Shown here: positions 1 through 64,000 of the stretch, piece after piece
Layout: each line of letters opens with the position of its first letter
How positions within the stretch are numbered: position 1 is the first letter of the stretch
Origin: an uncultured Alphaproteobacteria bacterium
GTDB lineage: Bacteria > Pseudomonadota > Alphaproteobacteria > RF32 > CAG-239
DNA: 64,000 nucleotides
Reading direction: 5' to 3'
NCBI GenBank assembly: GCA_944392255.1
Contig: CALXVY010000004.1
Location: forward strand, 6,766 to 70,765
Notes under the pieces: model-generated
The model's database searches: none
The model's input: only the letters and a program-made list of their open reading frames with translations
Told to the model about the DNA's origin: nothing
Position numbers and translations under genes: made by a program

Positions 1-690
1 GTGCATGTCGATGCCATGCCTGAACGTCGTTACCTCTGGACATCTCGTATTTTGGTGATTGTGGCCTGCATGAGTATTAGCTTTAACATGATGCTAGCAT
101 CTATCATTTATTTGATGTTACCACAACGTTCCGCCTATCCGAGATTGCTTTATATTAATGATTATTTTTCGCAGTTGGAACAGTTACAACCTCAGGAAAG
201 AAGAATCTCCGCGACAGATTTAATTACCGAACAACATATTTACAACTATATTATGTTGAGACATGCTATTCCTGAAGATTTTGACGAATTGAATGAAAAA
301 TGGGCACCTTATTCAACTCTTTATTGGTATTCACTGCGCAATGTTTTTGATGCTTTTGCCAAAAATGAAGCTCAATATAATATGGATCAGTTTAGAAACC
401 TATCTTTACGTCGGAATGTTGAAATTCAGTGGATTAGAATTGTTAGTACCGGATTATGGCAAGCTCAGTTCTTGACTTATGACTACATAAAAAACGATCC
501 TAAGCCTATTATAAATATTTGGCGCGCTTTTATTCGTATCGGCTATGGACAACCTATGTTTAGAGATAGAAGCGACTTAGCAAAAAATCCTTTTGGTTTT
601 CAGGTATTGAATTATTCTCTTGGTTATATGGGAACACCCGAAACTTCAGCTCACTATTTGGAAACGGCAAAAGAATTGCGTGACCGATAA
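1..690 (+). CDS. VirB8-family type IV secretion protein (possibly 5'-truncated at window edge)
   Basis: Single N-terminal TM helix (RILVIVACMSISFNMMLASIIYLML) followed by a ~180 aa soluble domain. The domain ends in AKNPFGFQVLNY, which fits the conserved NPxG motif of VirB8-like proteins. The ORF opens at base 1 with GTG. Confidence 0.5.
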   Translation: MHVDAMPERRYLWTSRILVIVACMSISFNMMLASIIYLMLPQRSAYPRLLYINDYFSQLEQLQPQERRISATDLITEQHIYNYIMLRHAIPEDFDELNEKWAPYSTLYWYSLRNVFDAFAKNEAQYNMDQFRNLSLRRNVEIQWIRIVSTGLWQAQFLTYDYIKNDPKPIINIWRAFIRIGYGQPMFRDRSDLAKNPFGFQVLNYSLGYMGTPETSAHYLETAKELRDR

Positions 691-691
691 T

Positions 692-729
692 AAAAAAAAC
701 TCTGCTTTTTACGGCAGAGTTTTTTTTAT
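692..729. terminator. Bidirectional rho-independent terminator
   Basis: A-run, then stem aactctgc (698-705) / gcagagtt (714-721), then T-run. It lies between convergent ORFs. Confidence 0.6.
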
Positions 730-1667
730 TATCTATGATTGCTTGCTTTTTTTCGTTTTTTTAGGTTTGTTAATTTATCACTAACAATTGAAGTATCTCG
801 TCCCGTTTTGGCTAAACGATCATACATTCTTTCAATTTCTTTTTCCAAATAGGCTTGTTCTATCTCATTTGCCAATTCGCTTTGTGTTTCTGCGTCCCCT
901 TGTGTTTGCACGTTTTTCATATATTCATAAATATCTTCAACATGAACAGAACTGTCTGTTTTCTTTTTTACAAAATACGGCAATTCATAAATTAATTGAC
1001 GTGCTTGCCCATATGCTTCTTTGGTACTGTCTGTTTTTATATAACGTAACTTTAACAAACGGAAAACGATGCTTAATTCATCGCTATTGTCTACCACAAT
1101 AAAAGGTATCGGATCGGCAAAACCTTCTGCGGCGATGAATTTCAAATATTCTACAATATGGTGAAAAAAGCCATTTACATTATATAAAATAAAAGGCTTT
1201 ACCGGAAGCAAGCCATCTTGCATGGCAACGCAATCATAAGCCAATTCATCTAATGTACCAACTCCTCCGGGGGCAAAGACAACAAAATCGGCATTCAGGA
1301 GTTTTTGTTTTCTTTCTTCCAAGGTTTGGGCAACAATAACATCTTCTATTTGTGAGATGATTTCGTCACTCTGATAAAGACTATAATATTCTTTGGTAGT
1401 AATACCTTGTATGGCACTTGCCTTATCTTGGTTGTGTTTCCATCCGTCTAAAACACCTTTTGCTACTGCACCCATTATACCGCTACTGGACAAGCCAAAA
1501 TCAAGCTTAAATTCCATTCGGGCTATTTGGCGACCTAAATTATAGGCTTCTTCTACATATAATTTATCATTTCCCGAACGAGACCCTCCGGCGACAAAAA
1601 CTCTCAATCCTTTTTTGGCATTCTCTTCAGCAAAATTACCGACCATTGCATCTATTTTTGCATCCAT
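729..1667 (-). CDS. LOG-family (TIGR00730-like) nucleotide phosphoribohydrolase with ~120 aa C-terminal extension
   Basis: Motifs VFVAGGSRSG, SSSGIMGAV and PGGVGTLDEL are typical of LOG / 'lysine decarboxylase-like' proteins. Confidence 0.75.
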   Translation of the reverse strand: MDAKIDAMVGNFAEENAKKGLRVFVAGGSRSGNDKLYVEEAYNLGRQIARMEFKLDFGLSSSGIMGAVAKGVLDGWKHNQDKASAIQGITTKEYYSLYQSDEIISQIEDVIVAQTLEERKQKLLNADFVVFAPGGVGTLDELAYDCVAMQDGLLPVKPFILYNVNGFFHHIVEYLKFIAAEGFADPIPFIVVDNSDELSIVFRLLKLRYIKTDSTKEAYGQARQLIYELPYFVKKKTDSSVHVEDIYEYMKNVQTQGDAETQSELANEIEQAYLEKEIERMYDRLAKTGRDTSIVSDKLTNLKKRKKASNHR

Positions 1668-1678
1668 TATACTTCTCC

Positions 1679-2821
<1,143 letters not shown>

Positions 2822-2889
2822 TCAATTATAATGGTTCTGATAATGCCTTGATTTCCTTTTTTTAGCAAGAAAATTATTTAATTCTTTTT

Positions 2890-3603
2890 TTATTCTTCCG
2901 CTTCATTTTCATTTAACGAATTTTTATCTATGGCATATCCGGTTGCCCTTACCGTGCGAATATAATCCGGTCCAAATTCGTTTAAAGCTTTGCGTAAGCG
3001 TCTAATGTGAACATCTACTGTGCGTGATTCGACATAAATATTGTCACCCCAAACATTTTTTAATAAATATTCACGAGAGAATACTTTGCCAGGTGTTTCC
3101 ATCAACATTCTTAAAAGTCTGAATTCCGTTGGACCGAGATGAACATAATTTTCTCCGCGATACACTTTCTTTGTGGTAATGTCCATGACTATATCTTCAA
3201 AGACAATTTCTTTTTCATCGACAGGCTCAGGAGCGCGGCGTAATTGTGTTTTGACACGAGCCATAAGTTCGGGAATTGAAAATGGTTTGGTTACATAATC
3301 ATCGGCACCGGCAGACAAACCTTTAATTTTATCTTCCTCTTCACCTTTGGCGGTTAACATAATAATCGGAATGGTTTTGATATCAGGCTTGCTGCGAATC
3401 ATCTTACAAATTTCAACACCCGAAAGTTCGGGCAACATCCAATCTAATATGATGACCGAAGGCATATTTTTTTCAACCTCTGCAACAGCTTTTCCGCCAC
3501 GAGATTCCCATAAAACTTCATAACCTTCTTTTTCTAAATTATATTTTAAAAGAAACGCCAAGGCCTCTTCATCTTCAACCAACATAATTTTATGTTTCAT
3601 CAT
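2890..3603 (-). CDS. phoB: OmpR-family response regulator, PhoB-like
   Basis: Near-colinear with E. coli PhoB as recalled: LDWMLP, MLTAKGEEEDKIKGLSAGADDYVTKPFS, GPTEF and VESRTVDVHIRRLRKAL. Confidence 0.85.
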   Translation of the reverse strand: MMKHKIMLVEDEEALAFLLKYNLEKEGYEVLWESRGGKAVAEVEKNMPSVIILDWMLPELSGVEICKMIRSKPDIKTIPIIMLTAKGEEEDKIKGLSAGADDYVTKPFSIPELMARVKTQLRRAPEPVDEKEIVFEDIVMDITTKKVYRGENYVHLGPTEFRLLRMLMETPGKVFSREYLLKNVWGDNIYVESRTVDVHIRRLRKALNEFGPDYIRTVRATGYAIDKNSLNENEAEE

Positions 3604-3650
3604 ATTGCTCCCGATTATGTTCTATAATCTTGTATTTTATGGTTATTATC

Positions 3651-4298
3651 TTAATATTGCCTTAAATTATTGATATTTTTTTGATATTCTCCTCCGGCAA
3701 AAACTGCTGTTCCTGCCACTAAAATATCTGCTCCTGCAGCAGCACATTCTGCTGCTGTCATTGGATTTATGCCTCCATCTACTTCTATCTCTATCTTTTT
3801 ATTGCCAATTAGTTCCTTCACTGAAGTTATCTTTTCTAGTTGAGATTTTATAAAGCTTTGACCGCCAAACCCCGGATTAACACTCATTATTAATATTAAA
3901 TCCAATTTATCTAAGATATAGCGCAAGCAATCTTCATTTGTTGCCGGATTCAAAGAAACCCCTGCTTTTACTCCGTATTCACGAATCGTTGCCAAAGTTT
4001 TATCCAAATGCTTACAAGCTTCGGCATGAACAGTGATTATATCGGCTCCGGCTTCGGCAAACCATGGAATCATTTGCTCAGGATTTTTGACCATTAAATG
4101 CACATCAAACGGCAATTGAGTATAGCGCCGCAATGCTTTTACTACACATGGACCTATGGTTAAATTGGGAACAAAATTACCATCCATGACATCTATATGG
4201 ATAATGTCAGCGCCGGCTTTTTCTAAAGCTTCTACTTCTCTGCCTAAATTTGCAAAATCTGCTGATAAGATACTGGGGGCAATTTTTACCATGGTCAA
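3651..4298 (-). CDS. rpe: Ribulose-phosphate 3-epimerase
   Basis: [35 protein letters not shown] and VDGGI. Confidence 0.95.
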
Positions 4299-4364
4299 AA
4301 CTCCTTTATTCTCATTTTATTTTATCCATTTTAATCTTAGATAATTAGATTTTGGTTAATCTAC

Positions 4365-4409
4365 AAAAAAAATCTGCATAAGATTTTCTTATGCAGATTT
4401 TTCTTTTTT
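4365..4409. terminator. Rho-independent terminator hairpin
   Basis: 13-bp stem aaatctgcataag (4370-4382) / cttatgcagattt (4388-4400) flanked by an A-run and a T-run. It lies directly downstream of the stop of the 4410..4706 ORF. Confidence 0.6.
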
Positions 4410-4706
4410 TCAACTTTGCGTTTCTGGAAAAGAAACTCTTGGCAAAGCATCTGGTTCTATTTGTTTACGAACCTTTCTCGGATGAGAATTTATACACTCT
4501 TCAACATTACTCTCGGCAATCACATTTTCGATTTCTTCTTGCTGGCAAGAAAGAAAACTACTTCCGATAATTAAGAATAAAAAAAAGATATTTTTATTCA
4601 AATGTTGATAAAATTTTTCATTTTTTTTCTTTTTATCCATAGGCTTAATATTAATAATTTGCTTGAAGCCTGTGACCTTACGCTTATTTTCTTTTTTTGG
4701 CAACAA
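4410..4706 (-). CDS. Small hypothetical protein, possible lipoprotein (true start probably the internal Met MDKKKK)
   Basis: The ORF is followed by a terminator. It has a hydrophobic segment ending in the lipobox-like FLSC. No recognisable family. Confidence 0.35.
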   Translation of the reverse strand: MLPKKENKRKVTGFKQIINIKPMDKKKKNEKFYQHLNKNIFFLFLIIGSSFLSCQQEEIENVIAESNVEECINSHPRKVRKQIEPDALPRVSFPETQS

Positions 4707-4724
4707 AAAAAACCTATTGATGTC

Positions 4725-5093
4725 TCAATAGGTCTTTTTATTTGTTTTTTTCTTTAGCAAATAGACAACGAATCTATGTCCGTTTATGCTAAAATTTTGC
4801 AAATCCCATGATTTGGGGTGGCAATTGTCATCCAGTTTTAGCCACAAAACTTCAATATGCGGTACAGATAAACTCTTGCGGTTACAGACTTCTTCTAATT
4901 TAACCTTCCAGAGTTTTTGCTCAGCATCAAATTCACTATTTACTTTAACATCATGAGCAAAATAAAAATTATAAAAAGAATCTTGCTCAAGATAAGTAAT
5001 TTTGCTTTCTTTTTGTAGGTTTTGTGTTCTGGCTTCCGGCAGAAATGTGACTCCCCACAAATACACTGCCATTAATAATAATTTTTTTCTCAT
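4725..5093 (-). CDS. Hypothetical secreted protein
   Basis: Signal-peptide-like N-terminus MRKKLLLMAVYLWGVTFLPEA. No recognisable domain. Confidence 0.45.
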   Translation of the reverse strand: MRKKLLLMAVYLWGVTFLPEARTQNLQKESKITYLEQDSFYNFYFAHDVKVNSEFDAEQKLWKVKLEEVCNRKSLSVPHIEVLWLKLDDNCHPKSWDLQNFSINGHRFVVYLLKKKTNKKTY

Positions 5094-5167
5094 TACGTTT
5101 ATTGCTAATAATTTTATAAAATAAGTACTTTTGCTTTAATATAAGCTTTTTCACGGTTTTCTGGCAA

Positions 5168-5200
5168 TAAAAAAAAGCTCCTTTTCAGGAGCTTTTTTTC
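5168..5200 (-). terminator. Rho-independent terminator downstream of fba
   Basis: Stem agctcc (5176-5181) / ggagct (5188-5193), with an A8 run on the plus strand that gives a U-tract on the minus strand. Confidence 0.55.
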
Positions 5201-5216
5201 TAAGATAAAATAAATA

Positions 5217-6266
5217 TTACAATTCTCCAGCGGCGTAACGTTTTGCCATTTCTGACATCGGAATTGCTTTAATTTTATCTGCATGTCCGGCTGCACCAAA
5301 TGCAATATAACGAGCTTCACATACTTTTTGCATTTCTTCAATTGCCGGTTTCAAATATTTGCGCGGATCAAATTCTTTCGGATTTTCAGCAAACAATTTG
5401 CGAATCGCTCCGGTAATTGCCATACGGCAGTCTGTATCTACGTTAACTTTACGAACGCCTGACTTAATGCCGCGTACAATTTCTTCAACCGGAACACCAT
5501 AGGTTTGAGGAATGGCACCGCCATAAGCATTAATCAAATCTTGCAACTCTTGCGGAACAGAAGAAGAACCATGCATTACCATGTGTGTATTCGGCAATTT
5601 TTTATGGATTTTTTCAATAACATCAATGGCTAAGATTTCGCCATCGGGTTTACGGGTAAATTTATATGCACCATGAGATGTTCCTACGGCAACGGCCAAA
5701 GCATCTAATTTTGTTTCTGCTACAAAGCGAGCGGCTTCATCTGGGTCGGTTACAAGGCGTTTCTTATCAATAACACCTTCTGCACCATGACCGTCTTCTT
5801 TGTCGCCTTTTCCGGTTTCCAAAGAACCGATAACACCCAATTCTCCTTCAACAGAAGCACCAACAGCATGGGCTCTGGCTACAACTTCTTTGGTTACTTT
5901 TACATTATATTCAAATGAAGAAGGAGTTTTTCCGTCTGCTTCCAAAGAACCGTCCATCATAACAGAGGAATAGCCGTTAACAATGGCTGATTGGCAAATA
6001 TCTACGGATGAACCATGGTCTTGGTGGATACAAATCGGCAATTCTGGAAACATTTCTATTCCGGCTTGAACCATGTGACGAATCATCGGATCTCCAGCAA
6101 ACTTACGTGCACCGGTTGAGGTTTGCAAAATAACCGGAGCATTTACTTTTTTAGCGGCTTGCAAAACTGCGATGATTTGTTCCATATCATTAATATTAAA
6201 GGCCGGAACACCATAATTGTTCTCAGCTGCATGGTCAAGAATTTGACGCATTGTAACTAAAGGCAT
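5217..6266 (-). CDS. fba: Fructose-bisphosphate aldolase, class II
   Basis: GVPAFNINDMEQ, IHQDHG, MMDGS and HGSSSVP. The ~349 aa length is typical of the CbbA-like subtype. Confidence 0.95.
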   Translation of the reverse strand: MPLVTMRQILDHAAENNYGVPAFNINDMEQIIAVLQAAKKVNAPVILQTSTGARKFAGDPMIRHMVQAGIEMFPELPICIHQDHGSSVDICQSAIVNGYSSVMMDGSLEADGKTPSSFEYNVKVTKEVVARAHAVGASVEGELGVIGSLETGKGDKEDGHGAEGVIDKKRLVTDPDEAARFVAETKLDALAVAVGTSHGAYKFTRKPDGEILAIDVIEKIHKKLPNTHMVMHGSSSVPQELQDLINAYGGAIPQTYGVPVEEIVRGIKSGVRKVNVDTDCRMAITGAIRKLFAENPKEFDPRKYLKPAIEEMQKVCEARYIAFGAAGHADKIKAIPMSEMAKRYAAGEL

Positions 6267-6579
6267 ATTTTAACTCCTTTTGATTGTTTGACATTTATTA
6301 CTGCTGCCAATATATATCCTTCCTTTTCTTTTGCAAGAAAATTATGCTGTTTGTTATTTTTTAACAAAACTGTAATGATTATTTTTCTTTTTTTATGATA
6401 TTATATAAATAGAAATTCCTCCCCATCGGGCATTGATTTTTGAAGAAAAGTTCATCTCTTTCTTATGATTTGCTTCCTTCTTTAATTCAATGCCTTTTTT
6501 ATTTTAAACTCTTGCTTTTTTCTAAAAAATCTCTCATTATCCATCTGTTTTATTTTATTCATTAATTAATTATTGTATT

Positions 6580-6975
6580 ATGGAATTATATTTTTATGCT
6601 GGAATTGTCCTGCTTATGGCGGTAACATTGTTTTCTGCTCCGAAAATTGTGAGAGAAATTATCAGTTTCAAACTTTTGGCCTTGCTTATCTTGGCTTTCT
6701 ATGCTGCCATATGGTTGTATTCAAAGCAAATTGTTCTTCTAACTTTGATTACCGGATGTTGTTTATGCGGCGTTGGCTTTATTTTATTACGATATAAAAA
6801 AATCCAACATAGCCCCTATCATATTCCAGAAGATGATGTTCGTGGAAGAAATTTGTTTGAATATCGGGAATTGCGAGCTGCAAAAATTACTTTTTACAAA
6901 CATTGGTATTTTAAATTGCTTTTAGTCAATTTCTTTGCCGTCGCGGTTATCTTACTTTGTAATTATTTCAGCTAA
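6580..6975 (+). CDS. Hypothetical small membrane protein (3-4 TM)
   Basis: Hydrophobic helices. The ORF is followed by a terminator hairpin. Confidence 0.45.
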   Translation: MELYFYAGIVLLMAVTLFSAPKIVREIISFKLLALLILAFYAAIWLYSKQIVLLTLITGCCLCGVGFILLRYKKIQHSPYHIPEDDVRGRNLFEYRELRAAKITFYKHWYFKLLLVNFFAVAVILLCNYFS

Positions 6976-7020
6976 AAAAAGCCGTGCGCGAATTTATTTT
7001 TTTCGCGGACGGCTTTTTTA
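6975..7020 (+). terminator. Rho-independent terminator
   Basis: Stem gccgtgcgcg / cgcggacggc (one mismatch) followed by tttttta. Confidence 0.5.
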
Positions 7021-7093
7021 TTTTTCTTGAGTCTGGCAAGCACCCGTTTATTTACAGAATTGCTTGGCAGTAAAATACAATTCTTTAGATGAT

Positions 7094-7477
7094 TTATTTA
7101 CCTTGTTGACGGCGACGTTCCTTTATTTCATCTTCTGAAACAATTTCATAATCGCCATTTTCAAGTTTTTTGTATGACCACACCGTTTTGCCTACGGCTT
7201 TCCAATCGTGACCGATGCCATATTTTTGAATTCTTGTCCCTTCTTGTGGAATGACTATGGCCTTTCTTGGCGTATTACCTGAATAGGCTTTAACATAAAG
7301 ATAACATGGGGTCCCATCTTGCTTTACTTCTGCCACCAGAGCGACATAACCATAATCTCTTTCATTTTTAGGATAAATTCGGCAAGGCTTAAAATCATCA
7401 TTTTTCAAATTAAAACCAGCTTCTGCAGCTTTTGCCACTGCTTGTGAAGCATAACGAATGTATTCTCTATTTTCCAT
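7094..7477 (-). CDS. Hypothetical protein
   Basis: Clean 127-aa ORF with no competing frame. No family recognised. Confidence 0.45.
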   Translation of the reverse strand: MENREYIRYASQAVAKAAEAGFNLKNDDFKPCRIYPKNERDYGYVALVAEVKQDGTPCYLYVKAYSGNTPRKAIVIPQEGTRIQKYGIGHDWKAVGKTVWSYKKLENGDYEIVSEDEIKERRRQQGK

Positions 7478-7576
7478 AATTATAAGTATTTAGAATGTAA
7501 TTAATAAGATTTATTATGGGCATAAAATTAGCACGTCTGTCGCTTCTGTCAATATTTTTTAACAAAATTATTGAAT

Positions 7577-7603
7577 AAAAGGCTCGGAAAACCGAGCCTT
7601 TCT
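7577..7603 (-). terminator. Rho-independent terminator downstream of tkt
   Basis: Stem ggctcgg (7581-7587) / ccgagcc (7592-7598), with a U-tract on the minus strand. Confidence 0.6.
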
Positions 7604-7620
7604 ATTCTTTTTTTACTGTT

Positions 7621-9591
7621 TTACAAACTTTTAACCGCTGCAATCAAGGCATCTACGGTTATGCCGAAATGTTTGTATAACTCACCGGCCGGACCAGATG
7701 CGCCAAAACCATCCATACCGATAATTTTACCGTCGATTCCGACATAACGTTCCCAACCATATTTGGCGGCTGCTTCTATGGCAACACGCGGTGCTTTGCC
7801 CAAAACTTTTTCTTTATACTCTTTGCTTTGTGCATCAAACAACTCTGTGCAAGGCATTGAAACAACAGCGACTTCAATACCTTCTTCTTTCAGTTTTTGT
7901 TGTGCCTCTACCGCTAAAGATACTTCAGAACCTGTGGCAATAATTGTTGCTTGTCTTTCTTTGCCGTTGCTTACATCTGAAATGATGTAACCACCTTTAG
8001 CCGTCAAGTTTTCTTTGATTGAATTTCTTAACATGGGTAGACCTTGGCGTGTCAGTGCCAAAATACTCGGTGTATGTTCACTTTCTATGGCAATTTTCCA
8101 TGCTTCGGCAGTTTCAACCACATCACAGGGGCGGAAAGTATAAATATTTGGCATTGCGCGGTAAGATGCTAGATGCTCTATCGGTTGATGTGTCGGACCA
8201 TCTTCACCCACTCCGATTGAATCATGGGTTAAAACATAAATAACCCTTGTTCCCATCAAGGCTGCCAAGCGCATTGAAGGACGCAAATAATCTGAAAAGA
8301 CAAAAAATGTGCCGCCATAAGGAATAATGCCGCCATGTAAGGCTAAACCATTCATGATGGCTCCCATGGCATGTTCTCTGATACCATACATCAAATTATT
8401 GCCATTATAATCTTCTTTGCTTATGGTTTTCATGCCGTTAACAAAAGTTAAGTTAGATGCGGCTAAATCTGCTGACCCTCCGACAATTTGCGGAATGTTC
8501 GGAACAATTTGTTCTATGCACATTTGGGAGGCTTTTCTGGTTGCCACCTTAGTCTTTTCATCTATGGCTTTTTGTGCCATAGCCAACAAATCTTTATCCC
8601 AATTTTGCGGCAGTTTACCCGCAATGACATCTAAAAATTCTTTGCCTTTGGATAAAGCGCGTTTTTCCCAGGCGGCATATTCATCTTTATGAGCAGAACC
8701 ACAATTTTTCCAAGCATCTAATATTTCCGCAGGAATTTCAAAAGGTGCATAATTCCAATTCAAGGCCTTACGCATGGCAGCAACTTCCTCTGCGCCCAAT
8801 GGAGAGCCATGGCATTTGCTGGTGCCGCATTTGGTGGGTGCGCCAAAGCCAATCTTGGTTTTGCAAGCAATTAAGGTTGGCTTGTCTGATTTTTGAGCGC
8901 GTTCAATTGCCTGTTCAATTTCAGCATAATTATGACCATTAATTTCTATTGTATTCCAGCCAACGGCTTTAAAACGGGCAATTTGGTCGGTGGAATTGGC
9001 TTTATCTACGGTTCCGTCAATGGTGATATTATTATTGTCCCAAAAAACAATTAACTTGCTCAAGCCCCAATGTCCGGCTAAAGAAATGGCTTCTTCGGAA
9101 ATACCTTCCATTAAACAGCCGTCTCCACAAATGACATAGGTATAGTGATTACATACGTCTTCACCATATTTTGCGGCAATTATTCTTTCCGCCATTGCCA
9201 TACCAACGGCAGAACTTATACCTTGTCCCAAAGGGCCGGTGGTCATATCAATACCGGCTAAATGTCCATATTCCGGGTGACCCGCCGTTTTTGCACCTAA
9301 TTGACGAAAGTTTTTAATATCTTCAATATTTATATCTTCATATCCCATTAAATATAATAAGGAATAGAGCAACATTGAACCATGTCCGGCAGACAATACG
9401 AATCTGTCTCGGTCAAACCAATGCGGGGTTTGCGGATTGAGCTTGATAAATTTTGAAAATAAAACAGTGGCTACATCGGCCATACCCAAAGGCATTCCGG
9501 GGTGTCCTGATTGTGATTTTTCAATTGCATCTGCACTCAAAAAGCGAATGGCATTGGACATTTTTGTTAGCAAAAGCGGGGATAATTCCAT
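7621..9591 (-). CDS. tkt: Transketolase
   Basis: SGHPGMPLGMAD, GDGCLMEGIS and THDSIGVGEDGPTHQPIEHL. Confidence 0.95.
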   Translation of the reverse strand: MELSPLLLTKMSNAIRFLSADAIEKSQSGHPGMPLGMADVATVLFSKFIKLNPQTPHWFDRDRFVLSAGHGSMLLYSLLYLMGYEDINIEDIKNFRQLGAKTAGHPEYGHLAGIDMTTGPLGQGISSAVGMAMAERIIAAKYGEDVCNHYTYVICGDGCLMEGISEEAISLAGHWGLSKLIVFWDNNNITIDGTVDKANSTDQIARFKAVGWNTIEINGHNYAEIEQAIERAQKSDKPTLIACKTKIGFGAPTKCGTSKCHGSPLGAEEVAAMRKALNWNYAPFEIPAEILDAWKNCGSAHKDEYAAWEKRALSKGKEFLDVIAGKLPQNWDKDLLAMAQKAIDEKTKVATRKASQMCIEQIVPNIPQIVGGSADLAASNLTFVNGMKTISKEDYNGNNLMYGIREHAMGAIMNGLALHGGIIPYGGTFFVFSDYLRPSMRLAALMGTRVIYVLTHDSIGVGEDGPTHQPIEHLASYRAMPNIYTFRPCDVVETAEAWKIAIESEHTPSILALTRQGLPMLRNSIKENLTAKGGYIISDVSNGKERQATIIATGSEVSLAVEAQQKLKEEGIEVAVVSMPCTELFDAQSKEYKEKVLGKAPRVAIEAAAKYGWERYVGIDGKIIGMDGFGASGPAGELYKHFGITVDALIAAVKSL

Positions 9592-9639
9592 GTTTATTCT
9601 CCTGAACGAATATATTTTTTAAATTTTCGAATCGATTAA

Positions 9640-10263
9640 TTATTCTTGATTTTCATACAATTCCGATTTCTTTTTCTCCATAACGCTATATTTTTCCAAT
9701 GATGAAGTTGTGTCATCATAACCTAAATCGACATCAAAGACGCGTTGATTGTATTTTTTTTCTTGCGGAGATAATTCTAAGCCGGCAAATATTTCAAATT
9801 CATACATTTTATCTACCGGAATTTTGACATCTACGGATTTTCCTTTAAATTCTTTTCGGCGTTCATCTCTACGCATACTGGTTTCAACAAAGTATGACTT
9901 TTTGCCTAAATAAGCCGGTGGCCCTTTAATTGTATTGGTAAACCATTGAAATTGAATGTCCGTTTCATCGGTATCTCTAAGCTTATTGATTGAAAAGATT
10001 GGCGTGATTTTAGCTTTTTCTTGATTGACACGCGTGTCATAGTAGCAAAAACCTTCAAAACCGACAAACTCAATTTCAAAATTATCTTGATAATTGATAA
10101 TTTGGATTAATCTGGCATCTTCTCGTTTTATGGTTACCAACGGACATTGTTTATATCCATCCAAATCTGATGAAATGCAACCACCTATCATCAAAAGAAA
10201 TAAAAATGCATAACATATTCTCTGCATTGCACTTAACCCTATTTTTATTAATCTTAATGACAC
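9640..10263 (-). CDS. Hypothetical lipoprotein
   Basis: Signal peptide with lipobox LMIGGC. Confidence 0.5.
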   Translation of the reverse strand: MSLRLIKIGLSAMQRICYAFLFLLMIGGCISSDLDGYKQCPLVTIKREDARLIQIINYQDNFEIEFVGFEGFCYYDTRVNQEKAKITPIFSINKLRDTDETDIQFQWFTNTIKGPPAYLGKKSYFVETSMRRDERRKEFKGKSVDVKIPVDKMYEFEIFAGLELSPQEKKYNQRVFDVDLGYDDTTSSLEKYSVMEKKKSELYENQE

Positions 10264-10278
10264 TATATAAGGCTTGTT

Positions 10279-11409
10279 TTATTTTGTAAATAAGGCAACA
10301 AGTTCGCTGTGATTAGAATAGCAAAACTGATCTATCAGCGTTATCTCTTGCAGCTTATATCCGCCCGAAATTAATATATTGGCATCTCGAACAAAGCTAT
10401 GTGGATTGCATGATATGCCTATCACTTTTGCGGGTTGCTTTGTGGCTGCGGAAATTTTTTTAACTTGAGCTTCGGCACCGGCACGCGGCGGATCAAATAC
10501 GATGACATCATATTCAGAAATTTCTTTTTCATCTAACGGATATTTAAAAAGGTTTTTAGCCTGTATTTTTATATTGGGAATCATATTTCTATTTACAGAT
10601 TGGCGGAAGCCTTCCAGCAAGCTTTCTGATGAATCTATGGCGGTTATTTGATTGTTTTTATTGCTTGCCAACGGATAAGAAAATGTCCCTACTCCACAGA
10701 ATAAATCTGCAATTTTTCCCTGACTTGTTCCAATATATTTTTTGACCAAATTTACCATTATTGTTTCCGAAGCTTTTGCTGCTTGCAAAAATGTTCCGGC
10801 CGGAATGTAAACACTATAACCGGAAATATTTATTGCCGGCTTAATTTTTTCTAATATGGTTTCTGTTAATGCATCTGGTTTGCGGCGATGAGAAATGCGA
10901 ATTATGTCTGAAAATTGCTGTCCATATTCTGAAATAAGCATTCGATATTCCAGATTTACTTCCATATCAAATTCCAAAACAACATCTATGCCGTTATCAG
11001 CCTCGGTTAGCCAAACATCTCCCATTTGCAAAGTTTGATATCCGATAACTTTGTTTTTTTTGTAAAGTGGCATTTTTATCTGGCATAATTCTTGTAATAA
11101 TGTCCTGATTTTTAGCAAATTGGCATTCAGCTTTTCTGTTAGCAATAAGCATGATTGTATATCAACGAGCTCATTACTTTGCTTTTGATTAAAACCAAAT
11201 TCTAATTTGCCTTTTTTATATCTGAAAGCTAACGAAGCGCGGCGACGTTCTCCATCGCTTAAGAAAAACGGCTTATTCCAATGATAATCAGAACTGCTTA
11301 AACCGGATAAAATTTGCAAGACCTGCTTTTCTTTAGCACTTTGGTATTCTTCTTTAGGCAGGTGCCGCCATTGACACCCACCACATTGTTCTTGATACGG
11401 ACATTCCAT
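10279..11409 (-). CDS. RumA/TrmA-family RNA (uracil-5)-methyltransferase
   Basis: N-terminal Cys cluster CPYQEQCGGCQWRH, SAM-binding motif DLFCGVGTFS, VFDPPRAGA and the catalytic ISCNP. Confidence 0.8.
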   Translation of the reverse strand: MECPYQEQCGGCQWRHLPKEEYQSAKEKQVLQILSGLSSSDYHWNKPFFLSDGERRRASLAFRYKKGKLEFGFNQKQSNELVDIQSCLLLTEKLNANLLKIRTLLQELCQIKMPLYKKNKVIGYQTLQMGDVWLTEADNGIDVVLEFDMEVNLEYRMLISEYGQQFSDIIRISHRRKPDALTETILEKIKPAINISGYSVYIPAGTFLQAAKASETIMVNLVKKYIGTSQGKIADLFCGVGTFSYPLASNKNNQITAIDSSESLLEGFRQSVNRNMIPNIKIQAKNLFKYPLDEKEISEYDVIVFDPPRAGAEAQVKKISAATKQPAKVIGISCNPHSFVRDANILISGGYKLQEITLIDQFCYSNHSELVALFTK

Positions 11410-11422
11410 TGATTTTACCTGT

Positions 11423-13186
11423 TTATTTCAAATCTTCTTCATCGACCCCTAAAATCGGATAATCTATTTTATTATCTTCATTTTCTTCAATTTTAGGATT
11501 TTCTCCTTGAATATGATTGGCTTCTATTCCATCTAACAAAGAAATCTCCGTATTTTCTTCTTTTTCAAAAATCGGATGACGATTATTGACTTCATTTTTT
11601 ATCCGTTCCTGAGTTTCTTTATTATCAAAAGCCTCTAAATCTTCTTTGTCAAAAATTTCTACACGATTACGACCATTTTCTTTAGCCTTATATAAAGCTT
11701 CGTCTGCCGTTTTTATCAGGGTATCAATATTATCGGAAATTTCATAAGAAGAGACACCTATACTTACCGTAAATCGAACTTCCGCACCTTCATCTGAATA
11801 AACGACAATATCAGAAATGCTTTCTCTCAATCTATCGGCAACGATTTTTCCTTTACGCGCGTTCACTCCGGCTAAAAAGACAACAAATTCTTCTCCGCCG
11901 TAACGCGCAACAATATCCACATCGCGCAAAGCTCGCTCGCAAGTGGAGGCTAATTCTATCAAGACTTTATCACCGGTCTTATGTCCATATGTATCATTGA
12001 CGTTTTTAAAATGATCCGCATCTATCATTAAAACACTAAACGGTTCATTATTAGCTTTGGCGGCAACAATACGTTTGAAAACTTCTTCTTCAAAATAACG
12101 ACGATTATACAAAGATGTAAGAGGATCTCTGGTGGCTTGATTTTTCAACAAAACCTCTCTGTTTTTGCGAGAAGTAATATCTTGAAATGCCGTATATAAT
12201 GCAACATCGTAATTGTAATCTATAATATTGGCAGACGCCAAAAGCCAAAAAGGTGTATTTCCGGTCGGTGTTTTAACCAATATTTCAAAATCTTGAACAA
12301 CACGTTCTTTTTCCAACCGTTCACTTAATACGCGACGATTTTCGCTATCGGCAAAGAAATCTTTAAAATGGTATCTATCAAGCTCATTTGCGGATATTCC
12401 AAATAGTTTGATTGCATTGCTGTTGGCTAAGATAATACGGTCATCACTCAATCGTGAGATTATAATCGGGAAAGGAGAATATTTAATAATTTCTTCTATT
12501 CTTTGAGCATTTTTCTCTATTTCGATACAGCTTTCATCATATTTCTTTGCAAAAAAATCTACTTTCATCATAATTATAGCCATGCTTAAAAGTACATAGG
12601 TCATGGCCGGAATATACCATGCTTCATATATAAAGTAATTAAACCCTATTAACTTTAGAATCATGGCAAAACTTGCAAAAGAAGTTACCATACCGGCAAA
12701 AATAAAGCCACTGCTTCTTTTTCTTCTAAATTGATAGAGAAAACATATAGACAAATAAGCAAAACCTGCCAATGGAAATATATAGCGCATTTTGGCAATC
12801 ATCAAATTATCCGGAAATATATAAAGGAAAAAGATGATGGCAACAAGTCCCAAACCGCCAAATGCAGAAATAATCGGAACATCGGAAATATTGTTTATCA
12901 ATATGTGTGAAGAGGCCATAGCCAAAAGCAACATAGAAGATAAACATAAAAACATTTCTATAAATACCCAAGTTTCGACAGAGCCGCCTCTTGCATAAAC
13001 TTCTGCCGAATGTTGCGATACATATAGTGTAACAAAATCGACCAAAAGTCCCAAGAACAAAAGCCATATTCCTTTATTTTGTTTGTTTTCTCGTGATGTA
13101 TAGACACAAGAAAAGAACAATAAAAATAATGCAAGGTAGGTTACGAGCATATATGAGGTTTGATTAAATATGTTTATATTTCCCAT
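11423..13186 (-). CDS. Membrane-anchored PAS-GGDEF diguanylate cyclase
   Basis: Multi-TM N-terminal domain, a PAS-like segment, the active site RYGGEEF and an RxxD I-site (RDVD) 5 residues upstream. Confidence 0.9.
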   Translation of the reverse strand: MGNINIFNQTSYMLVTYLALFLLFFSCVYTSRENKQNKGIWLLFLGLLVDFVTLYVSQHSAEVYARGGSVETWVFIEMFLCLSSMLLLAMASSHILINNISDVPIISAFGGLGLVAIIFFLYIFPDNLMIAKMRYIFPLAGFAYLSICFLYQFRRKRSSGFIFAGMVTSFASFAMILKLIGFNYFIYEAWYIPAMTYVLLSMAIIMMKVDFFAKKYDESCIEIEKNAQRIEEIIKYSPFPIIISRLSDDRIILANSNAIKLFGISANELDRYHFKDFFADSENRRVLSERLEKERVVQDFEILVKTPTGNTPFWLLASANIIDYNYDVALYTAFQDITSRKNREVLLKNQATRDPLTSLYNRRYFEEEVFKRIVAAKANNEPFSVLMIDADHFKNVNDTYGHKTGDKVLIELASTCERALRDVDIVARYGGEEFVVFLAGVNARKGKIVADRLRESISDIVVYSDEGAEVRFTVSIGVSSYEISDNIDTLIKTADEALYKAKENGRNRVEIFDKEDLEAFDNKETQERIKNEVNNRHPIFEKEENTEISLLDGIEANHIQGENPKIEENEDNKIDYPILGVDEEDLK

Positions 13187-13361
13187 GATGGCACCTTATA
13201 ATTTGTGTTTTTTATTATTTTCTATAACAAGAATATTAATATAACTTAAATTATTATTTTATAAAAAATCGGTTTTTTATAAAAAATATGGTGATTATTA
13301 AAAAAAAATATAATACACTCTTATTGTTCTTTTAGGCTTAACGCAATGCAAGGATTAAAGC

Positions 13362-14549
13362 ATGAATAGAAACATTCCCGTCCATTATAGCTATAATTTT
13401 AAGTTAAATATTGATAAATTGCCGACAAAAGAATCTGATAGAATCAATTTAAAAATTTTACTTCCTGGGCTTTTTTTGGGTTTTATTTTGGTTCTGCTCG
13501 GTATTTTTGAACTTACAAACGGATTGAATACCCAAAACAAATTAGTTGAAAAATTGGTTCAGTTGGAAAATAAAGAAATTTATGATTCATTTATCTCCCC
13601 TATGTGTTTTGATTTTATTATCATCGCCTTGGGTTTGGGAATTATGACATCTCTTATCCTATCTAATCTGCGTTATAAAAAGATTTTTTTTGATGGTAAA
13701 AATATTACCATGATTAAACGTAGCTCTTGGGGCAAAAAAATTACTTATCGTAATAAAATAACCGACTTTCAGGGTGTGATGTTGCGAATCGAGTTTGTCC
13801 AGTGCGGTTTTATGAACAAAAACAGATATATTGTAGAATTGCATCATAAATCCAGCGCACAAACCGTTCCTTTGTATATCTCTACTTCTGAAAAAGATAT
13901 TCGTAAAATTTGGGTAGATTATGCCCAAAAGCTCAATCTTCCTACTCTATTGTATACAGATGAGGGTATTTTACAGCGTAATGTCCCTGATTTGAATAAA
14001 TCTTTAATCGAAATGGCTGATATTTGGAATTTGAAAGGTAAATTTAATCCTCAAGCCAAACACTCTTCTCGCATCGCCATCAAAGAAACTCCAGACAAAA
14101 TAATTATCAAACTGCGTAAAGTTTTATGGGACGGATACAACATTTTAGGAGCTATCAGTATTTTGATATTGGCATTGATTATGTTTATTGTCAGCCTTAA
14201 TCTGCAAGCTTTCTCTCGTGAATTTTTAACTATTTTTTATCTTGTTTGCGCATTGGGAATTATCTCTGCTATATTTGTTATGTTTAGAAAAGAAAAACTC
14301 GTTCTCAAAAAAGATAAAATTGTTAATACTCATAAGTATTTTCTCTTTTCAACCAAACATGATGAAATTTTTAAGCAAGATATTAAGGGAATTTATGTGA
14401 CGTTAAATCCGGCTACGGAAAGATATTTTGTAACAATTACTTCCTCTGAAAAAAATATTATCTTTGGAAAAAAATTGCCAATTGCAGATTTGAAATGGAT
14501 TAAAAGCTTTCTGATTGAACAAATTATTCAATCTGATAAAAAAATATAA
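13362..14549 (+). CDS. Hypothetical membrane protein
   Basis: Four predicted TM helices in two pairs. No family recognised. Confidence 0.5.
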   Translation: MNRNIPVHYSYNFKLNIDKLPTKESDRINLKILLPGLFLGFILVLLGIFELTNGLNTQNKLVEKLVQLENKEIYDSFISPMCFDFIIIALGLGIMTSLILSNLRYKKIFFDGKNITMIKRSSWGKKITYRNKITDFQGVMLRIEFVQCGFMNKNRYIVELHHKSSAQTVPLYISTSEKDIRKIWVDYAQKLNLPTLLYTDEGILQRNVPDLNKSLIEMADIWNLKGKFNPQAKHSSRIAIKETPDKIIIKLRKVLWDGYNILGAISILILALIMFIVSLNLQAFSREFLTIFYLVCALGIISAIFVMFRKEKLVLKKDKIVNTHKYFLFSTKHDEIFKQDIKGIYVTLNPATERYFVTITSSEKNIIFGKKLPIADLKWIKSFLIEQIIQSDKKI

Positions 14550-14609
14550 AAAATTGCATTGCTTAAAATTTCATTTCTATTATACATATTTATTACAGAG
14601 TTTTCTTAA

Positions 14610-15311
14610 TTGGGAGATGATATAATGATAAAGAAAAAAGCTCCGGAACAGCATAATGATTTTGAAGATGCTTTTATTCGTGAAATTGATGAAGAACTTA
14701 AAAATGAAAAAGTAAAAAAAATCTGGGATAAATATGGTTTATTTATTATCCTTTTTGTTGTTATTGCCGTGTTTTCTGCCGTTAGTTTTGAATCTTTCAA
14801 AGCTTGGCAAGATAAACGCCACCAAGAAATGTCCGATACTTTTGCTTATGCTTTGAATTTGCAAAATCAAGGTCGATTTGCCGAAGCTCAAGAGGTTTTA
14901 ACTTCCCTTAAAAATGCAAACCACGGTATTTATACCGATATTGCACAAATGCAATTGGCTAATTTGGCTTTGGGACAAAAACAAATTGATAAAGCTATGG
15001 AAATTTTGGAGCAAATTGCCAATAATGATGAATTTAATCCGCAAATGAAAGATATAGCCATTTTGAAATTGGCTTCTTATAAACTTAATAATGCTCCGCA
15101 AGAGGATATTAAAGCTTTATTGTCTCCTTTGGTGAACGAAAACAGCGTATGGAACAATTCTGCTAAAGAATTACTTGCTATGCTCGCAATCAGAGAAAAA
15201 GATTTTTCTGAGGCAAAAAAACTTTATACTGAGATTTCTGACAGTTCTGAAGCTTCAGATTCTTTGAAAACACGCGCCCATGATATGATTAATGTTTTGA
15301 GTGCAAAATAA
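14610..15311 (+). CDS. YfgM-like TPR/membrane-anchored protein (start more likely Met at 14625)
   Basis: One TM helix plus a TPR-like helical domain. Its position immediately upstream of bamB-der reproduces the conserved yfgM-bamB-der synteny. Confidence 0.6.
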   Translation: MGDDIMIKKKAPEQHNDFEDAFIREIDEELKNEKVKKIWDKYGLFIILFVVIAVFSAVSFESFKAWQDKRHQEMSDTFAYALNLQNQGRFAEAQEVLTSLKNANHGIYTDIAQMQLANLALGQKQIDKAMEILEQIANNDEFNPQMKDIAILKLASYKLNNAPQEDIKALLSPLVNENSVWNNSAKELLAMLAIREKDFSEAKKLYTEISDSSEASDSLKTRAHDMINVLSAK

Positions 15312-15335
15312 ATCTATTCTTATAAGGATGAGGTT

Positions 15336-16667
15336 ATGAAATTGACAATATATAAAAATACGGCTCTCGGCTGTTTGCTGTTTTTACTCTCCGCTTGTGG
15401 AATGTTTGGTAAAGAACATCTTAAACTTGATGGAGAAAGATTACCCGTCTTGCAGGAATCTAAAATGTTGGCTCCCGACTTTGAAAACGGCGAATTAAAA
15501 ATTACTTTACCTCAACCTTATGCAAATAATTCATGGAAACAAACCGGTGGCAACTCTTTGCACCGCATGGAGCATTTGCAAGCTTCTCAAAACTTAAAGA
15601 AAGTTTGGGATGCCAGCTTTGGAACCGGCAGCTCAAAACGTGATTACCTTTTAGCCGCTCCTATTGTGGCTTATAAAGTTATTTTCACTATTGATGCTGA
15701 TGCTCAAGTGCGGGCTTTGCGCTTAGATGACGGCGAGGAAATTTGGAGAAAAGACCTAAAGCCTTTGATTGATGACGAATATGAAATTTCCATGAAAGGA
15801 GCCGGATTAGCTGAGTTTAATCGCAAAATTTATGTAACAACCGGTTTTGGTAGTGTCTTTGCTTTAGACATGAAAACCGGAAAACAACTCTGGCGTTTTG
15901 ACGAAAAGGCGCCTATCCGAATTGCCCCTACTGTTGCTAACGGATTGCTTTTTGTTCAGACCATTGAAAATTCTTTAATTGCTTTGGATGCTCAAACCGG
16001 TAAAGAAATTTGGCGCCAAAAAACGGCTACCGAAGCAACTACTTTAGTTGGCGGTGCTAGTCCGGCTTATGATCCTTTTCAAGATGTGGTTATTGCCGCC
16101 TTTTCAACCGGTGAATTAAAGGCCTTTAAAGCTAGTACGGGCTCAGAATTGTGGAGTTCTTTACTTGTTTCTTACAGACGTACAAATGCTTTGGCTAACA
16201 TTAACGGAATTAAAGCAAATCCGGTAATTGACGGAAGTGTTGTTTATGCTTTTGGACATTCTAACATTTTGGCCGCAATTGATTTACGTACCGGAAATAA
16301 AATTTGGGAAAGAGAAATCGGCGGTATCAGCCAACCTTGGATTGCCGGAAAATTCATTTTTGTATTAGATAACAACTTCAATCTTTTGGCTCTTGAAAAA
16401 GCCAGTGGTAAAATTGTCTGGAATACCAATATTCCGGTAACAAATAATGAAGATAACACCTCTGGAATTTTTGCAAAAGGCCCCGTATTGGCAGGAAACA
16501 GACTGCTTGTTGCAAGTTCTAACGGATATGTCTTTGCCATTTCTCCTTATAACGGTAAAATAATGGGATATATTTCTTTATCTGACGGGGTGAGCGTTTC
16601 TCCGGTGGTTGCGCGTAATATGGTATTGTTTACGACCAATGACGCAGAAATTGTCGCTTATAAATAA
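15336..16667 (+). CDS. bamB: Outer-membrane assembly lipoprotein BamB (PQQ-like beta-propeller)
   Basis: Lipobox LLSACG. Repeated G-x-x-(I/L)W blades (GEEIWRK, GKQLWRF, GKEIWRQ, GSELWSS, GNKIWER, GKIVWNT). Synteny with der. Confidence 0.8.
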   Translation: MKLTIYKNTALGCLLFLLSACGMFGKEHLKLDGERLPVLQESKMLAPDFENGELKITLPQPYANNSWKQTGGNSLHRMEHLQASQNLKKVWDASFGTGSSKRDYLLAAPIVAYKVIFTIDADAQVRALRLDDGEEIWRKDLKPLIDDEYEISMKGAGLAEFNRKIYVTTGFGSVFALDMKTGKQLWRFDEKAPIRIAPTVANGLLFVQTIENSLIALDAQTGKEIWRQKTATEATTLVGGASPAYDPFQDVVIAAFSTGELKAFKASTGSELWSSLLVSYRRTNALANINGIKANPVIDGSVVYAFGHSNILAAIDLRTGNKIWEREIGGISQPWIAGKFIFVLDNNFNLLALEKASGKIVWNTNIPVTNNEDNTSGIFAKGPVLAGNRLLVASSNGYVFAISPYNGKIMGYISLSDGVSVSPVVARNMVLFTTNDAEIVAYK

Positions 16668-16683
16668 AGTTTAGGATTATGTT

Positions 16684-18084
16684 ATGAGTATGAAAGTTGC
16701 CATTATCGGACGACCTAATGTCGGTAAGTCTACTTTGTTTAATCGTTTGGCCGGTAGAAAAGTGGCTATTGTGCATGATAAACCGGGGGTTACTCGCGAT
16801 AGAAGAGAAACTCCGGCCAAATTGCGCGATATGAATCTTATCATTATAGACACTGCCGGCTACGAATATTCTAAAGAAGATAATATTGAAAAAAGAATGT
16901 GGGAACAGACCAAACGTGCAATTAATGATGCTGATGTTTGTTTATTCCTTTTTGACTCTCGCGATGGTTTACAACCCTATGATGAACATTTTGCTCAATT
17001 ATTGAGACAAATGCATCGTCCGGTTATTTTACTTGCCAATAAATGTGAAGGTAAACTGCAAGAAGATGGTATCGGAGAAGCTTATAAGCTTGGTTTTGGA
17101 CAACCAATTCCTTTTTCTGCCGAACATGGTTTGGGTATGCAAGATTTATACGATGCTTTGCATGAACATTATATTAAACTAAATTCTGAGAAAAAACTTG
17201 CCGAGAATGCTGATGAAAGCATACCTTCTGATAACGGAACAGAAGAAATCAGCGAAGAAGCATGGAAAAAACGCACCATTCAACTGGCAATTGTCGGTCG
17301 TCCGAATGTTGGTAAATCTACTTTGGTTAATGCGTTGTTGCAAGATGAACGCATGCTTACCGGTCCGGAAGCCGGTGTTACAAGAGATGCCATTACCACA
17401 GCATGGACTTATCAAGGACGCAAAATCAATTTGGTTGATACTGCCGGTTTGCGAAAACAATCTCGAGTTTCAGATTCATTAGAAAAAATGTCTGCTGCCA
17501 GTACAAAACGTGCTGCCTTTTTAGCACAAGTTGTTGTTTTGGTTTTAGATGCCGATGCTGTGCTTGATAAGCAAGATTTAACCATTGCCAGACAGGTTTT
17601 AGATGAAGGCCGCGCTTTGGTTATTGCCGTGAATAAATGGGACATTGCCAATCGAAAAGAAGCTTTGGATCAATTAAATTATAAATTGAGAACCTCGCTT
17701 ACTCAAGCTGAAGGTGTTCCCACCGTTACAATTTCTGCTCTCAAAAATGAGGGTTTAGATAAGTTAATGCGTGCCGTATTTAAGGTTTATGACCGTTGGA
17801 ATATTCGTATTCCTACCGCGCCTTTGAACAAATGGTTTGCTGATGTGATTGATAATAATCCTCCTCCGCTTGGAAAAAACAATCGAAGAATTAAACTTCG
17901 TTATATTACTCAAGCCAAAACGAGACCACCGGCATTTTTTATCTTTTCAAGTAATCCGGAAGGTTTACCTGAAGCTTATCTGCGCTATCTTATCAATAAT
18001 CTGCGCGAAACTTTTGATATGGGCGGAATTCCAATACGTATGACCGTACGTAAAGGAAATAATCCATATAAAGATAAAAATTAA
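16684..18084 (+). CDS. der: Ribosome-associated GTPase Der (EngA)
   Basis: Two tandem G domains (GRPNVGKST twice, DTAG twice, NKCE/NKWD) and a KH-like C-terminus. Confidence 0.95.
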   Translation: MSMKVAIIGRPNVGKSTLFNRLAGRKVAIVHDKPGVTRDRRETPAKLRDMNLIIIDTAGYEYSKEDNIEKRMWEQTKRAINDADVCLFLFDSRDGLQPYDEHFAQLLRQMHRPVILLANKCEGKLQEDGIGEAYKLGFGQPIPFSAEHGLGMQDLYDALHEHYIKLNSEKKLAENADESIPSDNGTEEISEEAWKKRTIQLAIVGRPNVGKSTLVNALLQDERMLTGPEAGVTRDAITTAWTYQGRKINLVDTAGLRKQSRVSDSLEKMSAASTKRAAFLAQVVVLVLDADAVLDKQDLTIARQVLDEGRALVIAVNKWDIANRKEALDQLNYKLRTSLTQAEGVPTVTISALKNEGLDKLMRAVFKVYDRWNIRIPTAPLNKWFADVIDNNPPPLGKNNRRIKLRYITQAKTRPPAFFIFSSNPEGLPEAYLRYLINNLRETFDMGGIPIRMTVRKGNNPYKDKN

Positions 18085-18096
18085 ATATAAGAATTC

Positions 18097-18130
18097 AAAA
18101 AAAATACCCTTAATTAAGGGTATTTTTTTA
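18097..18130. terminator. Bidirectional rho-independent terminator
   Basis: Stem ataccctta / taagggtat flanked by an A-run and a T-run, between convergent genes. Confidence 0.6.
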
Positions 18131-18151
18131 TATAAATCATATCTTTTAGAT

Positions 18152-18736
18152 TTATTTAATCAGCTTAGCCATATTTTGAGCAATTTGGCGTGCTAAATCA
18201 TTAACCAGCAAGCTGTCGGCCAAAACCATTGTATCATAACTTCCTCCGGCTGGACGTTCTATATCTATTCTCTTGGTTATAATGATGTTACCATTTTTGT
18301 TAATGACATACCACCAACCTGTCAGCGTGATATTTCCATCTAACGCTCCATCTAATTTTTCAACTTCTACAAAAACCAAATAGTCAAAAGTTTCTCTTCC
18401 TAAATAGCGCGCTTTGACCAAAGAATTGGGCAAATAAAGTGCCATATCATTAGCTAAAGCTCTTTGCATCATGGAAGAAAGAGGCTCGCTCCAACGGTTA
18501 TCTTCAGAAATATTAAGTTCCACGGTATTGGCATCTCGTGTTATCATTTGCGGCTTATCCAAATACAACGGAATTTTTATTTCTTCTATACCGATTTTGG
18601 TGGATTTTTGGCTCAATACTTCGGCTTGAGAAGAATCTACCGAACGCAAACTATAAAACTTGGAAGGAGCACTGCTGCCTATGCTTAGACATCCGCTTAG
18701 CAACAGAAAACTTATACAAGCTACTATTTTTTTCAT
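18152..18736 (-). CDS. ABC-transport auxiliary lipoprotein (DUF330 / PqiC-like)
   Basis: Lipobox LLSGC. It is the last gene of the MlaE-MlaF-MCE operon, which is the typical position of this family. Confidence 0.65.
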   Translation of the reverse strand: MKKIVACISFLLLSGCLSIGSSAPSKFYSLRSVDSSQAEVLSQKSTKIGIEEIKIPLYLDKPQMITRDANTVELNISEDNRWSEPLSSMMQRALANDMALYLPNSLVKARYLGRETFDYLVFVEVEKLDGALDGNITLTGWWYVINKNGNIIITKRIDIERPAGGSYDTMVLADSLLVNDLARQIAQNMAKLIK

Positions 18737-18737
18737 C

Positions 18738-19517
18738 TTAATATTTTCCTTTTCCTTTGAGTAGAGCTTCGGGGTGACGTTCCAAATAATCGGCTAAATT
18801 ACGGAATGAATTTGCGGCCTCCCCAATATTAATCATGGCATTGTTAAAGTTATTAATTGTATCAACCGAAGTTTGAGAATTTTGTGTTACCAGTTTATCA
18901 ACGCGCGTGATAATTTTATTTATCTTCGGCATTTCTTTATTCAAATTATCAAAAAAGAGATTAAAAGCTTCCACACTGTGACGAATCGGTAAATCTTGAA
19001 TTCCTTTAGAAAGTTCTCCCAATTGAGAAAGAGCTGTCGGAATTTCAACATAGTTAGGATTTTTGTTTTTCAAAATCACCGGTGTATTGGGCAACATTTC
19101 AAACTCAATCATCAACTGTCCGGTTACAAAACTTTGTGTTGCCAAACGCGCACGCAAGCCTTTTTTGATAAGTTCTTCCAACAAAGATTTTTTATCTTTA
19201 TATTCATCAAAAGTAGAAATGCTTTGTTGGTTCATTTTGGCATATACCGGAATATTAAAATCCAATGTATCGGGGTCGGTAAACAAACCAATTTTTGAAA
19301 CTTGTCCAACCTGAACACCTTTAAACACCACCGGAGAACCAACATTCAGACCTGTTATTGACTCTTCAAAAAACATAACTATTTGGTCATTTTTATTACC
19401 CAAGAACTTATCTTTGGCAAAATCTAGAACGACTATTGCAAATAAAGTAATTCCAATGACTAGAAATAAGCCAATCATTTTGGTATTTGGTTTTTTACGC
19501 ATTTCCTTTTTCCCCAC
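18738..19517 (-). CDS. MlaD/MCE-domain substrate-binding protein
   Basis: N-terminal TM anchor and MCE core GLNVGSPVVFKGVQVGQV. Confidence 0.8.
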   Translation of the reverse strand: MGKKEMRKKPNTKMIGLFLVIGITLFAIVVLDFAKDKFLGNKNDQIVMFFEESITGLNVGSPVVFKGVQVGQVSKIGLFTDPDTLDFNIPVYAKMNQQSISTFDEYKDKKSLLEELIKKGLRARLATQSFVTGQLMIEFEMLPNTPVILKNKNPNYVEIPTALSQLGELSKGIQDLPIRHSVEAFNLFFDNLNKEMPKINKIITRVDKLVTQNSQTSVDTINNFNNAMINIGEAANSFRNLADYLERHPEALLKGKGKY

Positions 19518-20253
19518 GGGTTAAGAAGTTAAGAATTTTTTGATTAGGCGGATTTTTGAGAAGTTCTTTAGGGCTACCTATTCCACCAACACCTTTAACA
19601 TCAGCATCTAAAAAGACCGAATTTGTGCCTATGGCAAAAATTGAACTCAATTCATGAGTAACTACAACTATGGTCGTTCCCAAACTTTGATTAATTTCTA
19701 CGATTAAATCATCTAAAAGCTTAGAACTTATAGGGTCAAGTCCGGCTGAAGGCTCATCAAAATAGACTATTTCGGGATCAAGAGCTAGGGCTCGCGCCAA
19801 ACCGGCACGTTTTTTCATGCCGCCACTGATTTCTGAAGGATAAAACTCCTCAAAGCCGGTCAAACCAACCAACGCCAGTTTTAAGGACACCAATTCTTTT
19901 ATCAATTTATCAGAATAGTCCGTATATTGTTGTAATGGCAATGCAATATTTTCAGCTAAAGTCATGGAGCTGAACAATGCGCCGCTTTGATATAAAATAC
20001 CGCATTTTTTCATCACTTCATCTTTTTGGGCTTGAGAGGCTTTAGCAAAGTTAACATCATTTATAAAGACATTGCCTTTTGCCGGAGGGACTAATCCGGT
20101 CAGAACTCGTAACAAACTACTTTTTCCGCAACCACTGCCGCCCATAATGATAAAGACATCACCTTTTTTTACCTCAAAGCTGACATTTTTCATTAAAACA
20201 AAATCACCATAGGCGATGGTTAAATCATCAACTTTAATTTTGGCTTCCATCAT
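19495..20253 (-). CDS. ABC transporter ATP-binding protein (MlaF-like)
   Basis: Walker A GGSGCGKSS, signature ISGGMKKR and Walker B IVYFDEPSAGLD. Confidence 0.9.
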   Translation of the reverse strand: MMEAKIKVDDLTIAYGDFVLMKNVSFEVKKGDVFIIMGGSGCGKSSLLRVLTGLVPPAKGNVFINDVNFAKASQAQKDEVMKKCGILYQSGALFSSMTLAENIALPLQQYTDYSDKLIKELVSLKLALVGLTGFEEFYPSEISGGMKKRAGLARALALDPEIVYFDEPSAGLDPISSKLLDDLIVEINQSLGTTIVVVTHELSSIFAIGTNSVFLDADVKGVGGIGSPKELLKNPPNQKILNFLTRGEKGNA

Positions 20254-21356
20254 ATTCCCAATACCTCAAACGTCATGGTGATAATACCTGTTGCCACAAT
20301 CATTAAAACAATTGCTGAAACCACAGCTTTGGTGGTGGCTACACCAACACTATCGGCATTACGTCCGCAGTTCACACCATAATAACAACCACATAAGGCA
20401 ATGATGATGCCAAAAACAAAGCCATGAAAAATACCGACCAAGAAGTTGGACAGATTCATTGCTTCAACCGAATATTTCCAATATTCCTGCGGAGAAATGT
20501 CGAGCATTACCACGCCCACAAAAGCACCGCCGAACATTCCCATAAAATCTGCCCAGACCGTTAAAAGCGGCATGGTTATCATCAATGAAAGCATCCTCGG
20601 CAAAACCAAAAAATCCATTGTCGGAATGCCCATGGTTTTAAGCGCATCAATTTCTTCATTTACCTGCATTGTGCCTATGGTTGCGGCATATGAGGCTCCG
20701 GTTCGACCCGACATAATTACTCCGGCCATGATAGCCCCCATAATGCGCGTCATGCCAATTGTAACCAAGCTGGCAACATAAATTTGCGCTCCGAAAGTTT
20801 TGAGTTGAACTGCGCCGACAAAAGCTAAAATCAAACCAATCATAAAGCTCACAAGAGACATAATGCCCACGGCTTTGTAACTACATCCTTCAAGAGCAAA
20901 GAGAAAATCAACACCGCGCATAACCGCAGAACCGCGCAAAAAGCGACCAAAAGAGGATAAAACTTGTCGAGCAAAAGAAAAAGCTCTCGTTATGCTTAAA
21001 TAAATATTCAAGCCCCAGTTTCCCATAGCTTCAAGCCATTGTCCGTTTTTATTATCCGGCAAAGAGGGTTTTCTATCTACTTTTAGGGCCAAATCTATCA
21101 GATGTTGCAAATTTTCGGGCAGACCGGAAAAAGAAATATTTTTGTTTTGTTGCTTGGCTATTTTGGAGAGCTCGTATAAAAAAGCCAATAATGTTGAATC
21201 CCATGCGGTAATATTTTGAGCCAATACATTAATTTGAGGAAGGTTTTGCGCCAGAACATATATTTTATCTTTTTGCGTACCATCATCATATTGGCAGCAT
21301 TCGCCACTGATTTTTATTGTCAGTTCTGAACTATTTTGCACATATGTCAGCGCCAT
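20250..21356 (-). CDS. MlaE-family ABC permease with N-terminal STAS-like domain
   Basis: The C-terminal ~255 aa is a multi-TM MlaE-like permease. The N-terminal ~105 aa is soluble and STAS/MlaB-like. Confidence 0.8.
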   Translation of the reverse strand: MALTYVQNSSELTIKISGECCQYDDGTQKDKIYVLAQNLPQINVLAQNITAWDSTLLAFLYELSKIAKQQNKNISFSGLPENLQHLIDLALKVDRKPSLPDNKNGQWLEAMGNWGLNIYLSITRAFSFARQVLSSFGRFLRGSAVMRGVDFLFALEGCSYKAVGIMSLVSFMIGLILAFVGAVQLKTFGAQIYVASLVTIGMTRIMGAIMAGVIMSGRTGASYAATIGTMQVNEEIDALKTMGIPTMDFLVLPRMLSLMITMPLLTVWADFMGMFGGAFVGVVMLDISPQEYWKYSVEAMNLSNFLVGIFHGFVFGIIIALCGCYYGVNCGRNADSVGVATTKAVVSAIVLMIVATGIITMTFEVLGI

Positions 21357-21523
21357 TTTCTTTGTCCGTTAGCATTTTTTGTTTTGTTTGATATTATTCC
21401 ATAAATATTTACACTTTCAAGATAATATTTCAAATTGCATATTTCAATTTTAATAAAATAAGTATGTAAAAAATCCCTTTACAATTTAAATTTACAGCAC
21501 TAAATATACCTCGGCATAAAATA

Positions 21524-22963
21524 TTGGTAGAGGGTAAGATGATAAAAGATATGACGGTTGGAAATCCAACCGGTTTGATTATAAAATTTGCTATTCCGTT
21601 ATTGCTCGGAAATCTCTTTCAACAATTGTATAATATTTCCGATATTTTGATTCTCGGACGCATTTTGGGTGTTAATGCTTTAGCGGCAGCCGGTGCTTCT
21701 GCGCCTATATTTTTTACAATGTTACTGATTACTTTTGGTTTTACGGCCGGTTTATGCGTTATTACGGCTCAACGCTTTGGAGCTAAAGATGAAATCGGTG
21801 TACGTCGTTCTGTTACACATAGTATTGTTGCCAGTGCTGCTCTTTGCATTACGGTTACCAGCATACTTTGCATCTTTATGCATGATATTTTAAGAAATAT
21901 GAATATCCCTGAAAAAATTATGGACGATGCTTATCGTTTTATTTTTACGCTTTCTTTAGGGTTGGTTTTAATTGTTGGTTATAATCTTTTATCGGGTTTT
22001 ATTCGTGCTCTCGGCGATAGCAAAACACCACTTTATTTTCTGATTTTCTCGTCGCTTTTAAATATTTTATTGAATTTTCTTTTTATTTACGTTTTCAAAC
22101 TTGGAATTATCGGCTCTGCTTTGGGCACAAACGTTGCCATGGCTATATCGGTTTTTTGCTGCATGATTTATATCGGCAAAAAATTTCCGATTTTGAAACT
22201 GAAAAAAGAAGATTGGAAACTTAATTGGGATTTTATGAAAACGCATCTGATTGTGGCTATACCTATGTCTCTGCAGTTTTCGGTTATCGCTATCGGTTTA
22301 TTGATTATTCAAGCGGTTTGTAACTCTTTTGGCGAAAATACCATTGCCGCTTTTACCTCAGCTTTGCGCATTGAACAACTTGGAACACAACCAATTTTAG
22401 CCATTGGTTTAGCCTTGGCAACATATTCTGCTCAAAATTATGGGGCAGGACAAATTAAACGCATTCGTCAGGGTGTGGCCTCAACATCTGTCATTTCAAT
22501 CATTTTCAGCATATTCCTTGCGCTTCTGGTTCGCTTTTACGGTGAAAACTTTATTGATATTTTTTTGAAAGAAAAAAATGAAGAAATTATCAATATCGGT
22601 CATGATTATTTAAATATCAGCACCATGTTCTATGTATTTCTCGGACAAATTTTTATTTTTCGTAACGCTTTGCAAGGCATGGGACGAACTATCATCCCTC
22701 TAATTGCCAGCGTAACCGAATTGGTTATGCGCTCTTTTGCCGCAGTTTATTTAGCTCAACATATCGGCTACCTTGGTTTGTGCTATGCTAGCCCTATTGC
22801 TTGGTTCGGTGCGGCTGTCGTTGTTGCTTTGGGATACACCTATACCTTACGTCAAATAAGAAGACAACGTATGTATAATAAAGTTAAATGGCTGGGACAT
22901 AAATTAGGTTTTCTCAAAAAAGAACAGCCTGTTCAAAGAATTTCTCCCGATAATATAAAATAA
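21524..22963 (+). CDS. MATE-family efflux transporter
   Basis: 12-TM architecture and an N-terminal motif PLLLGNLFQQLYNISDILILG typical of MATE pumps. Confidence 0.85.
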   Translation: MVEGKMIKDMTVGNPTGLIIKFAIPLLLGNLFQQLYNISDILILGRILGVNALAAAGASAPIFFTMLLITFGFTAGLCVITAQRFGAKDEIGVRRSVTHSIVASAALCITVTSILCIFMHDILRNMNIPEKIMDDAYRFIFTLSLGLVLIVGYNLLSGFIRALGDSKTPLYFLIFSSLLNILLNFLFIYVFKLGIIGSALGTNVAMAISVFCCMIYIGKKFPILKLKKEDWKLNWDFMKTHLIVAIPMSLQFSVIAIGLLIIQAVCNSFGENTIAAFTSALRIEQLGTQPILAIGLALATYSAQNYGAGQIKRIRQGVASTSVISIIFSIFLALLVRFYGENFIDIFLKEKNEEIINIGHDYLNISTMFYVFLGQIFIFRNALQGMGRTIIPLIASVTELVMRSFAAVYLAQHIGYLGLCYASPIAWFGAAVVVALGYTYTLRQIRRQRMYNKVKWLGHKLGFLKKEQPVQRISPDNIK

Positions 22964-23123
22964 CGTAGTTTTCTTTTAACAAACACGACGTGCAAACGTA
23001 GGACGTTTGACAAGCTGAGCCAGCTTCAAACGCAGCGCGTTTGACCGCATCAGTTAGATAGCCGAGCTGTCCATGCCGAGAACAAACATAATTCTTGGCG
23101 GAGGGTTTGTCACTTGTTTAAGC

Positions 23124-23160
23124 AAAAAAAAGGGCGATATTTTCGCCCTTTTTATTTTTT
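23124..23160. terminator. Bidirectional rho-independent terminator
   Basis: Stem gggcga (23132-23137) / tcgccc (23143-23148) flanked by A8 and a T-run. Confidence 0.6.
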
Positions 23161-23162
23161 GT

Positions 23163-23945
23163 TTATTTATTCTCTGCTTCAAATTTGTGTTTTTCTTTTA
23201 AGAAAACAACCACACCAACAGGAATCGATAAAGCATAAATCACTGTCAAAGTTCCTAATGTTAACCATGGTTGCGTGATGATAAAGCTTGCAAACAAAGC
23301 GACAAACAACATCATCGGCATGAACATATAAGTCGGAACTTTCAATTTTTTTGTGGAAAATGTTGGAATGCGGCTGACCATTAAAAAAGCAACCACACAC
23401 AAAACCGTAGCACAAAAAGCATGTGAACGAACAAAAGTTAATTCCGGCATTTCAAAAGAAATCATAACCGGCATCATCACCAAAGCCGCTGCTGCTGGTG
23501 CTGGTACTCCAACAAAAAAGTGAGACCAATATTCCGGCTGAGGCTCTTCTTCCAGCATGGTGTTGAAACGTGCTAAACGCATTGCCATACCAATACTCAT
23601 CAACAAACAGAAAAACCATCCGAATTTTGGTAAATCAAACAATGCCCATTGATACAATAAAATTGCGGGAGCAACGCCAAAACTTACAAAATCTGATAAC
23701 GAATCCAATTCGGCACCAAATTTAGTTGAACCTTTAAGCATACGAGCAACACGACCATCCAAACCATCAAAAAAAGCGGCAATAAATACACATAAAACGG
23801 CTTTAACCCAATCTTCTTGAATGGAATAACGAATGGAAGTTACACCTGCACATAAAGCTAACATCGTTACAATATTTGGCGCAATCTTTCTGAAAGGCAA
23901 AGCCGTGAGCTTGTGCCTAATCATTATCTTATTCTTTTCTTCCAT
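23163..23945 (-). CDS. pssA: CDP-diacylglycerol--serine O-phosphatidyltransferase
   Basis: CDP-alcohol phosphotransferase motif DGLDGRVARMLKGSTKFGAELDSLSD. Multi-TM. Operon with psd. Confidence 0.9.
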   Translation of the reverse strand: MEEKNKIMIRHKLTALPFRKIAPNIVTMLALCAGVTSIRYSIQEDWVKAVLCVFIAAFFDGLDGRVARMLKGSTKFGAELDSLSDFVSFGVAPAILLYQWALFDLPKFGWFFCLLMSIGMAMRLARFNTMLEEEPQPEYWSHFFVGVPAPAAAALVMMPVMISFEMPELTFVRSHAFCATVLCVVAFLMVSRIPTFSTKKLKVPTYMFMPMMLFVALFASFIITQPWLTLGTLTVIYALSIPVGVVVFLKEKHKFEAENK

Positions 23946-24652
23946 TATCTGATTACTCCTTTAACTTGGCTTGCACCACTGGTTAAATTGGCAATAATCG
24001 TTTCACCGGCGACCATGGTTTGTCCTAAACAAACTTGCGGTTCCACACCCTCAGGCAAATAAACATCTAATCTAGAACCAAAACGAATCAAACCAAAACG
24101 CTCTCCGGCTTTGTATTCCATACCTTCAGAAGCCTCACATAAAATGCGGCGGGCAATTAAACCTGCGATTTGAACAAAACAAATATTTTTGCCGCTCTTG
24201 GTCTTCATGGCCAAAAGTTGGCGTTCATTATCTTTGCTGGCTTTATCCAAAGTTGCATTGAAGAATTTTCCCGGAACATAAACAGATTTTATAATAGTAC
24301 CTTGCGCCGGAGCTCTATTAACGTGAACATTAAATACACTCATGAAAACACTGACACGGGTGAATTTAGCATCTCCTAATCCTAATTCTTCTGGAGCTTT
24401 GACTTTGGTAATCATTTGTACGATACCATCTGCCGGAGAAACAACAACATCGTCAATCTCGGGGGTTACACGCTCAGGATCGCGGAAAAAGTAAAAACAC
24501 CATATGGTTAAAACTAAACCAATCCAGCCCAAAGGTTGCCAAATCATTGCCAGTAACGCTGTTACTGCCGCAAAGATTCCAACAAAACGCCAGCCTTCAT
24601 TGTTAATGTTGGGCAAAACATAGCGGCGCCATGAAATATCAATTGTTTTCAT
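23945..24652 (-). CDS. psd: Phosphatidylserine decarboxylase proenzyme (short type)
   Basis: Self-cleavage motif FGSRLD near the C-terminus. Translationally coupled to pssA (ATGA overlap). Confidence 0.9.
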
Positions 24653-24823
24653 ATTATTAAATCCTTAAAAATTATTGAAAAAACTTTGCCGGGACGCTGT
24701 CTCCTGTCGCAAAGCATAAATATTTTTTACATATTTACACATTTAATCAAACATATTTTTGCAAAAGACTCAAGTTTTATGTTGCATTTATTTTTTTTTC
24801 TTTGTATAACCATCTTTGTTGAT

Positions 24824-24910
24824 GCGCTTGTGGCGGAACAGGTAGACGCTGCAGACTTAAAATCTGTTGGCCGCAAGGCCGTGCCGGTTCGATTCCGGCC
24901 TAGCGCACCA
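24824..24910 (+). tRNA. tRNA-Leu (anticodon UAA), type II with long variable arm, CCA encoded
   Basis: Hand-folded: acceptor GCGCTTG/CTAGCGC (one mismatch), D arm GCGG..AGGTAGA..CGC, anticodon stem GCAGA/TCTGT with loop CTTAAAA, variable arm GGCCGCAAGGCC, T arm GCCGG TTCGATT CCGGC, then ACCA. Confidence 0.9.
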
Positions 24911-24913
24911 TTT
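24852..24913 (+). repeat. attL: 62-bp direct repeat (3' 59 nt of tRNA-Leu plus 3 nt)
   Basis: Base-for-base identical to 46505..46566: cagacttaaaatctgttggccgcaaggccgtgccggttcgattccggcctagcgcaccattt. Confidence 0.9.
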
Positions 24914-24920
24914 TGAAAAC

Positions 24921-24960
24921 AAAGGCTTTCAGCAATTTTGCTAAAAGCCTTGTTTTTTAT
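24921..24960 (+). terminator. Hairpin terminator downstream of the reconstituted tRNA-Leu
   Basis: Stem aaggctt (24922-24928) / aagcctt (24945-24951) followed by gttttttat. Confidence 0.5.
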
Positions 24961-24984
24961 TTCAGGATATAAAATTAAAAATTT

Positions 24985-25002
24985 GTCCCACCATAGTCCC
25001 AC
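24985..25002 (+). promoter_or_regulatory. Candidate integrase arm-type site (GTCCCAC-N4-GTCCCAC)
   Basis: The 16-mer CCCACCATAGTCCCAC (24987-25002) recurs as CCCACTATAGTCCCAC at 46372-46387, just inside the opposite island end. Confidence 0.4.
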
Positions 25003-25075
25003 TTTTTTAGAGTATTTTAGGTGTCTTTGTTGTATGTTTTATGGTGATTTTAGCTTATTTGGTATGGATAATTAC

Positions 25076-25336
25076 TCAAGACAACCAATTTTTTATCAGC
25101 TTTTCTTTTATGTTTTGACTGCCTACTGCATTAATAGAGCTGTATAACACGCCCTTTTCAAATAAAAAACCAACAAACTCATCACTTAAATGTAACTTAG
25201 CTCTGATTTCTTTATGTTCTGCTTCTTCTGCGTTCCAAGCATAAAGAGTCTCACCATCAGTTAAAATACGAATTAGCTTATGATGTTCACACAGCCTCTT
25301 AAATTGTTCCTTGTTAAGTATTTGATAGTTATTCAT
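25076..25336 (-). CDS. Hypothetical protein (last gene of the WYL-led operon)
   Basis: 86-aa ORF co-directional with the upstream genes. No family recognised. Confidence 0.4.
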   Translation of the reverse strand: MNNYQILNKEQFKRLCEHHKLIRILTDGETLYAWNAEEAEHKEIRAKLHLSDEFVGFLFEKGVLYSSINAVGSQNIKEKLIKNWLS

Positions 25337-25366
25337 AGTTTTATCGGTTTTTGTTTGTATTATTTA

Positions 25367-26380
25367 TTACCATTCTTTTGTTTTTAGTAATTCGGCAATT
25401 TCTGCGGTTGAAGGAAGCTTGGTCTTATTTTCAAATTCCAAAATTTTCTGTAAATTAAAAATTCTTTTACCCTGAGGGGCACGAGGCGTCGTTTTTCGAT
25501 AAGATGTTTCATAAAATTGATCTACAAAAAAGAAACGATGCGGACATCTCGTCAAATCATAGTCATATTGAGAAGCTTCTTGGAATGCTTTTTTTGCATT
25601 TTCTTTCATATCTTTTGACAGCGTTCCATCTATCGCACTAAATTCCAATTTGTCTATGTCGTTATTTTTGGCGGTTACCTCAGCGGTTGCTATAATTTCA
25701 CCAATATTGCGAACGGCTTTTTGTTTATATAACCCCAGATACTTGCATTTTTGATACCCCCATGAAGCCGGACAATAATATAAATTTAGTGCTTTGTTTG
25801 TTTCATATGTTGTTCCGCATAAACGTACATCTAATTTCTTGTCCATATCGCTGATAAGACCGCCTTCATAACAATAATTTTCATAGTCTTCCACTATATT
25901 CGAAAAATCATCATTAGAATCAATAATGTTTTTAATAAAACCAATGAGTTTCTCAAAAGTTAAATGAATATGTTTTACATTAGGATTTTTAGTTTTAATC
26001 ATATTCTTGATTTCTTCTTTTTTCTTTTCTTTTAGCTCTTGCGGATCTAAGGTCAGAAGAATTTTTTCTCCATTGTTTTGAAAAGAAGATAAATGGTGTT
26101 CCAGTTGTTTGGTTCCAAAATTATTATAAAGTTTTGTTTCTATCACTATCTTAAAATTCGGTTGAAAGATGACCGCATCAGGCACACTATCTTTTGATTT
26201 TTCTTGTAATTTCATACTTAATTCAAAATTTAATGGTTCATATTCTTCTTCTAATATATTCTCTATTAAATTGTAAAATTTGGAAGAAGAATGACTATAA
26301 AGTCTTGAAAATAATAACATAGTATTTGCTGTGCTGACATTTTCTTGAGAATGATATCTTTGAAAGTAATGTATCTCCAT
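25367..26380 (-). CDS. PD-(D/E)xK nuclease-like protein with an unassigned C-terminal domain
   Basis: The motif pattern PDAVIFQ...FKIVIETK fits D...(D/E)xK. It lies tightly after the 90-aa ORF (1-nt gap), within the WYL operon. Confidence 0.5.
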   Translation of the reverse strand: MEIHYFQRYHSQENVSTANTMLLFSRLYSHSSSKFYNLIENILEEEYEPLNFELSMKLQEKSKDSVPDAVIFQPNFKIVIETKLYNNFGTKQLEHHLSSFQNNGEKILLTLDPQELKEKKKEEIKNMIKTKNPNVKHIHLTFEKLIGFIKNIIDSNDDFSNIVEDYENYCYEGGLISDMDKKLDVRLCGTTYETNKALNLYYCPASWGYQKCKYLGLYKQKAVRNIGEIIATAEVTAKNNDIDKLEFSAIDGTLSKDMKENAKKAFQEASQYDYDLTRCPHRFFFVDQFYETSYRKTTPRAPQGKRIFNLQKILEFENKTKLPSTAEIAELLKTKEW

Positions 26381-26381
26381 T

Positions 26382-26654
26382 TTATTCTCCTTTTTTATCT
26401 GATTTTAGGTCTTTTATATCAAAATTTGGATGTGTATCCCAAAAATTATTAAACTTTTCAATCGTTTTTAAAATACCTTTTCCTCTGGATATATTTTTAG
26501 CAATAACCGCTTTTTGTTCGTCTAAATTATCTACGGTTAATATGCTTAATGCATTTTCTATATTTTGTAAAACAGGAATAAAATCGCAACGAAATGCTTT
26601 GGTGAAGCGGTTTGTTACCTCGTTTCGGATTTGTTTTTCTTTATCTTCTATCAT
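26382..26654 (-). CDS. Hypothetical small protein
   Basis: 90-aa ORF abutting the WYL gene stop (26655/26654) and one nucleotide from the next gene. Confidence 0.45.
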   Translation of the reverse strand: MIEDKEKQIRNEVTNRFTKAFRCDFIPVLQNIENALSILTVDNLDEQKAVIAKNISRGKGILKTIEKFNNFWDTHPNFDIKDLKSDKKGE

Positions 26655-27614
26655 TTATTTTTCCTTATACCAATTTTCCGGTTTGATGACTTTCACATGA
26701 TTGCCCCATGTGTAGAGATGCCAATCCATTTCTAATCTGCCACCGGCTCTGAATTTAACGGTTAATGTTCCGTCCGGATTTTTAGTCATGGTTTGTGTGG
26801 GGTGAAAAATATAGTGAGATGCTTCTTCAGATACTTCTTTAACAAACAACCATTCAACCTCAATTGGCTCTTCGTGATAAGCACCAAATGATTCTTCAGC
26901 GTATTTCTGCAAGTTAAAATCAGGCGAGTTTTCAATTACACTGTTTAATATTTCTACTTCTCGAATATTGCTTAAAATAAAGTTATGAACTTCATTTCCA
27001 AAATATCCATCAGCATGATGAGCAACTAAGTAGTGATTACGCTCACCATAAAGAAAACCATAAGGGTTAAGTATATTGGTACTAATTTTACCGCTGTTCT
27101 TATTGTAATACTTAATTTTAATTTGATGACATTCCAAAATGGCTTGGCGAATCGTAGCGATAATCTTTTCATCTATCACAAGCCTTGGTCCGGGGCGACA
27201 AATAAAGCCTTCAGCTTCAAGCAAGGCTTCGGCATCGGGTTCAATTTTGCGGATTATATCTGGTTTAATGGAGGCTTTTATTTTTGCTATAACTTTATCA
27301 AGAACAAGGCTCTTTTCAACCATTTGCTTATTTCCAAACAACTCTTTAGCTGTTTCCAAAACTGATAATTCTTCAGCGGAAAAGTTTATTAAATCCTTTA
27401 ATGTTCCTTGCGGAATATACCAGCGTTTTTGATTGTTTTCGCAAATAATTTCTTCGGCTTGCGGAAATCGAGTGATAATCATGTCTCGCATACGTTCCGC
27501 CGTGCGGCGCGAAACTTGATATTTTTCAGCAATATCATTTAAGCTGACACCTTCACGGGTGGATTGCATCCAGACGGCTAAATCAAGCAAATCATATGTC
27601 TTTTCGTATGCCAT
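26655..27614 (-). CDS. WYL-domain transcriptional regulator (BrxR/CapW/PafBC-like: wHTH-WYL-WCX)
   Basis: N-terminal wHTH (VSLNDIAEKYQVSRRTAERMRDMI), a WYL/Sm-like core (IKIKYYNKNSGKISTNILNPYGFLYGERNHYLVAHH) and a C-terminal WCX-like domain. Confidence 0.85.
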   Translation of the reverse strand: MAYEKTYDLLDLAVWMQSTREGVSLNDIAEKYQVSRRTAERMRDMIITRFPQAEEIICENNQKRWYIPQGTLKDLINFSAEELSVLETAKELFGNKQMVEKSLVLDKVIAKIKASIKPDIIRKIEPDAEALLEAEGFICRPGPRLVIDEKIIATIRQAILECHQIKIKYYNKNSGKISTNILNPYGFLYGERNHYLVAHHADGYFGNEVHNFILSNIREVEILNSVIENSPDFNLQKYAEESFGAYHEEPIEVEWLFVKEVSEEASHYIFHPTQTMTKNPDGTLTVKFRAGGRLEMDWHLYTWGNHVKVIKPENWYKEK

Positions 27615-27710
27615 TTATTCTCCTTCAACAATCTTTCATAATGCAAGATTACGACAATATTTGTCATGATTGGGTTATATTATAAAAGAGAAATATGAAA
27701 GGAATTATTA

Positions 27711-28916
27711 ATGAAAATTTCAATAAAACGTGGAACTAAGGAAATTGGCGGCTCGGCTGTTGAAATAATTTCGGATAACGGGCAAAGAATTGTAGTTGAT
27801 TTAGGGCTGCCGTTAGATGCGGCCGTTAATTCGCCTGATTTATTACCTGATATTACCGGATTGACACAAAAAACTGGTGATTTGTTAGGACTGCTGATTT
27901 CCCATGCTCATCAAGATCATTATGGCTTGGGCATACATATTGACAAATCTATTCCGGTATATATGAGCAAAGAATCGTATAATATCATGAAAATTGCTCA
28001 CGAGCACAAATTGCCTAATGCTTTTGTTTTTGAAAAAACTGTTTGTTTTGACAATAAAAATACATTTCAAATCGGAGATTTTAACATTACTCCATATTTG
28101 TTTGACCATTCTGCCTATGGTGCCTATGGATTTTTAATTGAGGCTGACGGGCAAAGAGTTTTTTACAGTGGTGATTTTAGGGCCCATGGGCGCAAAAGGA
28201 AGTTATTTTATAAATTTTTGCAAAATCATCCCCAAAATATTGATGTTTTGCTTATGGAAGGTTCTTGTTTGGGACGAGAATCCTCCGAACATTATGAATA
28301 TGAACAAGATTTGGAAGTTAAGTTTTGCAACTTTTGGAAAGAAAGTTCAGGATTGGTTTTAGTTCAGGCGTCGGCACAAAATATTGACCGTATCGTTACC
28401 ATATATCGTGCGGCTAAAAAGTGTAGACGAAGGCTTGTTTTATCCGGATATGCCGGGCATATTTTATGGGGAACTAAAAATCCTAATTTACCGAACTTCA
28501 CATGGTCAGATGTTAAAAAATTTTCAACTAAGCCGCAAAAATCTCATGAAATCGGCATTGATGATATTTTAGAGAATCCTCAGAAATTTGTTATTCTGCT
28601 TGATTATCACATTAGACAAGAACTAAAAAAGCATAATGCCGTTAATGAAACAACGGCTTATGCTTATTCTATGTGGAGTGGTTATAAAGAAAAATATCAG
28701 AAATGGCTAAATTTTTTAGCTACTAAAAATGCCAAAGTTCAAGATATTCATACCTCTGGGCACGCGGATATTCCGGCTCTCAAAAAATTTGTTGCCAGCC
28801 TTAAGCCTAAGATAGTTGTTCCCATCCATACATTTTGTCCGCAAGAATTTAAGCAAATGTTTAATAATACCATTTGCTTAAACGATGGAGATATTTTTGA
28901 GCTATCCAGCAAATAA
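27711..28916 (+). CDS. MBL-fold metallo-hydrolase, beta-CASP-like nuclease
   Basis: HAHQDHYG (HxHxDH), FDHS, SGDF, LLMEGS and the C-terminal HTSGHA. Divergent from the WYL regulator. Confidence 0.8.
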   Translation: MKISIKRGTKEIGGSAVEIISDNGQRIVVDLGLPLDAAVNSPDLLPDITGLTQKTGDLLGLLISHAHQDHYGLGIHIDKSIPVYMSKESYNIMKIAHEHKLPNAFVFEKTVCFDNKNTFQIGDFNITPYLFDHSAYGAYGFLIEADGQRVFYSGDFRAHGRKRKLFYKFLQNHPQNIDVLLMEGSCLGRESSEHYEYEQDLEVKFCNFWKESSGLVLVQASAQNIDRIVTIYRAAKKCRRRLVLSGYAGHILWGTKNPNLPNFTWSDVKKFSTKPQKSHEIGIDDILENPQKFVILLDYHIRQELKKHNAVNETTAYAYSMWSGYKEKYQKWLNFLATKNAKVQDIHTSGHADIPALKKFVASLKPKIVVPIHTFCPQEFKQMFNNTICLNDGDIFELSSK

Positions 28917-29903
28917 ATCACTGTTAATTGATGTGATTTTATTTTTAGCTTCATCATAGGCAAACGTGATATATTTAAATCTTAACACATCTTGACCAAG
29001 ATGAACATCTTGAGGTTCTGATGTGATTTGATACTCACCTTTAGGAACAGCAATGCATACATTTATGGTTAGAGAATCAGGTAAATCGCTCTGATATCCA
29101 AATATTTCGTACCATTTTTTGCCTTTCTCAGGGTCTGAGCGGAGCAGTTCTCTTAAAAAGACGGCATAAGTTAAACCTTGCCCCCTAATAATGTGTGCTT
29201 GTAGTGCATTTTTTATAAAGTCTTTTTTTAGCTCTATTACACAAAGGTGGCTTTTCCCGTCTTGTTTAACTCGGGCCAAAATATCTATTCCGCCGGCACG
29301 AGCAGACTTTGACTGTCTCACTTTTTTTCCTGATGCGGACAGCACAGTTGGCATTTGAAAAGCCAATTGGCCATCGCATAATCTAACGGGTTGTATGTTG
29401 CATAATGTTTTGTCTTTAGAAATTTTCTTAGAAAATTCTTCAATTAAGGAACTTTCAAAAAGATGTTCAACTTGATTTTTTTTCTTTATATCTTGGCTGA
29501 AGTATTTTCTGAATTCGGCAGCTTCCGGTGAATTCCACTCACAAATAAGGGGCTTATTCCACCCAAAATATGTATCATTAGTCTTATCTAATTTTTTATT
29601 GGAGTATAATATTAATTTATTTTGCTTAATCTTTAAATAGGCCACACTTTGACCTTTATAGCGCAGATTAATTCCTTTACCACTGTTAATATCGCCAATA
29701 CTGGTATATAGGTTGAGATTTTTCACTTTGTGAAAACTTTTTCTAATTGTTTTTATATGATTTTCTGTTGTTTTGTCTTGAAGAGTTGTTGCATATTTTT
29801 CAAATCGGGTTTTCCAATCATCATTTTTCTGAAGCCATTTTTGGATTGTCTCAGCAATCTGTTGCAGATTAGATATGTTTCTTAAATCTATGCTGTCAGT
29901 CAT
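28902..29903 (-). CDS. Hypothetical protein with C-terminal PD-(D/E)xK nuclease-like motif
   Basis: GGIDILARV...HLCVIELKKD fits D...ExK. A GGAGA RBS sits in the 12-nt gap after the AAA+ gene. Confidence 0.5.
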   Translation of the reverse strand: MTDSIDLRNISNLQQIAETIQKWLQKNDDWKTRFEKYATTLQDKTTENHIKTIRKSFHKVKNLNLYTSIGDINSGKGINLRYKGQSVAYLKIKQNKLILYSNKKLDKTNDTYFGWNKPLICEWNSPEAAEFRKYFSQDIKKKNQVEHLFESSLIEEFSKKISKDKTLCNIQPVRLCDGQLAFQMPTVLSASGKKVRQSKSARAGGIDILARVKQDGKSHLCVIELKKDFIKNALQAHIIRGQGLTYAVFLRELLRSDPEKGKKWYEIFGYQSDLPDSLTINVCIAVPKGEYQITSEPQDVHLGQDVLRFKYITFAYDEAKNKITSINSDLFAG

Positions 29904-29915
29904 TATATATTCTCC

Positions 29916-31934
29916 TTATAAAAAGCCAATTTTATGCTGGAAGGGCGCCTTGTTTAATTGCTCGGCCTCAAGCATTTTTATCAACTCTGCTTTATTATCT
30001 AAAAGTCCTAGAATTTCTGCTTTTTGTCTGACCACCACAAAATCTCCGGGAGCTAAAGAATTGAGATATGACAAGTCTACATTAGAAAAATTAAAAAAAT
30101 GCTTAAATGCCTTACTTGATTGCTCTGCTGTCATATAATTATATCCAACTTTGAAAGTGAAACGACGTAGACTGGCTTTGTCGAGGCTATCCATTAAATT
30201 TGTGGTACAGATAAAAGGATAGGGGTAACTTTCCATTTGGGTTAGCATCTCATTAACTTGAGTTATCTCCCATGAGCGAACGGCACTGCTCCTATCTTGC
30301 AAAAAGCTATCAGCTTCATCAAAAATCAAAACGGCTTGATTTTCTCTCCCTTCATTAAAAGAATCGGCAATATTTTGCTCTGTTCCTCCGACCCACATGG
30401 ATAATAAATCGGAGCATTTCTTCTTGATAACCGGCATTTCAAGTGTTTGAGCTAAATATTCTCCATAGGCGGATTTTCCGGTGCCTGAGGCTCCATATAA
30501 ACATAAGGAAAAATTGCGTTGCGATAGTTGTTTAATCCGTTGAGCCAACAAGCTTAAATCTGTATCCGTATTGAGTAATTGTGGATTAAACTCAATCGGA
30601 GTTTTAGGTTTGGGAGGCGTATATCGACCGTTGTTATATGCTTTTTGCATGGCAGTTAGGCTTTGTTTGACCTCAGGCAAGCCACCATCAGCTAACTTGG
30701 CGGCCTTTACCGCTGTTGCGATAAAAGACGGAGATAACTGGTATTGAACGGCAAATTCCTCGGCTGTTTTTTTATCTGAGGGCAAATGGTGAGCTTTTAA
30801 GCTTTTCTGCCACATCTCTATGCGGGTTTTTAAATTGGGTTTGCTGAAATTAACCGCAAAGCTAAATCGGCGCAAATAGGCTTTATCTATATCATTGATA
30901 GAATTGATAATCCAAATAGCCGGAGTAAGATTATTTTCCAGAAGTCTATTGATATATAGCTTATTATTGTCTTTTTTGCGACAAAACAATAAGTTTTCTG
31001 CTTCTAAAAAATCATCGGCTTCATCAATCAACAAACACGAGTTCTCATCTTTTGATAAGATGGAATAGGCCAGATTGAGAGTTTCTTTGCGCGAATCATC
31101 TTCAAATTTTTCACCTACGGTATACAATGCTGCTTTGATTTTATGCGTTAAGGTTTTCGCAAATTCGGTTTTGCCGGTTCCGGGTTCGCCATAAAAAAGC
31201 AAATTTACACCTTTTTCTTTATTTTTTATGGCCTTACTTAAAATACGTGCACAGATGTTTTTTTCTTGGAGAAAAGAAAAATCGTTCCAGGATAAACCGG
31301 CAACACATTTGGGTCCTAATATAATATTTTTTATATCTTGCGTATTATTTATATTTTGAGACAATATTTTTACACTTAAATCTGAGACACTAACATCACC
31401 ATTATATTCATATTCTATCAATCCTAAGCGGGAAAGAGAGGAATTTTTATCTGATATTTCTTCTATTTTATGTTGGCTTTCTAACAGAAAAAAAGATGTG
31501 TTGTTTTTTAATTTATTATTGCGTCCGCCGACTTCACGGTTGAAATCATCAAAATTATCATCTGTCTTGACACGTACCCAGAAACCAAAAAGTTTTTGTT
31601 CTTCAACTGTCAGATTCAACAATTTTGCTAAATGATGAAGACGTTTTTCTAAAATAGAATCAGGGCTATTTTGCAGCATAGCGACTTTTTTATTAAGGGC
31701 TGTAACAAATCTTTTACCAATTTCAAAAGCTTGTTTTTTCTTGGTACGCAATATGTCTTTGAAATCAGTGCCATTTTCTTCTTCAATTTTACTTGTCCAT
31801 AAAAATTTGATAATATTTTTGCCATAATTGTCATGCCAATCGTAAATATTCGATAAATGTTCTTGAAAAAAACTTTTGTTTTTTGAGGCATTTAGCAAAT
31901 AATAAAGCATTTTATATTGTTCATATTTTTCCAT
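29916..31934 (-). CDS. Double AAA+ ATPase (two classical AAA modules) with ~240 aa unassigned N-terminal domain
   Basis: Module 1: Walker A GEPGTGKTE, Walker B LLIDEADDF, Arg-finger region AYLRRFSF. Module 2: GASGTGKSA, LIFDEADSF, ASLRRFTF. Confidence 0.85.
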   Translation of the reverse strand: MEKYEQYKMLYYLLNASKNKSFFQEHLSNIYDWHDNYGKNIIKFLWTSKIEEENGTDFKDILRTKKKQAFEIGKRFVTALNKKVAMLQNSPDSILEKRLHHLAKLLNLTVEEQKLFGFWVRVKTDDNFDDFNREVGGRNNKLKNNTSFFLLESQHKIEEISDKNSSLSRLGLIEYEYNGDVSVSDLSVKILSQNINNTQDIKNIILGPKCVAGLSWNDFSFLQEKNICARILSKAIKNKEKGVNLLFYGEPGTGKTEFAKTLTHKIKAALYTVGEKFEDDSRKETLNLAYSILSKDENSCLLIDEADDFLEAENLLFCRKKDNNKLYINRLLENNLTPAIWIINSINDIDKAYLRRFSFAVNFSKPNLKTRIEMWQKSLKAHHLPSDKKTAEEFAVQYQLSPSFIATAVKAAKLADGGLPEVKQSLTAMQKAYNNGRYTPPKPKTPIEFNPQLLNTDTDLSLLAQRIKQLSQRNFSLCLYGASGTGKSAYGEYLAQTLEMPVIKKKCSDLLSMWVGGTEQNIADSFNEGRENQAVLIFDEADSFLQDRSSAVRSWEITQVNEMLTQMESYPYPFICTTNLMDSLDKASLRRFTFKVGYNYMTAEQSSKAFKHFFNFSNVDLSYLNSLAPGDFVVVRQKAEILGLLDNKAELIKMLEAEQLNKAPFQHKIGFL

Positions 31935-32015
31935 AAAAACATCTCCTTTACATTCAATGTTTTTATTATAAATGATTGATGCGTCAATTTTTGTCGTGCA
32001 AAGGTAGAAAGTAAG

Positions 32016-32351
32016 TTATTTCCTTTTTAACTTAAATGAATCTAAAAATTTTAGAAGGTCTTGTTGAGAGGATTCATCTAATAAAGATATTTTATTAATT
32101 AGGTTCTCATTGGTGTTTACAATGGCTTCGGCTTTTTCGGATATAAGTTGTACGAGATCAATATCCAAGGCATATAGGATTTTATATAAAGTATAAGCTC
32201 TTGGGTTTTGTTTGCGATTTTCAATCAGATTAACGGAAGAATAATCAGCGTTGCTTAATTCTGCTAATTTTTCACAGGAAAGTTTTTTATTATTGCGTTG
32301 TTTTCTTATAATCTTACCGATTTCATTAAGAAAATCTTCTTCATTTAACAT
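32016..32351 (-). CDS. XRE-family helix-turn-helix regulator
   Basis: HTH_3-like segment IRKQRNNKKLSCEKLAELSNADYSSVNLIENRKQNP. Confidence 0.8.
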   Translation of the reverse strand: MLNEEDFLNEIGKIIRKQRNNKKLSCEKLAELSNADYSSVNLIENRKQNPRAYTLYKILYALDIDLVQLISEKAEAIVNTNENLINKISLLDESSQQDLLKFLDSFKLKRK

Positions 32352-32547
32352 TGTGTAAATCCCATAAAATTTATATGAGATTATACAATTGCTGTTTTTC
32401 TTATCTATTGTGTGAAGCCAATAAAATATTGTTGACTACTGCTTTATTTCAATTACTCTGATTATATAGCAGATTTTGATGTGACATATTTTGACATGGG
32501 CAAGGTTTATTATTTTGAATGAGTTACACTAAATAAAGGAGATTATC

Positions 32548-33330
32548 ATGCGTAGAGATTTAACATTATATAAGTTAGAGTTTCCAGATCAGGATAAGTT
32601 AGAAGAATATTGGAATAAAAGATATTCAAGCGACTTTCACACCGAGGTTTTGGGAAGAATTAACAATCGCTCAAATAGCTTAAAATCTAAATGTGGTAAA
32701 ATTTATGAGATTAATGATGAAATTCTAAAAGATATTTTTGGAAGCCACAAAAATAATAATGAAAGATGCCTTGGTTGGACATACTTTAAGGTTAAACTGT
32801 TAAATGATTTTTACAGCACAGGAATCCAAGATATTTATACGGTTGTTGAAGATATGATAAAAATCAAAAATCTTGATGAAAATATTAAAAATGGCGATTT
32901 TCAAGCTGTAAACGAAATAAGAGATATTTTTAAGAAAAACAAAGAAAACAAAAACAGCCGTGATATTTATTCTTTTGCCACTAAATTCTGCCATTTTTCA
33001 AATCCGGACAAGTTTTCTATTTATGATCGTTATGTCGCTTATTTATTAAAGGACTATATTATAAAATGGAAAGATAAATTTACTTCCGCCTTTATTAAAT
33101 ATAATGAAACATCTAAAGAAAATAAGATTAAGATTGATAAACCGACAGCAAGTGCACTTTTAACCGCTATGAGAGATTATACATTCTTTATGAATGTGGT
33201 TGATTTGTTTATGAGTAATTGCAAAATTTCTAAACGAAATTCAAGAGCTAAAGTAGACAATTACCTTTGGTTAGCGGGAATGATGAAATATCGTGAAGGA
33301 AGTAAAGTTGCACAAGATTATAAAAATTAA
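32548..33330 (+). CDS. Hypothetical protein
   Basis: 260-aa ORF with a GGAG RBS, divergent from the XRE gene. The motif SFATKFCHFSNPDKFSIYDRYV vaguely recalls OGG-fold proteins of conflict systems; this is unverified. Confidence 0.5.
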   Translation: MRRDLTLYKLEFPDQDKLEEYWNKRYSSDFHTEVLGRINNRSNSLKSKCGKIYEINDEILKDIFGSHKNNNERCLGWTYFKVKLLNDFYSTGIQDIYTVVEDMIKIKNLDENIKNGDFQAVNEIRDIFKKNKENKNSRDIYSFATKFCHFSNPDKFSIYDRYVAYLLKDYIIKWKDKFTSAFIKYNETSKENKIKIDKPTASALLTAMRDYTFFMNVVDLFMSNCKISKRNSRAKVDNYLWLAGMMKYREGSKVAQDYKN

Positions 33331-33332
33331 AT

Positions 33333-33677
33333 TATAGAGAGTCGTATAGAGGTTTAAATTAAGACACTCTATATAAAAGCCTAAGGTTTTCAATACTTTT
33401 AGAGGGATAGAGGTTTAATCAAGGATTATATATACCGAGGTATCAATGACAAATATTATTAATTCTAAATAAAAAAATATATTAAGATTATAGATAGAAT
33501 ATTAAAATATATATTATATATACTTTGGGTTGTTTTTTTATTTAGACATTTTATTTGTTATGATATATATTGTAACTGGTTTTAACTCTCTATCTCTCTA
33601 AAACATACAGTTTCCTTGATTTTTTTATAGAGAGACTGAAAGTTTAACTCTCTAACCCTATTAAAAACACTCTATAT
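33333..33677. repeat. Dyad-symmetric array of short motifs around an AT-rich core (iteron/operator-like)
   Basis: ATAGAGGTTTAA at 33346 and 33407. Its near reverse complement TTTAACTCTCTA at 33581 and 33643. TATAGAGAG at 33333 and 33626. ACACTCTATAT at 33364 and 33667. The arrangement is symmetric about ~33500. Confidence 0.6.
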
Positions 33678-33854
33678 TAGAATATCCTTTGTTTTCTCAG
33701 CATATAAAAGAAATTTGCTTATCCCTATATCCATTTATCAAAAACATTCAAAATCTCGTTATATGTGAAGGAAATGCAAGCTATTTTAGACTATTAATAA
33801 AATATTTTATTTTTAATGGTATTGCTTTATCATAAAAGGGCAAAGGAGCATCCT

Positions 33855-34766
33855 ATGGAAAAGCAAATAATAGAAGTTTCGAACGATGGATTTTCTTTAT
33901 TTTTACATAGAGGTTTTATAGTTATCGAGAACAAAAATATTCCGATAGAAACAAAAATTCCATTGGATAATATTTTGTCTTTAGTGATTAGTGCTAATGA
34001 TTTGATACTTTCTAAAAATGTAATAAATGCCATAACAGAACAAGGGGCAAATATTATTTGTTGTGGTAAAAATTATGTTCCTTCTTCAATTATAATTCCT
34101 TGCGAGGGGCATTGGCTAGTCGCCTCAAGAGTTCAAAATCAAATAGAATGTTCTAAACCTTTACAGAAAAATTTATGGAAGAGTATTATTCAAAATAAAA
34201 TTTATAACCAATCTAAAATTTTAGAGTTCTTTTTTCCCAATCATAGTAATATTGCACGACTTAAACAATTAGCCAAGAATACGCTCAGCAATGATGTGCG
34301 AAATAATGAAGGGTTGGCTGCTTCAATTTATTTCAAATCGTTATTTGGTAAGAATTTTGTACGAGATAGATTAAGCGGCGACGTTAATATTTTATTGAAC
34401 TATGCTTACATAGTTCTTAGAGCTATGGTTATAAGAGCAATTTATGGTAATGGATTATTACCTTTTTTAGGATTAAAGCATTGTGCTAAAACCAACACAT
34501 TTCCTTTGGCTGATGACTTAATGGAACCGTTTAGACCGTGGGCTGACAAATTAGTATTTGAGGAAATAAATAGACTTGTTAATATTCAAGATATTGAATT
34601 GACACCGGAAATAAAACGAAGATTAACTGGACTGATTTCTATTCCCGTCAAGACCGGCAAGGGTTGTGTTTCGTTAAATGATGCTGTGTTTGATTTTGTA
34701 GGAAGTTTGGTCGTCAGTTTTGAAGATAAAAAAGTTAAATTAAAATATCCAGAGTTTGAAGATTAA
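33855..34766 (+). CDS. cas1: CRISPR-associated endonuclease Cas1 (type II)
   Basis: Cas1 hallmarks NEGLAASIYFKSLFG, NILLNYAYIVLRAMV and DDLMEPFRPWAD. AAGGAG RBS before the Met at 33855 (the ORF track opens at 33816). Confidence 0.9.
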   Translation: MEKQIIEVSNDGFSLFLHRGFIVIENKNIPIETKIPLDNILSLVISANDLILSKNVINAITEQGANIICCGKNYVPSSIIIPCEGHWLVASRVQNQIECSKPLQKNLWKSIIQNKIYNQSKILEFFFPNHSNIARLKQLAKNTLSNDVRNNEGLAASIYFKSLFGKNFVRDRLSGDVNILLNYAYIVLRAMVIRAIYGNGLLPFLGLKHCAKTNTFPLADDLMEPFRPWADKLVFEEINRLVNIQDIELTPEIKRRLTGLISIPVKTGKGCVSLNDAVFDFVGSLVVSFEDKKVKLKYPEFED

Positions 34767-34795
34767 GTTGATTTATATTGAAGGAGGTTCTTATT

Positions 34796-35050
34796 ATGAC
34801 TGTTTATAAACGTTCAAAACTAACTTCCGAAATTCTTAAGCAGTGGGAACGTGATGCGCAATATGATAAAATTTATGAAACTGCGCCGACACTTTTCGAT
34901 TTATCTATGATTATCAGTGAAAAAACAGATGGTAAAGTTGATATAAGAGAAGACGGTGAAATTTGGGTCGATGATTGGCCATATGGTTATTGGCGCAAGC
35001 AAGGTGATATGTATGTTCATTACATTCCTGGGAGATTATCAACTCGATGA
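34796..35050 (+). CDS. Unassigned 84-aa protein encoded between cas1 and the CRISPR array
   Basis: Strong RBS GAAGGAGG 8 nt upstream of the ATG at 34796. The ORF ends 31 nt before repeat 1. No family recognised. Confidence 0.55.
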   Translation: MTVYKRSKLTSEILKQWERDAQYDKIYETAPTLFDLSMIISEKTDGKVDIREDGEIWVDDWPYGYWRKQGDMYVHYIPGRLSTR

Positions 35051-35081
35051 GTTGGAATAGTTCGAAATTTTGATGAAAAAA

Positions 35082-35447
35082 GTTATAGTTGACCGTCTAA
35101 TTAATCTCTGATACGTTAAGCAGTGCAACTAGGCTCTGACGGCTTAAGTTATAGTTGACCGTCTAATTAATCTCTGATACGTTAAAGCAACTGGAGAGAG
35201 AAAAGATAGAACAGTTATAGTTGACCGTCTAATTAATCTCTGATACGTTCTTCCAAAAATGCTGTGTTCAATAGTTCTTGTTATAGTTGACCGTCTAATT
35301 AATCTCTGATACGTTATCTTTGACAACAAATCAGCTGAAATGGCAGTTATAGTTGACCGTCTAATTAATCTCTGATACGTTCCGTAAGCTGGCAGGAATA
35401 TTCGGACTTGAGTTATAGTTGACCGTCTAATTAATCTCTGATACGTT
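35082..35447 (+). CRISPR. Type II-C CRISPR array: 6 identical 36-nt repeats and 5 spacers of 30 nt
   Basis: Repeat GTTATAGTTGACCGTCTAATTAATCTCTGATACGTT at 35082, 35148, 35214, 35280, 35346 and 35412. Plus-strand orientation is inferred from the GTTATAG 5' end and from tracrRNA complementarity. Confidence 0.95.
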
Positions 35448-35458
35448 AGATAATAGAT

Positions 35459-35492
35459 CAAAGCCTTGAAATAACTAGTTTTCAAGGCTTTG
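35459..35492. terminator. 12-bp hairpin between the array end and the cas2 stop (convergent terminator candidate)
   Basis: Stem caaagccttgaa / ttcaaggctttg with a 10-nt loop. There is no strong U-tract on either side. Confidence 0.45.
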
Positions 35493-35522
35493 TCTTAATA
35501 AAAAAATGTTATTTGTTTATCC

Positions 35523-35885
35523 CTAAAAAAGCAATAATTGTCCATTTTTTTCTCGAATTTCTTCTTCATTATCTTCAAAATTCTTACCTAAATAGTTCTC
35601 TGTCATTAGATATTGTTTATCGGTAATATAAATAAACGATACCGAAGAATTATCGGGTATGAATTTGGATAACTTTTTAGTTAAAGTTTGCCCAACCGAC
35701 AAACTCTTAACCGGTTTGATGTAAACGGAAAACTGCTTCATCATAAAACCTTCATCAATCAGGAGATTGCGAAAGCGAGTGGCTTTGCGCATCTCGGTTC
35801 GAGTTCTGACTGGTATGTCAAACATACAGATTATCCACATCATTGACCAGCAGGTTAAGGTTTCACGCCGCTTTTGTCGAGCCAT
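35523..35885 (-). CDS. cas2: CRISPR-associated endoribonuclease Cas2
   Basis: Ferredoxin-like Cas2 N-terminus MWIICMFDIP...FRNLLIDEGFMMKQFSVY. The true start may be the Met-Met at 35843, in which case there is no overlap with cas9. Confidence 0.85.
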   Translation of the reverse strand: MARQKRRETLTCWSMMWIICMFDIPVRTRTEMRKATRFRNLLIDEGFMMKQFSVYIKPVKSLSVGQTLTKKLSKFIPDNSSVSFIYITDKQYLMTENYLGKNFEDNEEEIREKNGQLLLF

Positions 35886-38800
35886 TGCTCAATACCTTGT
35901 GTTTCTTTTTTATTTTCCCAAATGGGGTTAATTCTATTTTTCTCACTCTATATTTGCATAACCATTGTAAGCTCTTATCTTCTAATAGAACTGGAAGCAT
36001 ATACTTCGGTTTGCTATTAGCATTTTCTCCATTTCTTGCATCATTTGATAGTTTTATTCCTAATTGGTTTCTTCCAAATCTAAACTTAACAATTTCAGCA
36101 ATACAACGTTGTTTATCTGTATATTCTTTCCATTCTTCTGGGGTATTCAATTCAAGCAAATCACCTTGCTGCACAGACCATATGATTTTTCCTCCATCAT
36201 GTTGCCATTGTGGAACAAAATCTTTTTGGTTTATGTCAAAAAGCCTAATTACTTCGCCATTGATTTTTTCATTTTGCTCATAAACTTCCAAACAATAATT
36301 ATTCCGCCCTTCATACGCAACGCCATGCTTGGGGATATAAACTAATGAAGAATTGTTTTCATAACTCCTAAATTTATCGCCTTTCCATAATTTTTTCTCT
36401 TGAATGAGATAAAAAGCCCTAGTTAAAATACGGCTTTCGGTGATGGAAATTTCTTTTTTTCCTTCAGATGCGGCTTTTTCGTTTTCAGCAATCAGAATTT
36501 GCTCGGCTGTATTTGCATAAAGTTCAAAGTCTTTGACTAATTGAGCTTGTTTGGTTTTGTCTTTGGCAATATGTTCATTCCACTCATCTTTGATAGAATC
36601 GGGAATGAGCAATTTATTTAAGTCTTTCATTGACTTAACAACTTGTAATATCTTGCGTGAATAAACCGTGATTAAGAATTTGCTGTCATCCGGGTTTATG
36701 CATAAAACCGTTCTACCGGTTTCTTTATGGAGTTTTCCAGCTTTGCTGTGTTCGGGCTTGTGCGAAACGTTAACCTTACTTAATACTTCAATCACTTGGC
36801 GGCGAAATTCTCCGACTGACTCAATACTTGTTAACGGAAGAGGTACATGCTGATGCGGTAAATCGATTTCATTAGCCATATGCTGGATCAGGGAACGATT
36901 CATACAAGCAACAGTTATGGCATCCATGGCGTGATGACGATGGTCAATTCTGGGCTTTGATACCCATTCTTTGTTCTTAGTTTTATCAAAAAATCTCCAT
37001 TTGCCGTCAACATTAGGTTGTTCTATTCCTTCAATAACTTCTCCGGTATCTTGCTCAACCCAATAAGGAGAACAATTTACATATCTTGGAATATCCAATC
37101 CCATGAGATCATATTCCAAACCTTCCAAATTCCAACAACGACGCATATGAGCGGTTTGAGCTCCTTTAACCGGAAGAATCCGATTATGAATCACTTCTTC
37201 ACTATCTGGGCTATCAACAATTGCTCTTAAATATCGTGCTGCCATTTTGGATACATAACGTGTATCTGTCAGATAACGCGTAGTTTCTTCTACATCTCCT
37301 TCATCTTCGAATTTTTCGCGAGCGTCGGCCTCAAAACGCCATGCTTTGGCAGGTGTTCTCTCTCGGGCATTTTTCAGAATTTCTCGGATAAGTTCTTCTG
37401 GTTTTTGACCTTTGCTAACAAAGTAATCATAGGCAAAATCATTCCCTTTAGCATTATTATCATTGCGGTTTACCAGGCAAAGGTTGTTATAGGTATCCGT
37501 TCCGCCTTTAGCTTGAGGAATAATATGTTCTATTTCAAAACCGGAAAAATTACGGGGAATGCTAACCGTTGGGTCGTAGGCATCTTTCCATCCTTGTTCC
37601 TTGGCAAGTTTATATTTTAAGATATTTTGATAATTGATGAAAAGTTTATGGTCTTTTAAGTATTTTTTTGCTTCTTCGTTAAGTTTTTCATTGTTTTTTT
37701 GCTTTTGTTCTTCTTGTTTTTTCTTCTTGGTTGACATACCAACATCTCGACCAAGCTCAATGTTAATGTCATAAGGTTTGCCGTAAATGCGAATTATATC
37801 ATTAATCACCAAGCGGAGTTGATTTAGAATCATATGAACTGACGGATTGGCTATTTTTCCCCATTTTATTTCATCGGGGTTAAGATTTTTGTTGTTTTTG
37901 ACCATTAATGGTGGAAGCGGTTGTGTATCAGCCTGCAAAATCTCGCCATAATATGGAAGTTCTTGACATTTACCTTGAGTTTTGCGCGCAATCTCTTCCG
38001 AGGCAATAAAACGGGCATCATTCTTGGCTAAATCATCGGTTATTTCTCGATGCGTAATGACTTGTTCTTTTAATTTTTCTAAAATAATTTTCGAGGCACT
38101 TTCGCCCAACATTCCTCGTCCTTTGGGAAGTTTGGTCAGCAGTTTGCCGATTTCTTTATCATCATTAATTTTTAAAATCGGCTTAAGATGATTAATCAAT
38201 TCATCCTCGCTGTATAAACGTCCGTTTTTATCATTCGAATTTATCGGATTAGCTAAAAAATCAACAAATTTTGCCAATTCTTCATCTGAGAGTTTTTGTA
38301 TATATTCTATTTCTGAAAATTCTGGACGTGAGTATAAATAAGCCTTGATATTTTTATCATCAAGTAAAGATATTTTTTGTTGAGCTGAAAGACCTAATAA
38401 TTTTTTGATAGCTGATTTTCCTGCATTTTTGCCTTGCAGTAAAAGCTCGTTGATGATTTTATCTCTTTCTTCTAAAGTCAGCTTGCGTTTATTGGTGTCG
38501 CTTAATACACGGATATTATTTACTTCTTCATAAATACGTCTTAATTCTGATAATGGATGTGCTTTCAGCAGTCTGTCTTCATCTTTGAAATAAATACATT
38601 TTCCGGTAGCATAAGGAGCTGGTGGACGCTCATAAAATAAGATATTATAAATTTCTTTTTTCAAACCTTCTTTTTGCATTTGAGTAAAATATTGAGCCTG
38701 CGTATCCCAGATTTGATTAAATTCATCTTTTACCAGATAGCGGGGAATTGCATAATCAACAATATGTTGTTTTAAGGCGTGTTCTTTTTGTCGTATTATT

Positions 38801-39375
38801 CTTTTGTTAGCGTTTGTTTTTACTCCATTTTTATCTTTTTCGTATCCTTCGCAAATTCGTTTGTAAAAAAACTCACCAATTGTTTTAGAATTTGTTTCTT
38901 TTAAATGCTCGGACATCATATCGTAAGCTGATTTTTTAGCTTTGGATTTTTCACCTTCTTCTAAAATTTCTTCTTGTAACTCTTCAGAGGCAGTTACGAA
39001 TCCGGCACCACGGTGCTTGGCTATATGTAGGATGGCTCGTCCTATATAATTAGGGTTAGACAGCCTACCATTTAATGCGTCATTGCGAATCTTATAAGGA
39101 GATTTTGCACGTAAATGCCCTGTTCCTTCTGGGGTATTATTTACCCAAAGATGGTTTTCAAAAAGTTTTTGCGCTAATAATTCTAATCGTTGGCGGGTGC
39201 GGACCTGATTTTTGCGCATTGTTCGTTTGAGGCGACGTTCTTCAGCTCCTTCAGAAACATTAAAAATACGAACTCCGGCATCGATAATCTTTTGAGGATT
39301 GTTATAATCATCTAACTCAATAATTGCGCTACCGATGGAGCCAACACCCAAATCTAAACCCAAACGATACTTCAT
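35863..39375 (-). CDS. cas9: Cas9 (type II-C), ~1170 aa
   Basis: RuvC-I LGLDLGVGSIGSA, RuvC-II DINIELGRD, HNH EIEHIIPQAKGGTDTYNNLCLVNRNDNNAKGN and RuvC-III HHAMDAITVA. An AAGGAG RBS favours the Met at 39375 (the track opens at 39381). Confidence 0.95.
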   Translation of the reverse strand: MKYRLGLDLGVGSIGSAIIELDDYNNPQKIIDAGVRIFNVSEGAEERRLKRTMRKNQVRTRQRLELLAQKLFENHLWVNNTPEGTGHLRAKSPYKIRNDALNGRLSNPNYIGRAILHIAKHRGAGFVTASEELQEEILEEGEKSKAKKSAYDMMSEHLKETNSKTIGEFFYKRICEGYEKDKNGVKTNANKRIIRQKEHALKQHIVDYAIPRYLVKDEFNQIWDTQAQYFTQMQKEGLKKEIYNILFYERPPAPYATGKCIYFKDEDRLLKAHPLSELRRIYEEVNNIRVLSDTNKRKLTLEERDKIINELLLQGKNAGKSAIKKLLGLSAQQKISLLDDKNIKAYLYSRPEFSEIEYIQKLSDEELAKFVDFLANPINSNDKNGRLYSEDELINHLKPILKINDDKEIGKLLTKLPKGRGMLGESASKIILEKLKEQVITHREITDDLAKNDARFIASEEIARKTQGKCQELPYYGEILQADTQPLPPLMVKNNKNLNPDEIKWGKIANPSVHMILNQLRLVINDIIRIYGKPYDINIELGRDVGMSTKKKKQEEQKQKNNEKLNEEAKKYLKDHKLFINYQNILKYKLAKEQGWKDAYDPTVSIPRNFSGFEIEHIIPQAKGGTDTYNNLCLVNRNDNNAKGNDFAYDYFVSKGQKPEELIREILKNARERTPAKAWRFEADAREKFEDEGDVEETTRYLTDTRYVSKMAARYLRAIVDSPDSEEVIHNRILPVKGAQTAHMRRCWNLEGLEYDLMGLDIPRYVNCSPYWVEQDTGEVIEGIEQPNVDGKWRFFDKTKNKEWVSKPRIDHRHHAMDAITVACMNRSLIQHMANEIDLPHQHVPLPLTSIESVGEFRRQVIEVLSKVNVSHKPEHSKAGKLHKETGRTVLCINPDDSKFLITVYSRKILQVVKSMKDLNKLLIPDSIKDEWNEHIAKDKTKQAQLVKDFELYANTAEQILIAENEKAASEGKKEISITESRILTRAFYLIQEKKLWKGDKFRSYENNSSLVYIPKHGVAYEGRNNYCLEVYEQNEKINGEVIRLFDINQKDFVPQWQHDGGKIIWSVQQGDLLELNTPEEWKEYTDKQRCIAEIVKFRFGRNQLGIKLSNDARNGENANSKPKYMLPVLLEDKSLQWLCKYRVRKIELTPFGKIKKKHKVLSNGSTKAA

Positions 39376-39471
39376 AAACATCTCCTTGTCTTATTGTTGT
39401 GCAACCATGTATAAAACAACTTATAATACTGCTCTTGACTTTTCAATCAAAATATTCTTATATTATAATAA

Positions 39472-39574
39472 TATATGTTTTGATTTTTTCAGAGATTAAT
39501 TAGACGGTCAATACATATATAATAAGGCTTTATGCCGCAAAATGAGGGGGTGAGTGATTGCCCCCATTATTTTT
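39472..39574 (+). ncRNA. tracrRNA (5' end approximate)
   Basis: The 22-nt anti-repeat cagagattaattagacggtcaa (39490-39511) is perfectly complementary to repeat positions 8-29. It is followed by a nexus-like AAGGCUUUAUGCCG and a terminator ggggg-N10-ccccc plus U-tract (39546-39574). Candidate promoter TTGACT(39435)-18-TATATT(39459). Confidence 0.7.
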
Positions 39575-40679
39575 ATATGTTATCAAAAATAATCGGATAT
39601 TTCCGAAGGAATTTTTGGAAGAGCAGGGTTGCTTCTTTGTTATCTAAAGTTTTGGGAAGTTTGAGGGTAACGCTATCGGTATTAACTTGTTTGCCAGAAG
39701 TATCAATAATGCAATATTTGTTATTTACGGCAACAAAAGCTTGCCCATTATAAAATTGTCCGATCTTATCAAAAATTATCGGAATGATGATTTTTCCGGT
39801 ATTGTCCATATATCCCCAGTGATTATGTTGTGAAGTCGGTTTAAGCTCTTCTTGGTTGTTTGCTTCTGTAGAAATATTAATACTTTTATCGGGAAGACCT
39901 TTAACTCGGTATTTACCATCTTCATCTCTGAATATGACTTTTCCGTTGAGAGTTATATCTTCAACCGACTTATTGGCAAAATTGATTATTTCCTTGCCTT
40001 GATAGTCAATAATTGTCTGCCAAGAATAGGCTTTGCCTAAATATTCAAAACTCCTTTTTATGCACCAATATTTACCGTTAGACCAATAGTCCTCAATATT
40101 TTCCAGATTAAAATTATATTGGTTTTGTAAGTGTTTTATTCGACATTTTCTTAAATTTAACAGTTTGTTTTTGGCATAATCGGCAATATTTGAGTTATCG
40201 GTTGTTAAATTTACCCAATTTTCTACAGGTGTATTGCTTTTGATTATGGCATTGTAGAAGTCATCAAACAGCTTTTTATCGAATGTATGTTTCAGGCAAA
40301 ATTCTTCAAAACCATGCTGATTTACATATTCTTTCAAATCTTCCGGTACAAATGCGGCAAGATTATACATATAATTAAATAAGTCGTATTTCTTATATTT
40401 AAGTAGAACGGAGATATATTCAGGAGAGTGAGGCTTGTTTCTGGGTAAAAGTTTCAAAATTCGTGAAATAGCAGCTTTGGACAGCAGGTTACTTTCACGT
40501 TCTAATTTGTTTTTACCAAGAGTTATACGCATTGGCTTTGCAAGGGTAAATTTTATATAATAAAAAAAGGGTAAAGCAAATTCCAGACAACAACAGTAAT
40601 CGCCGTTTGCCTGTTTTTGACTGTAAACTTTTATCCATTTGTGAATATATAAATCCTTATATAAATGTTTTTTAGTCAT
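39573..40679 (-). CDS. WG-repeat-containing hypothetical protein
   Basis: The C-terminal segment HWGYMDNTGKIIIPIIFDKIGQFYNGQAFVAVNNKYCIIDTSGKQV matches the WG beta-repeat pattern. Confidence 0.5.
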   Translation of the reverse strand: MTKKHLYKDLYIHKWIKVYSQKQANGDYCCCLEFALPFFYYIKFTLAKPMRITLGKNKLERESNLLSKAAISRILKLLPRNKPHSPEYISVLLKYKKYDLFNYMYNLAAFVPEDLKEYVNQHGFEEFCLKHTFDKKLFDDFYNAIIKSNTPVENWVNLTTDNSNIADYAKNKLLNLRKCRIKHLQNQYNFNLENIEDYWSNGKYWCIKRSFEYLGKAYSWQTIIDYQGKEIINFANKSVEDITLNGKVIFRDEDGKYRVKGLPDKSINISTEANNQEELKPTSQHNHWGYMDNTGKIIIPIIFDKIGQFYNGQAFVAVNNKYCIIDTSGKQVNTDSVTLKLPKTLDNKEATLLFQKFLRKYPIIFDNI

Positions 40680-40744
40680 CGGTGCCTCTTAGGTTTATTA
40701 TTTAATATAGCAACACTCCACGACAAAATATGACGCATTTAAGT

Positions 40745-41359
40745 TCATATCATTTCAATTATTTTTTTATGAGCTTCGGTATTATACTCAATATATCGTT
40801 GTGTCGTAGCTAGGCTTGAGTGTCCGGCAAGTTGTCTGACGTCATTTATCGTTCCTCCGGCTTGGCTAATCATTTTTGCAGCTTGGGTAATAAAAGTTCT
40901 TCTGCCACTATGAGATGAGCATCCATCCATATTCAGCCCTTTATACAGTAAATAAAAGAAATTAACGATTGCCTGAGCAGACATTTTCTTATCTCTTTCG
41001 GTGGTGATAATATATGAAGATAGGTTTGTGTTTTCTTGTTTTAAGTCTGTTAGCAACTTTTTTAAGTCTTTATGTATTGGGATAATCCGACCGGAATATT
41101 TACCTTTAGAAGCGTTATTCGGTAAATTAATGCTGTCTGATATATAGCCTTCGCTATCACATACCATCGACCATGTGAGTTGGGATATTTCCTTGGCCCT
41201 TAAACCGGCTTTGAAGCTCAGTAAAAACATTATTTTGTTTCTGAGTGGATATCTGGTATTTTCCAAATAGGCTAAGACCATGGTTTGTTGTTTCGCGTTT
41301 AATATTTTTGCTTGTTTTCCTATACCCATAATGTTCTCCAAGTTATTATAATTACACAA
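40745..41359 (-). CDS. Short tyrosine recombinase (catalytic domain only)
   Basis: R (GLRAKEI), H-x-x-R (SHSGRRTF) and H...Y (LAGHSSLATTQRYIEY). At 204 aa it has no core-binding or arm domain. Confidence 0.8.
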   Translation of the reverse strand: MCNYNNLENIMGIGKQAKILNAKQQTMVLAYLENTRYPLRNKIMFLLSFKAGLRAKEISQLTWSMVCDSEGYISDSINLPNNASKGKYSGRIIPIHKDLKKLLTDLKQENTNLSSYIITTERDKKMSAQAIVNFFYLLYKGLNMDGCSSHSGRRTFITQAAKMISQAGGTINDVRQLAGHSSLATTQRYIEYNTEAHKKIIEMI

Positions 41360-41463
41360 TATTTTATATAAATAATAATGACTTTATTTTAACCATCAAC
41401 GGATTTGTTGTTAAAAGCCTTGAAAAATAAGGACTTATTATAAAATATAAAATTTCTAATAAG

Positions 41464-41793
41464 TCAGTATTCATCGGCAAGCATTATGGTTAACACTCGA
41501 TTGGTGCATTCCTCGTTTGCCGGATTGATGCTATAAAACAAGTACTCGGTATCATAATAATCAATTTTCCAAAAAATACGGTTTCCCTTAAAGTCAAATG
41601 CTCCGAAATCGTGTTCTCCATAAGGGTCATTGCTTTTATTAAAAGAATTAAAATTTTGCACCTGTTTAATAATGTTATTCACGTCGTCAGGCGGTAGTAG
41701 AGATATACCCTTGGTAATCATTACTTTGCCGCCTGATAAGCTCGTGCGAAAAGAATCGTTTAATTTTTGTATTTTGAGGTGTTCGTTATTCAT
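41464..41793 (-). CDS. DUF3768-family protein
   Basis: NDPYGEHDFGAFDFKGNRIFWKIDYYD matches my recollection of the DUF3768 signature common on plasmids and ICEs. Confidence 0.65.
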   Translation of the reverse strand: MNNEHLKIQKLNDSFRTSLSGGKVMITKGISLLPPDDVNNIIKQVQNFNSFNKSNDPYGEHDFGAFDFKGNRIFWKIDYYDTEYLFYSINPANEECTNRVLTIMLADEY

Positions 41794-41833
41794 TGTTTAC
41801 TCCATAAAAGAAAGGAGCCCGAAGGTTCCTTAG

Positions 41834-44005
41834 TTATTTAAATCCATTAAAATCTGTTTCTTGCTGAAATTCCCATGGATCTTCGGCTTCTGCCATTTTC
41901 TTTACTCTTTCGAGTTCATCAGGAATATAGCGTTCAAAGGTATCCAGAAAAGAAGAATATCCGTAATGGTTTACATTTTTGCCATATTCATTTTTCTGAA
42001 AAGTGCTTATTTTGTACTCTTTAAGCAGGAATGCCAGTTTATGTGGGGTTAATGGTTTTCCTTTACTGATTTCTGACCACGGCGAAGCCTCTATTGAGAC
42101 AAGCTCTTCAATGAGGTTAGCAGAAGAAACATCGCAGAAAGAATACTTTTGGAAGATATGTAAAATATCCTTCAATAGAATATTTTTAATGCTTTCGCTG
42201 TCTGTGGATGTATCGTGAGAGAGTTTAATTGCAGCTTTTACAACACGCTCTTTATCTCCCAGCAAGTCTGCAATAGATATCATTCCTTCCCAAACATCAC
42301 AGGCTCTGTCGTTCAAACCGGAGATATCTTCAATAATTTTTTCACCGGCAGGTGTCCCGATTTCTAACATTAATTTCCGGCATTTGCTTCTTATAAGGTC
42401 AAATTTATTCTTATAAACTCTTTCTCTTAATGGTAGGGTCTTTTCGTGGGCTAATTTACGGCGCATACCTATTTTTATACCTCTATCCATAATTGTATCA
42501 GGTAGGGTATTTATGGCTGCAATTGCCATCATTGCGAAAACTTTGTAGCTTTTGATGGCTTCAAAATTCTTACCTCCGCTTCTGGCAACCCCAAATTTAT
42601 TCTGAAAACCAACATTTATTACGTTTCTCATATCGTTATTGGAATTGAAGAAAGAATCTGCTTCATCCATTAAGACGGTTGGTTGCTCTTGCTCAATGAC
42701 TTTATATAAAACCGCCGGAGTACAGTTACCAACAGACCAAGCTCTGTAGCAAAGCATTTCAAGGAGCTGAAGTAGTGTCGTTTTACCACATCGTTTTTCG
42801 GGTGATATTATAAGTAAACGTGGGGCAAAGGTAAAAGCGTTTATATTATAGGTCTGTAATATCCAATATGCTATGGCAATGGCTTCTTCATCACGTAAGA
42901 TGACGTGTTGTTTAATAATTGATATTAATTCATTGACTAGTTCTAAACCGTTAACATTACCATTAAACGGAATGACTTCGGAAGTTAAAGTTTCTGCTTT
43001 TTCTTCTTTTGCAACTGTTGAGGCATTGTTTTTTGGTTGATATTGTCTTGCAGTATCAAATAAAGATGTAAAACGTTCTAAATCCCAATTTTCAGGGAAT
43101 TTATCTGCGATATCCCATCCTTCAGGAAAATCTGCTTCAGGATAATCAACAATAAACACCTCATTATTCAGGCTTAATTTCTGAGCAAGGTAGTTCATAG
43201 CCTTTTTTCCTGCAGAATCATTGTCAGCTAATAAATACACAGTTCGATTTTTAATCAAATCATGATTGAGCTTATATACTCCTTGGGCTCCACCATTCCA
43301 TGTCGTACACCAAAACCTATCGTTATACAGTTTTTTAGCGGCTTCACATGTCTTTTCACCTTCAACAATTAGAACAGGCAAACTTTCTTTATCGGTAAAT
43401 GCTTCTTGGTTATACAATATATTATTTGTAAGCAATTTTTTTATTATCCAACCTTGTTGTCCAGTGGTTTCATCTTTGACAAAACTCCGTGGCAAAACCT
43501 TTTTGCTTCCGTCAGTATTATCAATTCTATCAACCACATAAATAATTTTACCATTGGTATCCCTATACGCCCAAGAGGCGGTTGCCTTTGGATTTATTTG
43601 ATAATTGATATTTTTTTCGAGTGGGATAATTGTATATGCAGTAGTGTTAGTATATGGCAAAAAATCAATCATATTTGTGTTCCTCTGGTAATTTATTTTG
43701 TTTGCAATAAATTTTGCACTTTCGATAAGTGAAATATTATTAATGTAAGCATATAACGATATTAGCCCACATCCCTTATCTCCAGTAGCAAAATCATGCC
43801 ACTGAGCTGTATTCATATTGATTCTGAAGGAACCTTTATGTTTGTCTGCCCTAGTAGGATTGAGTGGGCAGTAATCGTTCTTACTCGTTATACCTCCAGG
43901 TAACCATTCCTGAAGGAAGCTTCTGATATTACTTTGCGCTAGCAAATTAATATCATTAAAGTTAAATGCTTGAGAATTATTCATTTTCTTCTCCTTGTCC
44001 TTCAC
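41834..44005 (-). CDS. Primase-like replication protein (zinc-ribbon + Toprim + DUF3631 P-loop domain)
   Basis: N-terminal RADKHKGSFRINMNTAQWHDFATGDKG, Toprim LIVEGEKTCEAA...LLADNDSAGKKA, and DUF3631-like PRLLIISPEKRCGKTTLLQLL...VLMDEADSFF. Confidence 0.75.
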   Translation of the reverse strand: MKDKEKKMNNSQAFNFNDINLLAQSNIRSFLQEWLPGGITSKNDYCPLNPTRADKHKGSFRINMNTAQWHDFATGDKGCGLISLYAYINNISLIESAKFIANKINYQRNTNMIDFLPYTNTTAYTIIPLEKNINYQINPKATASWAYRDTNGKIIYVVDRIDNTDGSKKVLPRSFVKDETTGQQGWIIKKLLTNNILYNQEAFTDKESLPVLIVEGEKTCEAAKKLYNDRFWCTTWNGGAQGVYKLNHDLIKNRTVYLLADNDSAGKKAMNYLAQKLSLNNEVFIVDYPEADFPEGWDIADKFPENWDLERFTSLFDTARQYQPKNNASTVAKEEKAETLTSEVIPFNGNVNGLELVNELISIIKQHVILRDEEAIAIAYWILQTYNINAFTFAPRLLIISPEKRCGKTTLLQLLEMLCYRAWSVGNCTPAVLYKVIEQEQPTVLMDEADSFFNSNNDMRNVINVGFQNKFGVARSGGKNFEAIKSYKVFAMMAIAAINTLPDTIMDRGIKIGMRRKLAHEKTLPLRERVYKNKFDLIRSKCRKLMLEIGTPAGEKIIEDISGLNDRACDVWEGMISIADLLGDKERVVKAAIKLSHDTSTDSESIKNILLKDILHIFQKYSFCDVSSANLIEELVSIEASPWSEISKGKPLTPHKLAFLLKEYKISTFQKNEYGKNVNHYGYSSFLDTFERYIPDELERVKKMAEAEDPWEFQQETDFNGFK

Positions 44006-44231
44006 GAAGTCTGGTTTCTAAAAACTCAATAACAGCCTCTGTTGGATATCCAACTTTTCTCTTACCAAAGGTGAATTTTCCCTTGATAATATTAGGATGT
44101 TTTGTTTCCAGATTTTTTATTGTTTGGGTACTTGAGATTAGTCCACAGCTAAATTCCACAAGTTGAGACCGCATAACAATGGGATTATCTCCCCAACGGT
44201 TTCGAATTTGTTTTATAATTTCGTTGAGCAT
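43977..44231 (-). CDS. Small AlpA/excisionase-like DNA-binding protein (tentative)
   Basis: 84 aa, overlapping the primase start. Its position between int and the primase is typical of AlpA/Xis. The sequence assignment is weak. Confidence 0.35.
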   Translation of the reverse strand: MLNEIIKQIRNRWGDNPIVMRSQLVEFSCGLISSTQTIKNLETKHPNIIKGKFTFGKRKVGYPTEAVIEFLETRLREGQGEENE

Positions 44232-44351
44232 GAAAACTCCTTTGTATGTAATTAATAACGTAAGTATTTACTGAGGACTTAGCAAAAATAGGATATATTT
44301 ATCCATTGGTTTTATATCCTATAAAAAAAGAATAAAAAAAATTTGCTTTTT

Positions 44352-45170
44352 TTATTCTTTTTTAAACGCAAATTCTAATAAATTTTTAATTTCAATTGGG
44401 CTTAAGAACCAATTAAGTGTTGGAATATAATTTTTACGGACTTTTGTATCTGTCTTACTTTTTTCGGAATTTAAATAATAAGGTATTCCTAATTCCTTAT
44501 ATATATCAGGGTATGAGATGTCTGATTTCTGATAATTCTTAATAAAAATAAAACAAAGTTGAAGGCATTTGTTATTTAAGCAACGCTTTATATCGTTTTC
44601 GTGAAAAGATTTATTTTTATGAAATTTTAAATGGTGAGTTTTAAAATAATCCATTATTTGAGCTATCATATCAGCTTTTGTTTCGTTTTGATAATTAAAT
44701 GTAAATGATACCTTATGATTCTCGAATAGTGCAGGTAATTTGTTTTTGAAACTAAGAGAGAATTCAGCTTCAAGCTCTTTTTTATATGTATTGTTTTGTG
44801 TATTTTGGCTTATATTATAAAAATTTCGGTAATTATATTTTAAGCTATTTACCAATACTTCTTTTATATCTGAATATTTACGAATACCAGGATTTTTCTC
44901 TAATTCTTCCTGAAATAAGCGCAGAACGTTTCTTTTATTTGTAAATGAAAAGTTGTTTAAGCAAAAAGCCTGTGCTAATGATTTTCTGTAAAATAAACAA
45001 TATTCAGGAAAGTTGCTGTTAATTAAAGAGTTTTTAAAATTAACTAAGGTTATAGGAGAAAAGATTTCTTTACAAACAAAAAGATGTGATAACAGAAGAG
45101 CTGCAATTGTTTGCGACGAGGCTTTTGATAATAAATCATATTTTTGTATATAACTTATATGGTTATTCAT
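44352..45170 (-). CDS. Hypothetical protein
   Basis: 272-aa ORF overlapping the integrase 3' end by 8 nt. No family recognised. Confidence 0.45.
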   Translation of the reverse strand: MNNHISYIQKYDLLSKASSQTIAALLLSHLFVCKEIFSPITLVNFKNSLINSNFPEYCLFYRKSLAQAFCLNNFSFTNKRNVLRLFQEELEKNPGIRKYSDIKEVLVNSLKYNYRNFYNISQNTQNNTYKKELEAEFSLSFKNKLPALFENHKVSFTFNYQNETKADMIAQIMDYFKTHHLKFHKNKSFHENDIKRCLNNKCLQLCFIFIKNYQKSDISYPDIYKELGIPYYLNSEKSKTDTKVRKNYIPTLNWFLSPIEIKNLLEFAFKKE

Positions 45171-46364
45171 CTTTTATTCTTTCTTCAAAGTTGTCGATTG
45201 CTTTTTTTAGAGTTTCAGGCGATAAATGAGCGTAACGCTGCGTCATGGCAAAGCTACTATGTCCCATTAATTGCTGAACTACATATAAATCAGTACCCAT
45301 TTGAGCTAACCAACTGGCATATGTATGCCGTAGTGTGTGAAAAACAACTTTTTGCCGAATATCTTTTACGCCTTCGTTTAACTTCAGAATATCGACAACA
45401 TGTGCAAAAGCATGAGATACTCCTTTTACTTTGTTGCCGTCTTTATTCAAAAAAAGTAATGAAGATTTTTTCTGATTAATGCTTTTATGCAATAGCATTT
45501 TGTATATATTATCCGGCATATAAATAATTCTTGTCTTTGTATTTTTGGTATCTCGCAGCGTAATAATTTTGTTTTGCAAATCAACATCACTCCAACACAG
45601 ATTAAAAATTTCACCAGCTCTCAAGCCGCAATATAATGACAATAAAGATATTTCATAAAGCTGTTGACTGTATTTTCTTAAAGCATCTAATAAAACTTTA
45701 GCTTCTTCTTTGGTTAAAAATCGAACTCGGCTATTATCAAATTTAATTTTTTTCATTTGATGGGTAATAATATCACCTTTCATATACCCTATTTTTTAGC
45801 ATAAGAAAGAATCTGAGATAAAATGCCGAATACATAATTAATTGTACGAGGTGATTTGTTTTGCTTTATCATTAAAGCTTTTAAATTTTCTAGATTCATT
45901 AAAGAAATATCTTTGATTGGCATATTTCCCAAATTTGGCTCTAACCAATTTTTATAAAACCCTGCTTCCGACTTAAATGTACGTTCCGAAGTGTTGTTAT
46001 ATGCAATATTTTTAAAATAGTTATTATAAAAATCATTAAGCAATATGTTCAATTTTTGATTTTCAGCTTCTTTTTGTGCTGATAATTCTTTTTCTTTAGC
46101 TGACCTTTCTCTTTGCTCTTTTAGAGTTGTGCTCCCAACTCCTGTTCGATAAGCTTCTCTTAACTCAGAACGTTTTAAGGCTGCTTTTTCTTCTGTCCAT
46201 CCTTCAGATGCCCAGCCAAGTCCTTCTTCTTTTAAAACATTATTTACTTTATATCTTATTGTAAAATAACGGTCTTTTTTAACAGCTCCATTTTTTCTTG
46301 TTGGATGTTCTCTGTACCTAACACCTGTCGTTTTGGTCTTTATCCATTTGTATCCCATTATCAA
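45163..46364 (-). pseudogene. int: Tyrosine integrase split by a single-base frameshift in a homopolymer tract
   Basis: 45789..46364 encodes the arm-binding and SAM-like core-binding domains. 45163..45783 encodes the catalytic domain (GLRAGEI, HTLRHTYASW, MGHSSFAMTQRYAHL). The frames differ by one base at the T6 tract 45792-45797. Confidence 0.75.
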
Positions 46365-46370
46365 TTACTA

Positions 46371-46388
46371 TCCCACTATAGTCCCACC
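46371..46388 (+). promoter_or_regulatory. Candidate integrase arm-type site (TCCCAC-N4-GTCCCAC)
   Basis: The 16-mer CCCACTATAGTCCCAC (46372-46387) matches 24987-25002 with one mismatch, in the same orientation. Confidence 0.4.
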
Positions 46389-46504
46389 ATTAAAAGCTAT
46401 CTTAAGTAATTTTAAATTACATTTTAATACCTTATTATATTTTCAAGCTATTATAAATCAACAATTTTATTATTTTTAATTATGATATAGTATATTTAAT
46501 AAAT

Positions 46505-46566
46505 CAGACTTAAAATCTGTTGGCCGCAAGGCCGTGCCGGTTCGATTCCGGCCTAGCGCACCATTT
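46505..46566 (+). repeat. attR: 62-bp direct repeat (displaced original 3' end of tRNA-Leu)
   Basis: Identical to 24852..24913. It lacks the tRNA 5' half. Confidence 0.9.
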
Positions 46567-46596
46567 ATTTTGCTTGAAAATCAAGCACTTAAATCA

Positions 46597-46634
46597 AGAG
46601 CCAAGGCTTTAATGCGAGGCTCTTTAATTTTTTT
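46597..46634 (+). terminator. Hairpin terminator after the displaced tRNA 3' end (probable native tRNA-Leu terminator)
   Basis: Stem agagcc (46597-46602) / ggctct (46618-46623) followed by ttaattttttt. Confidence 0.5.
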
Positions 46635-46700
46635 AAATCCTTCAAAAACAAGTACTTACATTTTTGCTTTACAATAAACAACTATGGGAGAGCAAAATGT

Positions 46701-46973
46701 CTGAAAACTGTATGGCAAATTAAAGTTAAAACCGGTAATAACGATGGCTTTGATTTTCACTCTTTTAGAAAAAATCTTAGTATTGCTTTGCAAGATAGCG
46801 GTGTCGGTGCGACTTATATTAACGATATCATTGGTTGGGAAGGCACAACAACCATGGAACAATCTTATTCCAACCATACACTTGCACAGATTAAAGCTGA
46901 AATGCATAAATTTAGCTATAATTTCCTTAAACCGCATTTTGCAAAATGGAAAACCATCATGGCAAAGAAGTAA
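46701..46973 (+). pseudogene. C-terminal remnant of another tyrosine integrase
   Basis: The in-frame translation reads ...WQIKVKTGNNDGFDFHSFRKNLSIALQDSGVGATYINDIIGWEGTTTMEQSYSNHTL. It has the HxxR box and the C-terminal catalytic Tyr region. There is no N-terminal two-thirds and no proper start. Confidence 0.6.
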
Positions 46974-47561
46974 AAAACTAGCTTTCTTGATTTGTAATTT
47001 TATTATCTAAATTTTTCTCTTTAACTTTTTGTAAAAATGCTATCAAGTAAGAATCATAGCTATGATTCCATTGTATTAACTTAACAAAAGAGATAAGAGT
47101 TTCTTTATGAGATGAATGCTCAATTCCAAACTTTCGTCTCAAAAAACGTTTGATACATCTATAACATCTCAGCCATTTTGATGGATTTAAAACAATTATT
47201 TTATCTGCTTGAATTTCGTTGAATATAGCGATGGATAGTTAACCTTTAGCAATCTATGTTTCTGGCAATTTCAGCTAAAAAAAATAAATTCTTCACCATT
47301 ACTCTATCCTTATAAACATGTTTCTAAAATTATTTATAAGAACAGATAAAAATCTATTAGAAAAGTACGCTGAAATTAAATATCATTCATAAATGAGCGT
47401 TTATTTTATATATTTTGGAGTCCATCTTACATAGATTCTTTTTAATTGCAAGACAAAAAATTTTTTATTTAAACATTAAAAAAACAAAGGCTTCTCTTAA
47501 TATAAGAGATTATGTCTTTACAAATTTATGCACAATCGCTGATTTTTGAAGATTACACCAA

Positions 47562-48149
47562 ATGTTTGTTGGATACATACCACATAATCAAGATCAAGCA
47601 GATTATGCTGTTCAATATCAAAGTCTTAACTCTTTTGCCAAAGAGAATGGCTTTGTCATTGGATGTATTCACTCTAGTAATAATTTTGAAAATGTTAAAA
47701 GCATTCTTCAAGCTGATTGTGAAGGTATCCTTATTAACAAAATAAGTAATATCGGTCCTTATTTACAAGACATCAAAGAAAATCTTCAGTTTTGTCAGGA
47801 AAGGAATCTGAAACTATATTCTATTGATGATGGGTATAGTTTTGATAACTCCAATTTGACTGAAGATTTTTTCAATGGAATGGATGTTGCTATTGATATT
47901 CGCAGTCACTTAATTTCACAATCCACAAGAAAAGTTTTAAGTCAACGTAAGAAAGAAGGCAAAAAACTTGGTCGCCCATTCGGTGCAAAAGTCAAATCCA
48001 AATTAGAAAACAATTCAGAAAGAATTTTGCAAATGCTTGATGATGGTATTTCGAAGTCAGAAATAGCCAGACAATTAGGTATTAATCGTGCATCAATCTA
48101 TGCCTTTGCCATAAGACATGGGATTTCTTTTAGCAGAACATCTTTTTAA
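47562..48149 (+). CDS. Resolvase/invertase-like protein lacking catalytic residues, with intact C-terminal HTH
   Basis: Colinear with serine recombinases, but GYxRVSTxxQ is replaced by GYIPHNQDQ and DRLGR by SNIGP. The HTH is ISKSEIARQLGINRASIYAF. Confidence 0.6.
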   Translation: MFVGYIPHNQDQADYAVQYQSLNSFAKENGFVIGCIHSSNNFENVKSILQADCEGILINKISNIGPYLQDIKENLQFCQERNLKLYSIDDGYSFDNSNLTEDFFNGMDVAIDIRSHLISQSTRKVLSQRKKEGKKLGRPFGAKVKSKLENNSERILQMLDDGISKSEIARQLGINRASIYAFAIRHGISFSRTSF

Positions 48150-48166
48150 TAGGAGTTTTTTATTTT

Positions 48167-49465
48167 ATGAAAGTAGGAATTATTGGAACAGGATATGTTG
48201 GATTACCCACTGGTGTTGGTTTGGCAGAATTAGGCAATCAGGTTACTTGTATAGATAGAGAAATAAGTAAAATTGATGCCTTAAAAGCCGGAAAGATTAC
48301 TTTGTATGAAGATGGTTTAGAAGATCTGTTCCACAAAAACGTTAAGGAAGGAAGATTACATTTTACCACTTCTATGAAAGAAGGTGTTGAGGATGCTGAT
48401 TTAGTTATTATTGCTGTTGGAACCCCTCCTCATCCAGTTACTAAAGAAGCTGATATGAAATATATTCATGCCGCAGCTACCGAATTGGCTGAATATTTAA
48501 CTGGGTATACTGTTATTGCTACAAAATCAACAGTTCCGGTAGGTACAGGTGATGATGTTGAAGCCTTAATACAAAAGAAAAATCCCTTTGCAGATTTTGA
48601 TGTTGTATCTTTGCCGGAGTTTTTGCGCGAGGGTTTTGCTGTGCATGACTTTTTCCATCCAGACAGAATTGTTGTGGGTGCAAATACAGAGAAAGCTAAA
48701 AATGTTATTAAAGAACTCTACAAACCCTTTGAAGGTAAAACCAACATGTTGTTTGTAAAGCGTCGTTCTTCAGAGACAATTAAATATGCTTCTAATGCCT
48801 TTTTGGCAATCAAAATTCATTATATTAACGAAATGGCAAATTTCTGCGAAAAGACCGGTGCCGATATTTATGAAGTATCAAAAGGCATGGGATTAGACAG
48901 TCGAATCGGACCAAAATTCTTGAACCCTGGACCGGGATATGGCGGAAGTTGTTTCCCCAAAGATACAATGGCAATGTCTTATATGGCGCGTCAAAACAAT
49001 GTTGATATGACTTTGATTAATGCGGCCATTGTCGGTAATAGCAATCGCAAAAAACAAATGGCTAACCGCATACTGGATGCCGTTAAGGAGATTGAAAAGC
49101 CCAAAATTGCGGTTTTAGGTTTGGCCTTCAAAGATGGCACAGATGATTGCAGAGAGAGCCCTGCGATGGAAATTGTCGGAGAGTTGTTGGAGCAAGGTGC
49201 TGATATTACGGCTTATGACCCTAAAGCCATGGGAACAGCATGTATGTTGGTCGGTAATAAAATTCAATATGCCGACAATATGTATCAAGTTTTGCAAGAT
49301 GCGGATGTTTTGGCAATTTTAACCGAATGGAATGAATTCAAAACATTGGACTTAAACAAAGCCAATGAATTGATGAAACATAAGAAAATTATTGATTGCC
49401 GTAATTTGATTGATGGCAAACAAGCTAATGACTTAGGTTTTGAATATCAAGGAATAGGAAGATAA
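48167..49465 (+). CDS. ugd: UDP-glucose 6-dehydrogenase family nucleotide-sugar dehydrogenase
   Basis: MKVGIIGTGYVGL and the catalytic GGSCFPKD. Confidence 0.9.
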   Translation: MKVGIIGTGYVGLPTGVGLAELGNQVTCIDREISKIDALKAGKITLYEDGLEDLFHKNVKEGRLHFTTSMKEGVEDADLVIIAVGTPPHPVTKEADMKYIHAAATELAEYLTGYTVIATKSTVPVGTGDDVEALIQKKNPFADFDVVSLPEFLREGFAVHDFFHPDRIVVGANTEKAKNVIKELYKPFEGKTNMLFVKRRSSETIKYASNAFLAIKIHYINEMANFCEKTGADIYEVSKGMGLDSRIGPKFLNPGPGYGGSCFPKDTMAMSYMARQNNVDMTLINAAIVGNSNRKKQMANRILDAVKEIEKPKIAVLGLAFKDGTDDCRESPAMEIVGELLEQGADITAYDPKAMGTACMLVGNKIQYADNMYQVLQDADVLAILTEWNEFKTLDLNKANELMKHKKIIDCRNLIDGKQANDLGFEYQGIGR

Positions 49466-49479
49466 TAAAGGAGTTTTTT

Positions 49480-50475
49480 ATGAAAGCAAAAGTATTAGTA
49501 ACCGGCATGGCTGGATTGTTAGGAAGCAATTTTACACGATATCTCTTGTCTGAAGGATATGATGTTGTTGGAATAGATGATTTTTCAGGCGGTTATAAAG
49601 AAAATTTAGTTGATGGGGTTAAATGTGTTAATATCAATTTAGCAGATTTAGAAGCGGTTGATAAGTTTTTTGCAGAAGAAAAACTTGATTATGTGTATCA
49701 TTTTGCAGCCTATGCTGCTGAAGGATTAAGTCCATTTATTCGTAAATATAATTATACTAACAATTTAATTTGTTCAGCAAATTTGATAACTTCATCAATC
49801 AACCATAATGTAAAGAAATTTATTTTTACGTCATCGATGGCAACATATGGTAGAGAAAATACTCCTCCGTTTACAGAAGATATGCAGCCTAAGCCCATTG
49901 ATCCGTATGGTGTTGCAAAATATGCCGTAGAAATGGATTTAAAATTAGCCAAAGAACAATTTGGTTTAGATTATACCATTATTCGTCCTCACAATATTGT
50001 TGGAAAATATCAAAATATTTGGGATAGATATCGTAATGTTATAGGCATTTGGATAAGAAAATCTATGCATAATGAACCATTGACTATTTTTGGTGATGGT
50101 CTGCAAACCAGAGCTTTTTCAGATGTTAAATATTATTATAAACCATTTGAGCAAGTGATGTTTGATTATGGAGGCGAAATTTTTAACTTGGGTGCAGATA
50201 AAGAGCGTACCATTTTAGAGGCAGCACAATTAGTTCAAAAATGTGCCGCTAACTTTGGTTTCCATCCAGAAATAGTTCATTTTGAACCTAGACATGAAGC
50301 AAAATTTGCATTTTGCAATCATGATAAGGCAAAAAAACTTTTAGGTTTTCACGATGGTACTAATTTGGAACAAACAATAAACGAAATGTTTGAATGGGCT
50401 TTAACCCAACCAGACCATCCGGTCAAAAACATGACCTATGAAACTGAAAAGAAAATCTATTCATTCTGGAGATAA
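49480..50475 (+). CDS. NAD-dependent nucleotide-sugar epimerase/dehydratase (SDR)
   Basis: VTGMAGLLGSNF Rossmann motif and the YGVAKY (YxxxK) catalytic motif. Confidence 0.85.
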   Translation: MKAKVLVTGMAGLLGSNFTRYLLSEGYDVVGIDDFSGGYKENLVDGVKCVNINLADLEAVDKFFAEEKLDYVYHFAAYAAEGLSPFIRKYNYTNNLICSANLITSSINHNVKKFIFTSSMATYGRENTPPFTEDMQPKPIDPYGVAKYAVEMDLKLAKEQFGLDYTIIRPHNIVGKYQNIWDRYRNVIGIWIRKSMHNEPLTIFGDGLQTRAFSDVKYYYKPFEQVMFDYGGEIFNLGADKERTILEAAQLVQKCAANFGFHPEIVHFEPRHEAKFAFCNHDKAKKLLGFHDGTNLEQTINEMFEWALTQPDHPVKNMTYETEKKIYSFWR

Positions 50476-50481
50476 AAGTAA

Positions 50482-52131
50482 ATGGACAAATATGATTTTA
50501 TATTTTCTTTAGGAAGATGTTGTCATACCAGTATGATTTTAAGGGCAGAAAATCTTCAATGCGAAAGCTTTCCCTTAGATTGGTTAAAAGTATATATGTT
50601 ATTAGATGAAGATAGAAAGCATACCAAGTATAGCGGCTTTGATACAGCAATGGACTTATTGTTATCTGATTTTAAAGATTTTTGTAATAAAGAAGATTTA
50701 CTGATAAGAAACAATAATAATTTATTTCATGAATGGGTATATAATAAAAGAAATGGTTTGAGTTTTTTTCATGATTTACCCAAAGGCGAAAGTATCGAGA
50801 ACGGATGGTCAGAAGTTCAAAAAAAATATCAGAGGCGAATAGAAAAATTTCTTAATAGAATGGAAAACTCAGAAAAAGTATTAGCTGTATATACACAAAA
50901 TACTTACGATCAAATATATCCAGATTTAATAGCTCCTATTCCGGATGATATATTGAAAAGTTATTGGAATAAATTATGTCAAAAGTATCCAGGAAAAATT
51001 TTGGACCTCCTTATATTTGAGCATAAAAAAAATATGTGTGGAGTTATTTCAAAAGAAATAAAATGCAAGGAAGGGCGTATAATAAAAATTATAAGTGATC
51101 ATACAAAGATTAAAGACAATGATATTTATGCAAGAATGTGGACAGATCCTAAAGCAGGACATCAAGAAATAATATCAATTTCAGAATATCTTCAAACAAA
51201 AGTAGGTAGGTCAAGTATGCAAAAAGAAATACCAATTTTTATATCAGGTGATGAAAATTATGCTCCATATATAGCCGTCTTAATTGCCAGTGCTTGTTAT
51301 AATACAAAATCTTTTTTGAAATTTTATATTATTGGAGATCCTATATTTTCTTTTACACGAAAACAGATAGAGTCAATGAAAAACAAATTTAATAATTTTG
51401 ATATTGAATTTCTGGATATCGATATGGAAAAAGAATTTTCATCATTCCGGCAAGCAAGTTCCTTTGCCGCAGCTCCGTATTGGAGTAATACAACATATGC
51501 ACGAATTTTAATTCCTAAGTTAAAACCAGATATAAAAAAAGTTATAAATTTGGATGCAGATGTAATTGTTCTGGGCGATTTACAAAAGATGATTGATGTT
51601 GATTTAGATGGCTATGCATTAGGTGGAGTCCCAGATAACTATATGATTAATCAGTGCTTGGCAAAAGGTGATAATTATATGGATTTTTCAAAAGAAATGT
51701 TGGAAAAGTATTTTAATGCCGGCGTCCTTATTTTTGATTGTGATATTTGGCGAGAAAAAAATATCATAGAAGAATTATTTAAAATCCAAGCAAAATATAA
51801 AAATAAATTGAAATATGTAGAACAAGATTTATTAAATAAATATTTTGATAATAATTACAAATTAATTGGGACTGAATTTAATTTAATGAATTCAAGTATT
51901 TCTACATTAATGAATTGTCCTCAAAAATACAAGGGACTTGCGTATAGAAAATGGGATTGCATAATTCGCCATTTTGAGGGACCGATGAAACCATGGCATT
52001 ATAATGAAAGATCTTTTTCTCCATCTTTTACGTGTAATACTATAAGTTTTGAGGAGTTTTGGTTTTATGCATCAATGACTCCGTTTTTTGAAGGTTTAAA
52101 AATGAAATTTCAAAGCAAGAGGTTTTTCTAA
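50482..52131 (+). CDS. Fusion protein: N-terminal DUF1796-like domain + C-terminal GT8 glycosyltransferase
   Basis: N-terminus: YDFIFSLGRCCHTSMIL...FPLDWL. C-terminus GT8 motifs: NLDADVIVLGD (DxD), FNAGVLIFD, EQDLLNKYF and HFEGPMKPW. Confidence 0.7.
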   Translation: MDKYDFIFSLGRCCHTSMILRAENLQCESFPLDWLKVYMLLDEDRKHTKYSGFDTAMDLLLSDFKDFCNKEDLLIRNNNNLFHEWVYNKRNGLSFFHDLPKGESIENGWSEVQKKYQRRIEKFLNRMENSEKVLAVYTQNTYDQIYPDLIAPIPDDILKSYWNKLCQKYPGKILDLLIFEHKKNMCGVISKEIKCKEGRIIKIISDHTKIKDNDIYARMWTDPKAGHQEIISISEYLQTKVGRSSMQKEIPIFISGDENYAPYIAVLIASACYNTKSFLKFYIIGDPIFSFTRKQIESMKNKFNNFDIEFLDIDMEKEFSSFRQASSFAAAPYWSNTTYARILIPKLKPDIKKVINLDADVIVLGDLQKMIDVDLDGYALGGVPDNYMINQCLAKGDNYMDFSKEMLEKYFNAGVLIFDCDIWREKNIIEELFKIQAKYKNKLKYVEQDLLNKYFDNNYKLIGTEFNLMNSSISTLMNCPQKYKGLAYRKWDCIIRHFEGPMKPWHYNERSFSPSFTCNTISFEEFWFYASMTPFFEGLKMKFQSKRFF

Positions 52132-53288
52132 TGACAAATGAAACAATATCTGTATGTCTATGTTGCGATTTAACTTATTTAAAATATACATGCACAACGA
52201 TTGCAAGTATAGCTTATAATTCAAAAAGTAAAATTAATTTTTATATACTTTATCAAGATATCTCAAAAAATATGCAGGATATAATGAAGAGTTGGTTAAG
52301 AGAAAATTTTTCCAACTGTTCTTTAACTTTTTTAGATGTGTCTCCTTATCTAAAAGAATTAAATGTTAAACAAGTCAATCGTTTCAATTCGTTAGTCTTT
52401 GGAAGATATTTTATTCCAGAATTACTACCAAATGTAGACAAAGCTATTTATTTAGATAGTGATATAATCTTATTAAATGATATTGCTAAATTAAATAAAA
52501 TTAATATAGGCGAAAATGCAGTAGCCGGTGTTTATGAATATTGGCAAGAAAATATAGATTGGGGAAATAAAATAAAGAACAATTTAAAGTATATGAATTT
52601 ATCTAAAAAACATAGATATTTCTCATCTGGAGTACTTGTAATAGATTGTCAGAAATGGAGACAGCAAAATATAACTCAAAGTTTGTTAGAAACCTATAAT
52701 CAATATAGAGAGCTTACGCAATATCCGGATCAAGATCCGTTAAATAAATTGTTTGAAAATAATTATCTCGAACTAGATCCAATTTATAATACGACAGAAC
52801 AAACTATTATATATTTTCAAAACAATGCAACTCTAGATGAATATAATTTTCTGAAAAATAATATAGTTATTAGGCATTTTGCCGGAGATAATAAACCTTG
52901 GAATCAAGTGTTTTTATATAAAGACAAAAACAATAAAGACTGTTCCGATAATTTTAATGATTGGTGGTTCTTTGCATCTATGACGCCATTTATTAGCTCT
53001 TTAGAAAATTCATTTTTAGAAAAGCAAATGATAGATTTTAAAAAATATAATTTATCTAATATACAAAAACAGCAAGATATTCATTCAAATAACAAGTATA
53101 ATATTTCTTATAAGTTTTTAGGGATTATTCCTTTATTCAAGGTAATAAAAAATAAAAATAAAATTACATATAATATATTTGATAAAATTGTATTGCTAAA
53201 GATAAAAAACAAAAAAAATAAAACAACATATAATTTATTTGGTTTCTTGCCTCTGATTACCATTAAGAAAAAGGAATATAATAAGTGA
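52131..53288 (+). CDS. GT8 glycosyltransferase with three C-terminal ~20-aa basic/hydrophobic repeats
   Basis: YLDSDIILLND, FSSGVLVID, PDQDPLNKLF and HFAGDNKPW. The tail has the repeats SYKFLGIIPLFKVIKNKNK / TYNIFDKIVLLKIKNKKNK / TYNLFGFLPLITIKKK. Confidence 0.75.
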   Translation: MTNETISVCLCCDLTYLKYTCTTIASIAYNSKSKINFYILYQDISKNMQDIMKSWLRENFSNCSLTFLDVSPYLKELNVKQVNRFNSLVFGRYFIPELLPNVDKAIYLDSDIILLNDIAKLNKINIGENAVAGVYEYWQENIDWGNKIKNNLKYMNLSKKHRYFSSGVLVIDCQKWRQQNITQSLLETYNQYRELTQYPDQDPLNKLFENNYLELDPIYNTTEQTIIYFQNNATLDEYNFLKNNIVIRHFAGDNKPWNQVFLYKDKNNKDCSDNFNDWWFFASMTPFISSLENSFLEKQMIDFKKYNLSNIQKQQDIHSNNKYNISYKFLGIIPLFKVIKNKNKITYNIFDKIVLLKIKNKKNKTTYNLFGFLPLITIKKKEYNK

Positions 53289-53825
53289 CTGATATTATAA
53301 AAAAATATGATTTTATTGTTTCTTTGGGGCGCTTTTGCCATACAACAGCTATGTTAAATAACAATAATTTAAAAATAATAGATGGTCCATGGGATTGGAC
53401 AAGCTTTAAAGAGCAATTTCCTCAAGTTGCAAAAAAGTACCAAAGACGAGCTGAACGAGTTTTGAATTTTATTAAATATAGTGATAGCATTTTATTGGTA
53501 TATATGAATAATATAGCCGATCAACAAAGAAACTTACCTCTTGATGAAAAAAAAGTTCTCCGCGTGATGAAAAAGTTAAGGAAAAAAATATCCAGATAAA
53601 ACAATAGACTTATATATGTTTGATCATGATGAAAAGTTTCATGGAGAAAATTTTCAAAGAGTTGTTTTAGATGTCGGAATCATAAGGTATTTATCTAATC
53701 ATAATGATGTTTACCCAGCAACAGATAAAGACCCCCGACATATAGCAGATGGGTTAATGATGCTAATTTCAATTTGTTATATTTTGAGTAAAATTGGATT
53801 AACAGATAAACATAAAATGATATAA
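53285..53825 (+). pseudogene. DUF1796-like paralogue interrupted by a frameshift at an A7 tract (and carrying an internal deletion)
   Basis: ORFs 53285..53599 and 53616..53825 together align with residues 1-~215 of the 50482 protein. Removing one A from 53582-53588 gives ...KKLRKKYPDKTIDLYMFDHDEKF, compared with the paralogue ...NKLCQKYPGKILDLLIFEHKKNM. Confidence 0.6.
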
Positions 53826-53835
53826 AGGAAAATAA

Positions 53836-54867
53836 ATGCCTAAGATATCCATAATCATACCTTTTTACAATGCTGAAAAATATATAGAGCGTTGTTTAGA
53901 TTCTGTTTTAGCACAGACTTTTACAGACTTTGAAGTCATTTGTGTTGATGATGGTTCTAAAGACAATACTTATCAAATATTGCAAAATTATGCAAAAAAA
54001 GATGGTCGTATCAAAGCCTATATTCAAGAAAACGGCGGTCCATCTGCCGCTCGACGAAATGCTTTATCTAAAGCAACCGGTAAATACTTGATGTTTTGTG
54101 ATTCTGATGACTGGTTTGAGCCGAATATGTGCCAAACATTGTTCGAGGCAATTGAACAAAATGATGTAGATGTTGTTTGCTGCAATGCACAAGTATCAGA
54201 TGAAAAAGATAATATTCAAAGAACCGATCATCTTGAATATTATATCAATAAGCAAAATGGAATACATCAAATTTCTAATGAAATTATACAAAAGACAAAC
54301 GTACTTTTGTGGAATAAGATTTGGAAGAAATCTCTTATTGACAAATATCAAATAGATTTTCCGCCATGCCGAGAATATGATGATAGCTGTTTTTTTATGC
54401 AATATATGTCTGTAGCTAAAAAAATTATGTATCTTGACGATAAGTTATATAATTATTTTCGTAGGCAAGATTCGGTTATGGGAAAGGTTGCTCAAAAGAA
54501 AGATAAAACTTATTTTGATAAGTTATATACCGCAAAGTTTTATTTTGACTTTTTAGAAAAACATAATTTATTTCTTCAAAATAAGAATTCTTTTTTTTAT
54601 TATCTTTGTGAGATACATCATTTTGGATGTTTACGATGGAAAGAAAAGGATTGGTTACAAGCAAAGCATATTTTTAATGAGCTTTTTCCTGAAAAAATTG
54701 GTTTACAAAATTTTATTTTTTATAAAAAGATAAAATTTTGTTGCGGAATTGAGTTGCAAATCTTAAATATTTTAAAGGAGAGTCATATCTATAGAAAATA
54801 CGTAGTTCAAATAGGTAAATTAAAGCTAAAATTCAAATGTAGAATAAAAAAGGAAATTTGGATATGA
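53836..54867 (+). CDS. GT2-family glycosyltransferase
   Basis: ISIIIPFYNAEKYIERCLDSVLAQTF, VDDGSKDNT and FCDSDDW. Confidence 0.85.
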   Translation: MPKISIIIPFYNAEKYIERCLDSVLAQTFTDFEVICVDDGSKDNTYQILQNYAKKDGRIKAYIQENGGPSAARRNALSKATGKYLMFCDSDDWFEPNMCQTLFEAIEQNDVDVVCCNAQVSDEKDNIQRTDHLEYYINKQNGIHQISNEIIQKTNVLLWNKIWKKSLIDKYQIDFPPCREYDDSCFFMQYMSVAKKIMYLDDKLYNYFRRQDSVMGKVAQKKDKTYFDKLYTAKFYFDFLEKHNLFLQNKNSFFYYLCEIHHFGCLRWKEKDWLQAKHIFNELFPEKIGLQNFIFYKKIKFCCGIELQILNILKESHIYRKYVVQIGKLKLKFKCRIKKEIWI

Positions 54868-55793
54868 TATCTATAATTCTTCCAATTTATAATGTTGAAA
54901 AATATTTATCTAAATGTTTAGATAGTTTATTGGAACAAACATATGATGATTTTGAATTGATTTGTGTAAATGATGGAAGTACGGATAATTCCTTAAATAT
55001 TTTACAAAATTATGCGTCTAAAGATTCTCGAATAAAAATTATTAATCAAAAAAATCAGGGACAATCTATGGCTAGAAATAATGCTCTTGAAAAAGTGCAA
55101 GGTGATTATATTGCTTTTATAGATTCAGATGATTGGGTCGAAAAAGATTTTTTAGAAAATTTGATATCATCAGCTCAAAAAAACGATGCAGATGTTGTCC
55201 AGTCTGGTTATATTCAATGCAATAAAATATTTGTACGAAAAGAAAAAACTTGTATTTCTTTTGAGAATATTATGGAAGAAATGCAGAAATGTTTTGTTTG
55301 GAATAAATTATGGAAGACAGATTTTGTTAAAAAGAATCATCTATATTTTCTTCCTAATGTAACATATCAAGATGTATTTTTTTGTTGTATGGCATCTTTT
55401 TATTCAAAATCTTGGAATATAATTAATTATGCCGGTTATCACTATGTTGTTAATCCCTTATCAGCAACACAGAATCAAAGCTTTGAAAAAATTAAAAAAA
55501 GAAGATCGGATAAACAATTTGTTTGCTCAGAAGTTATAGACTTTTTTAAGCAAAAAAATTGCACGTCCAAAGAACTCAACTCTGTTGAAAATTTTCTTAT
55601 TTCTCAATTACTTGAAAATTCGGATTTAATCAATATAGATACTTATAAAGCTTATAAAAGAATATTCGGAAACAACAAATTACTTATAAAAAAGAGACAT
55701 AAAGCCATGAGAAAATGGCTATTTCAATTTTCATTCAAAAAGAAAAAATTTATTCTTCTGGGGCATTCTTTTTGGAAAAATAATAAAATATAA
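54858..55793 (+). CDS. GT2-family glycosyltransferase
   Basis: ISIILPIYNVEKYLSKCLDSLLEQTY, VNDGSTDNS and FIDSDDW. Confidence 0.85.
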   Translation: MDMISIILPIYNVEKYLSKCLDSLLEQTYDDFELICVNDGSTDNSLNILQNYASKDSRIKIINQKNQGQSMARNNALEKVQGDYIAFIDSDDWVEKDFLENLISSAQKNDADVVQSGYIQCNKIFVRKEKTCISFENIMEEMQKCFVWNKLWKTDFVKKNHLYFLPNVTYQDVFFCCMASFYSKSWNIINYAGYHYVVNPLSATQNQSFEKIKKRRSDKQFVCSEVIDFFKQKNCTSKELNSVENFLISQLLENSDLINIDTYKAYKRIFGNNKLLIKKRHKAMRKWLFQFSFKKKKFILLGHSFWKNNKI

Positions 55794-55921
55794 TGCGATA
55801 TATCTTATTATTTAAATTTAAAAAGAGATTATTTTGTGGAAACATAAAAAATTTGATCTATTTTATATTGATATAATCTATTATTGATATAGTATATTAT
55901 ATCAATATAACATAAAAAATT

Positions 55922-56632
55922 ATGGTAAGAAAAATGATGTTTCTTAAAACTAAAAAAAACGCCCTAAAATTAGCAACAGAATTGAAATTTATTAAACAAG
56001 AATTACAAAATATAAGAAATTGGCAGTGCAATTTTTATAAAGATATTCCAGAAAAATTTCCTTTAAGATTAAGTGAAAAAGAACAAGAAGCTTTAATTAA
56101 TTATTTGAAAAATTCAAATAATTATCTTGAGTTTGGTTCTGGAGGATCGAGTTTTTTAGCATTATTAAATTCAAATGCAAAAGTTTATTCCGTTGAATCT
56201 GATGAAACTTGGATAGATTACTTACGGACATGGAAATTTATTAGAAAAAATGAAGAAAACAAAAGAATATTGTTTAATGTTGTAAATATTGGTAGTACCA
56301 AGGAATGGGGATATCCGGTCGATGATAGTAATCGAGAAAAATTTCCTGATTATTCTATGAATATTTTTAAAAATTTAAATAAAATTAATATAGATACCGT
56401 ATTTATTGACGGTAGATTTAGAATAGCTTGCGCTCTTGCTGCGCTTATAAATTATCCTAACGCTATAATTTTAATTCATGATTATACATTTCGCAGCAAT
56501 TACCATGTTTTGGAACAATATTTGGATAAAATTGAAACGATAGATACCTTAAGTATTTTTAAAATAAAAAAAGATATCGACAAACAGGTTTTGTATAAAG
56601 CTTACAATCAATATAAATATGATATAGATTAA
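55922..56632 (+). CDS. Hypothetical protein, possibly a class I SAM-methyltransferase-like (DUF579-like) polysaccharide-modifying enzyme
   Basis: YLEFGSGGSSFLAL...VYSVESDETW...VFIDGRFR suggests a Rossmann-type SAM-binding fold. The assignment is tentative. Confidence 0.4.
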   Translation: MVRKMMFLKTKKNALKLATELKFIKQELQNIRNWQCNFYKDIPEKFPLRLSEKEQEALINYLKNSNNYLEFGSGGSSFLALLNSNAKVYSVESDETWIDYLRTWKFIRKNEENKRILFNVVNIGSTKEWGYPVDDSNREKFPDYSMNIFKNLNKINIDTVFIDGRFRIACALAALINYPNAIILIHDYTFRSNYHVLEQYLDKIETIDTLSIFKIKKDIDKQVLYKAYNQYKYDID

Positions 56633-56783
56633 TATTTTTAATTATTGCGCAAAGACTATCAATGGTTAAAAATAAAGCCCTATTTGATTAAGTTCTTGTC
56701 GGGCTTAGATTGTTAGCATTAACACACCATTATCTTTGATTGCTCATTAACTATTTATATCATGCCGTGTATTTTCTCCAATT

Positions 56784-57053
56784 TTGAGCAAAAAAGCGTG
56801 TATTTTTTTAGGAGCTATTGTTAATACTCGTGGTATTATAGGATGGTTTCCAATTGTTGCCTCTGCCAGCTACACTGTTTTTATGTATATGAGTAAAAAT
56901 AGCCAACATATGCGCTATGCTCTGGTTTCAAATTTACTCTTGTGGTTAGTACATGATATTTATGTTCAGGCTTATCCTTCTGCAATCGCCGATATTACAC
57001 TATCTATCTGGACATCATTGCAAATCGCTAAATATAATAAAACGGCACCATAA
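56784..57053 (+). CDS. YgjV-like inner-membrane protein, C-terminal half only (probably a truncated gene)
   Basis: Resembles the C-terminal half of the ~180-aa YgjV family as I recall it. It starts at TTG directly after an in-frame stop, and no N-terminal half is present. Confidence 0.4.
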   Translation: MSKKACIFLGAIVNTRGIIGWFPIVASASYTVFMYMSKNSQHMRYALVSNLLLWLVHDIYVQAYPSAIADITLSIWTSLQIAKYNKTAP

Positions 57054-57078
57054 AAATGATGCCGTCTGTATTCTCATT

Positions 57079-57351
57079 TTAACAACCGCGAAAACGTCTT
57101 TCGCTTATTGTATTTTTTCTTTCTGTTGGTTGAATTTTTTCTTCATATCCGGCAGAAAGGTGGGCAAACTCGGAATAATAAAATTTCAAAATATCCTCTA
57201 CTCTGCTATGCGGATTAACTGCCAAGGTGATATCATTGAATTGGCATACTACTCCTTTTTGGCTTTGTTGGGCTTTTAAAAGCATTGCTCTTACCACATC
57301 TGCAATATCTTCTCCGCTGCCGACTTCATAAAAAATAATTTGTGTATTCAT
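57079..57351 (-). CDS. Hypothetical protein
   Basis: 90-aa ORF with no family recognised. Confidence 0.4.
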   Translation of the reverse strand: MNTQIIFYEVGSGEDIADVVRAMLLKAQQSQKGVVCQFNDITLAVNPHSRVEDILKFYYSEFAHLSAGYEEKIQPTERKNTISERRFRGC

Positions 57352-57428
57352 GCGCTAACTAAATTTAATAATACAAATAATTTTAATAAATTGCGCATAG
57401 TTTATTAAAATTATTATTTTTCGGCAAC

Positions 57429-59387
57429 TTATTTTTTCTCTGTTTCTGATGTTATTTTTTCTTCCTCTTGTTCGTTTTTACGACCTCGCAAGTTGGCTAA
57501 GAATTGGGCTTCCATTTTCATATATTGCGTCAACAACCAGCGCGATTGGAACAAGACTAAAACCGTACCGCAAAGCATAAGCAAAATCACTTCTACATTT
57601 TCGGTTAAAAAGTGATGCACTACCGTCACGATAAAAAAGCAAATCAGCAAAAGACGAAGACTTGTCATTACGGCTAATGGCAAACGATTGCTCTTTTTGG
57701 CCATCCATAATTTATAATAAATTTTAGCCAAAACACTGTTGGAAACAAAGAAATTACGGACATTTTCAACATTTTCTGACCAACCGCTGAAAAAGTCAAA
57801 CTTATCTTCCAATTTTTTGACCATTCCTTCTTTGCCTTCTCCCTCTGCTTCCGTCACTTCCGCTGCTTTCGGCTTTTTCCAGAAAAAGATATATCTTATT
57901 GTTCCGATGATAAAACTCGGCAAAATTGCCTCCCAACCTATAAGCGCTTTTAAGAATGGCGCCATTAATACCAATGTGATGGTTGTCGTGGTAATGCGTC
58001 CCCATAATCCCGGAAAGAGCGTATGCATAAAGGGTTGAATATAGCTTCCGGAAATGATGATTATAAAATAAAGAATCATTGAAAACAAAATTAAGCGCAA
58101 GAAATAGTTTTTAAATAACTCTCCCCACATTTTTTCTTCTGAAGGTGTGGCACTCGGCGCTTTTTCTGTCTTATTAAAATATTCTGCCAGTTTTACGGGC
58201 ATTATTCCCATTAATTTTTTATAAAATGGATCTGCTGCCTTTATCATCATTGGTGTAAAAAATGTGGTAATTACACACACAGCCACTATAATCGGATAGA
58301 CCTTGGAATCCAAAACGCCTAAACTCATGCCCAATGAGGCGATAATGAAGGCAAACTCACCAACTTGCGCCAGAGAAAAACCTCCGGAAATTGCGGTTTT
58401 TAATGGCTGTCCAGAAACAATAAAACCTAAACAAGATAAGGTTGTGTTTCCAACCATCACAATGGCCGTAATCACTAAAATTGGTTTGGCATATTCAATA
58501 AACAATGCCGGATTAACCATCATACCGACAGACACGAAAAAGACCGCGCCAAAAAAGTCTTTCAATGGCTTGATATTTTTTTCAATCTTATCTATCACAA
58601 TTGTTTCTGATAAAATGGAACCCATTAAAAATGCACCCAAGGCCGAAGAAAAGCCAAATCCGGTGGCTAATAAAACCATGCCAAAACACATGCTGACCGT
58701 AATTAAGAGCAACATTTCATCATTTAAATATTTGCTTATTTTATCTAAAAATGTGGGAACCAGATAGATACCAATGATAAAGCACAAAATTAAAAAGAAA
58801 AACAGCTTTGCGGCACTGATAAGAAGTTGTCCGCCGTCAATGCTGCTGCCAACCGCAACCATTGGTAACATCACCAACATCAAAATACCGACTAAGTCTT
58901 CAACAACCAAAACACCAAAAACCAAATCCGTAAATTTTTGCTTTTTGATATTCAAATCATCAAAAGCTTTAATAATAATGGTGGTTGATGACATTGATAT
59001 CATACTACCCAAGAAGAAGCTGTCCATGGTGGACCAGCCTAAAAGCAAACCGGTACTATATCCGATAAAAAGCATAAACAAGACATTGGAATTGGCGGTT
59101 ATCATGGCAGACTTGCCAACATTCATCATTTTTTTGAAGCTAAATTCCAAACCCAAGCCGAAAAGCAAGAAAATAACCCCGATTTCTCCCCATAAGGTTA
59201 GATTTTCCTTATCACTTACCGTCGGCAAAAAATTAAAATACGGTCCGGCTAAAATTCCGGCCAAAACATAGCCCAAAACTATCGGTTGCTTAAATTTTTT
59301 GCAAAATAATGTCGTCAAACCGGCATAAATTGTGATTAAGGTTAAATCAATAATCAGAGTGTGAATAGAATGCATTAATTTCCTCAA
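57429..59387 (-). CDS. Cation:proton antiporter (CPA2/Kef-like) with an extra C-terminal membrane domain
   Basis: The ~400-aa N-terminal Na+/H+-exchanger-type TM domain is followed by ~250 aa containing further TM helices instead of an RCK/KTN domain. Confidence 0.8.
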   Translation of the reverse strand: MRKLMHSIHTLIIDLTLITIYAGLTTLFCKKFKQPIVLGYVLAGILAGPYFNFLPTVSDKENLTLWGEIGVIFLLFGLGLEFSFKKMMNVGKSAMITANSNVLFMLFIGYSTGLLLGWSTMDSFFLGSMISMSSTTIIIKAFDDLNIKKQKFTDLVFGVLVVEDLVGILMLVMLPMVAVGSSIDGGQLLISAAKLFFFLILCFIIGIYLVPTFLDKISKYLNDEMLLLITVSMCFGMVLLATGFGFSSALGAFLMGSILSETIVIDKIEKNIKPLKDFFGAVFFVSVGMMVNPALFIEYAKPILVITAIVMVGNTTLSCLGFIVSGQPLKTAISGGFSLAQVGEFAFIIASLGMSLGVLDSKVYPIIVAVCVITTFFTPMMIKAADPFYKKLMGIMPVKLAEYFNKTEKAPSATPSEEKMWGELFKNYFLRLILFSMILYFIIIISGSYIQPFMHTLFPGLWGRITTTTITLVLMAPFLKALIGWEAILPSFIIGTIRYIFFWKKPKAAEVTEAEGEGKEGMVKKLEDKFDFFSGWSENVENVRNFFVSNSVLAKIYYKLWMAKKSNRLPLAVMTSLRLLLICFFIVTVVHHFLTENVEVILLMLCGTVLVLFQSRWLLTQYMKMEAQFLANLRGRKNEQEEEKITSETEKK

Positions 59388-59396
59388 AAATATTGG

Positions 59397-60290
59397 TTAT
59401 AATTCTTGCAATAAATCTTTGTAGTAGTTGAGTACGGCTCGGTTTTTGGGAATGTCTTTACTTCCTTGGTGGGTTATCAAGTGTAATGAAACATTGCTCA
59501 AACAAGGAAGATGCTCCAAATAAAACATACCTTCTTGTTTGAAACGCAAGGGCATAATGCCAACACCCAAGCCATTTTTCAAAACTTCATACATATAATA
59601 ACTCACATTAGTTGCAAAATTATTACTTTTTGCTCTTTTTATTAAATTTTTCCATCCTTCTATATATTTTTCATAGCCAATTTTATTTATAATCGTATGC
59701 TTTTCTATCAATTCTTCCAAATTTTGCGGACAACCATATTTTGATATATATTGTGGAGCGGCAAAAAAGCCGAATTCTATTTTCTTAGAACAAATTACGA
59801 CCAAATCTGAATCTGTCGGCAGTATTGGGGAAATGGCAATATCTACATCTGAAAAAGGAAGATTCTTTTGTCCATCTTCATTACGAATGAAATGTAAGAG
59901 TTTTATCTGTGGATACTGCTCATAAAAAGAAACTAAATCTTTGCTTAAAAAAGCTGATGCGGCAATTGATGATATGGATACTCTGACTTCTCCGGAAATT
60001 TCTTTTTTATCTTCCACATTGCTTTTTATATCATCTAAAATATTTTCTATAACTGCCGATTTTTTTAATAATTCTTGTCCGCGCGGTGTTAAAAATGACC
60101 CGCGAACGTTGCTGGATAACACTTTGTAACCTAATTCTTGCTCTAAATTATCTATATATTTATTTAAGGTATCAATTGATACGCCGAACTTTTGCGCGGC
60201 TTGTTTTTTGCCGGCATATTTTTCTATGATTTTGAGATAACATAAGGCTTGCAACAAATTGATGTCTTTAATGTTCAATTCTATCTCCAT
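59397..60290 (-). CDS. LysR-family transcriptional regulator
   Basis: N-terminal HTH (AAQKFGVSIDTLNKYIDNLEQELGYKVL) plus a ~200-aa substrate-binding domain. Divergent from the flavin reductase gene. Confidence 0.75.
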   Translation of the reverse strand: MEIELNIKDINLLQALCYLKIIEKYAGKKQAAQKFGVSIDTLNKYIDNLEQELGYKVLSSNVRGSFLTPRGQELLKKSAVIENILDDIKSNVEDKKEISGEVRVSISSIAASAFLSKDLVSFYEQYPQIKLLHFIRNEDGQKNLPFSDVDIAISPILPTDSDLVVICSKKIEFGFFAAPQYISKYGCPQNLEELIEKHTIINKIGYEKYIEGWKNLIKRAKSNNFATNVSYYMYEVLKNGLGVGIMPLRFKQEGMFYLEHLPCLSNVSLHLITHQGSKDIPKNRAVLNYYKDLLQEL

Positions 60291-60362
60291 CGGCTTGCAT
60301 AATAAATTAGAAAGTATATAATTTACCTTAATTTAATTACCAATAATTGTAAAGGATTTTAA

Positions 60363-61019
60363 ATGACTAAAATTACGTGGAAAGCCGGAACTTTATTGGC
60401 GCCTGTTCCTCCGGCTCTTATTTCTTGCGGAACTCTTGATAAACCTAATGTTATGACAGCAGCGTGGACCGGTATCGTTGCCTCTGATCCGGCCATGACT
60501 TATGTTTCTATCCGTCCATCACGATATTCTCATAAAATTATCAAAGACAGCGGTGAATTTGTGATTAACTTAACCCATCTACCCTTGGTGAAAGCTGCTG
60601 ATTGGTGCGGGGTAAAATCCGGAAAAGACGTTGATAAATTTAAGGAAATGGGTTTAACCGCTGCTCCTTGCTCGCAAATTAAGGCGCCGCAAATTGAAGA
60701 AGCTCCCGTTTCTCTTGAATGCAAAGTCAAAAGCATTACAAATTTTGGTACACATGATATGTTTTTGGCGGAAATTGTTGCCGTTGACGTTGATGACAAA
60801 TACCTTGATGAACAAGGAAAACTTTGGCTCGAAAAAGCTGGTTTAATCGCTTATGTTCATGGCTTTTATTATACACTTGGTCGCAAAATCGGAAAGTTTG
60901 GTTTTTCAGTTGAAAAAAATCCTAAAAAAATCAAGGAAAAAGATTTTGAACCGCAAAAAAAGCAGAAAACACAATCTTCTAAAAAAAGAAATTTCTCTAG
61001 AAATAAAAAAGCCAAGTAA
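60363..61019 (+). CDS. Flavin reductase-like (FMN-binding split-barrel) protein with a Lys-rich tail
   Basis: VMTAAWTGIVASDP...SIRPSRYSHKIIKDSGEFVINL is typical of the flavin reductase domain. Confidence 0.75.
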   Translation: MTKITWKAGTLLAPVPPALISCGTLDKPNVMTAAWTGIVASDPAMTYVSIRPSRYSHKIIKDSGEFVINLTHLPLVKAADWCGVKSGKDVDKFKEMGLTAAPCSQIKAPQIEEAPVSLECKVKSITNFGTHDMFLAEIVAVDVDDKYLDEQGKLWLEKAGLIAYVHGFYYTLGRKIGKFGFSVEKNPKKIKEKDFEPQKKQKTQSSKKRNFSRNKKAK

Positions 61020-61027
61020 TATCTTTG

Positions 61028-61062
61028 AAAAGCCGTAAATTCTTTGGTTTGCGGCTTTTTTC
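61028..61062 (+). terminator. Rho-independent terminator
   Basis: Stem aaagccgtaaa / tttgcggcttt followed by a T-run. Confidence 0.5.
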
Positions 61063-61288
61063 TTATCTATTTTGCCTCGATTCCCTAAATTAAGTCTATT
61101 TTAGGACAAAAAAATGTATTTTTTGATATAATTTTATCTTTTTTTCTTTCGATTCTATTTTAATTTATACCTTTTCAAACCCCGCAGATTTCTTTATGTT
61201 ATTGGAAATTATAGACTTAAAACTTGACAAAATTTTTAAAATTATATACTATGGTATGCGTAATGCAGAAAACTTGGGAGTTTGATAA

Positions 61289-61906
61289 ATGCTTAATTTT
61301 GATGACACTAGAACCAAAGAATTTGAAAAATTATTTTCTCAAAAAGACATTGTCGGTTTGGAAAATTTTATTGAAAAAAATCTTGAATACAAAAAAATTT
61401 ATGACCTATTCAAAGGTCGTTTCTACTTCGACACAAAAGATATCTTCACTTTCAAAATATCTCCTACATATAAAACAGCTGCCCTTATCTCCCTTCTATA
61501 CGAAAAACAAAAATCTTCCTCCTTCTTCTCAACCCCCTCTCCCCAATATAATCTCGAAATATTAATTGCACGTTATGGTGCTGACGGAAATTTTCATCGT
61601 GTTGAACAAATCCGTTATGATTATTCCGATAATATGAAATTTGTTGATTTGGAAGATGATGCCGTGTTGCTTTCTCAAACTGACAATCCTCAGCAGCTTG
61701 TGCGCCGTTTCTTGCGGAATAATGATGAAATGAAATCCATTCCCAAATTGGAATTGCTTGATGCTCAAGAAATTGAATTAAAAAAACAACAACTTATCCT
61801 TATCCGTGATGAATATAAAAATCGTATGGCCGGAAAAGTAAGAGAAAAACAACCTTTACGTCCCAGTTTTATGGCTTTGGAAAATCAATATAAACGCAGT
61901 GTTTAA
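61289..61906 (+). CDS. Hypothetical protein
   Basis: 205-aa ORF followed by a terminator. No family recognised. Confidence 0.5.
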   Translation: MLNFDDTRTKEFEKLFSQKDIVGLENFIEKNLEYKKIYDLFKGRFYFDTKDIFTFKISPTYKTAALISLLYEKQKSSSFFSTPSPQYNLEILIARYGADGNFHRVEQIRYDYSDNMKFVDLEDDAVLLSQTDNPQQLVRRFLRNNDEMKSIPKLELLDAQEIELKKQQLILIRDEYKNRMAGKVREKQPLRPSFMALENQYKRSV

Positions 61907-61907
61907 G

Positions 61908-61936
61908 AAAAGGCGGAGAATTTCTCCGCCTTTTCT
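61908..61936. terminator. Bidirectional rho-independent terminator
   Basis: Stem ggcggaga (61912-61919) / tctccgcc (61923-61930) between convergent genes. Confidence 0.6.
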
Positions 61937-61942
61937 TATACC

Positions 61943-63730
61943 TTAACCAAAAACTTTTTTATCGAGTTTTTCTAGCTCATCAATATATCCGGATATCAGT
62001 TTCAAACCAAAATTCCAGAATTTTGGATCATTGGGATTTAAACCAAATGGTTTTAACAATTTGTCATAATCGGTAATGGCTGTTTTTTCCAACATCTGCA
62101 GATATTTTTTCGGAAAATCTTTAACACTGCCGTCTTGGCTCGACTGATACAACGAATTCACCAAACAATCGGCAAAAGAATAAGCATAAACATAAAATGG
62201 CAAAAAGAAGAAATGTCCAACCTGAAGCCAAATATATGCTGAGTTTTCATCTACATTAACATAAGGACCCAATACATCTTTTTGTACTTCAACCCAGATA
62301 TCGGCTAAACGCTGTTCAGATAATTCTCCCGCTTTTCTTTCTTCATGAGCCTTGCTTTCAAAAAAGTGGAAAGCAATTTGACGGAAAGCCGTATTTATCA
62401 TATCATTTACTTTAGAAGCAATTAAACACAATTTTGTTTTATCGTCTTTAATGCTTCTCAACATAGATTGAAAAGTTATCATTTCTCCGAAAACCGAAGC
62501 AACTTCCTCTGAGGTCATCCGTGAAGTTTCATTCAAATCGCCGTTCTTTTGTCTAAGGCGCATATGACATCCATGGCCAAGCTCATGCGCCAAGGTCAAT
62601 ACATCATTCTGTTTACCAACAAAATTTAATAGCAAATATGGATGCTTAATACTGCTCGTGCCGGCAGCAAAAGCTCCGCTTCTTTTGCCATCTCGAGGAG
62701 GAACATCAATCCAAGCATTTTCAAAAAACGGCAAGGCGGTTTCATATAACTCGGGAGAAAATTCTTTATAAGCGTTTAATACGATTTTAACAGCTTCATC
62801 CCAACTATAATGCAAATCCGCAGAAAAAGGCAAAGGTGCATTTCTGTCCCAATATTCAATTTTATCAACGCCCAACCATTTGGCTTTTAATTTATAAAAA
62901 CGGTGGCTGATATTTTTATAGTTTTCTTTAACTGTTTGAGCCAACGCATCAACAACATCATCGCTGACATTTTCACTCAAATTTCGTTCCGAAACAGGTT
63001 TTTTATAGCCTCTTTTATTATCTTCAATGGCTTTATCTTTGATAACCATATTATAAATAAAGGTAAACAAAGGTGAGTTTTCTTTACTGACGCGATTTAA
63101 CTCTTTGCCTGCTTTTTCACGTACTTTGGCATCTTTATCCTGCAATAGTTTTGAAATTTCGGCATCATTGTATTCTTTGCCGTCTATCGTAAACTTCAAA
63201 CGTGATGATTGTTCTTCATATAAACGCACCCATGCTGAAGATGATGTTACAGATTTTTCTAACAAAACTTGTTCAACTTCTTCGCTCAATTCGTGCTTTT
63301 TAAAGCGCAAGACTCTTTCAAACCATGGCTTATAAAATCCAACCTTTTCATCTTTAAGCCATTCTTTGATTTTTTTATCGGGAAGTTGATTTAGTTCCAA
63401 AGTAAAAAATACTAACGGTTTGGCATATTCGGTTAAATTTTCTGATATATTTTGATAAAAGGCCATGGCTTCGCCGTTTTTCATTTGCGTACACATATTA
63501 AGATATGCAAATTCTCCCAAGATTGTGCCTTTTGTATCAAGATATTCATATTCAACCAAGGCATTATATATTTTTGGGGCATCCATATCCGCCAATTTGC
63601 CTTTATATTTTTTTGCAAAATCTGCCGCTTTTTTCTTATATTCAGCTAAATCTTTTTGAATTTGAGGATCTTTAATCCCTTTATATAAATCGGACAAATC
63701 CCATGACGGAAGTTCATTTTGTTTTTTCAT
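61943..63730 (-). CDS. pepF: M3B oligoendopeptidase F family metallopeptidase
   Basis: Zinc motif HELGHGCH. The ~595 aa length and overall pattern are typical of PepF. Confidence 0.85.
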   Translation of the reverse strand: MKKQNELPSWDLSDLYKGIKDPQIQKDLAEYKKKAADFAKKYKGKLADMDAPKIYNALVEYEYLDTKGTILGEFAYLNMCTQMKNGEAMAFYQNISENLTEYAKPLVFFTLELNQLPDKKIKEWLKDEKVGFYKPWFERVLRFKKHELSEEVEQVLLEKSVTSSSAWVRLYEEQSSRLKFTIDGKEYNDAEISKLLQDKDAKVREKAGKELNRVSKENSPLFTFIYNMVIKDKAIEDNKRGYKKPVSERNLSENVSDDVVDALAQTVKENYKNISHRFYKLKAKWLGVDKIEYWDRNAPLPFSADLHYSWDEAVKIVLNAYKEFSPELYETALPFFENAWIDVPPRDGKRSGAFAAGTSSIKHPYLLLNFVGKQNDVLTLAHELGHGCHMRLRQKNGDLNETSRMTSEEVASVFGEMITFQSMLRSIKDDKTKLCLIASKVNDMINTAFRQIAFHFFESKAHEERKAGELSEQRLADIWVEVQKDVLGPYVNVDENSAYIWLQVGHFFFLPFYVYAYSFADCLVNSLYQSSQDGSVKDFPKKYLQMLEKTAITDYDKLLKPFGLNPNDPKFWNFGLKLISGYIDELEKLDKKVFG

Positions 63731-63953
63731 CTTGCTTTTCCTCTTTTTGTTTAGCTAATTTTTTATCTAATTCTTGGCTCATTTTAATTAAATTTTGCAT
63801 ATCCCATTCCGGAGTTATGCCTTTGGCTTTGTATTCAGCATAAAATTCGTCATTTTTATCCGTTGAAACGGAAATTTGCGGCTCATAAATATAATTACTC
63901 CATGGTCTGGCTTGTTTTCCCTGCCACCAATCTTTCCATCCTTTTCCTATCAC
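63714..63953 (-). CDS. Small hypothetical protein overlapping the pepF start
   Basis: 79-aa ORF whose 3' end overlaps pepF by 17 nt. No family recognised. Confidence 0.3.
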   Translation of the reverse strand: MIGKGWKDWWQGKQARPWSNYIYEPQISVSTDKNDEFYAEYKAKGITPEWDMQNLIKMSQELDKKLAKQKEEKQDEKTK

Positions 63954-64000
63954 CTTTATATTGCACCAACTATTGCCTAAAATATGTTTTATTCCGCAGC

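Follow-up and report, generated by a model that had tools for sequence, protein, structure and literature searches.

The transcription factor DriD of Caulobacter crescentus (CCNA_01151; PDB 8tp8 and 9pfq; PMC10853764, PMC13004042) is an SOS-independent activator of the DNA-damage response, with a regulon that includes recJ, dnaG and the nuclease gene bapE (PMC9186387, PMC13004042). This wHTH-WYL-WCX protein, whose known targets are didA, bapE, recJ and dnaG, uses CGAC/GTCG operator half-sites spaced by 7 nt, in the place of the -35 element and at a fixed distance from the -10, and driD itself sits at a bidirectional promoter facing a divergent target gene (PMC13004042). BrxR and CapW, found in BREX, CBASS and defence islands, are WYL factors encoded beside the nuclease or defence genes that they are presumed to control; CapW senses ssDNA (PMC11662680), and both are repressors, in a clade separate from that of DriD and DdaA (PMC12392091). 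DdaA, an activator of the WYL type, controls damage genes as well as anti-phage genes (PMC12392091), so that a regulator of the DriD type does not exclude a role in defence.

The MBL fold is already established among the nucleases that serve as defence effectors (PMC12799240, PMC12642450). In the trypsin-MBL module, a ComEC-like MBL proenzyme lies next to a trypsin-like protease fusion and acts as a proteolysis-activated DNase (PMC12799240). In trypsin-MBL, HamMAB and canu alike, the MBL effector is separately encoded, tightly partnered and repeatedly acquired by different systems.

As for ATPases, the defence system IetAS (Gao_Iet) pairs an AAA ATPase of the classical clade with an S8 protease. 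TRIP13, within the TRIP13-HORMA arrangement of CBASS, shows that an AAA remodeller can regulate an immune effector in bacteria. Tandem classical AAA modules are typical of Cdc48/p97/VAT, and Cdc48/p97 strips stalled or cross-linked proteins from DNA in eukaryotic repair. Among nucleases, RecB, AddB, Cas4, Dna2 and Exo5 have in common the motif set E...G-x-h-D...(D/E)-x-K...Q-x-x-x-Y on an alpha-beta-beta-beta-alpha-beta core. Within the beta-CASP MBL nucleases, the SNM1/Artemis DNA nucleases have Val at motif C, and the ligase-associated exonuclease of the DNA-damage response belongs to an Lhr/ligase/PdeM operon.

The locus considered here lies in a window of 64 kb, the whole stretch of DNA that was analysed. 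A preliminary description had seen in it a self-contained operon of an XRE regulator, an AAA ATPase and a nuclease, with MBL and WYL genes as mere flanking context. We propose a larger functional unit of five genes (26655-32351), possibly extended by ORF260, a reading to which we give a probability of about 0.5. This five-gene unit is undescribed, and the best explanation of its composition is that it joins two widespread two-gene modules, AAA-WYL and X-MBL.

Results

The three genes flagged at the outset are all on the minus strand, and ORF translation recovered their lengths, coordinates and strand, together with every motif that had been read in them (GEPGTGKTE, LLIDEADDF, LRRFSF, GASGTGKSA, LIFDEADSF, LRRFTF, GGIDILARV and VIELKKD). 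At the junction between the ATPase gene and the third gene, hereafter X, the expected 12-nt gap containing GGAGA was indeed present (TAA-GGAGAATATATA-ATG, stop to start). The features of the locus are as follows.

26655..27614, minus strand: DriD-family wHTH-WYL-WCX regulator, 319 aa (Pfam WYL 38.6 bits, WCX 28.9 bits)
27652..27683, plus strand: candidate DriD-type operator CGACAATATTTGTCA, 11-nt spacing, TATTAT, between the divergent WYL and MBL genes, 27 nt before the MBL ATG
27711..28916, plus strand: predicted beta-CASP MBL-fold nuclease, 401 aa (Pfam Lactamase_B_2 43 bits, RMMBL 34 bits, both above cut-off)
28902..29903, minus strand: protein X, 333 aa, with a predicted RecB-like PD-(D/E)xK core at the C-terminus and an N-domain (residues 1 to about 140) of no known family
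29916..31934, minus strand: predicted tandem classical-clade AAA ATPase, 672 aa (Pfam AAA, PF00004, 120.8 bits, two stretches)
31965..31996, minus strand: candidate DriD-type operator CGACAAAAATTGACG, 11-nt spacing, TATAAT, between the XRE stop and the ATPase gene, 30 nt upstream of the latter's ATG
32016..32351, minus strand: XRE/C-protein-like HTH regulator, 111 aa (Pfam HTH_3; PADLOC HTH_VI, capH and Control_protein matches)
32482..32513, plus strand: candidate DriD-type operator TGACATATTTTGACA, 11-nt spacing, TATTAT, 34 nt upstream of ORF260
32548..33330, plus strand: ORF260, 260 aa, divergent from the XRE gene

As had been anticipated, PADLOC v2.0.0 (PADLOC-DB 2023), NCBIfam, Pfam and PHROGs contained no model that names the cassette, and a literature search found no description of an X-MBL or AAA-WYL pairing.

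The ATPase comprises an N-domain (residues 1 to about 235) and two modules, D1 (about 243-380) and D2 (about 476-600), the second of which has a canonical pore loop, MWVG-x-x-E, of the Ar-Phi-Gly type. In 24 homologues, down to 26% identity, the Walker A and Walker B motifs of both modules (Walker B: D304-E305, D539-E540), the sensor-1 asparagines N344 and N579 and the Arg-Arg pairs R355-R356 and R590-R591 are invariant, which marks the motifs as functionally meaningful rather than due to chance. In a search of the family profile against the PDB, Cdc48, p97 and VAT were the top matches, with two stretches each, corresponding to both modules and in line with the tandem classical-clade type first proposed. 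By its modules, motifs and pore loop, the protein is thus predicted to be a classical-clade AAA+ unfoldase of the Cdc48/VAT type. The N-domain of Cdc48 is a double-psi barrel, whereas that of the window ATPase was modelled (pLDDT 92.7) as a helical bundle with a winged-helix-like unit, and its only matches, all weak, were to wHTH domains. No HORMA or adaptor gene was present with the ATPase.

The ATPase matched PHROG 10401 over its full length. Its best match in both PADLOC and NCBIfam was IetA, which has a single AAA module in about 370 aa, against two modules and a 235-aa N-domain here. The PADLOC IetA models scored 90-117 bits at the level of the AAA domain only (116.6 bits for positions 121-269 of the 374 in the profile), and NCBIfam NF042959 (IteA_antiphage) reached 98.2 bits against a cut-off of 510, in three stretches confined to the AAA cores; identity with IetA/IteA was rejected on these scores. 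No peptidase domain that could correspond to an IetS-like S8 protease was found in any ORF from 21524 to 44005.

Protein X matched nothing in Pfam, NCBIfam, PADLOC or PHROGs (PADLOC PDC-S11, at E = 0.008, was not significant), and its profile search against the PDB gave 0 hits. Its family nevertheless comprises 837 clusters at 50% identity, including seven members of about 420-595 aa in which the X domain also lacked a Pfam match. The core residues are E146/H147, D207, E224-x-K226 and Q242-xxx-Y246, and E146, H147, G204, G205, D207, E224, K226, Q242 and Y246 are invariant across 35-55 homologues; because [GA]GGIDILAR served as the seed peptide of the genome scan, ascertainment accounts for part of the invariance of that stretch; the other residues lie outside the seed. 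A confident AF2 model (pLDDT 92, pTM 0.90) places the motifs in the canonical alpha-beta-beta-beta-alpha-beta order (helix 145-157, strands 208-214 and 217-225, helix 233-255), which is in keeping with the nuclease-like core that had been suspected. With its D...(D/E)xK motif, helix-1 acid and QxxxY, X carries the catalytic signature of the PD-(D/E)xK superfamily, RecB-like branch. RecB-family nucleases were also its best Foldseek matches, although none was significant and TM-scores were low (Dna2, E = 0.06; a viral PD-(D/E)xK protein, E = 0.045). X differs from that family in lacking a significant sequence or structure match to it, conserved Fe-S cysteines and a helicase fusion, and in its unique 140-residue N-domain.

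The MBL gene is convergent with X and overlaps its 3' end by 15 nt. Its motifs (D30, H65xH67xD69H70, H133, D155, E183 of motif A, H351 of motif B and H373 of motif C) are conserved at 96-100% in 55 X-linked MBLs, and on these motifs 1-4 and A, B and C the protein can be placed among the beta-CASP nucleases. Among solved structures, it is closest to 2az4 (E = 5.6e-21) and RNase J. All beta-CASP motifs, including His at motif C, and the RMMBL tail are common to the MBL and the RNase J/EF2904-like proteins; the MBL differs from RNase J in its length of 401 aa, its lack of the C-terminal domain of RNase J and its genomic tie to X. Membership of the RNase J family itself was rejected, with 68.3 bits against a cut-off of 400 for TIGR00649 and 65.4 against 820 for RnjA. 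NCBIfam presumably holds a model of the ligase-associated beta-CASP exonuclease; this identity was also set aside, as no such model was among the NCBIfam matches (E <= 0.01) and neither a ligase nor a DEXH helicase was found in the window locus.

The association of X with this MBL is far broader than the window. Of 69 genome loci from 12 phylum-level groups, 42 had the two genes side by side (<=150 nt) and a further 14 had them no more than 6 kb apart; the side-by-side pairs came from at least 8 phyla, in three relative orientations, and the two genes were likewise adjacent in 3/3 IMG/VR loci. Where flanks were complete, X was essentially never found without MBL. One clear fusion was observed (L033, 714 aa), and P0253 is a probable second one. 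The catalytic residues of X, like those of the MBL, are 96-100% conserved, and the identity matrices of the two proteins correlate (Mantel r = 0.56, 0/2000 permutations). The conserved partner of X is the beta-CASP MBL, and the two proteins most likely act as a complex.

The ATPase has the WYL gene as its conserved partner: 47 of the 54 informative AAA loci (87%) contain it, and in 34 loci it directly follows AAA, with no nuclease between. Metagenomic relatives number more than 580, and the operon occurs on chromosomes, on plasmids and on a putative phage scaffold. The nucleases encoded between or beside the two genes vary from locus to locus (GmrSD, DUF2779, PLD, HEPN and PD-(D/E)xK proteins). 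AAA and X, which had been taken for a pair, are not generally co-conserved: X was found in 2 of 84 AAA loci, and AAA adjoined X in 11 of 69 X loci. AAA and X-MBL are each far commoner without the other, so the nuclease pair does not require the ATPase. The MBL and WYL genes are accordingly real conserved partners, of X and of the ATPase respectively, and not context.

The WYL protein also gave a weak HTH_11 match in Pfam. Against the PDB (phmmer), it aligned with DriD (8tp8, 9pfq) over residues 1-313 versus 5-311 (E = 4e-51), at 35% identity (BLASTP), and no BrxR or CapW chain was matched at E <= 0.01; it is a full-length homologue with DriD-family architecture. Like driD, the gene lies at a bidirectional promoter facing a divergent candidate target and, as in the BrxR/CapW loci, beside nuclease genes of which it is the presumed controller. 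Unlike driD, the WYL gene of the AAA-WYL family is usually the second gene of the AAA-WYL operon, and the Caulobacter driD neighbourhood contains neither a tandem AAA nor X-MBL. The local targets predicted for the window regulator are an unfoldase and nucleases.

A composite operator, CGAC-N7-GTCG followed after 11 nt by a -10 hexamer, was defined from the literature (PMC12392091, PMC13004042). The 64-kb window contains three such sites where 0.01 would be expected, and all of them precede a start codon by 27-34 nt. Upstream of MBL, box, spacing and TATTAT are kept in L001, L007, L010/L080 and L013; the AAA genes of 14 distinct loci, among them GC-rich and distantly related ones, are preceded by the same architecture, and box and spacing recur ahead of the ORF260 homologue of L009. 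By half-sites, 7-nt spacing and position, these candidate operators fit the DriD-family type, and their location over the -35 position suggests activation. Operator function, the choice between activation and repression, and the ssDNA ligand would all follow from homology at 35% identity, and the WYL protein is, by this analogy, the predicted ssDNA-sensing activator of the cassette.

The order of the four genes is AAA-X / MBL / WYL in the alphaproteobacterial clade, AAA-X-MBL in L102, MBL-X-AAA-WYL in L020 and MBL / AAA / WYL in L079; they recur, reordered, in Alphaproteobacteria, Desulfovibrionaceae and a termite-gut lineage. AAA and X are seen to recombine repeatedly, each time with the MBL and/or WYL gene. 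Among related loci, the XRE gene, whose product has C.BclI (2b5a) as nearest PDB match, was detected in just two, the closest relatives L007 and L009; other loci that keep AAA-X-MBL-WYL lack it. Lying upstream of the predicted inducible AAA-X promoter, it is not the operon head that it had been taken for. It is a lineage-specific accessory gene, dispensable and outside the conserved core and circuit. ORF260 matched nothing in Pfam, NCBIfam, PADLOC or PHROGs; with a homologue bearing the same operator in L009 only, it may be a further member of the local regulon.

The setting is of the defence-island type, as first described, the cassette being flanked by Cas1, Cas9 and an integrase. In other loci, X lies beside restriction-modification, AbiV-HEPN, REase and IS elements. 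Recurrent neighbours are also of the repair type (UvrD+PDDEXK_1, metallophosphoesterase, PolIII-alpha-like and DUF2779/Cas4-like), and a Bacteroidota operon, PolIIIalpha-like-180aa-X-MBL-metallophosphoesterase, adjoins a divergent WYL gene. A PADLOC census of 144 X neighbours gave no recurrent known defence system and no clean enrichment estimate. The synteny of the cassette in the alphaproteobacterial clade extends over a long divergence (AAA about 50% identity) and looks more vertical than mobile.

Discussion

The best reading of the locus is that of an ssDNA-induced unfoldase and dual-nuclease module, serving either defence or damage response. A DriD-like sensor of DNA damage or ssDNA would, by all appearances, turn on the Cdc48-like ATPase together with a conserved nuclease pair, probably for the destruction of invading or damaged nucleic acid. 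In such a scheme, ssDNA arising from DNA damage or from phage or plasmid replication would bind the WYL domain, as it does in DriD. The regulator would then bind the CGAC-N7-GTCG boxes that replace the -35 element, read here at the sequence level, and may activate the MBL, AAA-X and ORF260 promoters. X and MBL would assemble and degrade nucleic acid, as their intact active sites and natural fusions suggest, and the His-type motif C would allow RNA as a substrate. The ATPase, as a substrate-threading unfoldase, might license, reset or target the nucleases or the regulator, which is the least supported step.

As regards purpose, inducible defence against mobile elements, possibly abortive, seems somewhat more likely than DNA repair. 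It should be noted that X has no significant match to any characterised nuclease and that what DriD and its closest characterised relatives control is the response to DNA damage and not defence; both points count against the module as proposed here. Since the WYL protein is a DriD homologue, a role in the damage response is a serious alternative, even if we consider it rather unlikely. The cassette would then be no immune system but a local DriD regulon for repair or tolerance, processing damaged ends or cross-links, with the MBL as an SNM1/Artemis-like exonuclease, X as a RecB-like end-processor and the AAA protein stripping stalled or cross-linked proteins. In line with this are the match to an SOS-independent damage activator, the repair-type neighbours, the Bacteroidota operon beside its divergent WYL gene and the long-term alphaproteobacterial synteny; the associated gene set (UvrD-PD-(D/E)xK, PolIII-alpha-like, metallophosphoesterase, RecB-like, beta-CASP) is equally typical of DNA-end processing and repair. 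By contrast, X-MBL is patchy across its 12 phylum-level groups and lies beside IS elements, integrases, restriction-modification and Abi genes, and the ATPase-WYL module travels on plasmids and a putative phage. The nucleases beside AAA-WYL are freely swapped, including GmrSD (a type IV restriction family), PLD and HEPN, and this swapping is the signature of a conflict system. Motif C of the MBL is moreover His, of the RNase J/CPSF73 type, and not the Val of SNM1/Artemis, and DdaA shows that one WYL activator can serve damage and anti-phage genes together.

The two modules might also be independent neighbours, an AAA-WYL stress module and an unrelated X-MBL pair sharing an island with no functional coupling. 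Each pair is indeed far more often found alone, as the low AAA/X counts and the 34 AAA loci with WYL directly next indicate. This is nonetheless improbable, as one DriD-type operator, with the same spacing, stands at both the AAA-X and the MBL promoters in the window and its relatives, AAA and X are co-directional and 12-13 nt apart in two unrelated lineages (window/L001 and L102), the four genes reassemble in different orders in the three lineages named above, and MBL lies near AAA in 8 of 84 AAA loci even without X.

The self-contained three-gene defence system of the preliminary description, in which the ATPase would sense and the nuclease execute, agrees with the co-directional genes, the 12-nt AAA-X junction with its ribosome-binding site and the lack of a matching named system, and we now regard it as very unlikely: XRE is confined to L007 and L009, a predicted inducible promoter separates it from the AAA gene, X is genomically tied to MBL to the point of fusion in L033, and 87% of the informative loci have WYL together with AAA. 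There is hardly any likelihood that the cassette is a diverged member of a named system, be it IetAS (Gao_Iet), a trypsin-MBL/HamMAB-type system or one described after 2023, as the IetA scores and the precedent of MBL-fold effectors might suggest, since the IetA matches stop at the AAA cores, the locus has neither an S8 nor a trypsin-like protease, known defence MBLs are ComEC-like and protease-gated whereas this one is beta-CASP (RNase J/CPSF73-like) with a PD-(D/E)xK protein as obligate partner, and neither pairing was found in the literature.

Returning to the ssDNA-induced module, we tentatively propose a broader view, which we hold as a possibility short of an even chance: the AAA protein and the DriD-like WYL regulator may form the core of an undescribed, widespread and modular ssDNA-triggered system whose unfoldase would license interchangeable nuclease cargos, with X and MBL as a new two-subunit effector and X as founder of a new PD-(D/E)xK family of about 800 clusters. 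If this is true, such a system would link DriD-type damage circuitry directly to innate immunity against mobile elements.

Gene composition of the locus

The three minus-strand genes that the preliminary description had grouped as a cassette were found exactly as claimed, with all of the quoted motif strings present in their translations (8/8) and 12 nt, GGAGAATATATA, separating the stop codon of the ATPase gene from the next start codon. The XRE-type HTH and the two AAA modules were indeed recovered by Pfam, as HTH_3 in the 111-aa protein and as two copies of PF00004 in the 672-aa protein. The genes considered here are as follows.

26655-27614 (-): WYL, 319-aa DriD-like regulator
27711-28916 (+): MBL, 401-aa beta-CASP metallo-beta-lactamase-fold protein
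28902-29903 (-): X, 333-aa protein
29916-31934 (-): AAA, 672-aa tandem-AAA ATPase
32016-32351 (-): XRE, 111-aa HTH protein
32548-33330 (+): ORF260, 260-aa protein

Protein X and its conserved partner

Protein X had no match in Pfam, NCBIfam or PHROGs, and its sole PADLOC match (PDC-S11, E = 0.008) was non-significant. All 186 word-seeded matches of its family are labelled "hypothetical" (186/186), and when 1.84 billion representatives were searched exhaustively with its profile, 837 clusters at 50% identity were recovered, the matches being nearly all full-length (320-345 aa); a tblastn search of annotated plasmids and phages gave no match. The protein has an N-domain of about 140 residues, and its invariant residues (E146-H147, G204-G205-x-D207, E224-x-K226 and Q242-xxx-Y246) constitute what we take to be the motif set of RecB-type PD-(D/E)xK nucleases. 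In the AlphaFold2 model (pLDDT 92, pTM 0.90), which is confident, these residues fall in turn on a helix, a pair of successive strands and a second helix, the canonical PD-(D/E)xK order. Foldseek comparison of this model with PDB and BFVD gave nothing at E <= 0.001, the best matches, Dna2 (E = 0.06) and a viral PD-(D/E)xK protein (E = 0.045), being non-significant; the weak fold matches were mostly PD-(D/E)xK proteins (Dna2, Exo5, FokI, MunI, BamHI, AddB, HamA and viral proteins), and the alignment profile had no match among PDB sequences at E <= 10. The earlier proposal of a D...ExK nuclease is well supported by motif set and topology, and X is accordingly a predicted PD-(D/E)xK nuclease. Some members are extended by about 200 aa at the N-terminus (P0040, P0242, P0243, P0249, P0264, P0271 and the protein at L041:9380-10972) and a few at the C-terminus (P0251, P0260), none of these extensions matching a Pfam family; in seven extended variants, the extensions (about 100-270 aa) likewise had no Pfam match.

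The constant neighbour of distant X relatives is a metallo-beta-lactamase-fold gene, not the ATPase. One genome per species was scanned, giving 69 X loci in 12 phylum-level groups; ORFs were called for every locus, and the window proteins served as queries against them. X and MBL lie at most 150 nt apart in 42 of the 69 loci, in at least eight phyla (25 X-MBL and 9 MBL-X on one strand, 7 convergent, 1 fused), and within 6 kb in another 14; 13 loci are without MBL, six of which are truncated contigs. In one locus (L033), the two are fused in a single 714-aa protein, X-family protein P0253 looks like an MBL-X fusion, and X and MBL were adjacent in the three IMG/VR loci (3/3). The window shows the convergent arrangement, the two genes sharing 15 nt at the 3' end of X. 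The MBL protein is a beta-CASP enzyme, with 2az4 (uncharacterised) and RNase J as its closest solved relatives. Across 55 X-MBL pairs, every MBL catalytic motif was kept, including the His at motif C, as were the X motifs, and the identity matrices of the two proteins were correlated (Mantel r = 0.56, a value reached by 0 of 2000 permutations), a correlation to which shared phylogeny contributes. The real conserved partner of X is the MBL gene, not the ATPase, and the view of MBL as mere flanking context is not borne out.

The tandem AAA ATPase and its association with WYL

When 24 homologues of the ATPase were aligned (identity down to 26%), no variation was seen in the two Walker A motifs, the two Walker B motifs (D304/E305 and D539/E540), the sensor-1 Asn residues N344 and N579 or the Arg-Arg pairs R355/R356 and R590/R591. 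The D2 module contains a canonical aromatic-hydrophobic-Gly pore loop (SMWVGxxE), and Cdc48, p97 and VAT were each matched by the family profile over both modules. Judged by its sequence, the ATPase is a true tandem AAA protein of the Cdc48/p97/VAT type, predicted to thread its substrates. Its N-domain was modelled with confidence (pLDDT 92.7) as a helical bundle with a winged-helix-like unit at its end; Foldseek of this N-domain model gave only weak MarR/DtxR winged-helix matches. The family corresponds to PHROG 10401, matched over the full length, and comprises more than 1,500 matches and 584 confirmed metagenomic relatives.

Among 82 non-duplicate AAA loci, WYL was directly downstream (<=300 nt) in 34, downstream with an insert of 0.8-4.6 kb in 7 and upstream in 6; 7 loci were without WYL despite full flanks, and 28 contigs were too short to judge. 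WYL is present in 47 of the 54 informative loci (87%) and is the real conserved partner of the ATPase. Between or beside AAA and WYL were found GmrSD/DUF262 and, in 12 loci, a DUF2779/Cas4-like nuclease, other neighbours being a UvrD plus PD-(D/E)xK protein, metallophosphoesterases, short PolIII-alpha-like proteins and ADP-ribosylglycohydrolase; on annotated plasmids, the neighbours were PLD, HEPN, PD-(D/E)xK, macro and RtcB genes.

The short PolIII-alpha-like proteins (about 450-790 aa; L040:7556-9193, L042:6592-8034, L072:6516-7958, L095:10032-11900, L101:8349-10733) are a truncated replicative-polymerase homologue in which palm and finger domains, but no PHP domain, were detected. Besides recurring next to AAA-WYL pairs, they occur in Bacteroidota operons with the order PolIIIalpha-like, 180-aa protein, X, MBL, metallophosphoesterase.

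MBL was present in 8 AAA loci and X in 2. Beyond the clade to which the window belongs, the order is AAA-X-MBL in a termite-gut contig (L102), where the AAA-X gap is again 12 nt, MBL-X-AAA-WYL in a Desulfovibrionaceae genome (L020) and MBL / AAA / WYL in L079; in a Treponema genome (L071), the gene after X encodes an AAA protein of 740 aa. The same gene membership in rearranged orders is good evidence of functional coupling.

Putative DriD-type operators link the genes in a predicted regulon

The WYL protein of the window matched the Caulobacter crescentus DriD structures (8tp8, 8tpk and 9pfq) end-to-end (E = 4e-51, 35% identity), these codes being confirmed as DriD (PMC10853764, PMC13004042). 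DriD is activated by ssDNA, and its CGAC-N7-GTCG sites extend over the -35 position, with a constant spacing to the -10 (PMC12392091, PMC13004042). With up to one mismatch allowed, the bare motif occurred 10 times in the window versus 3.55 expected (0/100 shuffles reached 10), and the composite YGAC-N7-GWCR-N11-TATWWT 3 times versus 0.01 expected (0/100 shuffles reached 3). The predicted operators are listed below.

27652-27683: composite motif, 27 nt before the MBL ATG
31996-31965: composite motif, between the XRE stop codon and the AAA ATG, 30 nt before the latter
32482-32513: composite motif, 34 nt before ORF260
40721-40735, minus-strand reading: fourth box, CGTCATATTTTGTCG, with one mismatch, then 11 nt, TATATT and an RBS

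Upstream of AAA, an apparent TTGACG/TATAAT promoter has a spacer of 11 nt, not that of a normal sigma-70 promoter; its "-35" is really the predicted operator, which explains this otherwise impossible spacer. A generic promoter and terminator scan gave counts at the shuffled expectation. Ahead of AAA, box, spacing and -10 are kept in 14 distinct loci, including GC-rich relatives (33-38% identity), the box being a perfect palindrome in L001 and L013, and the same arrangement is kept upstream of MBL in L001, L007, L010/L080 and L013. In the 1.98 Mb of loci examined, a looser composite gave 45 matches, of which 18 precede AAA, 8 MBL and 4 WYL genes. Since box, spacing and -10 are common to both promoters, AAA-X and MBL are predicted to form one regulon.

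The fourth box precedes a WG-repeat gene (PF14903; 39573-40679) between Cas9 and an integrase, which suggests that genes outside the cassette also belong to the local WYL regulon; L001 has a homologue of the WG-repeat gene at the same place. ORF260, which lies in a 27% GC trough (32-34 kb), had no match in any library searched; its box and promoter are kept in L009, which makes it a possible additional member. The XRE gene lies outside the predicted AAA-X promoter, was found among related loci only in L007 and L009, and encodes a protein resembling restriction-modification controller proteins; it is regarded as a lineage-specific accessory, so that its inclusion in the cassette is not upheld. 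ORF337 (337 aa, 25367-26380, downstream of WYL) was rejected as a member, not being conserved in related loci.

An ATPase in the Caulobacter driD operon was likewise rejected, as the C. segnis and C. flavus loci have no AAA neighbour, so that study of the model organism has not touched the AAA-WYL operon. In these two species, driD faces a divergent, conserved ORF of 114-116 aa (L166:6574-6924, L167:6582-6926) that has no Pfam domain. Its C. crescentus counterpart, CCNA_03891, is activated by DriD, which at its own bidirectional promoter activates this divergent gene, not driD (PMC13004042). An AAA-WYL operon also occurs at 8671-11865 of L168 (MT835507.1), an unverified faecal "Bacteriophage sp." scaffold (57% GC), in which at least four perfect CGACA-N5-TGTCG palindromes are spread over 13 kb (boxes at 1437, 8519, 14402 and 14428), which suggests that a mobile element carries a DriD-type regulon with several promoters.

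Relation to known systems

In line with the preliminary description, which could name no matching defence system, the cassette is claimed by no PADLOC, NCBIfam or Pfam model, nor by the literature searched; PADLOC-DB was the 2023 release, and systems named later were checked via the literature alone. Membership of IetAS was rejected: the PADLOC IetA models cover the AAA cores alone (116 bits, profile positions 121-269 of 374), and the NCBIfam IteA equivalog scored 98 bits versus a cut-off of 510. The AAA domain is the sole part that IetA and the cassette ATPase have in common, and a domain search of the locus ORFs found no protease. Kinship with Trypsin-MBL or HamM was rejected because the cassette MBL is of the beta-CASP type and tied to a PD-(D/E)xK protein, whereas the known defence MBLs, those of HamM and the trypsin-MBL modules, are ComEC-like and protease-gated. 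BrxR and CapW are repressors and belong to another WYL clade than the cassette WYL protein. Neither the AAA-WYL nor the X-MBL pairing was found described in the literature searched. A WYL-controlled ATPase with nucleases is a familiar logic, whose parts and pairings here are undescribed in the searched libraries and literature; X is a genuinely new protein family, and the tandem AAA with a DriD-like WYL is a new, widespread operon.

Defence or repair

An inducible role in defence against, or conflict with, mobile elements is the reading that we favour, with a probability of about 0.5. In line with this, the distribution of X-MBL is patchy and cross-phylum, plasmids and a putative phage carry the AAA-WYL operon, the nucleases beside AAA-WYL are swapped freely, the window offers a Cas1/Cas9/integrase context, and restriction-modification, AbiV-HEPN, REase and IS genes lie beside X in other loci. 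A PADLOC census of 144 X neighbours revealed no recurrent system, with scattered WYL, mad2/3, PDC-S02 and PDC-S48 matches. A damage-repair function, to which the DriD kinship of the WYL protein, neighbours of repair type and clade-level synteny point, is a less likely alternative; against repair alone, one WYL activator, DdaA, can serve both damage and defence (PMC12392091). Mere co-location of AAA-WYL and X-MBL, each far commoner alone than together, is quite improbable beside the rearranged gene orders and the common promoter arrangement.

As regards the surroundings, Cas1 (33816-34766, +) and Cas9 (35863-39381, -) are convergent, not co-directional, and between them lies a 113-aa ORF (35144-35485, -) with no Pfam match, of which L009 has four homologues in tandem (3503-5008). 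The presence at 40745-44005 of an integrase (204 aa) and of a DUF3631 protein (723 aa) suggests that an integrative element borders the island of Cas9, WG-repeat gene and cassette. The region 50000-56000, with 26-30% GC and a strongly positive GC skew in a window otherwise of about 35% GC, may be foreign DNA.

From a mechanistic point of view, what is established at the level of sequence is which genes are present, that their active sites are conserved, both pairings, the fusions and the predicted operators. By homology with DriD, ssDNA would activate the WYL protein, which would switch on MBL, AAA-X and ORF260. Linkage and fusion suggest that X and MBL may form a composite nuclease. More speculatively, the unfoldase could license, reset or target the nucleases or the regulator; TRIP13 in CBASS provides a precedent for such a role, as does PafBC, which is under proteasomal control in mycobacteria.

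Significance

If these readings are correct, X would be a new, compact and sharply defined family, the obligate partner of a beta-CASP nuclease, and the two would constitute a two-enzyme nuclease of so far undescribed composition. To our knowledge, the described targets of DriD-type WYL activators have so far been confined to a few damage genes in Caulobacter; throughout the Proteobacteria, these regulators would be coupled to a Cdc48-like unfoldase encoded in the same operon, which would offer a handle on the targets of DriD-type regulators outside the model organism and on the role of bacterial tandem-AAA proteins. The box, 11 nt and -10 hexamer would provide a sequence rule predicting local DriD regulons in uncultured bacteria, and this operator-promoter architecture would make the question of defence versus repair directly testable.

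Follow-up and report, generated by a model that had tools for sequence, protein, structure and literature searches.

The window, which is the whole stretch of DNA that was analysed (64,000 nucleotides), carries a CRISPR-Cas9 locus with the order cas1 (+), orf84 (+), six repeats, cas2 (−) and cas9 (−), and a plus-strand tracrRNA upstream of cas9. This gene order, the strands and the extra gene had been claimed in an earlier note on the same DNA, and every listed element was present, base for base. The separation of cas1 and cas2 into two convergent units also holds, as cas1 (+) and cas2 (−) flank the array. The cas1 reading frame opens at 33816 and probably starts at the ATG at 33855, giving a type II Cas1 of 303 aa (33855 to 34766, + strand). 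A GGAG lies upstream of this ATG, the alignments of relatives begin at residue 14 and the gene call in the identical contig L126 is also 303 aa. The protein matches the profiles TIGR03639 (E 1.5e-71, model positions 2-277 of 278) and PF01867 (E 2.2e-28). The cas2 gene (35523 to 35885, − strand) matches TIGR01573 (E 3.7e-17) and PF09827 (E 3.7e-15). It follows a cas9 of II-C-like type (35863 to 39381, − strand), an ORF of 1172 aa with a likely start at Met3 (39375), which gives 1170 aa, the length of the L126 gene call. Between the cas9 and cas2 ORFs there is a 23-nt overlap, or a gap of 19 nt if cas2 starts at its Met15, in agreement with the spacing claimed earlier (overlap or at most 19 nt). 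The overlap leaves no room for a lost cas1 between them.

Cas9 matches TIGR01865 over its full length (E 2.6e-140) and contains the RuvC_III, HNH and Cas9_a domains (PF18541, PF13395, PF18470). Its best solved matches are II-C proteins of the Geobacillus and Neisseria types, ahead of the II-A SaCas9. The solved II-C Cas9s are distant from it and match portions of its length, with E values of 1e-35 to 1e-40. The closest of these, the Geobacillus-type enzymes 9ar4 and 8jtj, share the same domain order, and their RuvC-I Asp, RuvC-III HH..D and HNH His align with the window Cas9, which is longer by approximately 85 residues. The catalytic residues of RuvC and HNH are present as claimed, with the RuvC Asp within LDLG and the HNH motif as E-I-E-H (E618, H619), opposite the E-V-D-H of the Geobacillus-type protein. 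Both E[IV]EH and LDLG are kept in 35/35 Cas9s compared. The HNH Glu, found here in place of the Asp of characterised Cas9s, is a conserved feature among the relatives.

The comparison set consisted of 78 species-level loci with Cas9s 32-94% identical to that of the window, all of them metagenome-assembled. Three arrangements were distinguished. In arrangement A, found in 36 loci and in the window, cas1 lies beyond the array and reads into it. In arrangement B (7 loci) cas1 is upstream of the tracrRNA, and in arrangement C (12 loci; Planctomycetes and Desulfovibrionaceae) it is inverted between cas2 and the array. The remaining 23 loci were not resolvable. The canonical cas9-cas1-cas2 order was found in 0/55 resolvable relatives, so the layout is a lineage trait and not a local inversion. 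Wherever the region is present in the related loci, cas2 directly follows cas9, with the exception of L105, in which cas2 was not detected. The only more distant match is from Helicobacter (26% identity), where cas9 is followed by cas1.

The tracrRNA is placed at 39471 to 39573 (+), with predicted ends. It follows a promoter-like site at 39435 to 39464 (+; TTGACT-18-TATATT, 10/12 consensus matches) and comprises an anti-repeat, a nexus stem (GGC...GCC) and a terminator. The anti-repeat (39489-39511, +) is 23 nt long and 100% complementary to the repeat, and the terminator GGGGGTGAGTGATTGCCCCC with its T-run lies at 39546-39565, 3′ of the nexus stem. The duplex with the repeat is predicted to contain 30 bp with a 5-nt bulge (−61 kcal/mol). 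Across 29 relatives, compensatory changes occur at 9/10 base pairs of the tail. The tracrRNA had been described as a plus-strand element upstream of and antisense to cas9. Its strand and position stand, and it diverges from cas9 without overlap of the coding sequence. This position is the same in every relative. Among the A and B loci that were scanned, repeat and cas9 are on opposite strands, with the anti-repeat approximately 110-130 nt upstream of cas9; in the C loci the anti-repeat is likewise upstream of cas9, on the opposite strand.

The array (35082-35447) consists of six 36-nt repeats, GTTATAGTTGACCGTCTAATTAATCTCTGATACGTT, which are identical as claimed, and five 30-nt spacers. The repeat match of the array was seen in 0 of 100 shuffles. 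Since the repeat pairs with the tracrRNA, the plus strand is the crRNA sense. Each repeat contains a sigma-70 promoter motif, TTGACC-N17-TG-n-TAnnnT, in the form TTGACC-N17-(TG)A-TACGTT in every window repeat. Among the 36 distinct repeat variants of the clade, the TTG of the −35 and the TA at −10 positions 1-2 are found in 36/36, and the T at −10 position 6 and the upstream TG in 33/36 each. The last six bases of the repeat vary between lineages while the promoter motif persists.

The crRNAs could instead derive mainly from read-through of cas1-orf84. No terminator is predicted on the plus strand between cas1/orf84 and repeat 1, the cas1 of arrangement A is co-oriented with the array and in many relatives runs into repeat 1, and the −10 of the window repeat (TACGTT, 3/6) is the weakest variant, falling under the promoter-scan threshold. 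Read-through into the array, as proposed earlier, may therefore take place. As the main source of crRNA it is unlikely, because each repeat carries the promoter motif, which is retained in all variants despite the drift of the last six bases. The motif is kept in arrangement B, where none of the cas genes is directed into the array, and in C, where cas1 is downstream of it. Repeat-internal promoters are the experimentally established mode of II-C systems, according to PMC12080349, which cites Dugar 2013 and 2018.

The direction of cas1 toward the array was correctly noted before, with the refinement that it points toward the trailer (old) end and not the end of spacer addition. In the relatives' arrays, every mutated repeat sits on the cas1 side, which therefore places the leader at the cas2 end. 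In L128 the two repeats nearest cas1 are of the TACGTT type and the ten on the cas2 side are of the TATGCT type. Phage-matching spacers are skewed toward cas2, with a mean relative position of 0.72 (Wilcoxon p 0.007). No spacer was common to any two arrays compared, and the polarity is deduced from these repeat and spacer-position signals; it agrees with the published II-C rule (PMC12080349). On this basis the leader, as the probable spacer-integration end, is assigned to 35448-35522 (+). It contains a terminator-like hairpin (35459-35492), kept with compensatory changes in 35 loci, which can serve as a terminator for the array and cas2 transcripts that converge on it.

At the trailer end, a degenerate terminal repeat remnant (34759-34771, +; AAGATtaAGTTGA) overlaps the cas1 stop codon. 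In the closest relatives (L001, L003 and L004) the end of cas1, ...GAAGATAGTTGA, falls within the first repeat. The same string is kept in the window, apart from a 2-nt insertion, and then gives way to the orf84 cassette. The register in which the cas1 ORF ends inside the trailer repeat differs among relatives. The first bases of the first repeat are the region most often mutated in II-C arrays, a feature linked to ecrRNA control (Feussner et al. 2025, PMC12080349), and most relatives here are likewise mutated at this site. In these relatives the mutated part of the repeat encodes the final codons and the stop of cas1, so a coding constraint coincides with the loss of the 5′ end of the first repeat. 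The first full repeat of the window is intact and, as above, has no predicted upstream terminator.

At sequence level the locus has the features of type II, namely a Cas9 with split RuvC and inserted HNH, a tracrRNA anti-repeat and cas1/cas2 adjoining the array, together with the antisense array, the repeat promoter motifs and the predicted last-repeat spacer addition of II-C. No match to a Csn2 (II-A) or Cas4 (II-B) model was found among the neighbours, as is the case for II-C. The textbook II-C system is a cas9-cas1-cas2 operon (Chylinski 2013, PMC3737331), and this single operon is absent from the window. The II-C systems of Neisseria meningitidis and Campylobacter jejuni have the same minimal set of cas9, cas1 and cas2, the same 36-nt repeats and 30-nt spacers, and the same array direction opposite cas9 with a promoter motif at the 3′ end of each repeat. 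They also share the oldest, mutated repeat at the start of the transcript and the addition of spacers at the last repeat. However, their cas genes form one operon, whereas in the present loci cas1 never separates cas9 from cas2. The gene is found instead past the array, on the opposite strand, with a reading frame that often terminates in the trailer repeat.

The five spacers of the window gave no match in GenBank phages or IMG/VR. Spacers of the relatives match phages, and twelve protospacers, all from relatives' arrays and none from that of the window, give a 3′ N-A-A flank. An A is found at +2 in 10/12 (p 3e-4) and at +3 in 9/12 (p 2e-3), and the 5′ side is unbiased. The separation of cas1 and cas2 might be taken as the sign of a decaying or adaptation-dead locus, in which spacer uptake has ended and interference may persist. 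The array is short, with five spacers, the close relative L213/L214 has only one repeat and no spacer, and no cas1 was found within the flanks examined of L024/L073 and L113. Decay is nevertheless very unlikely. Each of the three cas genes is full length and keeps its catalytic motifs, and strains with an identical Cas2 have wholly different arrays, with 0 spacers in common and 5 to at least 22 spacers each. Relatives of the same layout have arrays of up to 38 spacers, their phage-matching spacers cluster at one end, and the split layout persists down to 32% Cas9 identity. The view that the system is functional, and a non-canonical II-C, is thus supported by the intact genes and motifs, the tracrRNA covariation, the unshared spacers and the consistent flank of the phage targets.

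The phylogeny of Cas1 is decoupled from that of Cas9-Cas2. L018 and L019 are 96.5% identical in Cas9 and 100% in Cas2, with only 72.5% identity in Cas1, whereas L005 and L013 are 73.5% identical in Cas9 and 91.9% in Cas1. The flanks of L018 are those of the B loci and not those of L019. This discordance implies recombination through the array. A programmed inversion switch, with A and B as its two states and driven by a tyrosine recombinase or by repeat x anti-repeat recombination, is a highly improbable explanation. Formally, a single inversion of the tracr-cas9-cas2-array block does convert one arrangement into the other, a short tyrosine recombinase (204 aa, 40745-41359) lies two genes upstream of cas9, and the repeat makes up a perfect inverted repeat of 23 nt with its anti-repeat. 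However, there are no inverted repeats at the required breakpoints, and the recombinase is missing from most A and B loci. A repeat x anti-repeat event would split the tracrRNA tail from its promoter, yet in B the tracrRNA is intact and abuts cas1. Where A and B loci are near-identical in cas9-cas2, their cas1 genes belong to different lineages (72.5% identity) and their flanks are unrelated. Least credible of all is the displacement of cas1 from a canonical operon in this one genome by a local inversion or an assembly error: the order does depart from the textbook operon and assemblies are known to break at CRISPR repeats, but mis-assembly is excluded because four independent metagenome assemblies from one strain group (the identical contig L126 and the contigs of three other samples with the same Cas2) carry the order of the window, which also recurs in the 36 relatives of arrangement A, drawn from many studies, with no canonical order among those resolvable and no space for a cas1 between cas9 and cas2.

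The extra gene, orf84 (34796-35050, +), encodes 84 aa, has a GGAGG ribosome-binding site and begins 29 nt past cas1. It occupies the would-be slot of the oldest spacer and is missing from the closest relatives L001, L003 and L004. The protein has no match to Pfam, NCBIfam, PHROG or PADLOC families, and a Pfam domain was found in 0/19 of its homologues. Its structure model is confident (pLDDT 82) and gave no Foldseek match at E < 0.01 in PDB or BFVD. The host homologues are invariably between cas1 and the array, and one of them carries the start of the next phage gene. The phage homologues are found on phage contigs of 40-52 kb, among small early-type ORFs. These phages are targeted by spacers of the related arrays, and one protospacer is inside the orf84-homologue gene. 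The gene orf84 is thus derived from phage, of the family targeted by these arrays.

A role in anti-CRISPR activity or in the modulation of adaptation is a lead and not a result. Like phage anti-CRISPR proteins and the phage-borne cas4 of Campylobacter phages, the orf84 homologues are small early-region proteins of mobile elements targeted by CRISPR. Unlike these, orf84 has no likeness in sequence or fold to solved or viral-library proteins, and the host copies sit inside the CRISPR locus beside cas1. It resembles no known Acr family or fold, and no adjacent aca-type regulator was found in the phage loci, where none of the neighbours has a recorded helix-turn-helix family. It is a tentative suggestion that orf84 and its homologues make up a new CRISPR-interacting family and that the gene is a phage early gene (anti-CRISPR or spacer-uptake modulator), captured into the array in the oldest-spacer slot bounded by repeat ends and now co-transcribed with cas1, with the array as the joint for swaps of cas1 against cas9-cas2. 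If captured, orf84 may have been integrated by Cas1-Cas2 as an over-long fragment, or it may have entered through spacer-guided recombination.

Taken together, the locus is very probably an active type II-C CRISPR-Cas9 system with the split-adaptation architecture standard for its clade. Its adaptation genes are split, with cas2 translationally coupled to cas9 and cas1 as a unit of its own, encoded on the other strand in the direction of crRNA transcription. In the proposed mechanism, the promoter within each repeat would fire to give crRNAs starting inside the spacer. Pairing of these with the tracrRNA, which is transcribed divergently, would load Cas9, and the enzyme would then cut DNA that carries an N-A-A-like sequence on the 3′ side. 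Cas1 and Cas2 would come from different transcripts, assemble in trans and add spacers at the cas2-proximal leader; cas1 would therefore abut the oldest, often degenerate, repeat. With the array placed between the cas9-cas2 and cas1 modules, recombination at the repeats would swap these modules between lineages. The locus is a variant of the II-C architecture that is standard for its own Cas9 clade, with cas1 split from cas9-cas2, and its odd gene order is the usual one across a large bacterial clade whose members are mostly uncultured.

The locus carries cas1 on the plus strand as an ORF at 33816-34766, followed on the same strand by orf84 (34796-35050), an 84-codon gene that matches no family and has GGAGG as its ribosome-binding site. 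The CRISPR array at 35082-35447 contains six identical 36-nt repeats with 30-nt spacers. On the minus strand, cas2 (35523-35885) and cas9 (35863-39381) overlap by 23 nt, and a 23-nt perfect complement of the repeat, the anti-repeat, lies on the plus strand at 39489-39511. Cas1 matches the type II model TIGR03639 end to end (E 1.5e-71) and Cas9 matches TIGR01865 (E 2.6e-140). The true starts are likely the ATG at 33855 for cas1 and Met3 at 39375 for cas9; ribosome-binding sites, aligned relatives and the genes called on a public contig of identical sequence point to them. The RuvC Asp (LDLG) and HNH His (E-I-E-H) of Cas9 align with those of a solved Geobacillus-type II-C Cas9, which has E-V-D-H at the second motif, and RuvC-III keeps its HH..D in all nine sequences of an alignment. 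E[IV]EH occurs in every one of 35 relatives, so the HNH Glu characterises the clade and is no lesion.

The gene content is that which defines type II-C. The consensus II-C operon architecture is absent, a departure common to the deep clade to which the locus belongs. The earlier note had described cas9-cas2 and cas1 as converging on the array from opposite sides, and its gene order, strands, repeats and tracrRNA position were right in all particulars. Mis-assembly is excluded, as the order cas2, array, orf84, cas1 recurs in one contig that matches the window exactly and in three more, from other samples, that encode the identical Cas2.

The note had also left a choice between a lineage trait and a local inversion, and comparison with relatives decides for the former. 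A first scan of one genome per species recovered 40 loci with Cas9 52-94% identical, nearly all from gut-derived uncultured Alphaproteobacteria. A second scan, with the Cas9 alignment as query, gave 78 distinct loci down to 32% identity and takes in Planctomycetes, one spirochaete and Desulfovibrionaceae; the sole more distant match, from Helicobacter (26% identity), has cas9 then cas1. When cas1, cas2, cas9 and arrays were mapped in all 78 loci, none was canonical. cas2 directly follows cas9 wherever the region is present (it was undetected in one locus), and cas1 was found between them in none of the mapped loci.

Three layouts were distinguished. Layout A, that of the window, is found in 36 loci, with cas9, cas2 and array in succession and cas1 facing them from beyond the array. 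In the seven loci of layout B, cas1 precedes an oppositely oriented tracrRNA gene, followed by cas9, cas2 and array in the direction of cas1. Layout C (12 loci, Planctomycetes and Desulfovibrionaceae; L096, L097, L104 and L105-L115 are examples) has an inverted cas1 between cas2 and the array. The leader, the end at which spacers integrate, adjoins the 5′ end of cas1 in layout C, and the repeat promoters therefore point into cas1. The other 23 loci are cut by contig ends or have no cas1 inside their flanks. In several relatives (L024/L073, L113, L103 and L101), the 6-8 kb flanks of cas9-cas2-array hold no cas1; a number of these arrays are very long, up to 85 repeats, and cas1 may lie elsewhere or be absent. 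No description of cas9-cas2 with a detached cas1 was found in the literature searched.

The two modules have separate histories. Near-identical Cas9 and Cas2 can accompany a distant Cas1, as in the locus pairs L018/L019 (Cas9 96.5%, Cas2 100%, Cas1 72.5%) and L013/L014 (95.5%, 91.7% and 70.9%, respectively), and the converse is also seen (L005/L013: 73.5%, 92.5% and 91.9%). L018 is of layout B and has flanks common to other B loci; its tracr-cas9-cas2-array block shows 94% DNA identity to L019, a layout A locus. In neighbour-joining trees, layout B forms a basal pair and a clade nested within A. Judged from these sequences, recombination through the array and neighbouring DNA would have exchanged the modules. 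The array of L128 (1849-2609), whose repeats are of the TACGTT type in the two units next to cas1 and of the TATGCT type in the ten next to cas2, fits this, its chimeric make-up suggesting recombination inside the array. An inversion between repeat and anti-repeat was weighed as the origin of layout B; it predicts a tracrRNA severed from its tail, and the B tracrRNA is intact beside the cas1 stop. A recombinase-driven inversion switch is rejected, as the needed breakpoints lack inverted repeats and the recombinase is missing from most loci.

Four signals agree on the polarity of the array. Mutated repeats always lie at the cas1-proximal end in layout A and at the cas1-distal end in layout C. 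The distribution of repeat types in L128 is the second signal, and phage-matching spacers, skewed to the cas2 end (mean relative position 0.72, Wilcoxon p 0.007), are the third. The fourth is a hairpin, conserved with compensatory changes, in the 75-nt gap between the last repeat and cas2. The leader therefore lies next to cas2, and the oldest repeat, at the trailer end, borders cas1. This agrees with the published II-C rule that new spacers enter at the last repeat. Shared spacers, which would show acquisition polarity directly, were found between no two loci or strains. In many A loci the cas1 frame enters the trailer repeat and stops inside it, in a register that depends on lineage: at the TGA of TTGACC, the TAA of CTAATTAA or the TAG of TATAG. 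A 15-nt direct repeat, ATTTG[C/T]TTATCCCTA, brackets cas1-orf84-array at 33713-33727 and 35511-35525, with one mismatch and the cas2 stop codon within the second copy. It is probably due to chance, given 26 of 36 matches and the many similar pairs in this AT-rich DNA.

On the RNA side, the sequence indicates a system that would work like those of Neisseria and Campylobacter II-C. A TTGACT-18-TATATT site lies 5′ of the anti-repeat; 3′ of the anti-repeat come a short stem and then a terminator hairpin, rich in G+C and followed by a T-run. Co-folding of repeat and tracrRNA gives a 30-bp duplex interrupted by a 5-nt bulge, and 9 of 10 predicted pairs of the tracrRNA tail are kept through two-sided changes; Rfam gave no family match across 33000-40000. 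From the repeat/anti-repeat pairing it follows that crRNA and tracrRNA are both plus-strand and that tracrRNA is divergent from cas9. In all A and B loci scanned, repeat and anti-repeat are both on the strand opposite cas9, with the anti-repeat approximately 110-130 nt upstream of that gene. Those C loci that were examined also have it upstream of cas9, on the opposite strand.

The window repeat reads GTTATAG-TTGACC-N17-TACGTT, with a TG one base 5′ of the second hexamer. Among 36 distinct repeat variants of the clade, the TTG at -35 and the TA at -10 positions 1-2 are present in 36, and the T at -10 position 6 and the upstream TG in 33. The last six bases otherwise vary with lineage (TATGCT, TATAAT, TAAAAT, TACAAT, TAAACT and others). 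As they lie outside the anti-repeat match, this pattern fits a conserved promoter and not a pairing constraint. Repeat-internal promoters are the established II-C mode (PMC12080349, citing Dugar et al.). The window's -10, TACGTT, is the weakest variant and the stretch from cas1/orf84 to repeat 1 has no predicted terminator, so the read-through from cas1 that the earlier note proposed could contribute to crRNA; it is rated a secondary route. The finding is real, and the note's interpretation stands with two refinements: each repeat has a promoter motif of its own, and the position of cas1 is at the trailer end.

Strains with identical Cas2 have arrays of 5 to at least 22 spacers and none in common. 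A pool of 813 spacers was compared locally with phage relatives collected via terminase, and those from loci related to the window's match one phage family. Twelve independent protospacers, each with ≤4 mismatches, have on the 3′ side (crRNA sense) an A at +2 in 10 (p 3e-4) and at +3 in 9 (p 2e-3), against a background of 0.31; their 5′ flanks show no bias. The 3′-only bias supports the strand assignment and flank-selected acquisition, and these relatives' protospacers give a provisional flank motif of approximately N-A-A. The window's own spacers gave nothing credible against GenBank phages, and three of them had no exact 24-nt match in IMG/VR.

Only 19 homologues of orf84 occur in 5.8 billion clustered proteins, none with a domain, and Pfam, NCBIfam, PADLOC and PHROGs gave no match. 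The predicted structure is confident (pLDDT 82) and has no fold match; IMG/VR holds one relative at 45% identity. Host copies always lie between cas1 and the first repeat (the window, L116-118 with L116 at 6001-6288, L127-129, L213/214 with L213 at 6001-6318, L047 and L082, with a frameshifted copy in L048). Phage copies (L119-L125 and L215) sit amid small early-type ORFs on 40-52 kb contigs with terminase, portal and primase genes; one phage homologue, P0017, has 100 aa. These are the phages targeted by the arrays, and one spacer falls inside the phage gene. The gene moved from phage to host, as the L213 copy still includes the ribosome-binding site that follows it in the phage, together with the next phage gene's start codon.

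The cassette is placed like a spacer, in the oldest-spacer slot of several related arrays. That of L047 (9055-10108, 1054 nt) has complete repeat ends on both sides; that of the window has a 13-nt trailer-repeat remnant before it and an intact repeat after. At its end beside the array (approximately 9060-9115), the L047 cassette shares 83-85% identity with a repeated intergenic element of phage containing TTGACA...TAAAAT, which points into the array and is targeted by a spacer of another array. No repeat-like or tracrRNA-like sequence, a potential recombination handle, was found in 1.1 Mb of phage loci. The window's closest relatives are without orf84. One carrier, a close relative (L213 and L214, approximately 6319-6462), has an array down to a single repeat: cas1 and a 105-aa orf84 homologue are followed by that repeat, leader, cas2 and cas9, a spacerless array with intact cas genes. 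An anti-CRISPR or adaptation-modulating role for orf84 is a lead only.

The surroundings were also recorded. Upstream of cas9, a gene for a 368-aa WG-repeat protein (39573-40679), kept in close relatives only, ends at 39573, converging on the tracrRNA terminator (39546-39565), and the two may have one bidirectional terminator in common. Two genes upstream of cas9, 40745-44005 encodes a short tyrosine recombinase (204 aa), a DUF3768 protein and a protein of 723 aa whose primase-like match is weak. This group is syntenic in the closest relatives, some with a second recombinase copy, and may be what is left of an integrated element. A 260-aa ORF (32548-33330), upstream of cas1 and on its strand, has a precomputed match to PF27257 HI_0787_N and none in a Pfam scan; it adjoins cas1 in L001, L003, L004 and L009 and is absent in L213 and L116. 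Beside the locus, 27711-31934 may be a defence island, encoding a protein of 672 aa that includes an IetA-like AAA ATPase region (PADLOC E 4e-34), one of 333 aa without a match and one of 401 aa, whose homologue on a related contig has precomputed Pfam metallo-beta-lactamase/RMMBL matches and an adjoining WYL-domain gene.

The textbook cas9-cas1-cas2 operon is not required. In a deep Cas9 clade of Alphaproteobacteria, Planctomycetes and Desulfovibrionaceae, cas1 has long been apart from cas2, apparently with no loss of adaptation. Locus finders and subtype rules built on a neighbouring cas1-cas2 pair may score these loci wrongly, and the split layout is a natural experiment on the need for coupled Cas1 and Cas2 expression. 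The array is also so placed that it could serve as a joint for recombination, a possible reason for the disagreement of cas1 and cas9 phylogenies. The Cas9s of the clade are uncharacterised enzymes of approximately 1170 aa, whose flank is likely short and A-rich and whose HNH motif reads E-x-E-H. The part of the locus most worth experiment is the phage-derived gene in the array, a concrete candidate for anti-CRISPR activity or adaptation control.

What the first reader, a model, noticed from the sequence alone, without database searches (positions are those of the whole stretch)
34778..35050. Unassigned 84-aa gene in the csn2/cas4 position between cas1 and the array
Type II-C loci are defined by having only cas9, cas1 and cas2. 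Here a compact ORF (MTVYKRSKLTSEILKQWERDAQYDK...WVDDWPYGYWRKQGDMYVHYIPGRL) has one of the strongest RBSs in the window (GAAGGAGG). It starts 30 nt after cas1 and ends 31 nt before the first repeat. That is the position of the fourth adaptation gene in II-A (csn2) and II-B (cas4). It could be a new adaptation accessory. It could equally be a locus-embedded anti-CRISPR or autoregulator (II-C Acrs are of similar size), or an unrelated hitchhiker.
Basis: partly seen in the sequence, partly recalled or inferred. Interest (0 to 1): 0.65.

Follow-up and report, generated by a model that had tools for sequence, protein, structure and literature searches.

The report
Phage gene captured beside cas1
The small gene between cas1 and the CRISPR array is real, but it is a phage early gene captured in one narrow clade of gut Alphaproteobacteria, not a missing fourth adaptation gene, and the phages that carry its relatives are targeted by this same Cas9 system.

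Summary
An 84-aa ORF (ATG 34796 to stop 35050) with a strong Shine-Dalgarno site lies 29 nt after cas1 and 31 nt before the first of six 36-nt repeats. It is a real gene: 19 close homologues, dN/dS about 0.2, and a confident alpha/beta model with no known fold or family. It is not a csn2/cas4 analogue. The locus reads cas1 > ORF > array < cas2 < cas9. Relatives with the same layout lack the ORF, and in them the cas1 stop codon abuts or overlaps the first repeat. Within the ORF-bearing clade the gene was lost twice, frameshifted once, and is truncated in the window. The family is otherwise a phage family. It sits among the small early genes of tailed-phage contigs, where its C-terminal KI(I/V)RGPWK motif is conserved; most host copies have lost that motif. 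One host allele still carries phage intergenic DNA plus the RBS and ATG of the next phage gene, so transfer ran from phage to host. Spacers from sister loci match these phages with a consistent PAM. The most likely reading is a domesticated phage early protein, a candidate anti-CRISPR family, now a dispensable accessory. Its function is untested.

The parts
33816..34766 (+). cas1 (type II). Homologues start at the ATG at 33855, giving 303 aa.
   Evidence: PF01867 at 2.2e-28 and TIGR03639 cas1_NMENI at 1.5e-71. There are 226 homologues.
34761..34771 (+). GATTAAGTTGA, which spans the cas1 stop codon and matches 8 of the first 11 nt of the repeat. It may be a remnant of the ancestral junction between cas1 and the first repeat. 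The evidence is weak.
   Evidence: My own reading. In ORF-less relatives the cas1 stop lies inside or directly against the first repeat.
34780..34787 (+). Shine-Dalgarno site GAAGGAGG, 8 nt upstream of the ATG.
   Evidence: A GGAGG at this position is conserved in host loci L009, L011 and L021; L001 has only AAAGGA there.
34796..35050 (+). ORF84, a phage-derived orphan alpha/beta protein. This is the C-terminally truncated host allele.
35051..35092 (+). Vestigial continuation of the ORF frame (VGIVRNFDEKSYS*) behind the premature TGA. It runs into repeat 1 and is homologous to the tails of the intact host alleles.
35082..35447 (+). CRISPR array: six 36-nt repeats and five 30-nt spacers. The crRNA sense strand is +. 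Each repeat contains TTGACC-N17-TACGTT, a promoter-like arrangement as in other type II-C arrays.
   Evidence: Orientation follows from the tracrRNA anti-repeat. Repeat-embedded promoters in type II-C are described in PMC12477760.
35459..35492 (-). Terminator-like hairpin between the array and cas2. It is conserved, with compensatory changes, across lineages.
35523..35885 (-). cas2, which overlaps the end of cas9 by 23 nt.
   Evidence: PF09827 at 3.7e-15 and TIGR01573 at 3.7e-17.
35863..39381 (-). cas9 (1172 aa).
   Evidence: TIGR01865 at 2.6e-140, plus RuvC_III and HNH domains.
39478..39575 (+). Predicted tracrRNA. It has promoter-like hexamers (39435-39469), an anti-repeat TCAGAGATTAATTAGACGGTCAA (39489-39511), a nexus-like AAGGCTTTATGCCG, and a terminator GGGGGTGAGTGATTGCCCCC followed by a T-run (39546-39575).
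   Evidence: The same anti-repeat lies upstream of cas9 in L001 and between cas1 and cas9 in L023.

Best explanation
ORF84 is a domesticated copy of a phage early gene. Its family is a set of roughly 95-aa orphan proteins with one alpha/beta core, a conserved N-terminus M(T/P)V(Y/F)KRSxLT, and, in phages, a conserved flexible C-terminal motif KI(I/V)RGPW(K/N). The family sits in the block of small early genes of a group of tailed phages.

Shown: one copy was inserted in the ancestor of a narrow clade of AT-rich Alphaproteobacteria; the window's own lineage is found in bird-gut and chicken-gut metagenomes. The insertion went into the essentially zero-length junction between the cas1 stop codon and the first (degenerate) repeat of a type II-C array.

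Inferred: with no predicted terminator before it and a strong SD site, the copy is expressed on the cas1 transcript.

Shown: it is real and under purifying selection. It is dispensable and is not part of the core type II-C machinery. DNA flowed from phage to host. Host alleles are mosaic with phage alleles. The phages that carry it are targeted by this CRISPR-Cas9 system.

Inferred: in the phage the protein is an early host-takeover or anti-defence factor, a candidate anti-CRISPR against this Cas9 or Cas1-Cas2, that works by protein binding through its conserved termini. The host copy kept the core and N-terminus but lost constraint on the phage C-terminal motif. It therefore most likely acts as a defanged competitor or decoy, or as a mild modulator, in the phage-CRISPR conflict. 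The closest analogy is the host AcrIIA1-NTD 'anti-anti-CRISPR' copies that sit next to cas loci.

My confidence by step: phage origin and insertion history about 0.85; any role in the phage-CRISPR conflict about 0.4; the decoy mechanism specifically about 0.2.
For: The gene is real. It has 19 homologues. Host dN/dS is 0.18-0.26 at dS 0.4-1.0, against 0.05-0.09 for cas1, with p = 2e-6. AF2 gives pLDDT 80 and 84.8.

The family is a phage family. P0008, P0011, P0012, P0017 and IMG/VR locus L016 lie in contigs with TerL, portal (1.7e-92), major head (8.9e-90), TerS and primase genes, inside runs of small ORFs. The most divergent relatives (30-57% identity; their genomic context was not looked up) keep the C-terminal motif.

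The host context is cas1-ORF-array-cas2-cas9 in the window, L001-3, L009/10, L011-15 and L021/22.

The gene is an insertion. ORF-less loci L026, L028-30 and L031-33 have the cas1 stop inside or against repeat 1. In the Cas1 tree the ORF-less L028 is sister to ORF-bearing L001 at dS 0.26.

Transfer ran from phage to host. After its stop codon, L009 keeps TAAGGAGTGCAAAAC(T)ATG, which is the phage L006 intergenic region plus the RBS and ATG of the next phage gene. The 3' half of L009 is phage-like, including a shared indel. A cas1-linked contig in run X21 continues with phage-type ...EAQQEIIYS. ORF GC content lies between phage and host values.

The phages are targets. A spacer from L032/33 matches L004-8 at 29/30, L019 at 28/30 and L016 at 23/23 (28/30 over its full length). 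Two L031 spacers match L017/18 or L006. The 3' flanks are N4ATAC or N4ACAA, resembling the type II-C N4RYAC PAM.

The tail motif is relaxed or lost in host alleles and truncated in the window.

There is a precedent: host AcrIIA1-NTD homologues next to cas loci (bioRxiv 10.1101/787200).
Against: There is no functional data and no expression data.

The association with cas genes goes back to a single ancestral insertion, so it is not replicated evidence of functional linkage. A site downstream of cas1 at the array edge may simply be a safe harbour where an inserted gene gets expressed.

The gene was lost twice, frameshifted once and truncated once, so any benefit is weak or conditional.

The protein has no HTH domain and no similarity to any known Acr, Aca or Cas protein. 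No aca-like gene lies next to the phage copies.

Many other small early genes in these phages could be the true anti-CRISPR.

None of the 66 spacers in the ORF-bearing arrays I hold matches the roughly 115 kb of these phages that I hold.
Confidence: 0.45

Rival explanations
1. Passenger with a function unrelated to CRISPR. The phage gene landed in a permissive, transcribed site at the 3' end of the cas1 transcript. It is kept for some other benefit, such as superinfection exclusion or interference with phage takeover of another host process, or it is only slowly decaying.
For: There was a single insertion event. The gene was lost in L028-30 and L031-33, frameshifted in L011-15 and truncated in the window. 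The C-terminal motif conserved in phages is not conserved in hosts. The locus sits in a defence island, so any anti-phage gene would fit there.
Against: dN/dS of about 0.2 across dS up to about 1 rules out simple neutrality. The rest of this reading is hard to separate from the best explanation without experiments.
Confidence: 0.25
2. Active anti-CRISPR or autoimmunity brake embedded in the locus. The host copy still inhibits Cas9 or Cas1-Cas2 and tempers the system from within the cas1 operon.
For: The homologues are phage early genes in phages that this system targets. The protein is small and mostly acidic, with pI 4.6-5.4 in most alleles. It is probably co-transcribed with cas1, since no terminator was found between them.
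Against: In ORF-bearing lineages cas1 stays under strong purifying selection (dN/dS 0.05-0.09) and cas9, cas1 and cas2 stay intact. Their arrays carry lineage-specific spacer sets (66 unique spacers). Window spacers 4 and 5 have perfect matches in co-occurring contigs of run X5, so immunity looks to be in use. The motif conserved in phage copies is lost in most host copies. No self-targeting spacer occurs within the 64-kb window.
Confidence: 0.15
3. New adaptation accessory, a functional analogue of csn2 or cas4, that works with Cas1-Cas2 at the adjacent repeat.
For: It lies immediately downstream of cas1 and against the array in five host lineages, under purifying selection.
Against: It is absent from the outgroup with the same architecture and from two nested lineages whose arrays turn over completely between strains that are 99.4-99.8% identical in the cas1-side flanks, so adaptation works without it. 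The degenerate repeat at this end suggests the trailer end of the array, not the acquisition end. The gene is of phage origin. It has no Csn2 or Cas4 signature.
Confidence: 0.07
4. Gene-sized mis-integration by the adaptation machinery. Cas1-Cas2 integrated a fragment of about 340 bp from the phage early region at a repeat boundary, like an oversized spacer, and the gene was then kept. This rival concerns how the gene arrived, not what it does.
For: The right-hand junction falls at a repeat boundary in every lineage. The fragment is one gene cassette, running from the RBS to the ATG of the next gene. Known protospacers lie 0.2-1.5 kb from the phage copy.
Against: Only 8 of 11 nt upstream of the ORF resemble a repeat, so no flanking repeat duplication is visible. 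The degenerate repeat suggests this is the trailer end. Homologous or illegitimate recombination explains the junctions equally well.
Confidence: 0.1
5. Not a protein gene: a conserved leader or an RNA element.
For: It abuts the array, and in L001 and L011 its stop codon overlaps repeat 1.
Against: Substitutions are mostly synonymous, the reading frame is kept across phage and host copies at saturated dS, the structure model is confident, and Rfam finds nothing there.
Confidence: 0.02

Closest known systems
[quoted passage not shown]
   Same: A short host copy of a protein otherwise found in phage anti-defence or early regions. It is encoded beside cas genes and lacks the C-terminal part that the phage versions carry.
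   Different: AcrIIA1-NTD is an HTH repressor of acr promoters with demonstrated activity. ORF84 has no HTH domain, belongs to an unrelated orphan fold, has no tested activity, and its association traces to a single insertion.
Type II-C anti-CRISPRs AcrIIC1 to AcrIIC5
   Same: Similar size (84-130 aa), encoded by mobile elements that face type II-C Cas9, and with no conserved family signature.
   Different: There is no sequence or fold similarity to any solved structure. The known AcrIIC proteins are not embedded in cas operons. Inhibition has not been tested here.
Csn2 (type II-A) and Cas4 (type II-B) fourth adaptation genes
   Same: An extra gene adjacent to adaptation genes and the array in a type II locus.
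   Different: As I recall, Csn2 is a protein of about 220-350 aa that forms a DNA-end-binding ring, and Cas4 is a RecB-like nuclease with an Fe-S cluster. Both are conserved across their subtypes. ORF84 is 84-105 aa, has neither signature, comes from a phage, and is patchy even among near-identical loci.
Canonical type II-C loci (Neisseria meningitidis, Campylobacter jejuni)
   Same: cas9, cas1 and cas2 only; a tracrRNA; 36-nt repeats that carry their own promoter-like sequences; an N4RYAC-like PAM.
   Different: Here cas1 is split from cas9-cas2, lies on the other side of the array and converges on it. In relatives its stop codon overlaps the first repeat.
Viral homologues of cas genes used as anti-CRISPRs (for example bioRxiv 10.1101/2023.06.24.545427, seen by title and abstract only)
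   Same: The same protein family is shared between a cas locus and phages that the system attacks.
   Different: In that case the direction is host cas gene to virus. Here the evidence points from phage to host, and the gene is not a known cas family.

Membership tests
Csn2 (type II-A) | Match to the Csn2 protein families (Pfam or NCBIfam models) and a size of about 220-350 aa | tested here: not met
   There are no Pfam or NCBIfam hits at E<=1. The protein is 84 aa, and relatives are 94-105 aa.
Csn2 / Cas4 | Conserved presence across loci of the subtype, as a core adaptation component | tested here: not met
   The gene is absent from L026, L023-25, L028-30 and L031-33. It is frameshifted in L011-15.
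Cas4 (type II-B) | PD-(D/E)XK RecB-like nuclease domain with a four-Cys cluster | tested here: not met
   There is no Pfam or NCBIfam hit. The window protein contains no cysteine. Foldseek finds no nuclease match.
Known anti-CRISPR families (AcrIIC1-5, AcrIIA and others with solved structures) | Sequence or fold similarity to a characterised Acr | tested here: not met
   The PDB profile search gives a best E of 0.63, to unrelated enzymes. Foldseek against PDB and BFVD finds nothing below E = 0.03. PADLOC and PHROGs give nothing significant.
Anti-CRISPR (operational definition) | A small protein encoded by a mobile element or phage that is exposed to the cognate CRISPR system | tested here: met
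   The phage copies lie in early-gene blocks. Those phages carry PAM-flanked protospacers for this system.
Anti-CRISPR (operational definition) | Inhibits CRISPR-Cas interference or adaptation | not testable with these tools
   This needs interference, acquisition and binding assays.
Anti-CRISPR (operational definition) | Adjacent aca-type HTH regulator gene | tested here: not met
   The phage neighbours scanned with PHROGs have no HTH or Aca match, and the precomputed Pfam annotations show none for the flanking genes. The nearest HTH_17 gene is several kb away on the other strand.
Co-opted 'anti-anti-CRISPR' (AcrIIA1-NTD type) | HTH DNA-binding domain homologous to the phage acr-locus repressor | tested here: not met
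   There is no HTH by Pfam. The model is a two-helix, multi-strand alpha/beta fold.
Co-opted 'anti-anti-CRISPR' (AcrIIA1-NTD type) | A host copy beside the cas locus that lacks the phage protein's C-terminal module | tested here: met
   The host tails are diverged or truncated, whereas the phage motif KI(I/V)RGPWK is conserved. The gene lies next to cas1.
Type II-C CRISPR-Cas (the surrounding system) | cas9 + cas1 + cas2 without csn2 or cas4; a tracrRNA; repeat-embedded promoters | tested here: met
   The cas genes are identified. Each repeat contains TTGACC-N17-TA(C/T)G(T/C)T. The gene order is non-canonical.

The most novel reading that the evidence does not exclude
The cas1/array junction of this type II-C clade is a recurrent exchange point with the phages the system attacks. 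A phage early gene, itself a new anti-CRISPR family, was captured there, possibly by the adaptation machinery or by recombination guided by spacer-protospacer homology. It has since been repeatedly overwritten by phage alleles. It is retained as a protein-level countermeasure, a decoy or 'anti-anti-CRISPR', expressed from the cas1 operon. That would be a CRISPR locus storing a whole phage gene as immunity rather than a 30-nt spacer.
Probability: 0.15. Interest if true: 0.85.

Novelty: new variant of a known kind. Interest (0 to 1): 0.55.

Why it matters
If the phage protein inhibits this Cas9 or Cas1-Cas2, this is a new anti-CRISPR family against a compact type II-C Cas9, found by an unusual route: a homologue embedded in a cas locus. 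If the host copy counteracts the phage protein, it would be a second, non-HTH example of hosts co-opting phage anti-defence genes beside their CRISPR loci. Either way the locus offers natural with/without alleles. L001 versus L028 share the same chromosomal site and differ by cas1 dS of only 0.26, and truncated, frameshifted and phage-mosaic alleles also exist, so the question can be tested directly. The clade also shows an unreported type II-C layout, with cas1 separated from cas9-cas2 and its stop codon overlapping the terminal repeat.

Tried and rejected
1. Family assignment failed. Pfam, NCBIfam, PHROGs and PADLOC gave no significant hit; the best was PDC-M13C at E = 0.042. PDB sequence search, Foldseek against PDB (twice) and Foldseek against BFVD gave nothing.

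2. The exhaustive HMMER search added only 7 true relatives. The large proteins P0027-29 are spurious repeat or compositional hits, for example EcKL kinases.

3. Collection scans were mostly empty. JGI metagenome contigs gave none. GenBank phages and PLSDB plasmids gave none. The GTDB genomes gave one locus, L015, a MAG labelled Alphaproteobacteria. IMG/VR gave one phage, L016.

4. I tested whether arrays are static when the ORF is present, which would mean the insertion or the protein blocks adaptation. ORF-less pairs L028/L029 and L031/L032 share no spacers at 99.4-99.8% identity in the cas1-side flanks (the L028/L029 cas2-cas9 side is only 95% identical), while ORF-bearing L021/L022 share all five. 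However, run X5 carries the window allele with a different first spacer. I reject the idea as unsupported, and the sample is too small.

5. I tested whether the ORF is an oversized spacer flanked by repeats. Only 8 of 11 nt upstream resemble a repeat. I keep this only as a low-confidence rival.

6. I looked for self-targeting that would justify a brake. There is none within the 64-kb window.

7. Window spacers 4 and 5 are not in IMG/VR. Their perfect matches in X5 contigs could not be retrieved, and the flanks of those matches are not in the phage pieces I hold.

8. Expression evidence was not obtainable. No clear RNA run exists, and X15, X21 and X22 are diverged strains of uncertain library type.

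10. Array polarity remains unsettled. The degenerate repeat at the cas1/ORF end in every lineage, and (from memory) the Neisseria model, favour this being the trailer end. The variable first spacer in X5 argues the other way.

Full report
OBSERVATION. The longest frame runs 34778-35050. The ATG at 34796 gives the quoted 84-aa protein, and GAAGGAGG sits 8 nt upstream. cas1 ends at 34766, 29 nt before the ATG. The first of six identical 36-nt repeats starts at 35082, 31 nt after the stop, and the spacers are 30 nt long. Cas1, Cas2 and Cas9 are securely identified.

LOCUS ANATOMY. The layout is not the canonical cas9-cas1-cas2-array. cas9 (35863-39381) and cas2 (35523-35885) lie on the minus strand and overlap by 23 nt, with no cas1 between them. 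The array follows. cas1 and the ORF lie on the plus strand on the other side and converge on the array. A 23-nt perfect anti-repeat lies at 39489-39511 on the plus strand. It is preceded by promoter-like hexamers and followed by a nexus-like sequence and a GC-rich hairpin with a T-run. This is a typical type II-C tracrRNA, and it fixes the crRNA sense strand as plus. Each repeat contains TTGACC-N17-TA(C/T)G(T/C)T, consistent with the repeat-embedded promoters described for type II-C (PMC12477760). Transcription from cas1 and the ORF therefore runs in the same direction as the array. No terminator-like site was found between cas1, the ORF and repeat 1.

THE GENE IS REAL BUT AN ORPHAN. It has 19 homologues at 61-96% identity, all metagenomic. 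An exhaustive HMMER scan of 1.8 billion cluster representatives added only seven more distant true relatives. Among host copies dN/dS is 0.18-0.26 at dS 0.4-1.0. For the window versus L001, the excess of synonymous change gives p = 2e-6. For the same pairs cas1 has dN/dS of 0.05-0.09. AlphaFold2 predicts a compact alpha/beta domain of two helices and a four- to five-stranded sheet. Mean pLDDT is 80 for the window allele and 84.8 for a phage allele, and the C-terminal tail is flexible. No Pfam, NCBIfam, PHROG or PADLOC family matches, nor does any PDB sequence or any Foldseek target in PDB or BFVD. GenBank phages and PLSDB plasmids hold no copy.

TWO KINDS OF HOME. Host context: the same cas1-ORF-array-cas2-cas9 arrangement occurs in L001-3, L009/10, L011-15 and L021/22. 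Cas1 homologues and the one GTDB genome are labelled MAG Alphaproteobacteria. Runs that hold the window sequence are chicken-gut, bird-gut and faecal metagenomes.

Phage context: P0008, P0011, P0012, P0017 and the IMG/VR locus L016 lie in contigs of 40-54 kb. These encode a large terminase, a portal (1.7e-92), a major head protein (8.9e-90), a small terminase and a primase. The homologue sits in a co-oriented run of about 15-20 small unannotated ORFs next to the divergent junction with the packaging and structural block. Phage copies, and the most distant relatives (whose context was not looked up), share a C-terminal KI(I/V)RGPW(K/N) motif and the N-terminal M(T/P)V(Y/F)KRSxLT. Host copies keep the N-terminus and the core. 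Their tails, however, have diverged to xIVxNxDxE-like sequences or are cut off. The window allele has a TGA 11 codons early, and the old frame then reads VGIVRNFDEKSYS* into repeat 1. That allele is identical in contigs of runs X1, X2 and X9; the X5 contig differs at two positions upstream (34656 and 34855, the latter inside the ORF) but not at the stop codon. It belongs to a 7-member cluster.

IT IS AN INSERTION AND IT IS DISPENSABLE. L026 has a Cas1 65% identical to the window's and the same convergent layout, but no ORF. Its cas1 stop is followed at once by a degenerate first repeat. L023-25 (Cas1 70% identical) are arranged cas1-cas9-cas2-array. Closer relatives also lack the ORF. In L028-30 (Cas1 83% identical, same chromosomal neighbourhood as L001) the cas1 stop codon TAG lies inside repeat 1. 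In L031-33 (81% identical) the last Cas1 codons and the stop are read from the repeat itself. tblastn finds no remnant of the ORF in these loci. In a Cas1 tree the ORF-less L028 is sister to ORF-bearing L001 (dS 0.26), and both ORF-less groups are nested among ORF-bearing loci. ORF divergence broadly tracks cas1 divergence. The parsimonious history is one gain followed by at least two clean losses. In L011-15 a 5-nt deletion shifts the frame after codon 20, identically in five contigs from different samples. Adaptation does not need the gene: ORF-less strains that are 99.4-99.8% identical in the cas1-side flanks share no spacers at all.

DIRECTION OF TRANSFER. Immediately after its stop codon, host allele L009 carries TAAGGAGTGCAAAAC(T)ATG. 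That is the intergenic sequence, RBS and start codon of the next gene in phage L006. The L009 sequence then breaks into the repeat. L009 is nearly identical to the window allele for its first 62 codons or so. After that it switches to an L006-like sequence, including a shared insertion and the RGPWK tail. Since L009 is the window's sister by cas1 (dS 0.29), this is a secondary replacement by phage DNA. A contig from run X21 links cas1 to an ORF that continues with the phage-type ...EAQQEIIYS. Run X22 has cas1, a diverged ORF, a single repeat and cas2. X21 also holds an ORF-less joint. ORF GC content is 0.45-0.51 in phages and 0.36-0.41 in hosts, whose loci are at 0.34-0.37. Together with the greater diversity of the relatives outside the cas loci and the ORF-less outgroups, this supports flow from phage to host, with repeated recombination at this site.

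THE PHAGES ARE TARGETS OF THIS SYSTEM. A spacer from L032/33, AATAACGCTTGACATTGTTTAACAAGTTTG, matches phages L004-8 at 29/30, L019 at 28/30 and L016 at 23/23 (28/30 over its full length). The site is a conserved promoter-like sequence (TTGACA-N17-TAAAAT) that lies 0.2-1 kb downstream of the phage ORF. Two L031 spacers match L017/18 and L006 less well, with 3-5 mismatches. The 3' flanks are N4ATAC, N4ATAC and N4ACAA, which recalls the N4RYAC PAM of C. jejuni Cas9 (from memory). Window spacers 4 and 5 have perfect matches inside other contigs of run X5, so the window's system appears to be in use.

WHAT IT IS NOT. It is not Csn2 and not Cas4: it has no such signature, no cysteine, the wrong size, and is not conserved across the subtype. 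It does not belong to any known Acr or Aca family, and it is not an HTH regulator. The 'csn2/cas4 position' argument also weakens because every lineage has a degenerate repeat at this end of the array (ACT..., ATGATAA..., an internal deletion, or cas1 coding sequence) while the cas2-proximal repeat is perfect. That pattern usually marks the trailer end. From memory, the Neisseria type II-C leader is also at the cas-proximal, transcriptionally downstream end. I could not settle polarity, because X5 shows a different first spacer.

MECHANISM. Shown: phage origin, the insertion site, purifying selection, dispensability, loss of the phage-specific tail motif in host copies, mosaicism with phage alleles, and CRISPR targeting of the donor phages. 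Inferred: the phage protein is an early anti-defence or takeover factor that binds a partner through its conserved, flexible termini, and an anti-CRISPR role is the obvious candidate. The host copy is expressed behind cas1 and has lost constraint on the C-terminal motif. It is therefore more likely a defanged competitor or decoy, or a mild modulator, than an active inhibitor. The reasons are that the cas genes stay under strong selection and arrays keep changing where it is present. The closest precedent is the host AcrIIA1-NTD homologues beside cas loci (bioRxiv 10.1101/787200), although those are HTH repressors. The main rival is that the site is merely a safe, transcribed harbour and the retained function has nothing to do with CRISPR. 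One ancestral insertion cannot distinguish the two.

VERDICT. The adaptation-gene reading is rejected. The anti-CRISPR, regulator or hitchhiker reading is partly supported and is sharpened to a domesticated phage early gene from phages that this type II-C system targets. Interest is moderate (0.55): the family is new, the evolutionary story is clear, and natural alleles make it testable, but no function has been shown.

Noticed in passing
window 39478-39575 (+): A predicted type II-C tracrRNA diverges from cas9. It has promoter-like hexamers, a 23-nt perfect anti-repeat (39489-39511), a nexus-like AAGGCTTTATGCCG and a terminator hairpin with a T-run. The 3' end overlaps the stop region of the neighbouring minus-strand gene (39573-40679).
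   Followed up: partly
window 33816-39381; loci L026, L028, L031, L023: The type II-C gene order is non-canonical. cas1 is separated from cas9-cas2 and converges on the array. In relatives the cas1 stop codon lies inside the first repeat (L028), or the last Cas1 codons are read from the repeat (L031/32). A sister clade (L023-25) is arranged cas1-cas9-cas2-array, with the anti-repeat between cas1 and cas9.
   Followed up: partly
window 35082-35447: Every repeat contains TTGACC-N17-TACGTT (TATGCT in other lineages) preceded by TGA, a full promoter-like arrangement. crRNAs are therefore probably transcribed from within the repeats, as in Neisseria and Campylobacter.
   Followed up: no
window 27711-33330: There is defence-island-like content upstream of cas1: an MBL-fold protein (27711-28916), a 333-aa ORF, a 672-aa double AAA+ ATPase with IetA-like PADLOC hits (4e-34), an XRE-type HTH protein (32016-32351) and a 260-aa ORF whose L011 homologue carries PF27257. 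WYL and PDDEXK_4 genes flank the same block in L009 and L011.
   Followed up: no
window 35316-35345 and 35382-35411 (spacers 4 and 5): Both spacers have perfect 30-31-nt matches inside other contigs (2.5 and 3.9 kb) of metagenome run X5, which also holds this organism. These are presumably current phage or plasmid targets. They are not in IMG/VR and could not be retrieved.
   Followed up: partly
phage loci L004:1872-1901, L006:10518-10547, L016:1147-1176, L019:11111-11140: The protospacer hit by the L032/33 spacer is a conserved promoter-like element, TTGACATTGTTTAACAAGTTTGTAAAAT, in the phage early region, followed by a PAM-like N4ATAC. Similar TTGACA...TATAAA elements directly follow the ORF in L016, L017 and L019.
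   Followed up: partly
L031:7554-11055: In one ORF-less lineage cas9 is called as two pieces (95 aa and 935 aa) separated by a gap of about 400 nt, whereas the 99.8%-identical L032 has an intact 1166-aa cas9. This may be a recent disruption of cas9 or an assembly error.
   Followed up: no
window 35459-35492 (-) and equivalents in L001, L009, L011, L031: The hairpin between the last repeat and cas2 is conserved with compensatory changes (AAAGCCTTGAAA...TTTCAAGGCTTT versus CACCTTGAAA...TTTCAAGGTG). It may be the cas9-cas2 terminator, part of the array's leader, or both.
   Followed up: no
L009:6543-6611 and run X22 contig 14: Two ORF-bearing strains appear to have an array reduced to a single repeat between the ORF and cas2. 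This could be assembly collapse or real array loss.
   Followed up: no
L019:8861-9145 and 9724-9996; L004:607-879: In two phages a 90-aa ORF ends 2-4 nt before the homologue's ATG, which suggests translational coupling. L019 also has another 94-aa ORF nearby. Neither has any family match, and neither was compared with ORF84.
   Followed up: no
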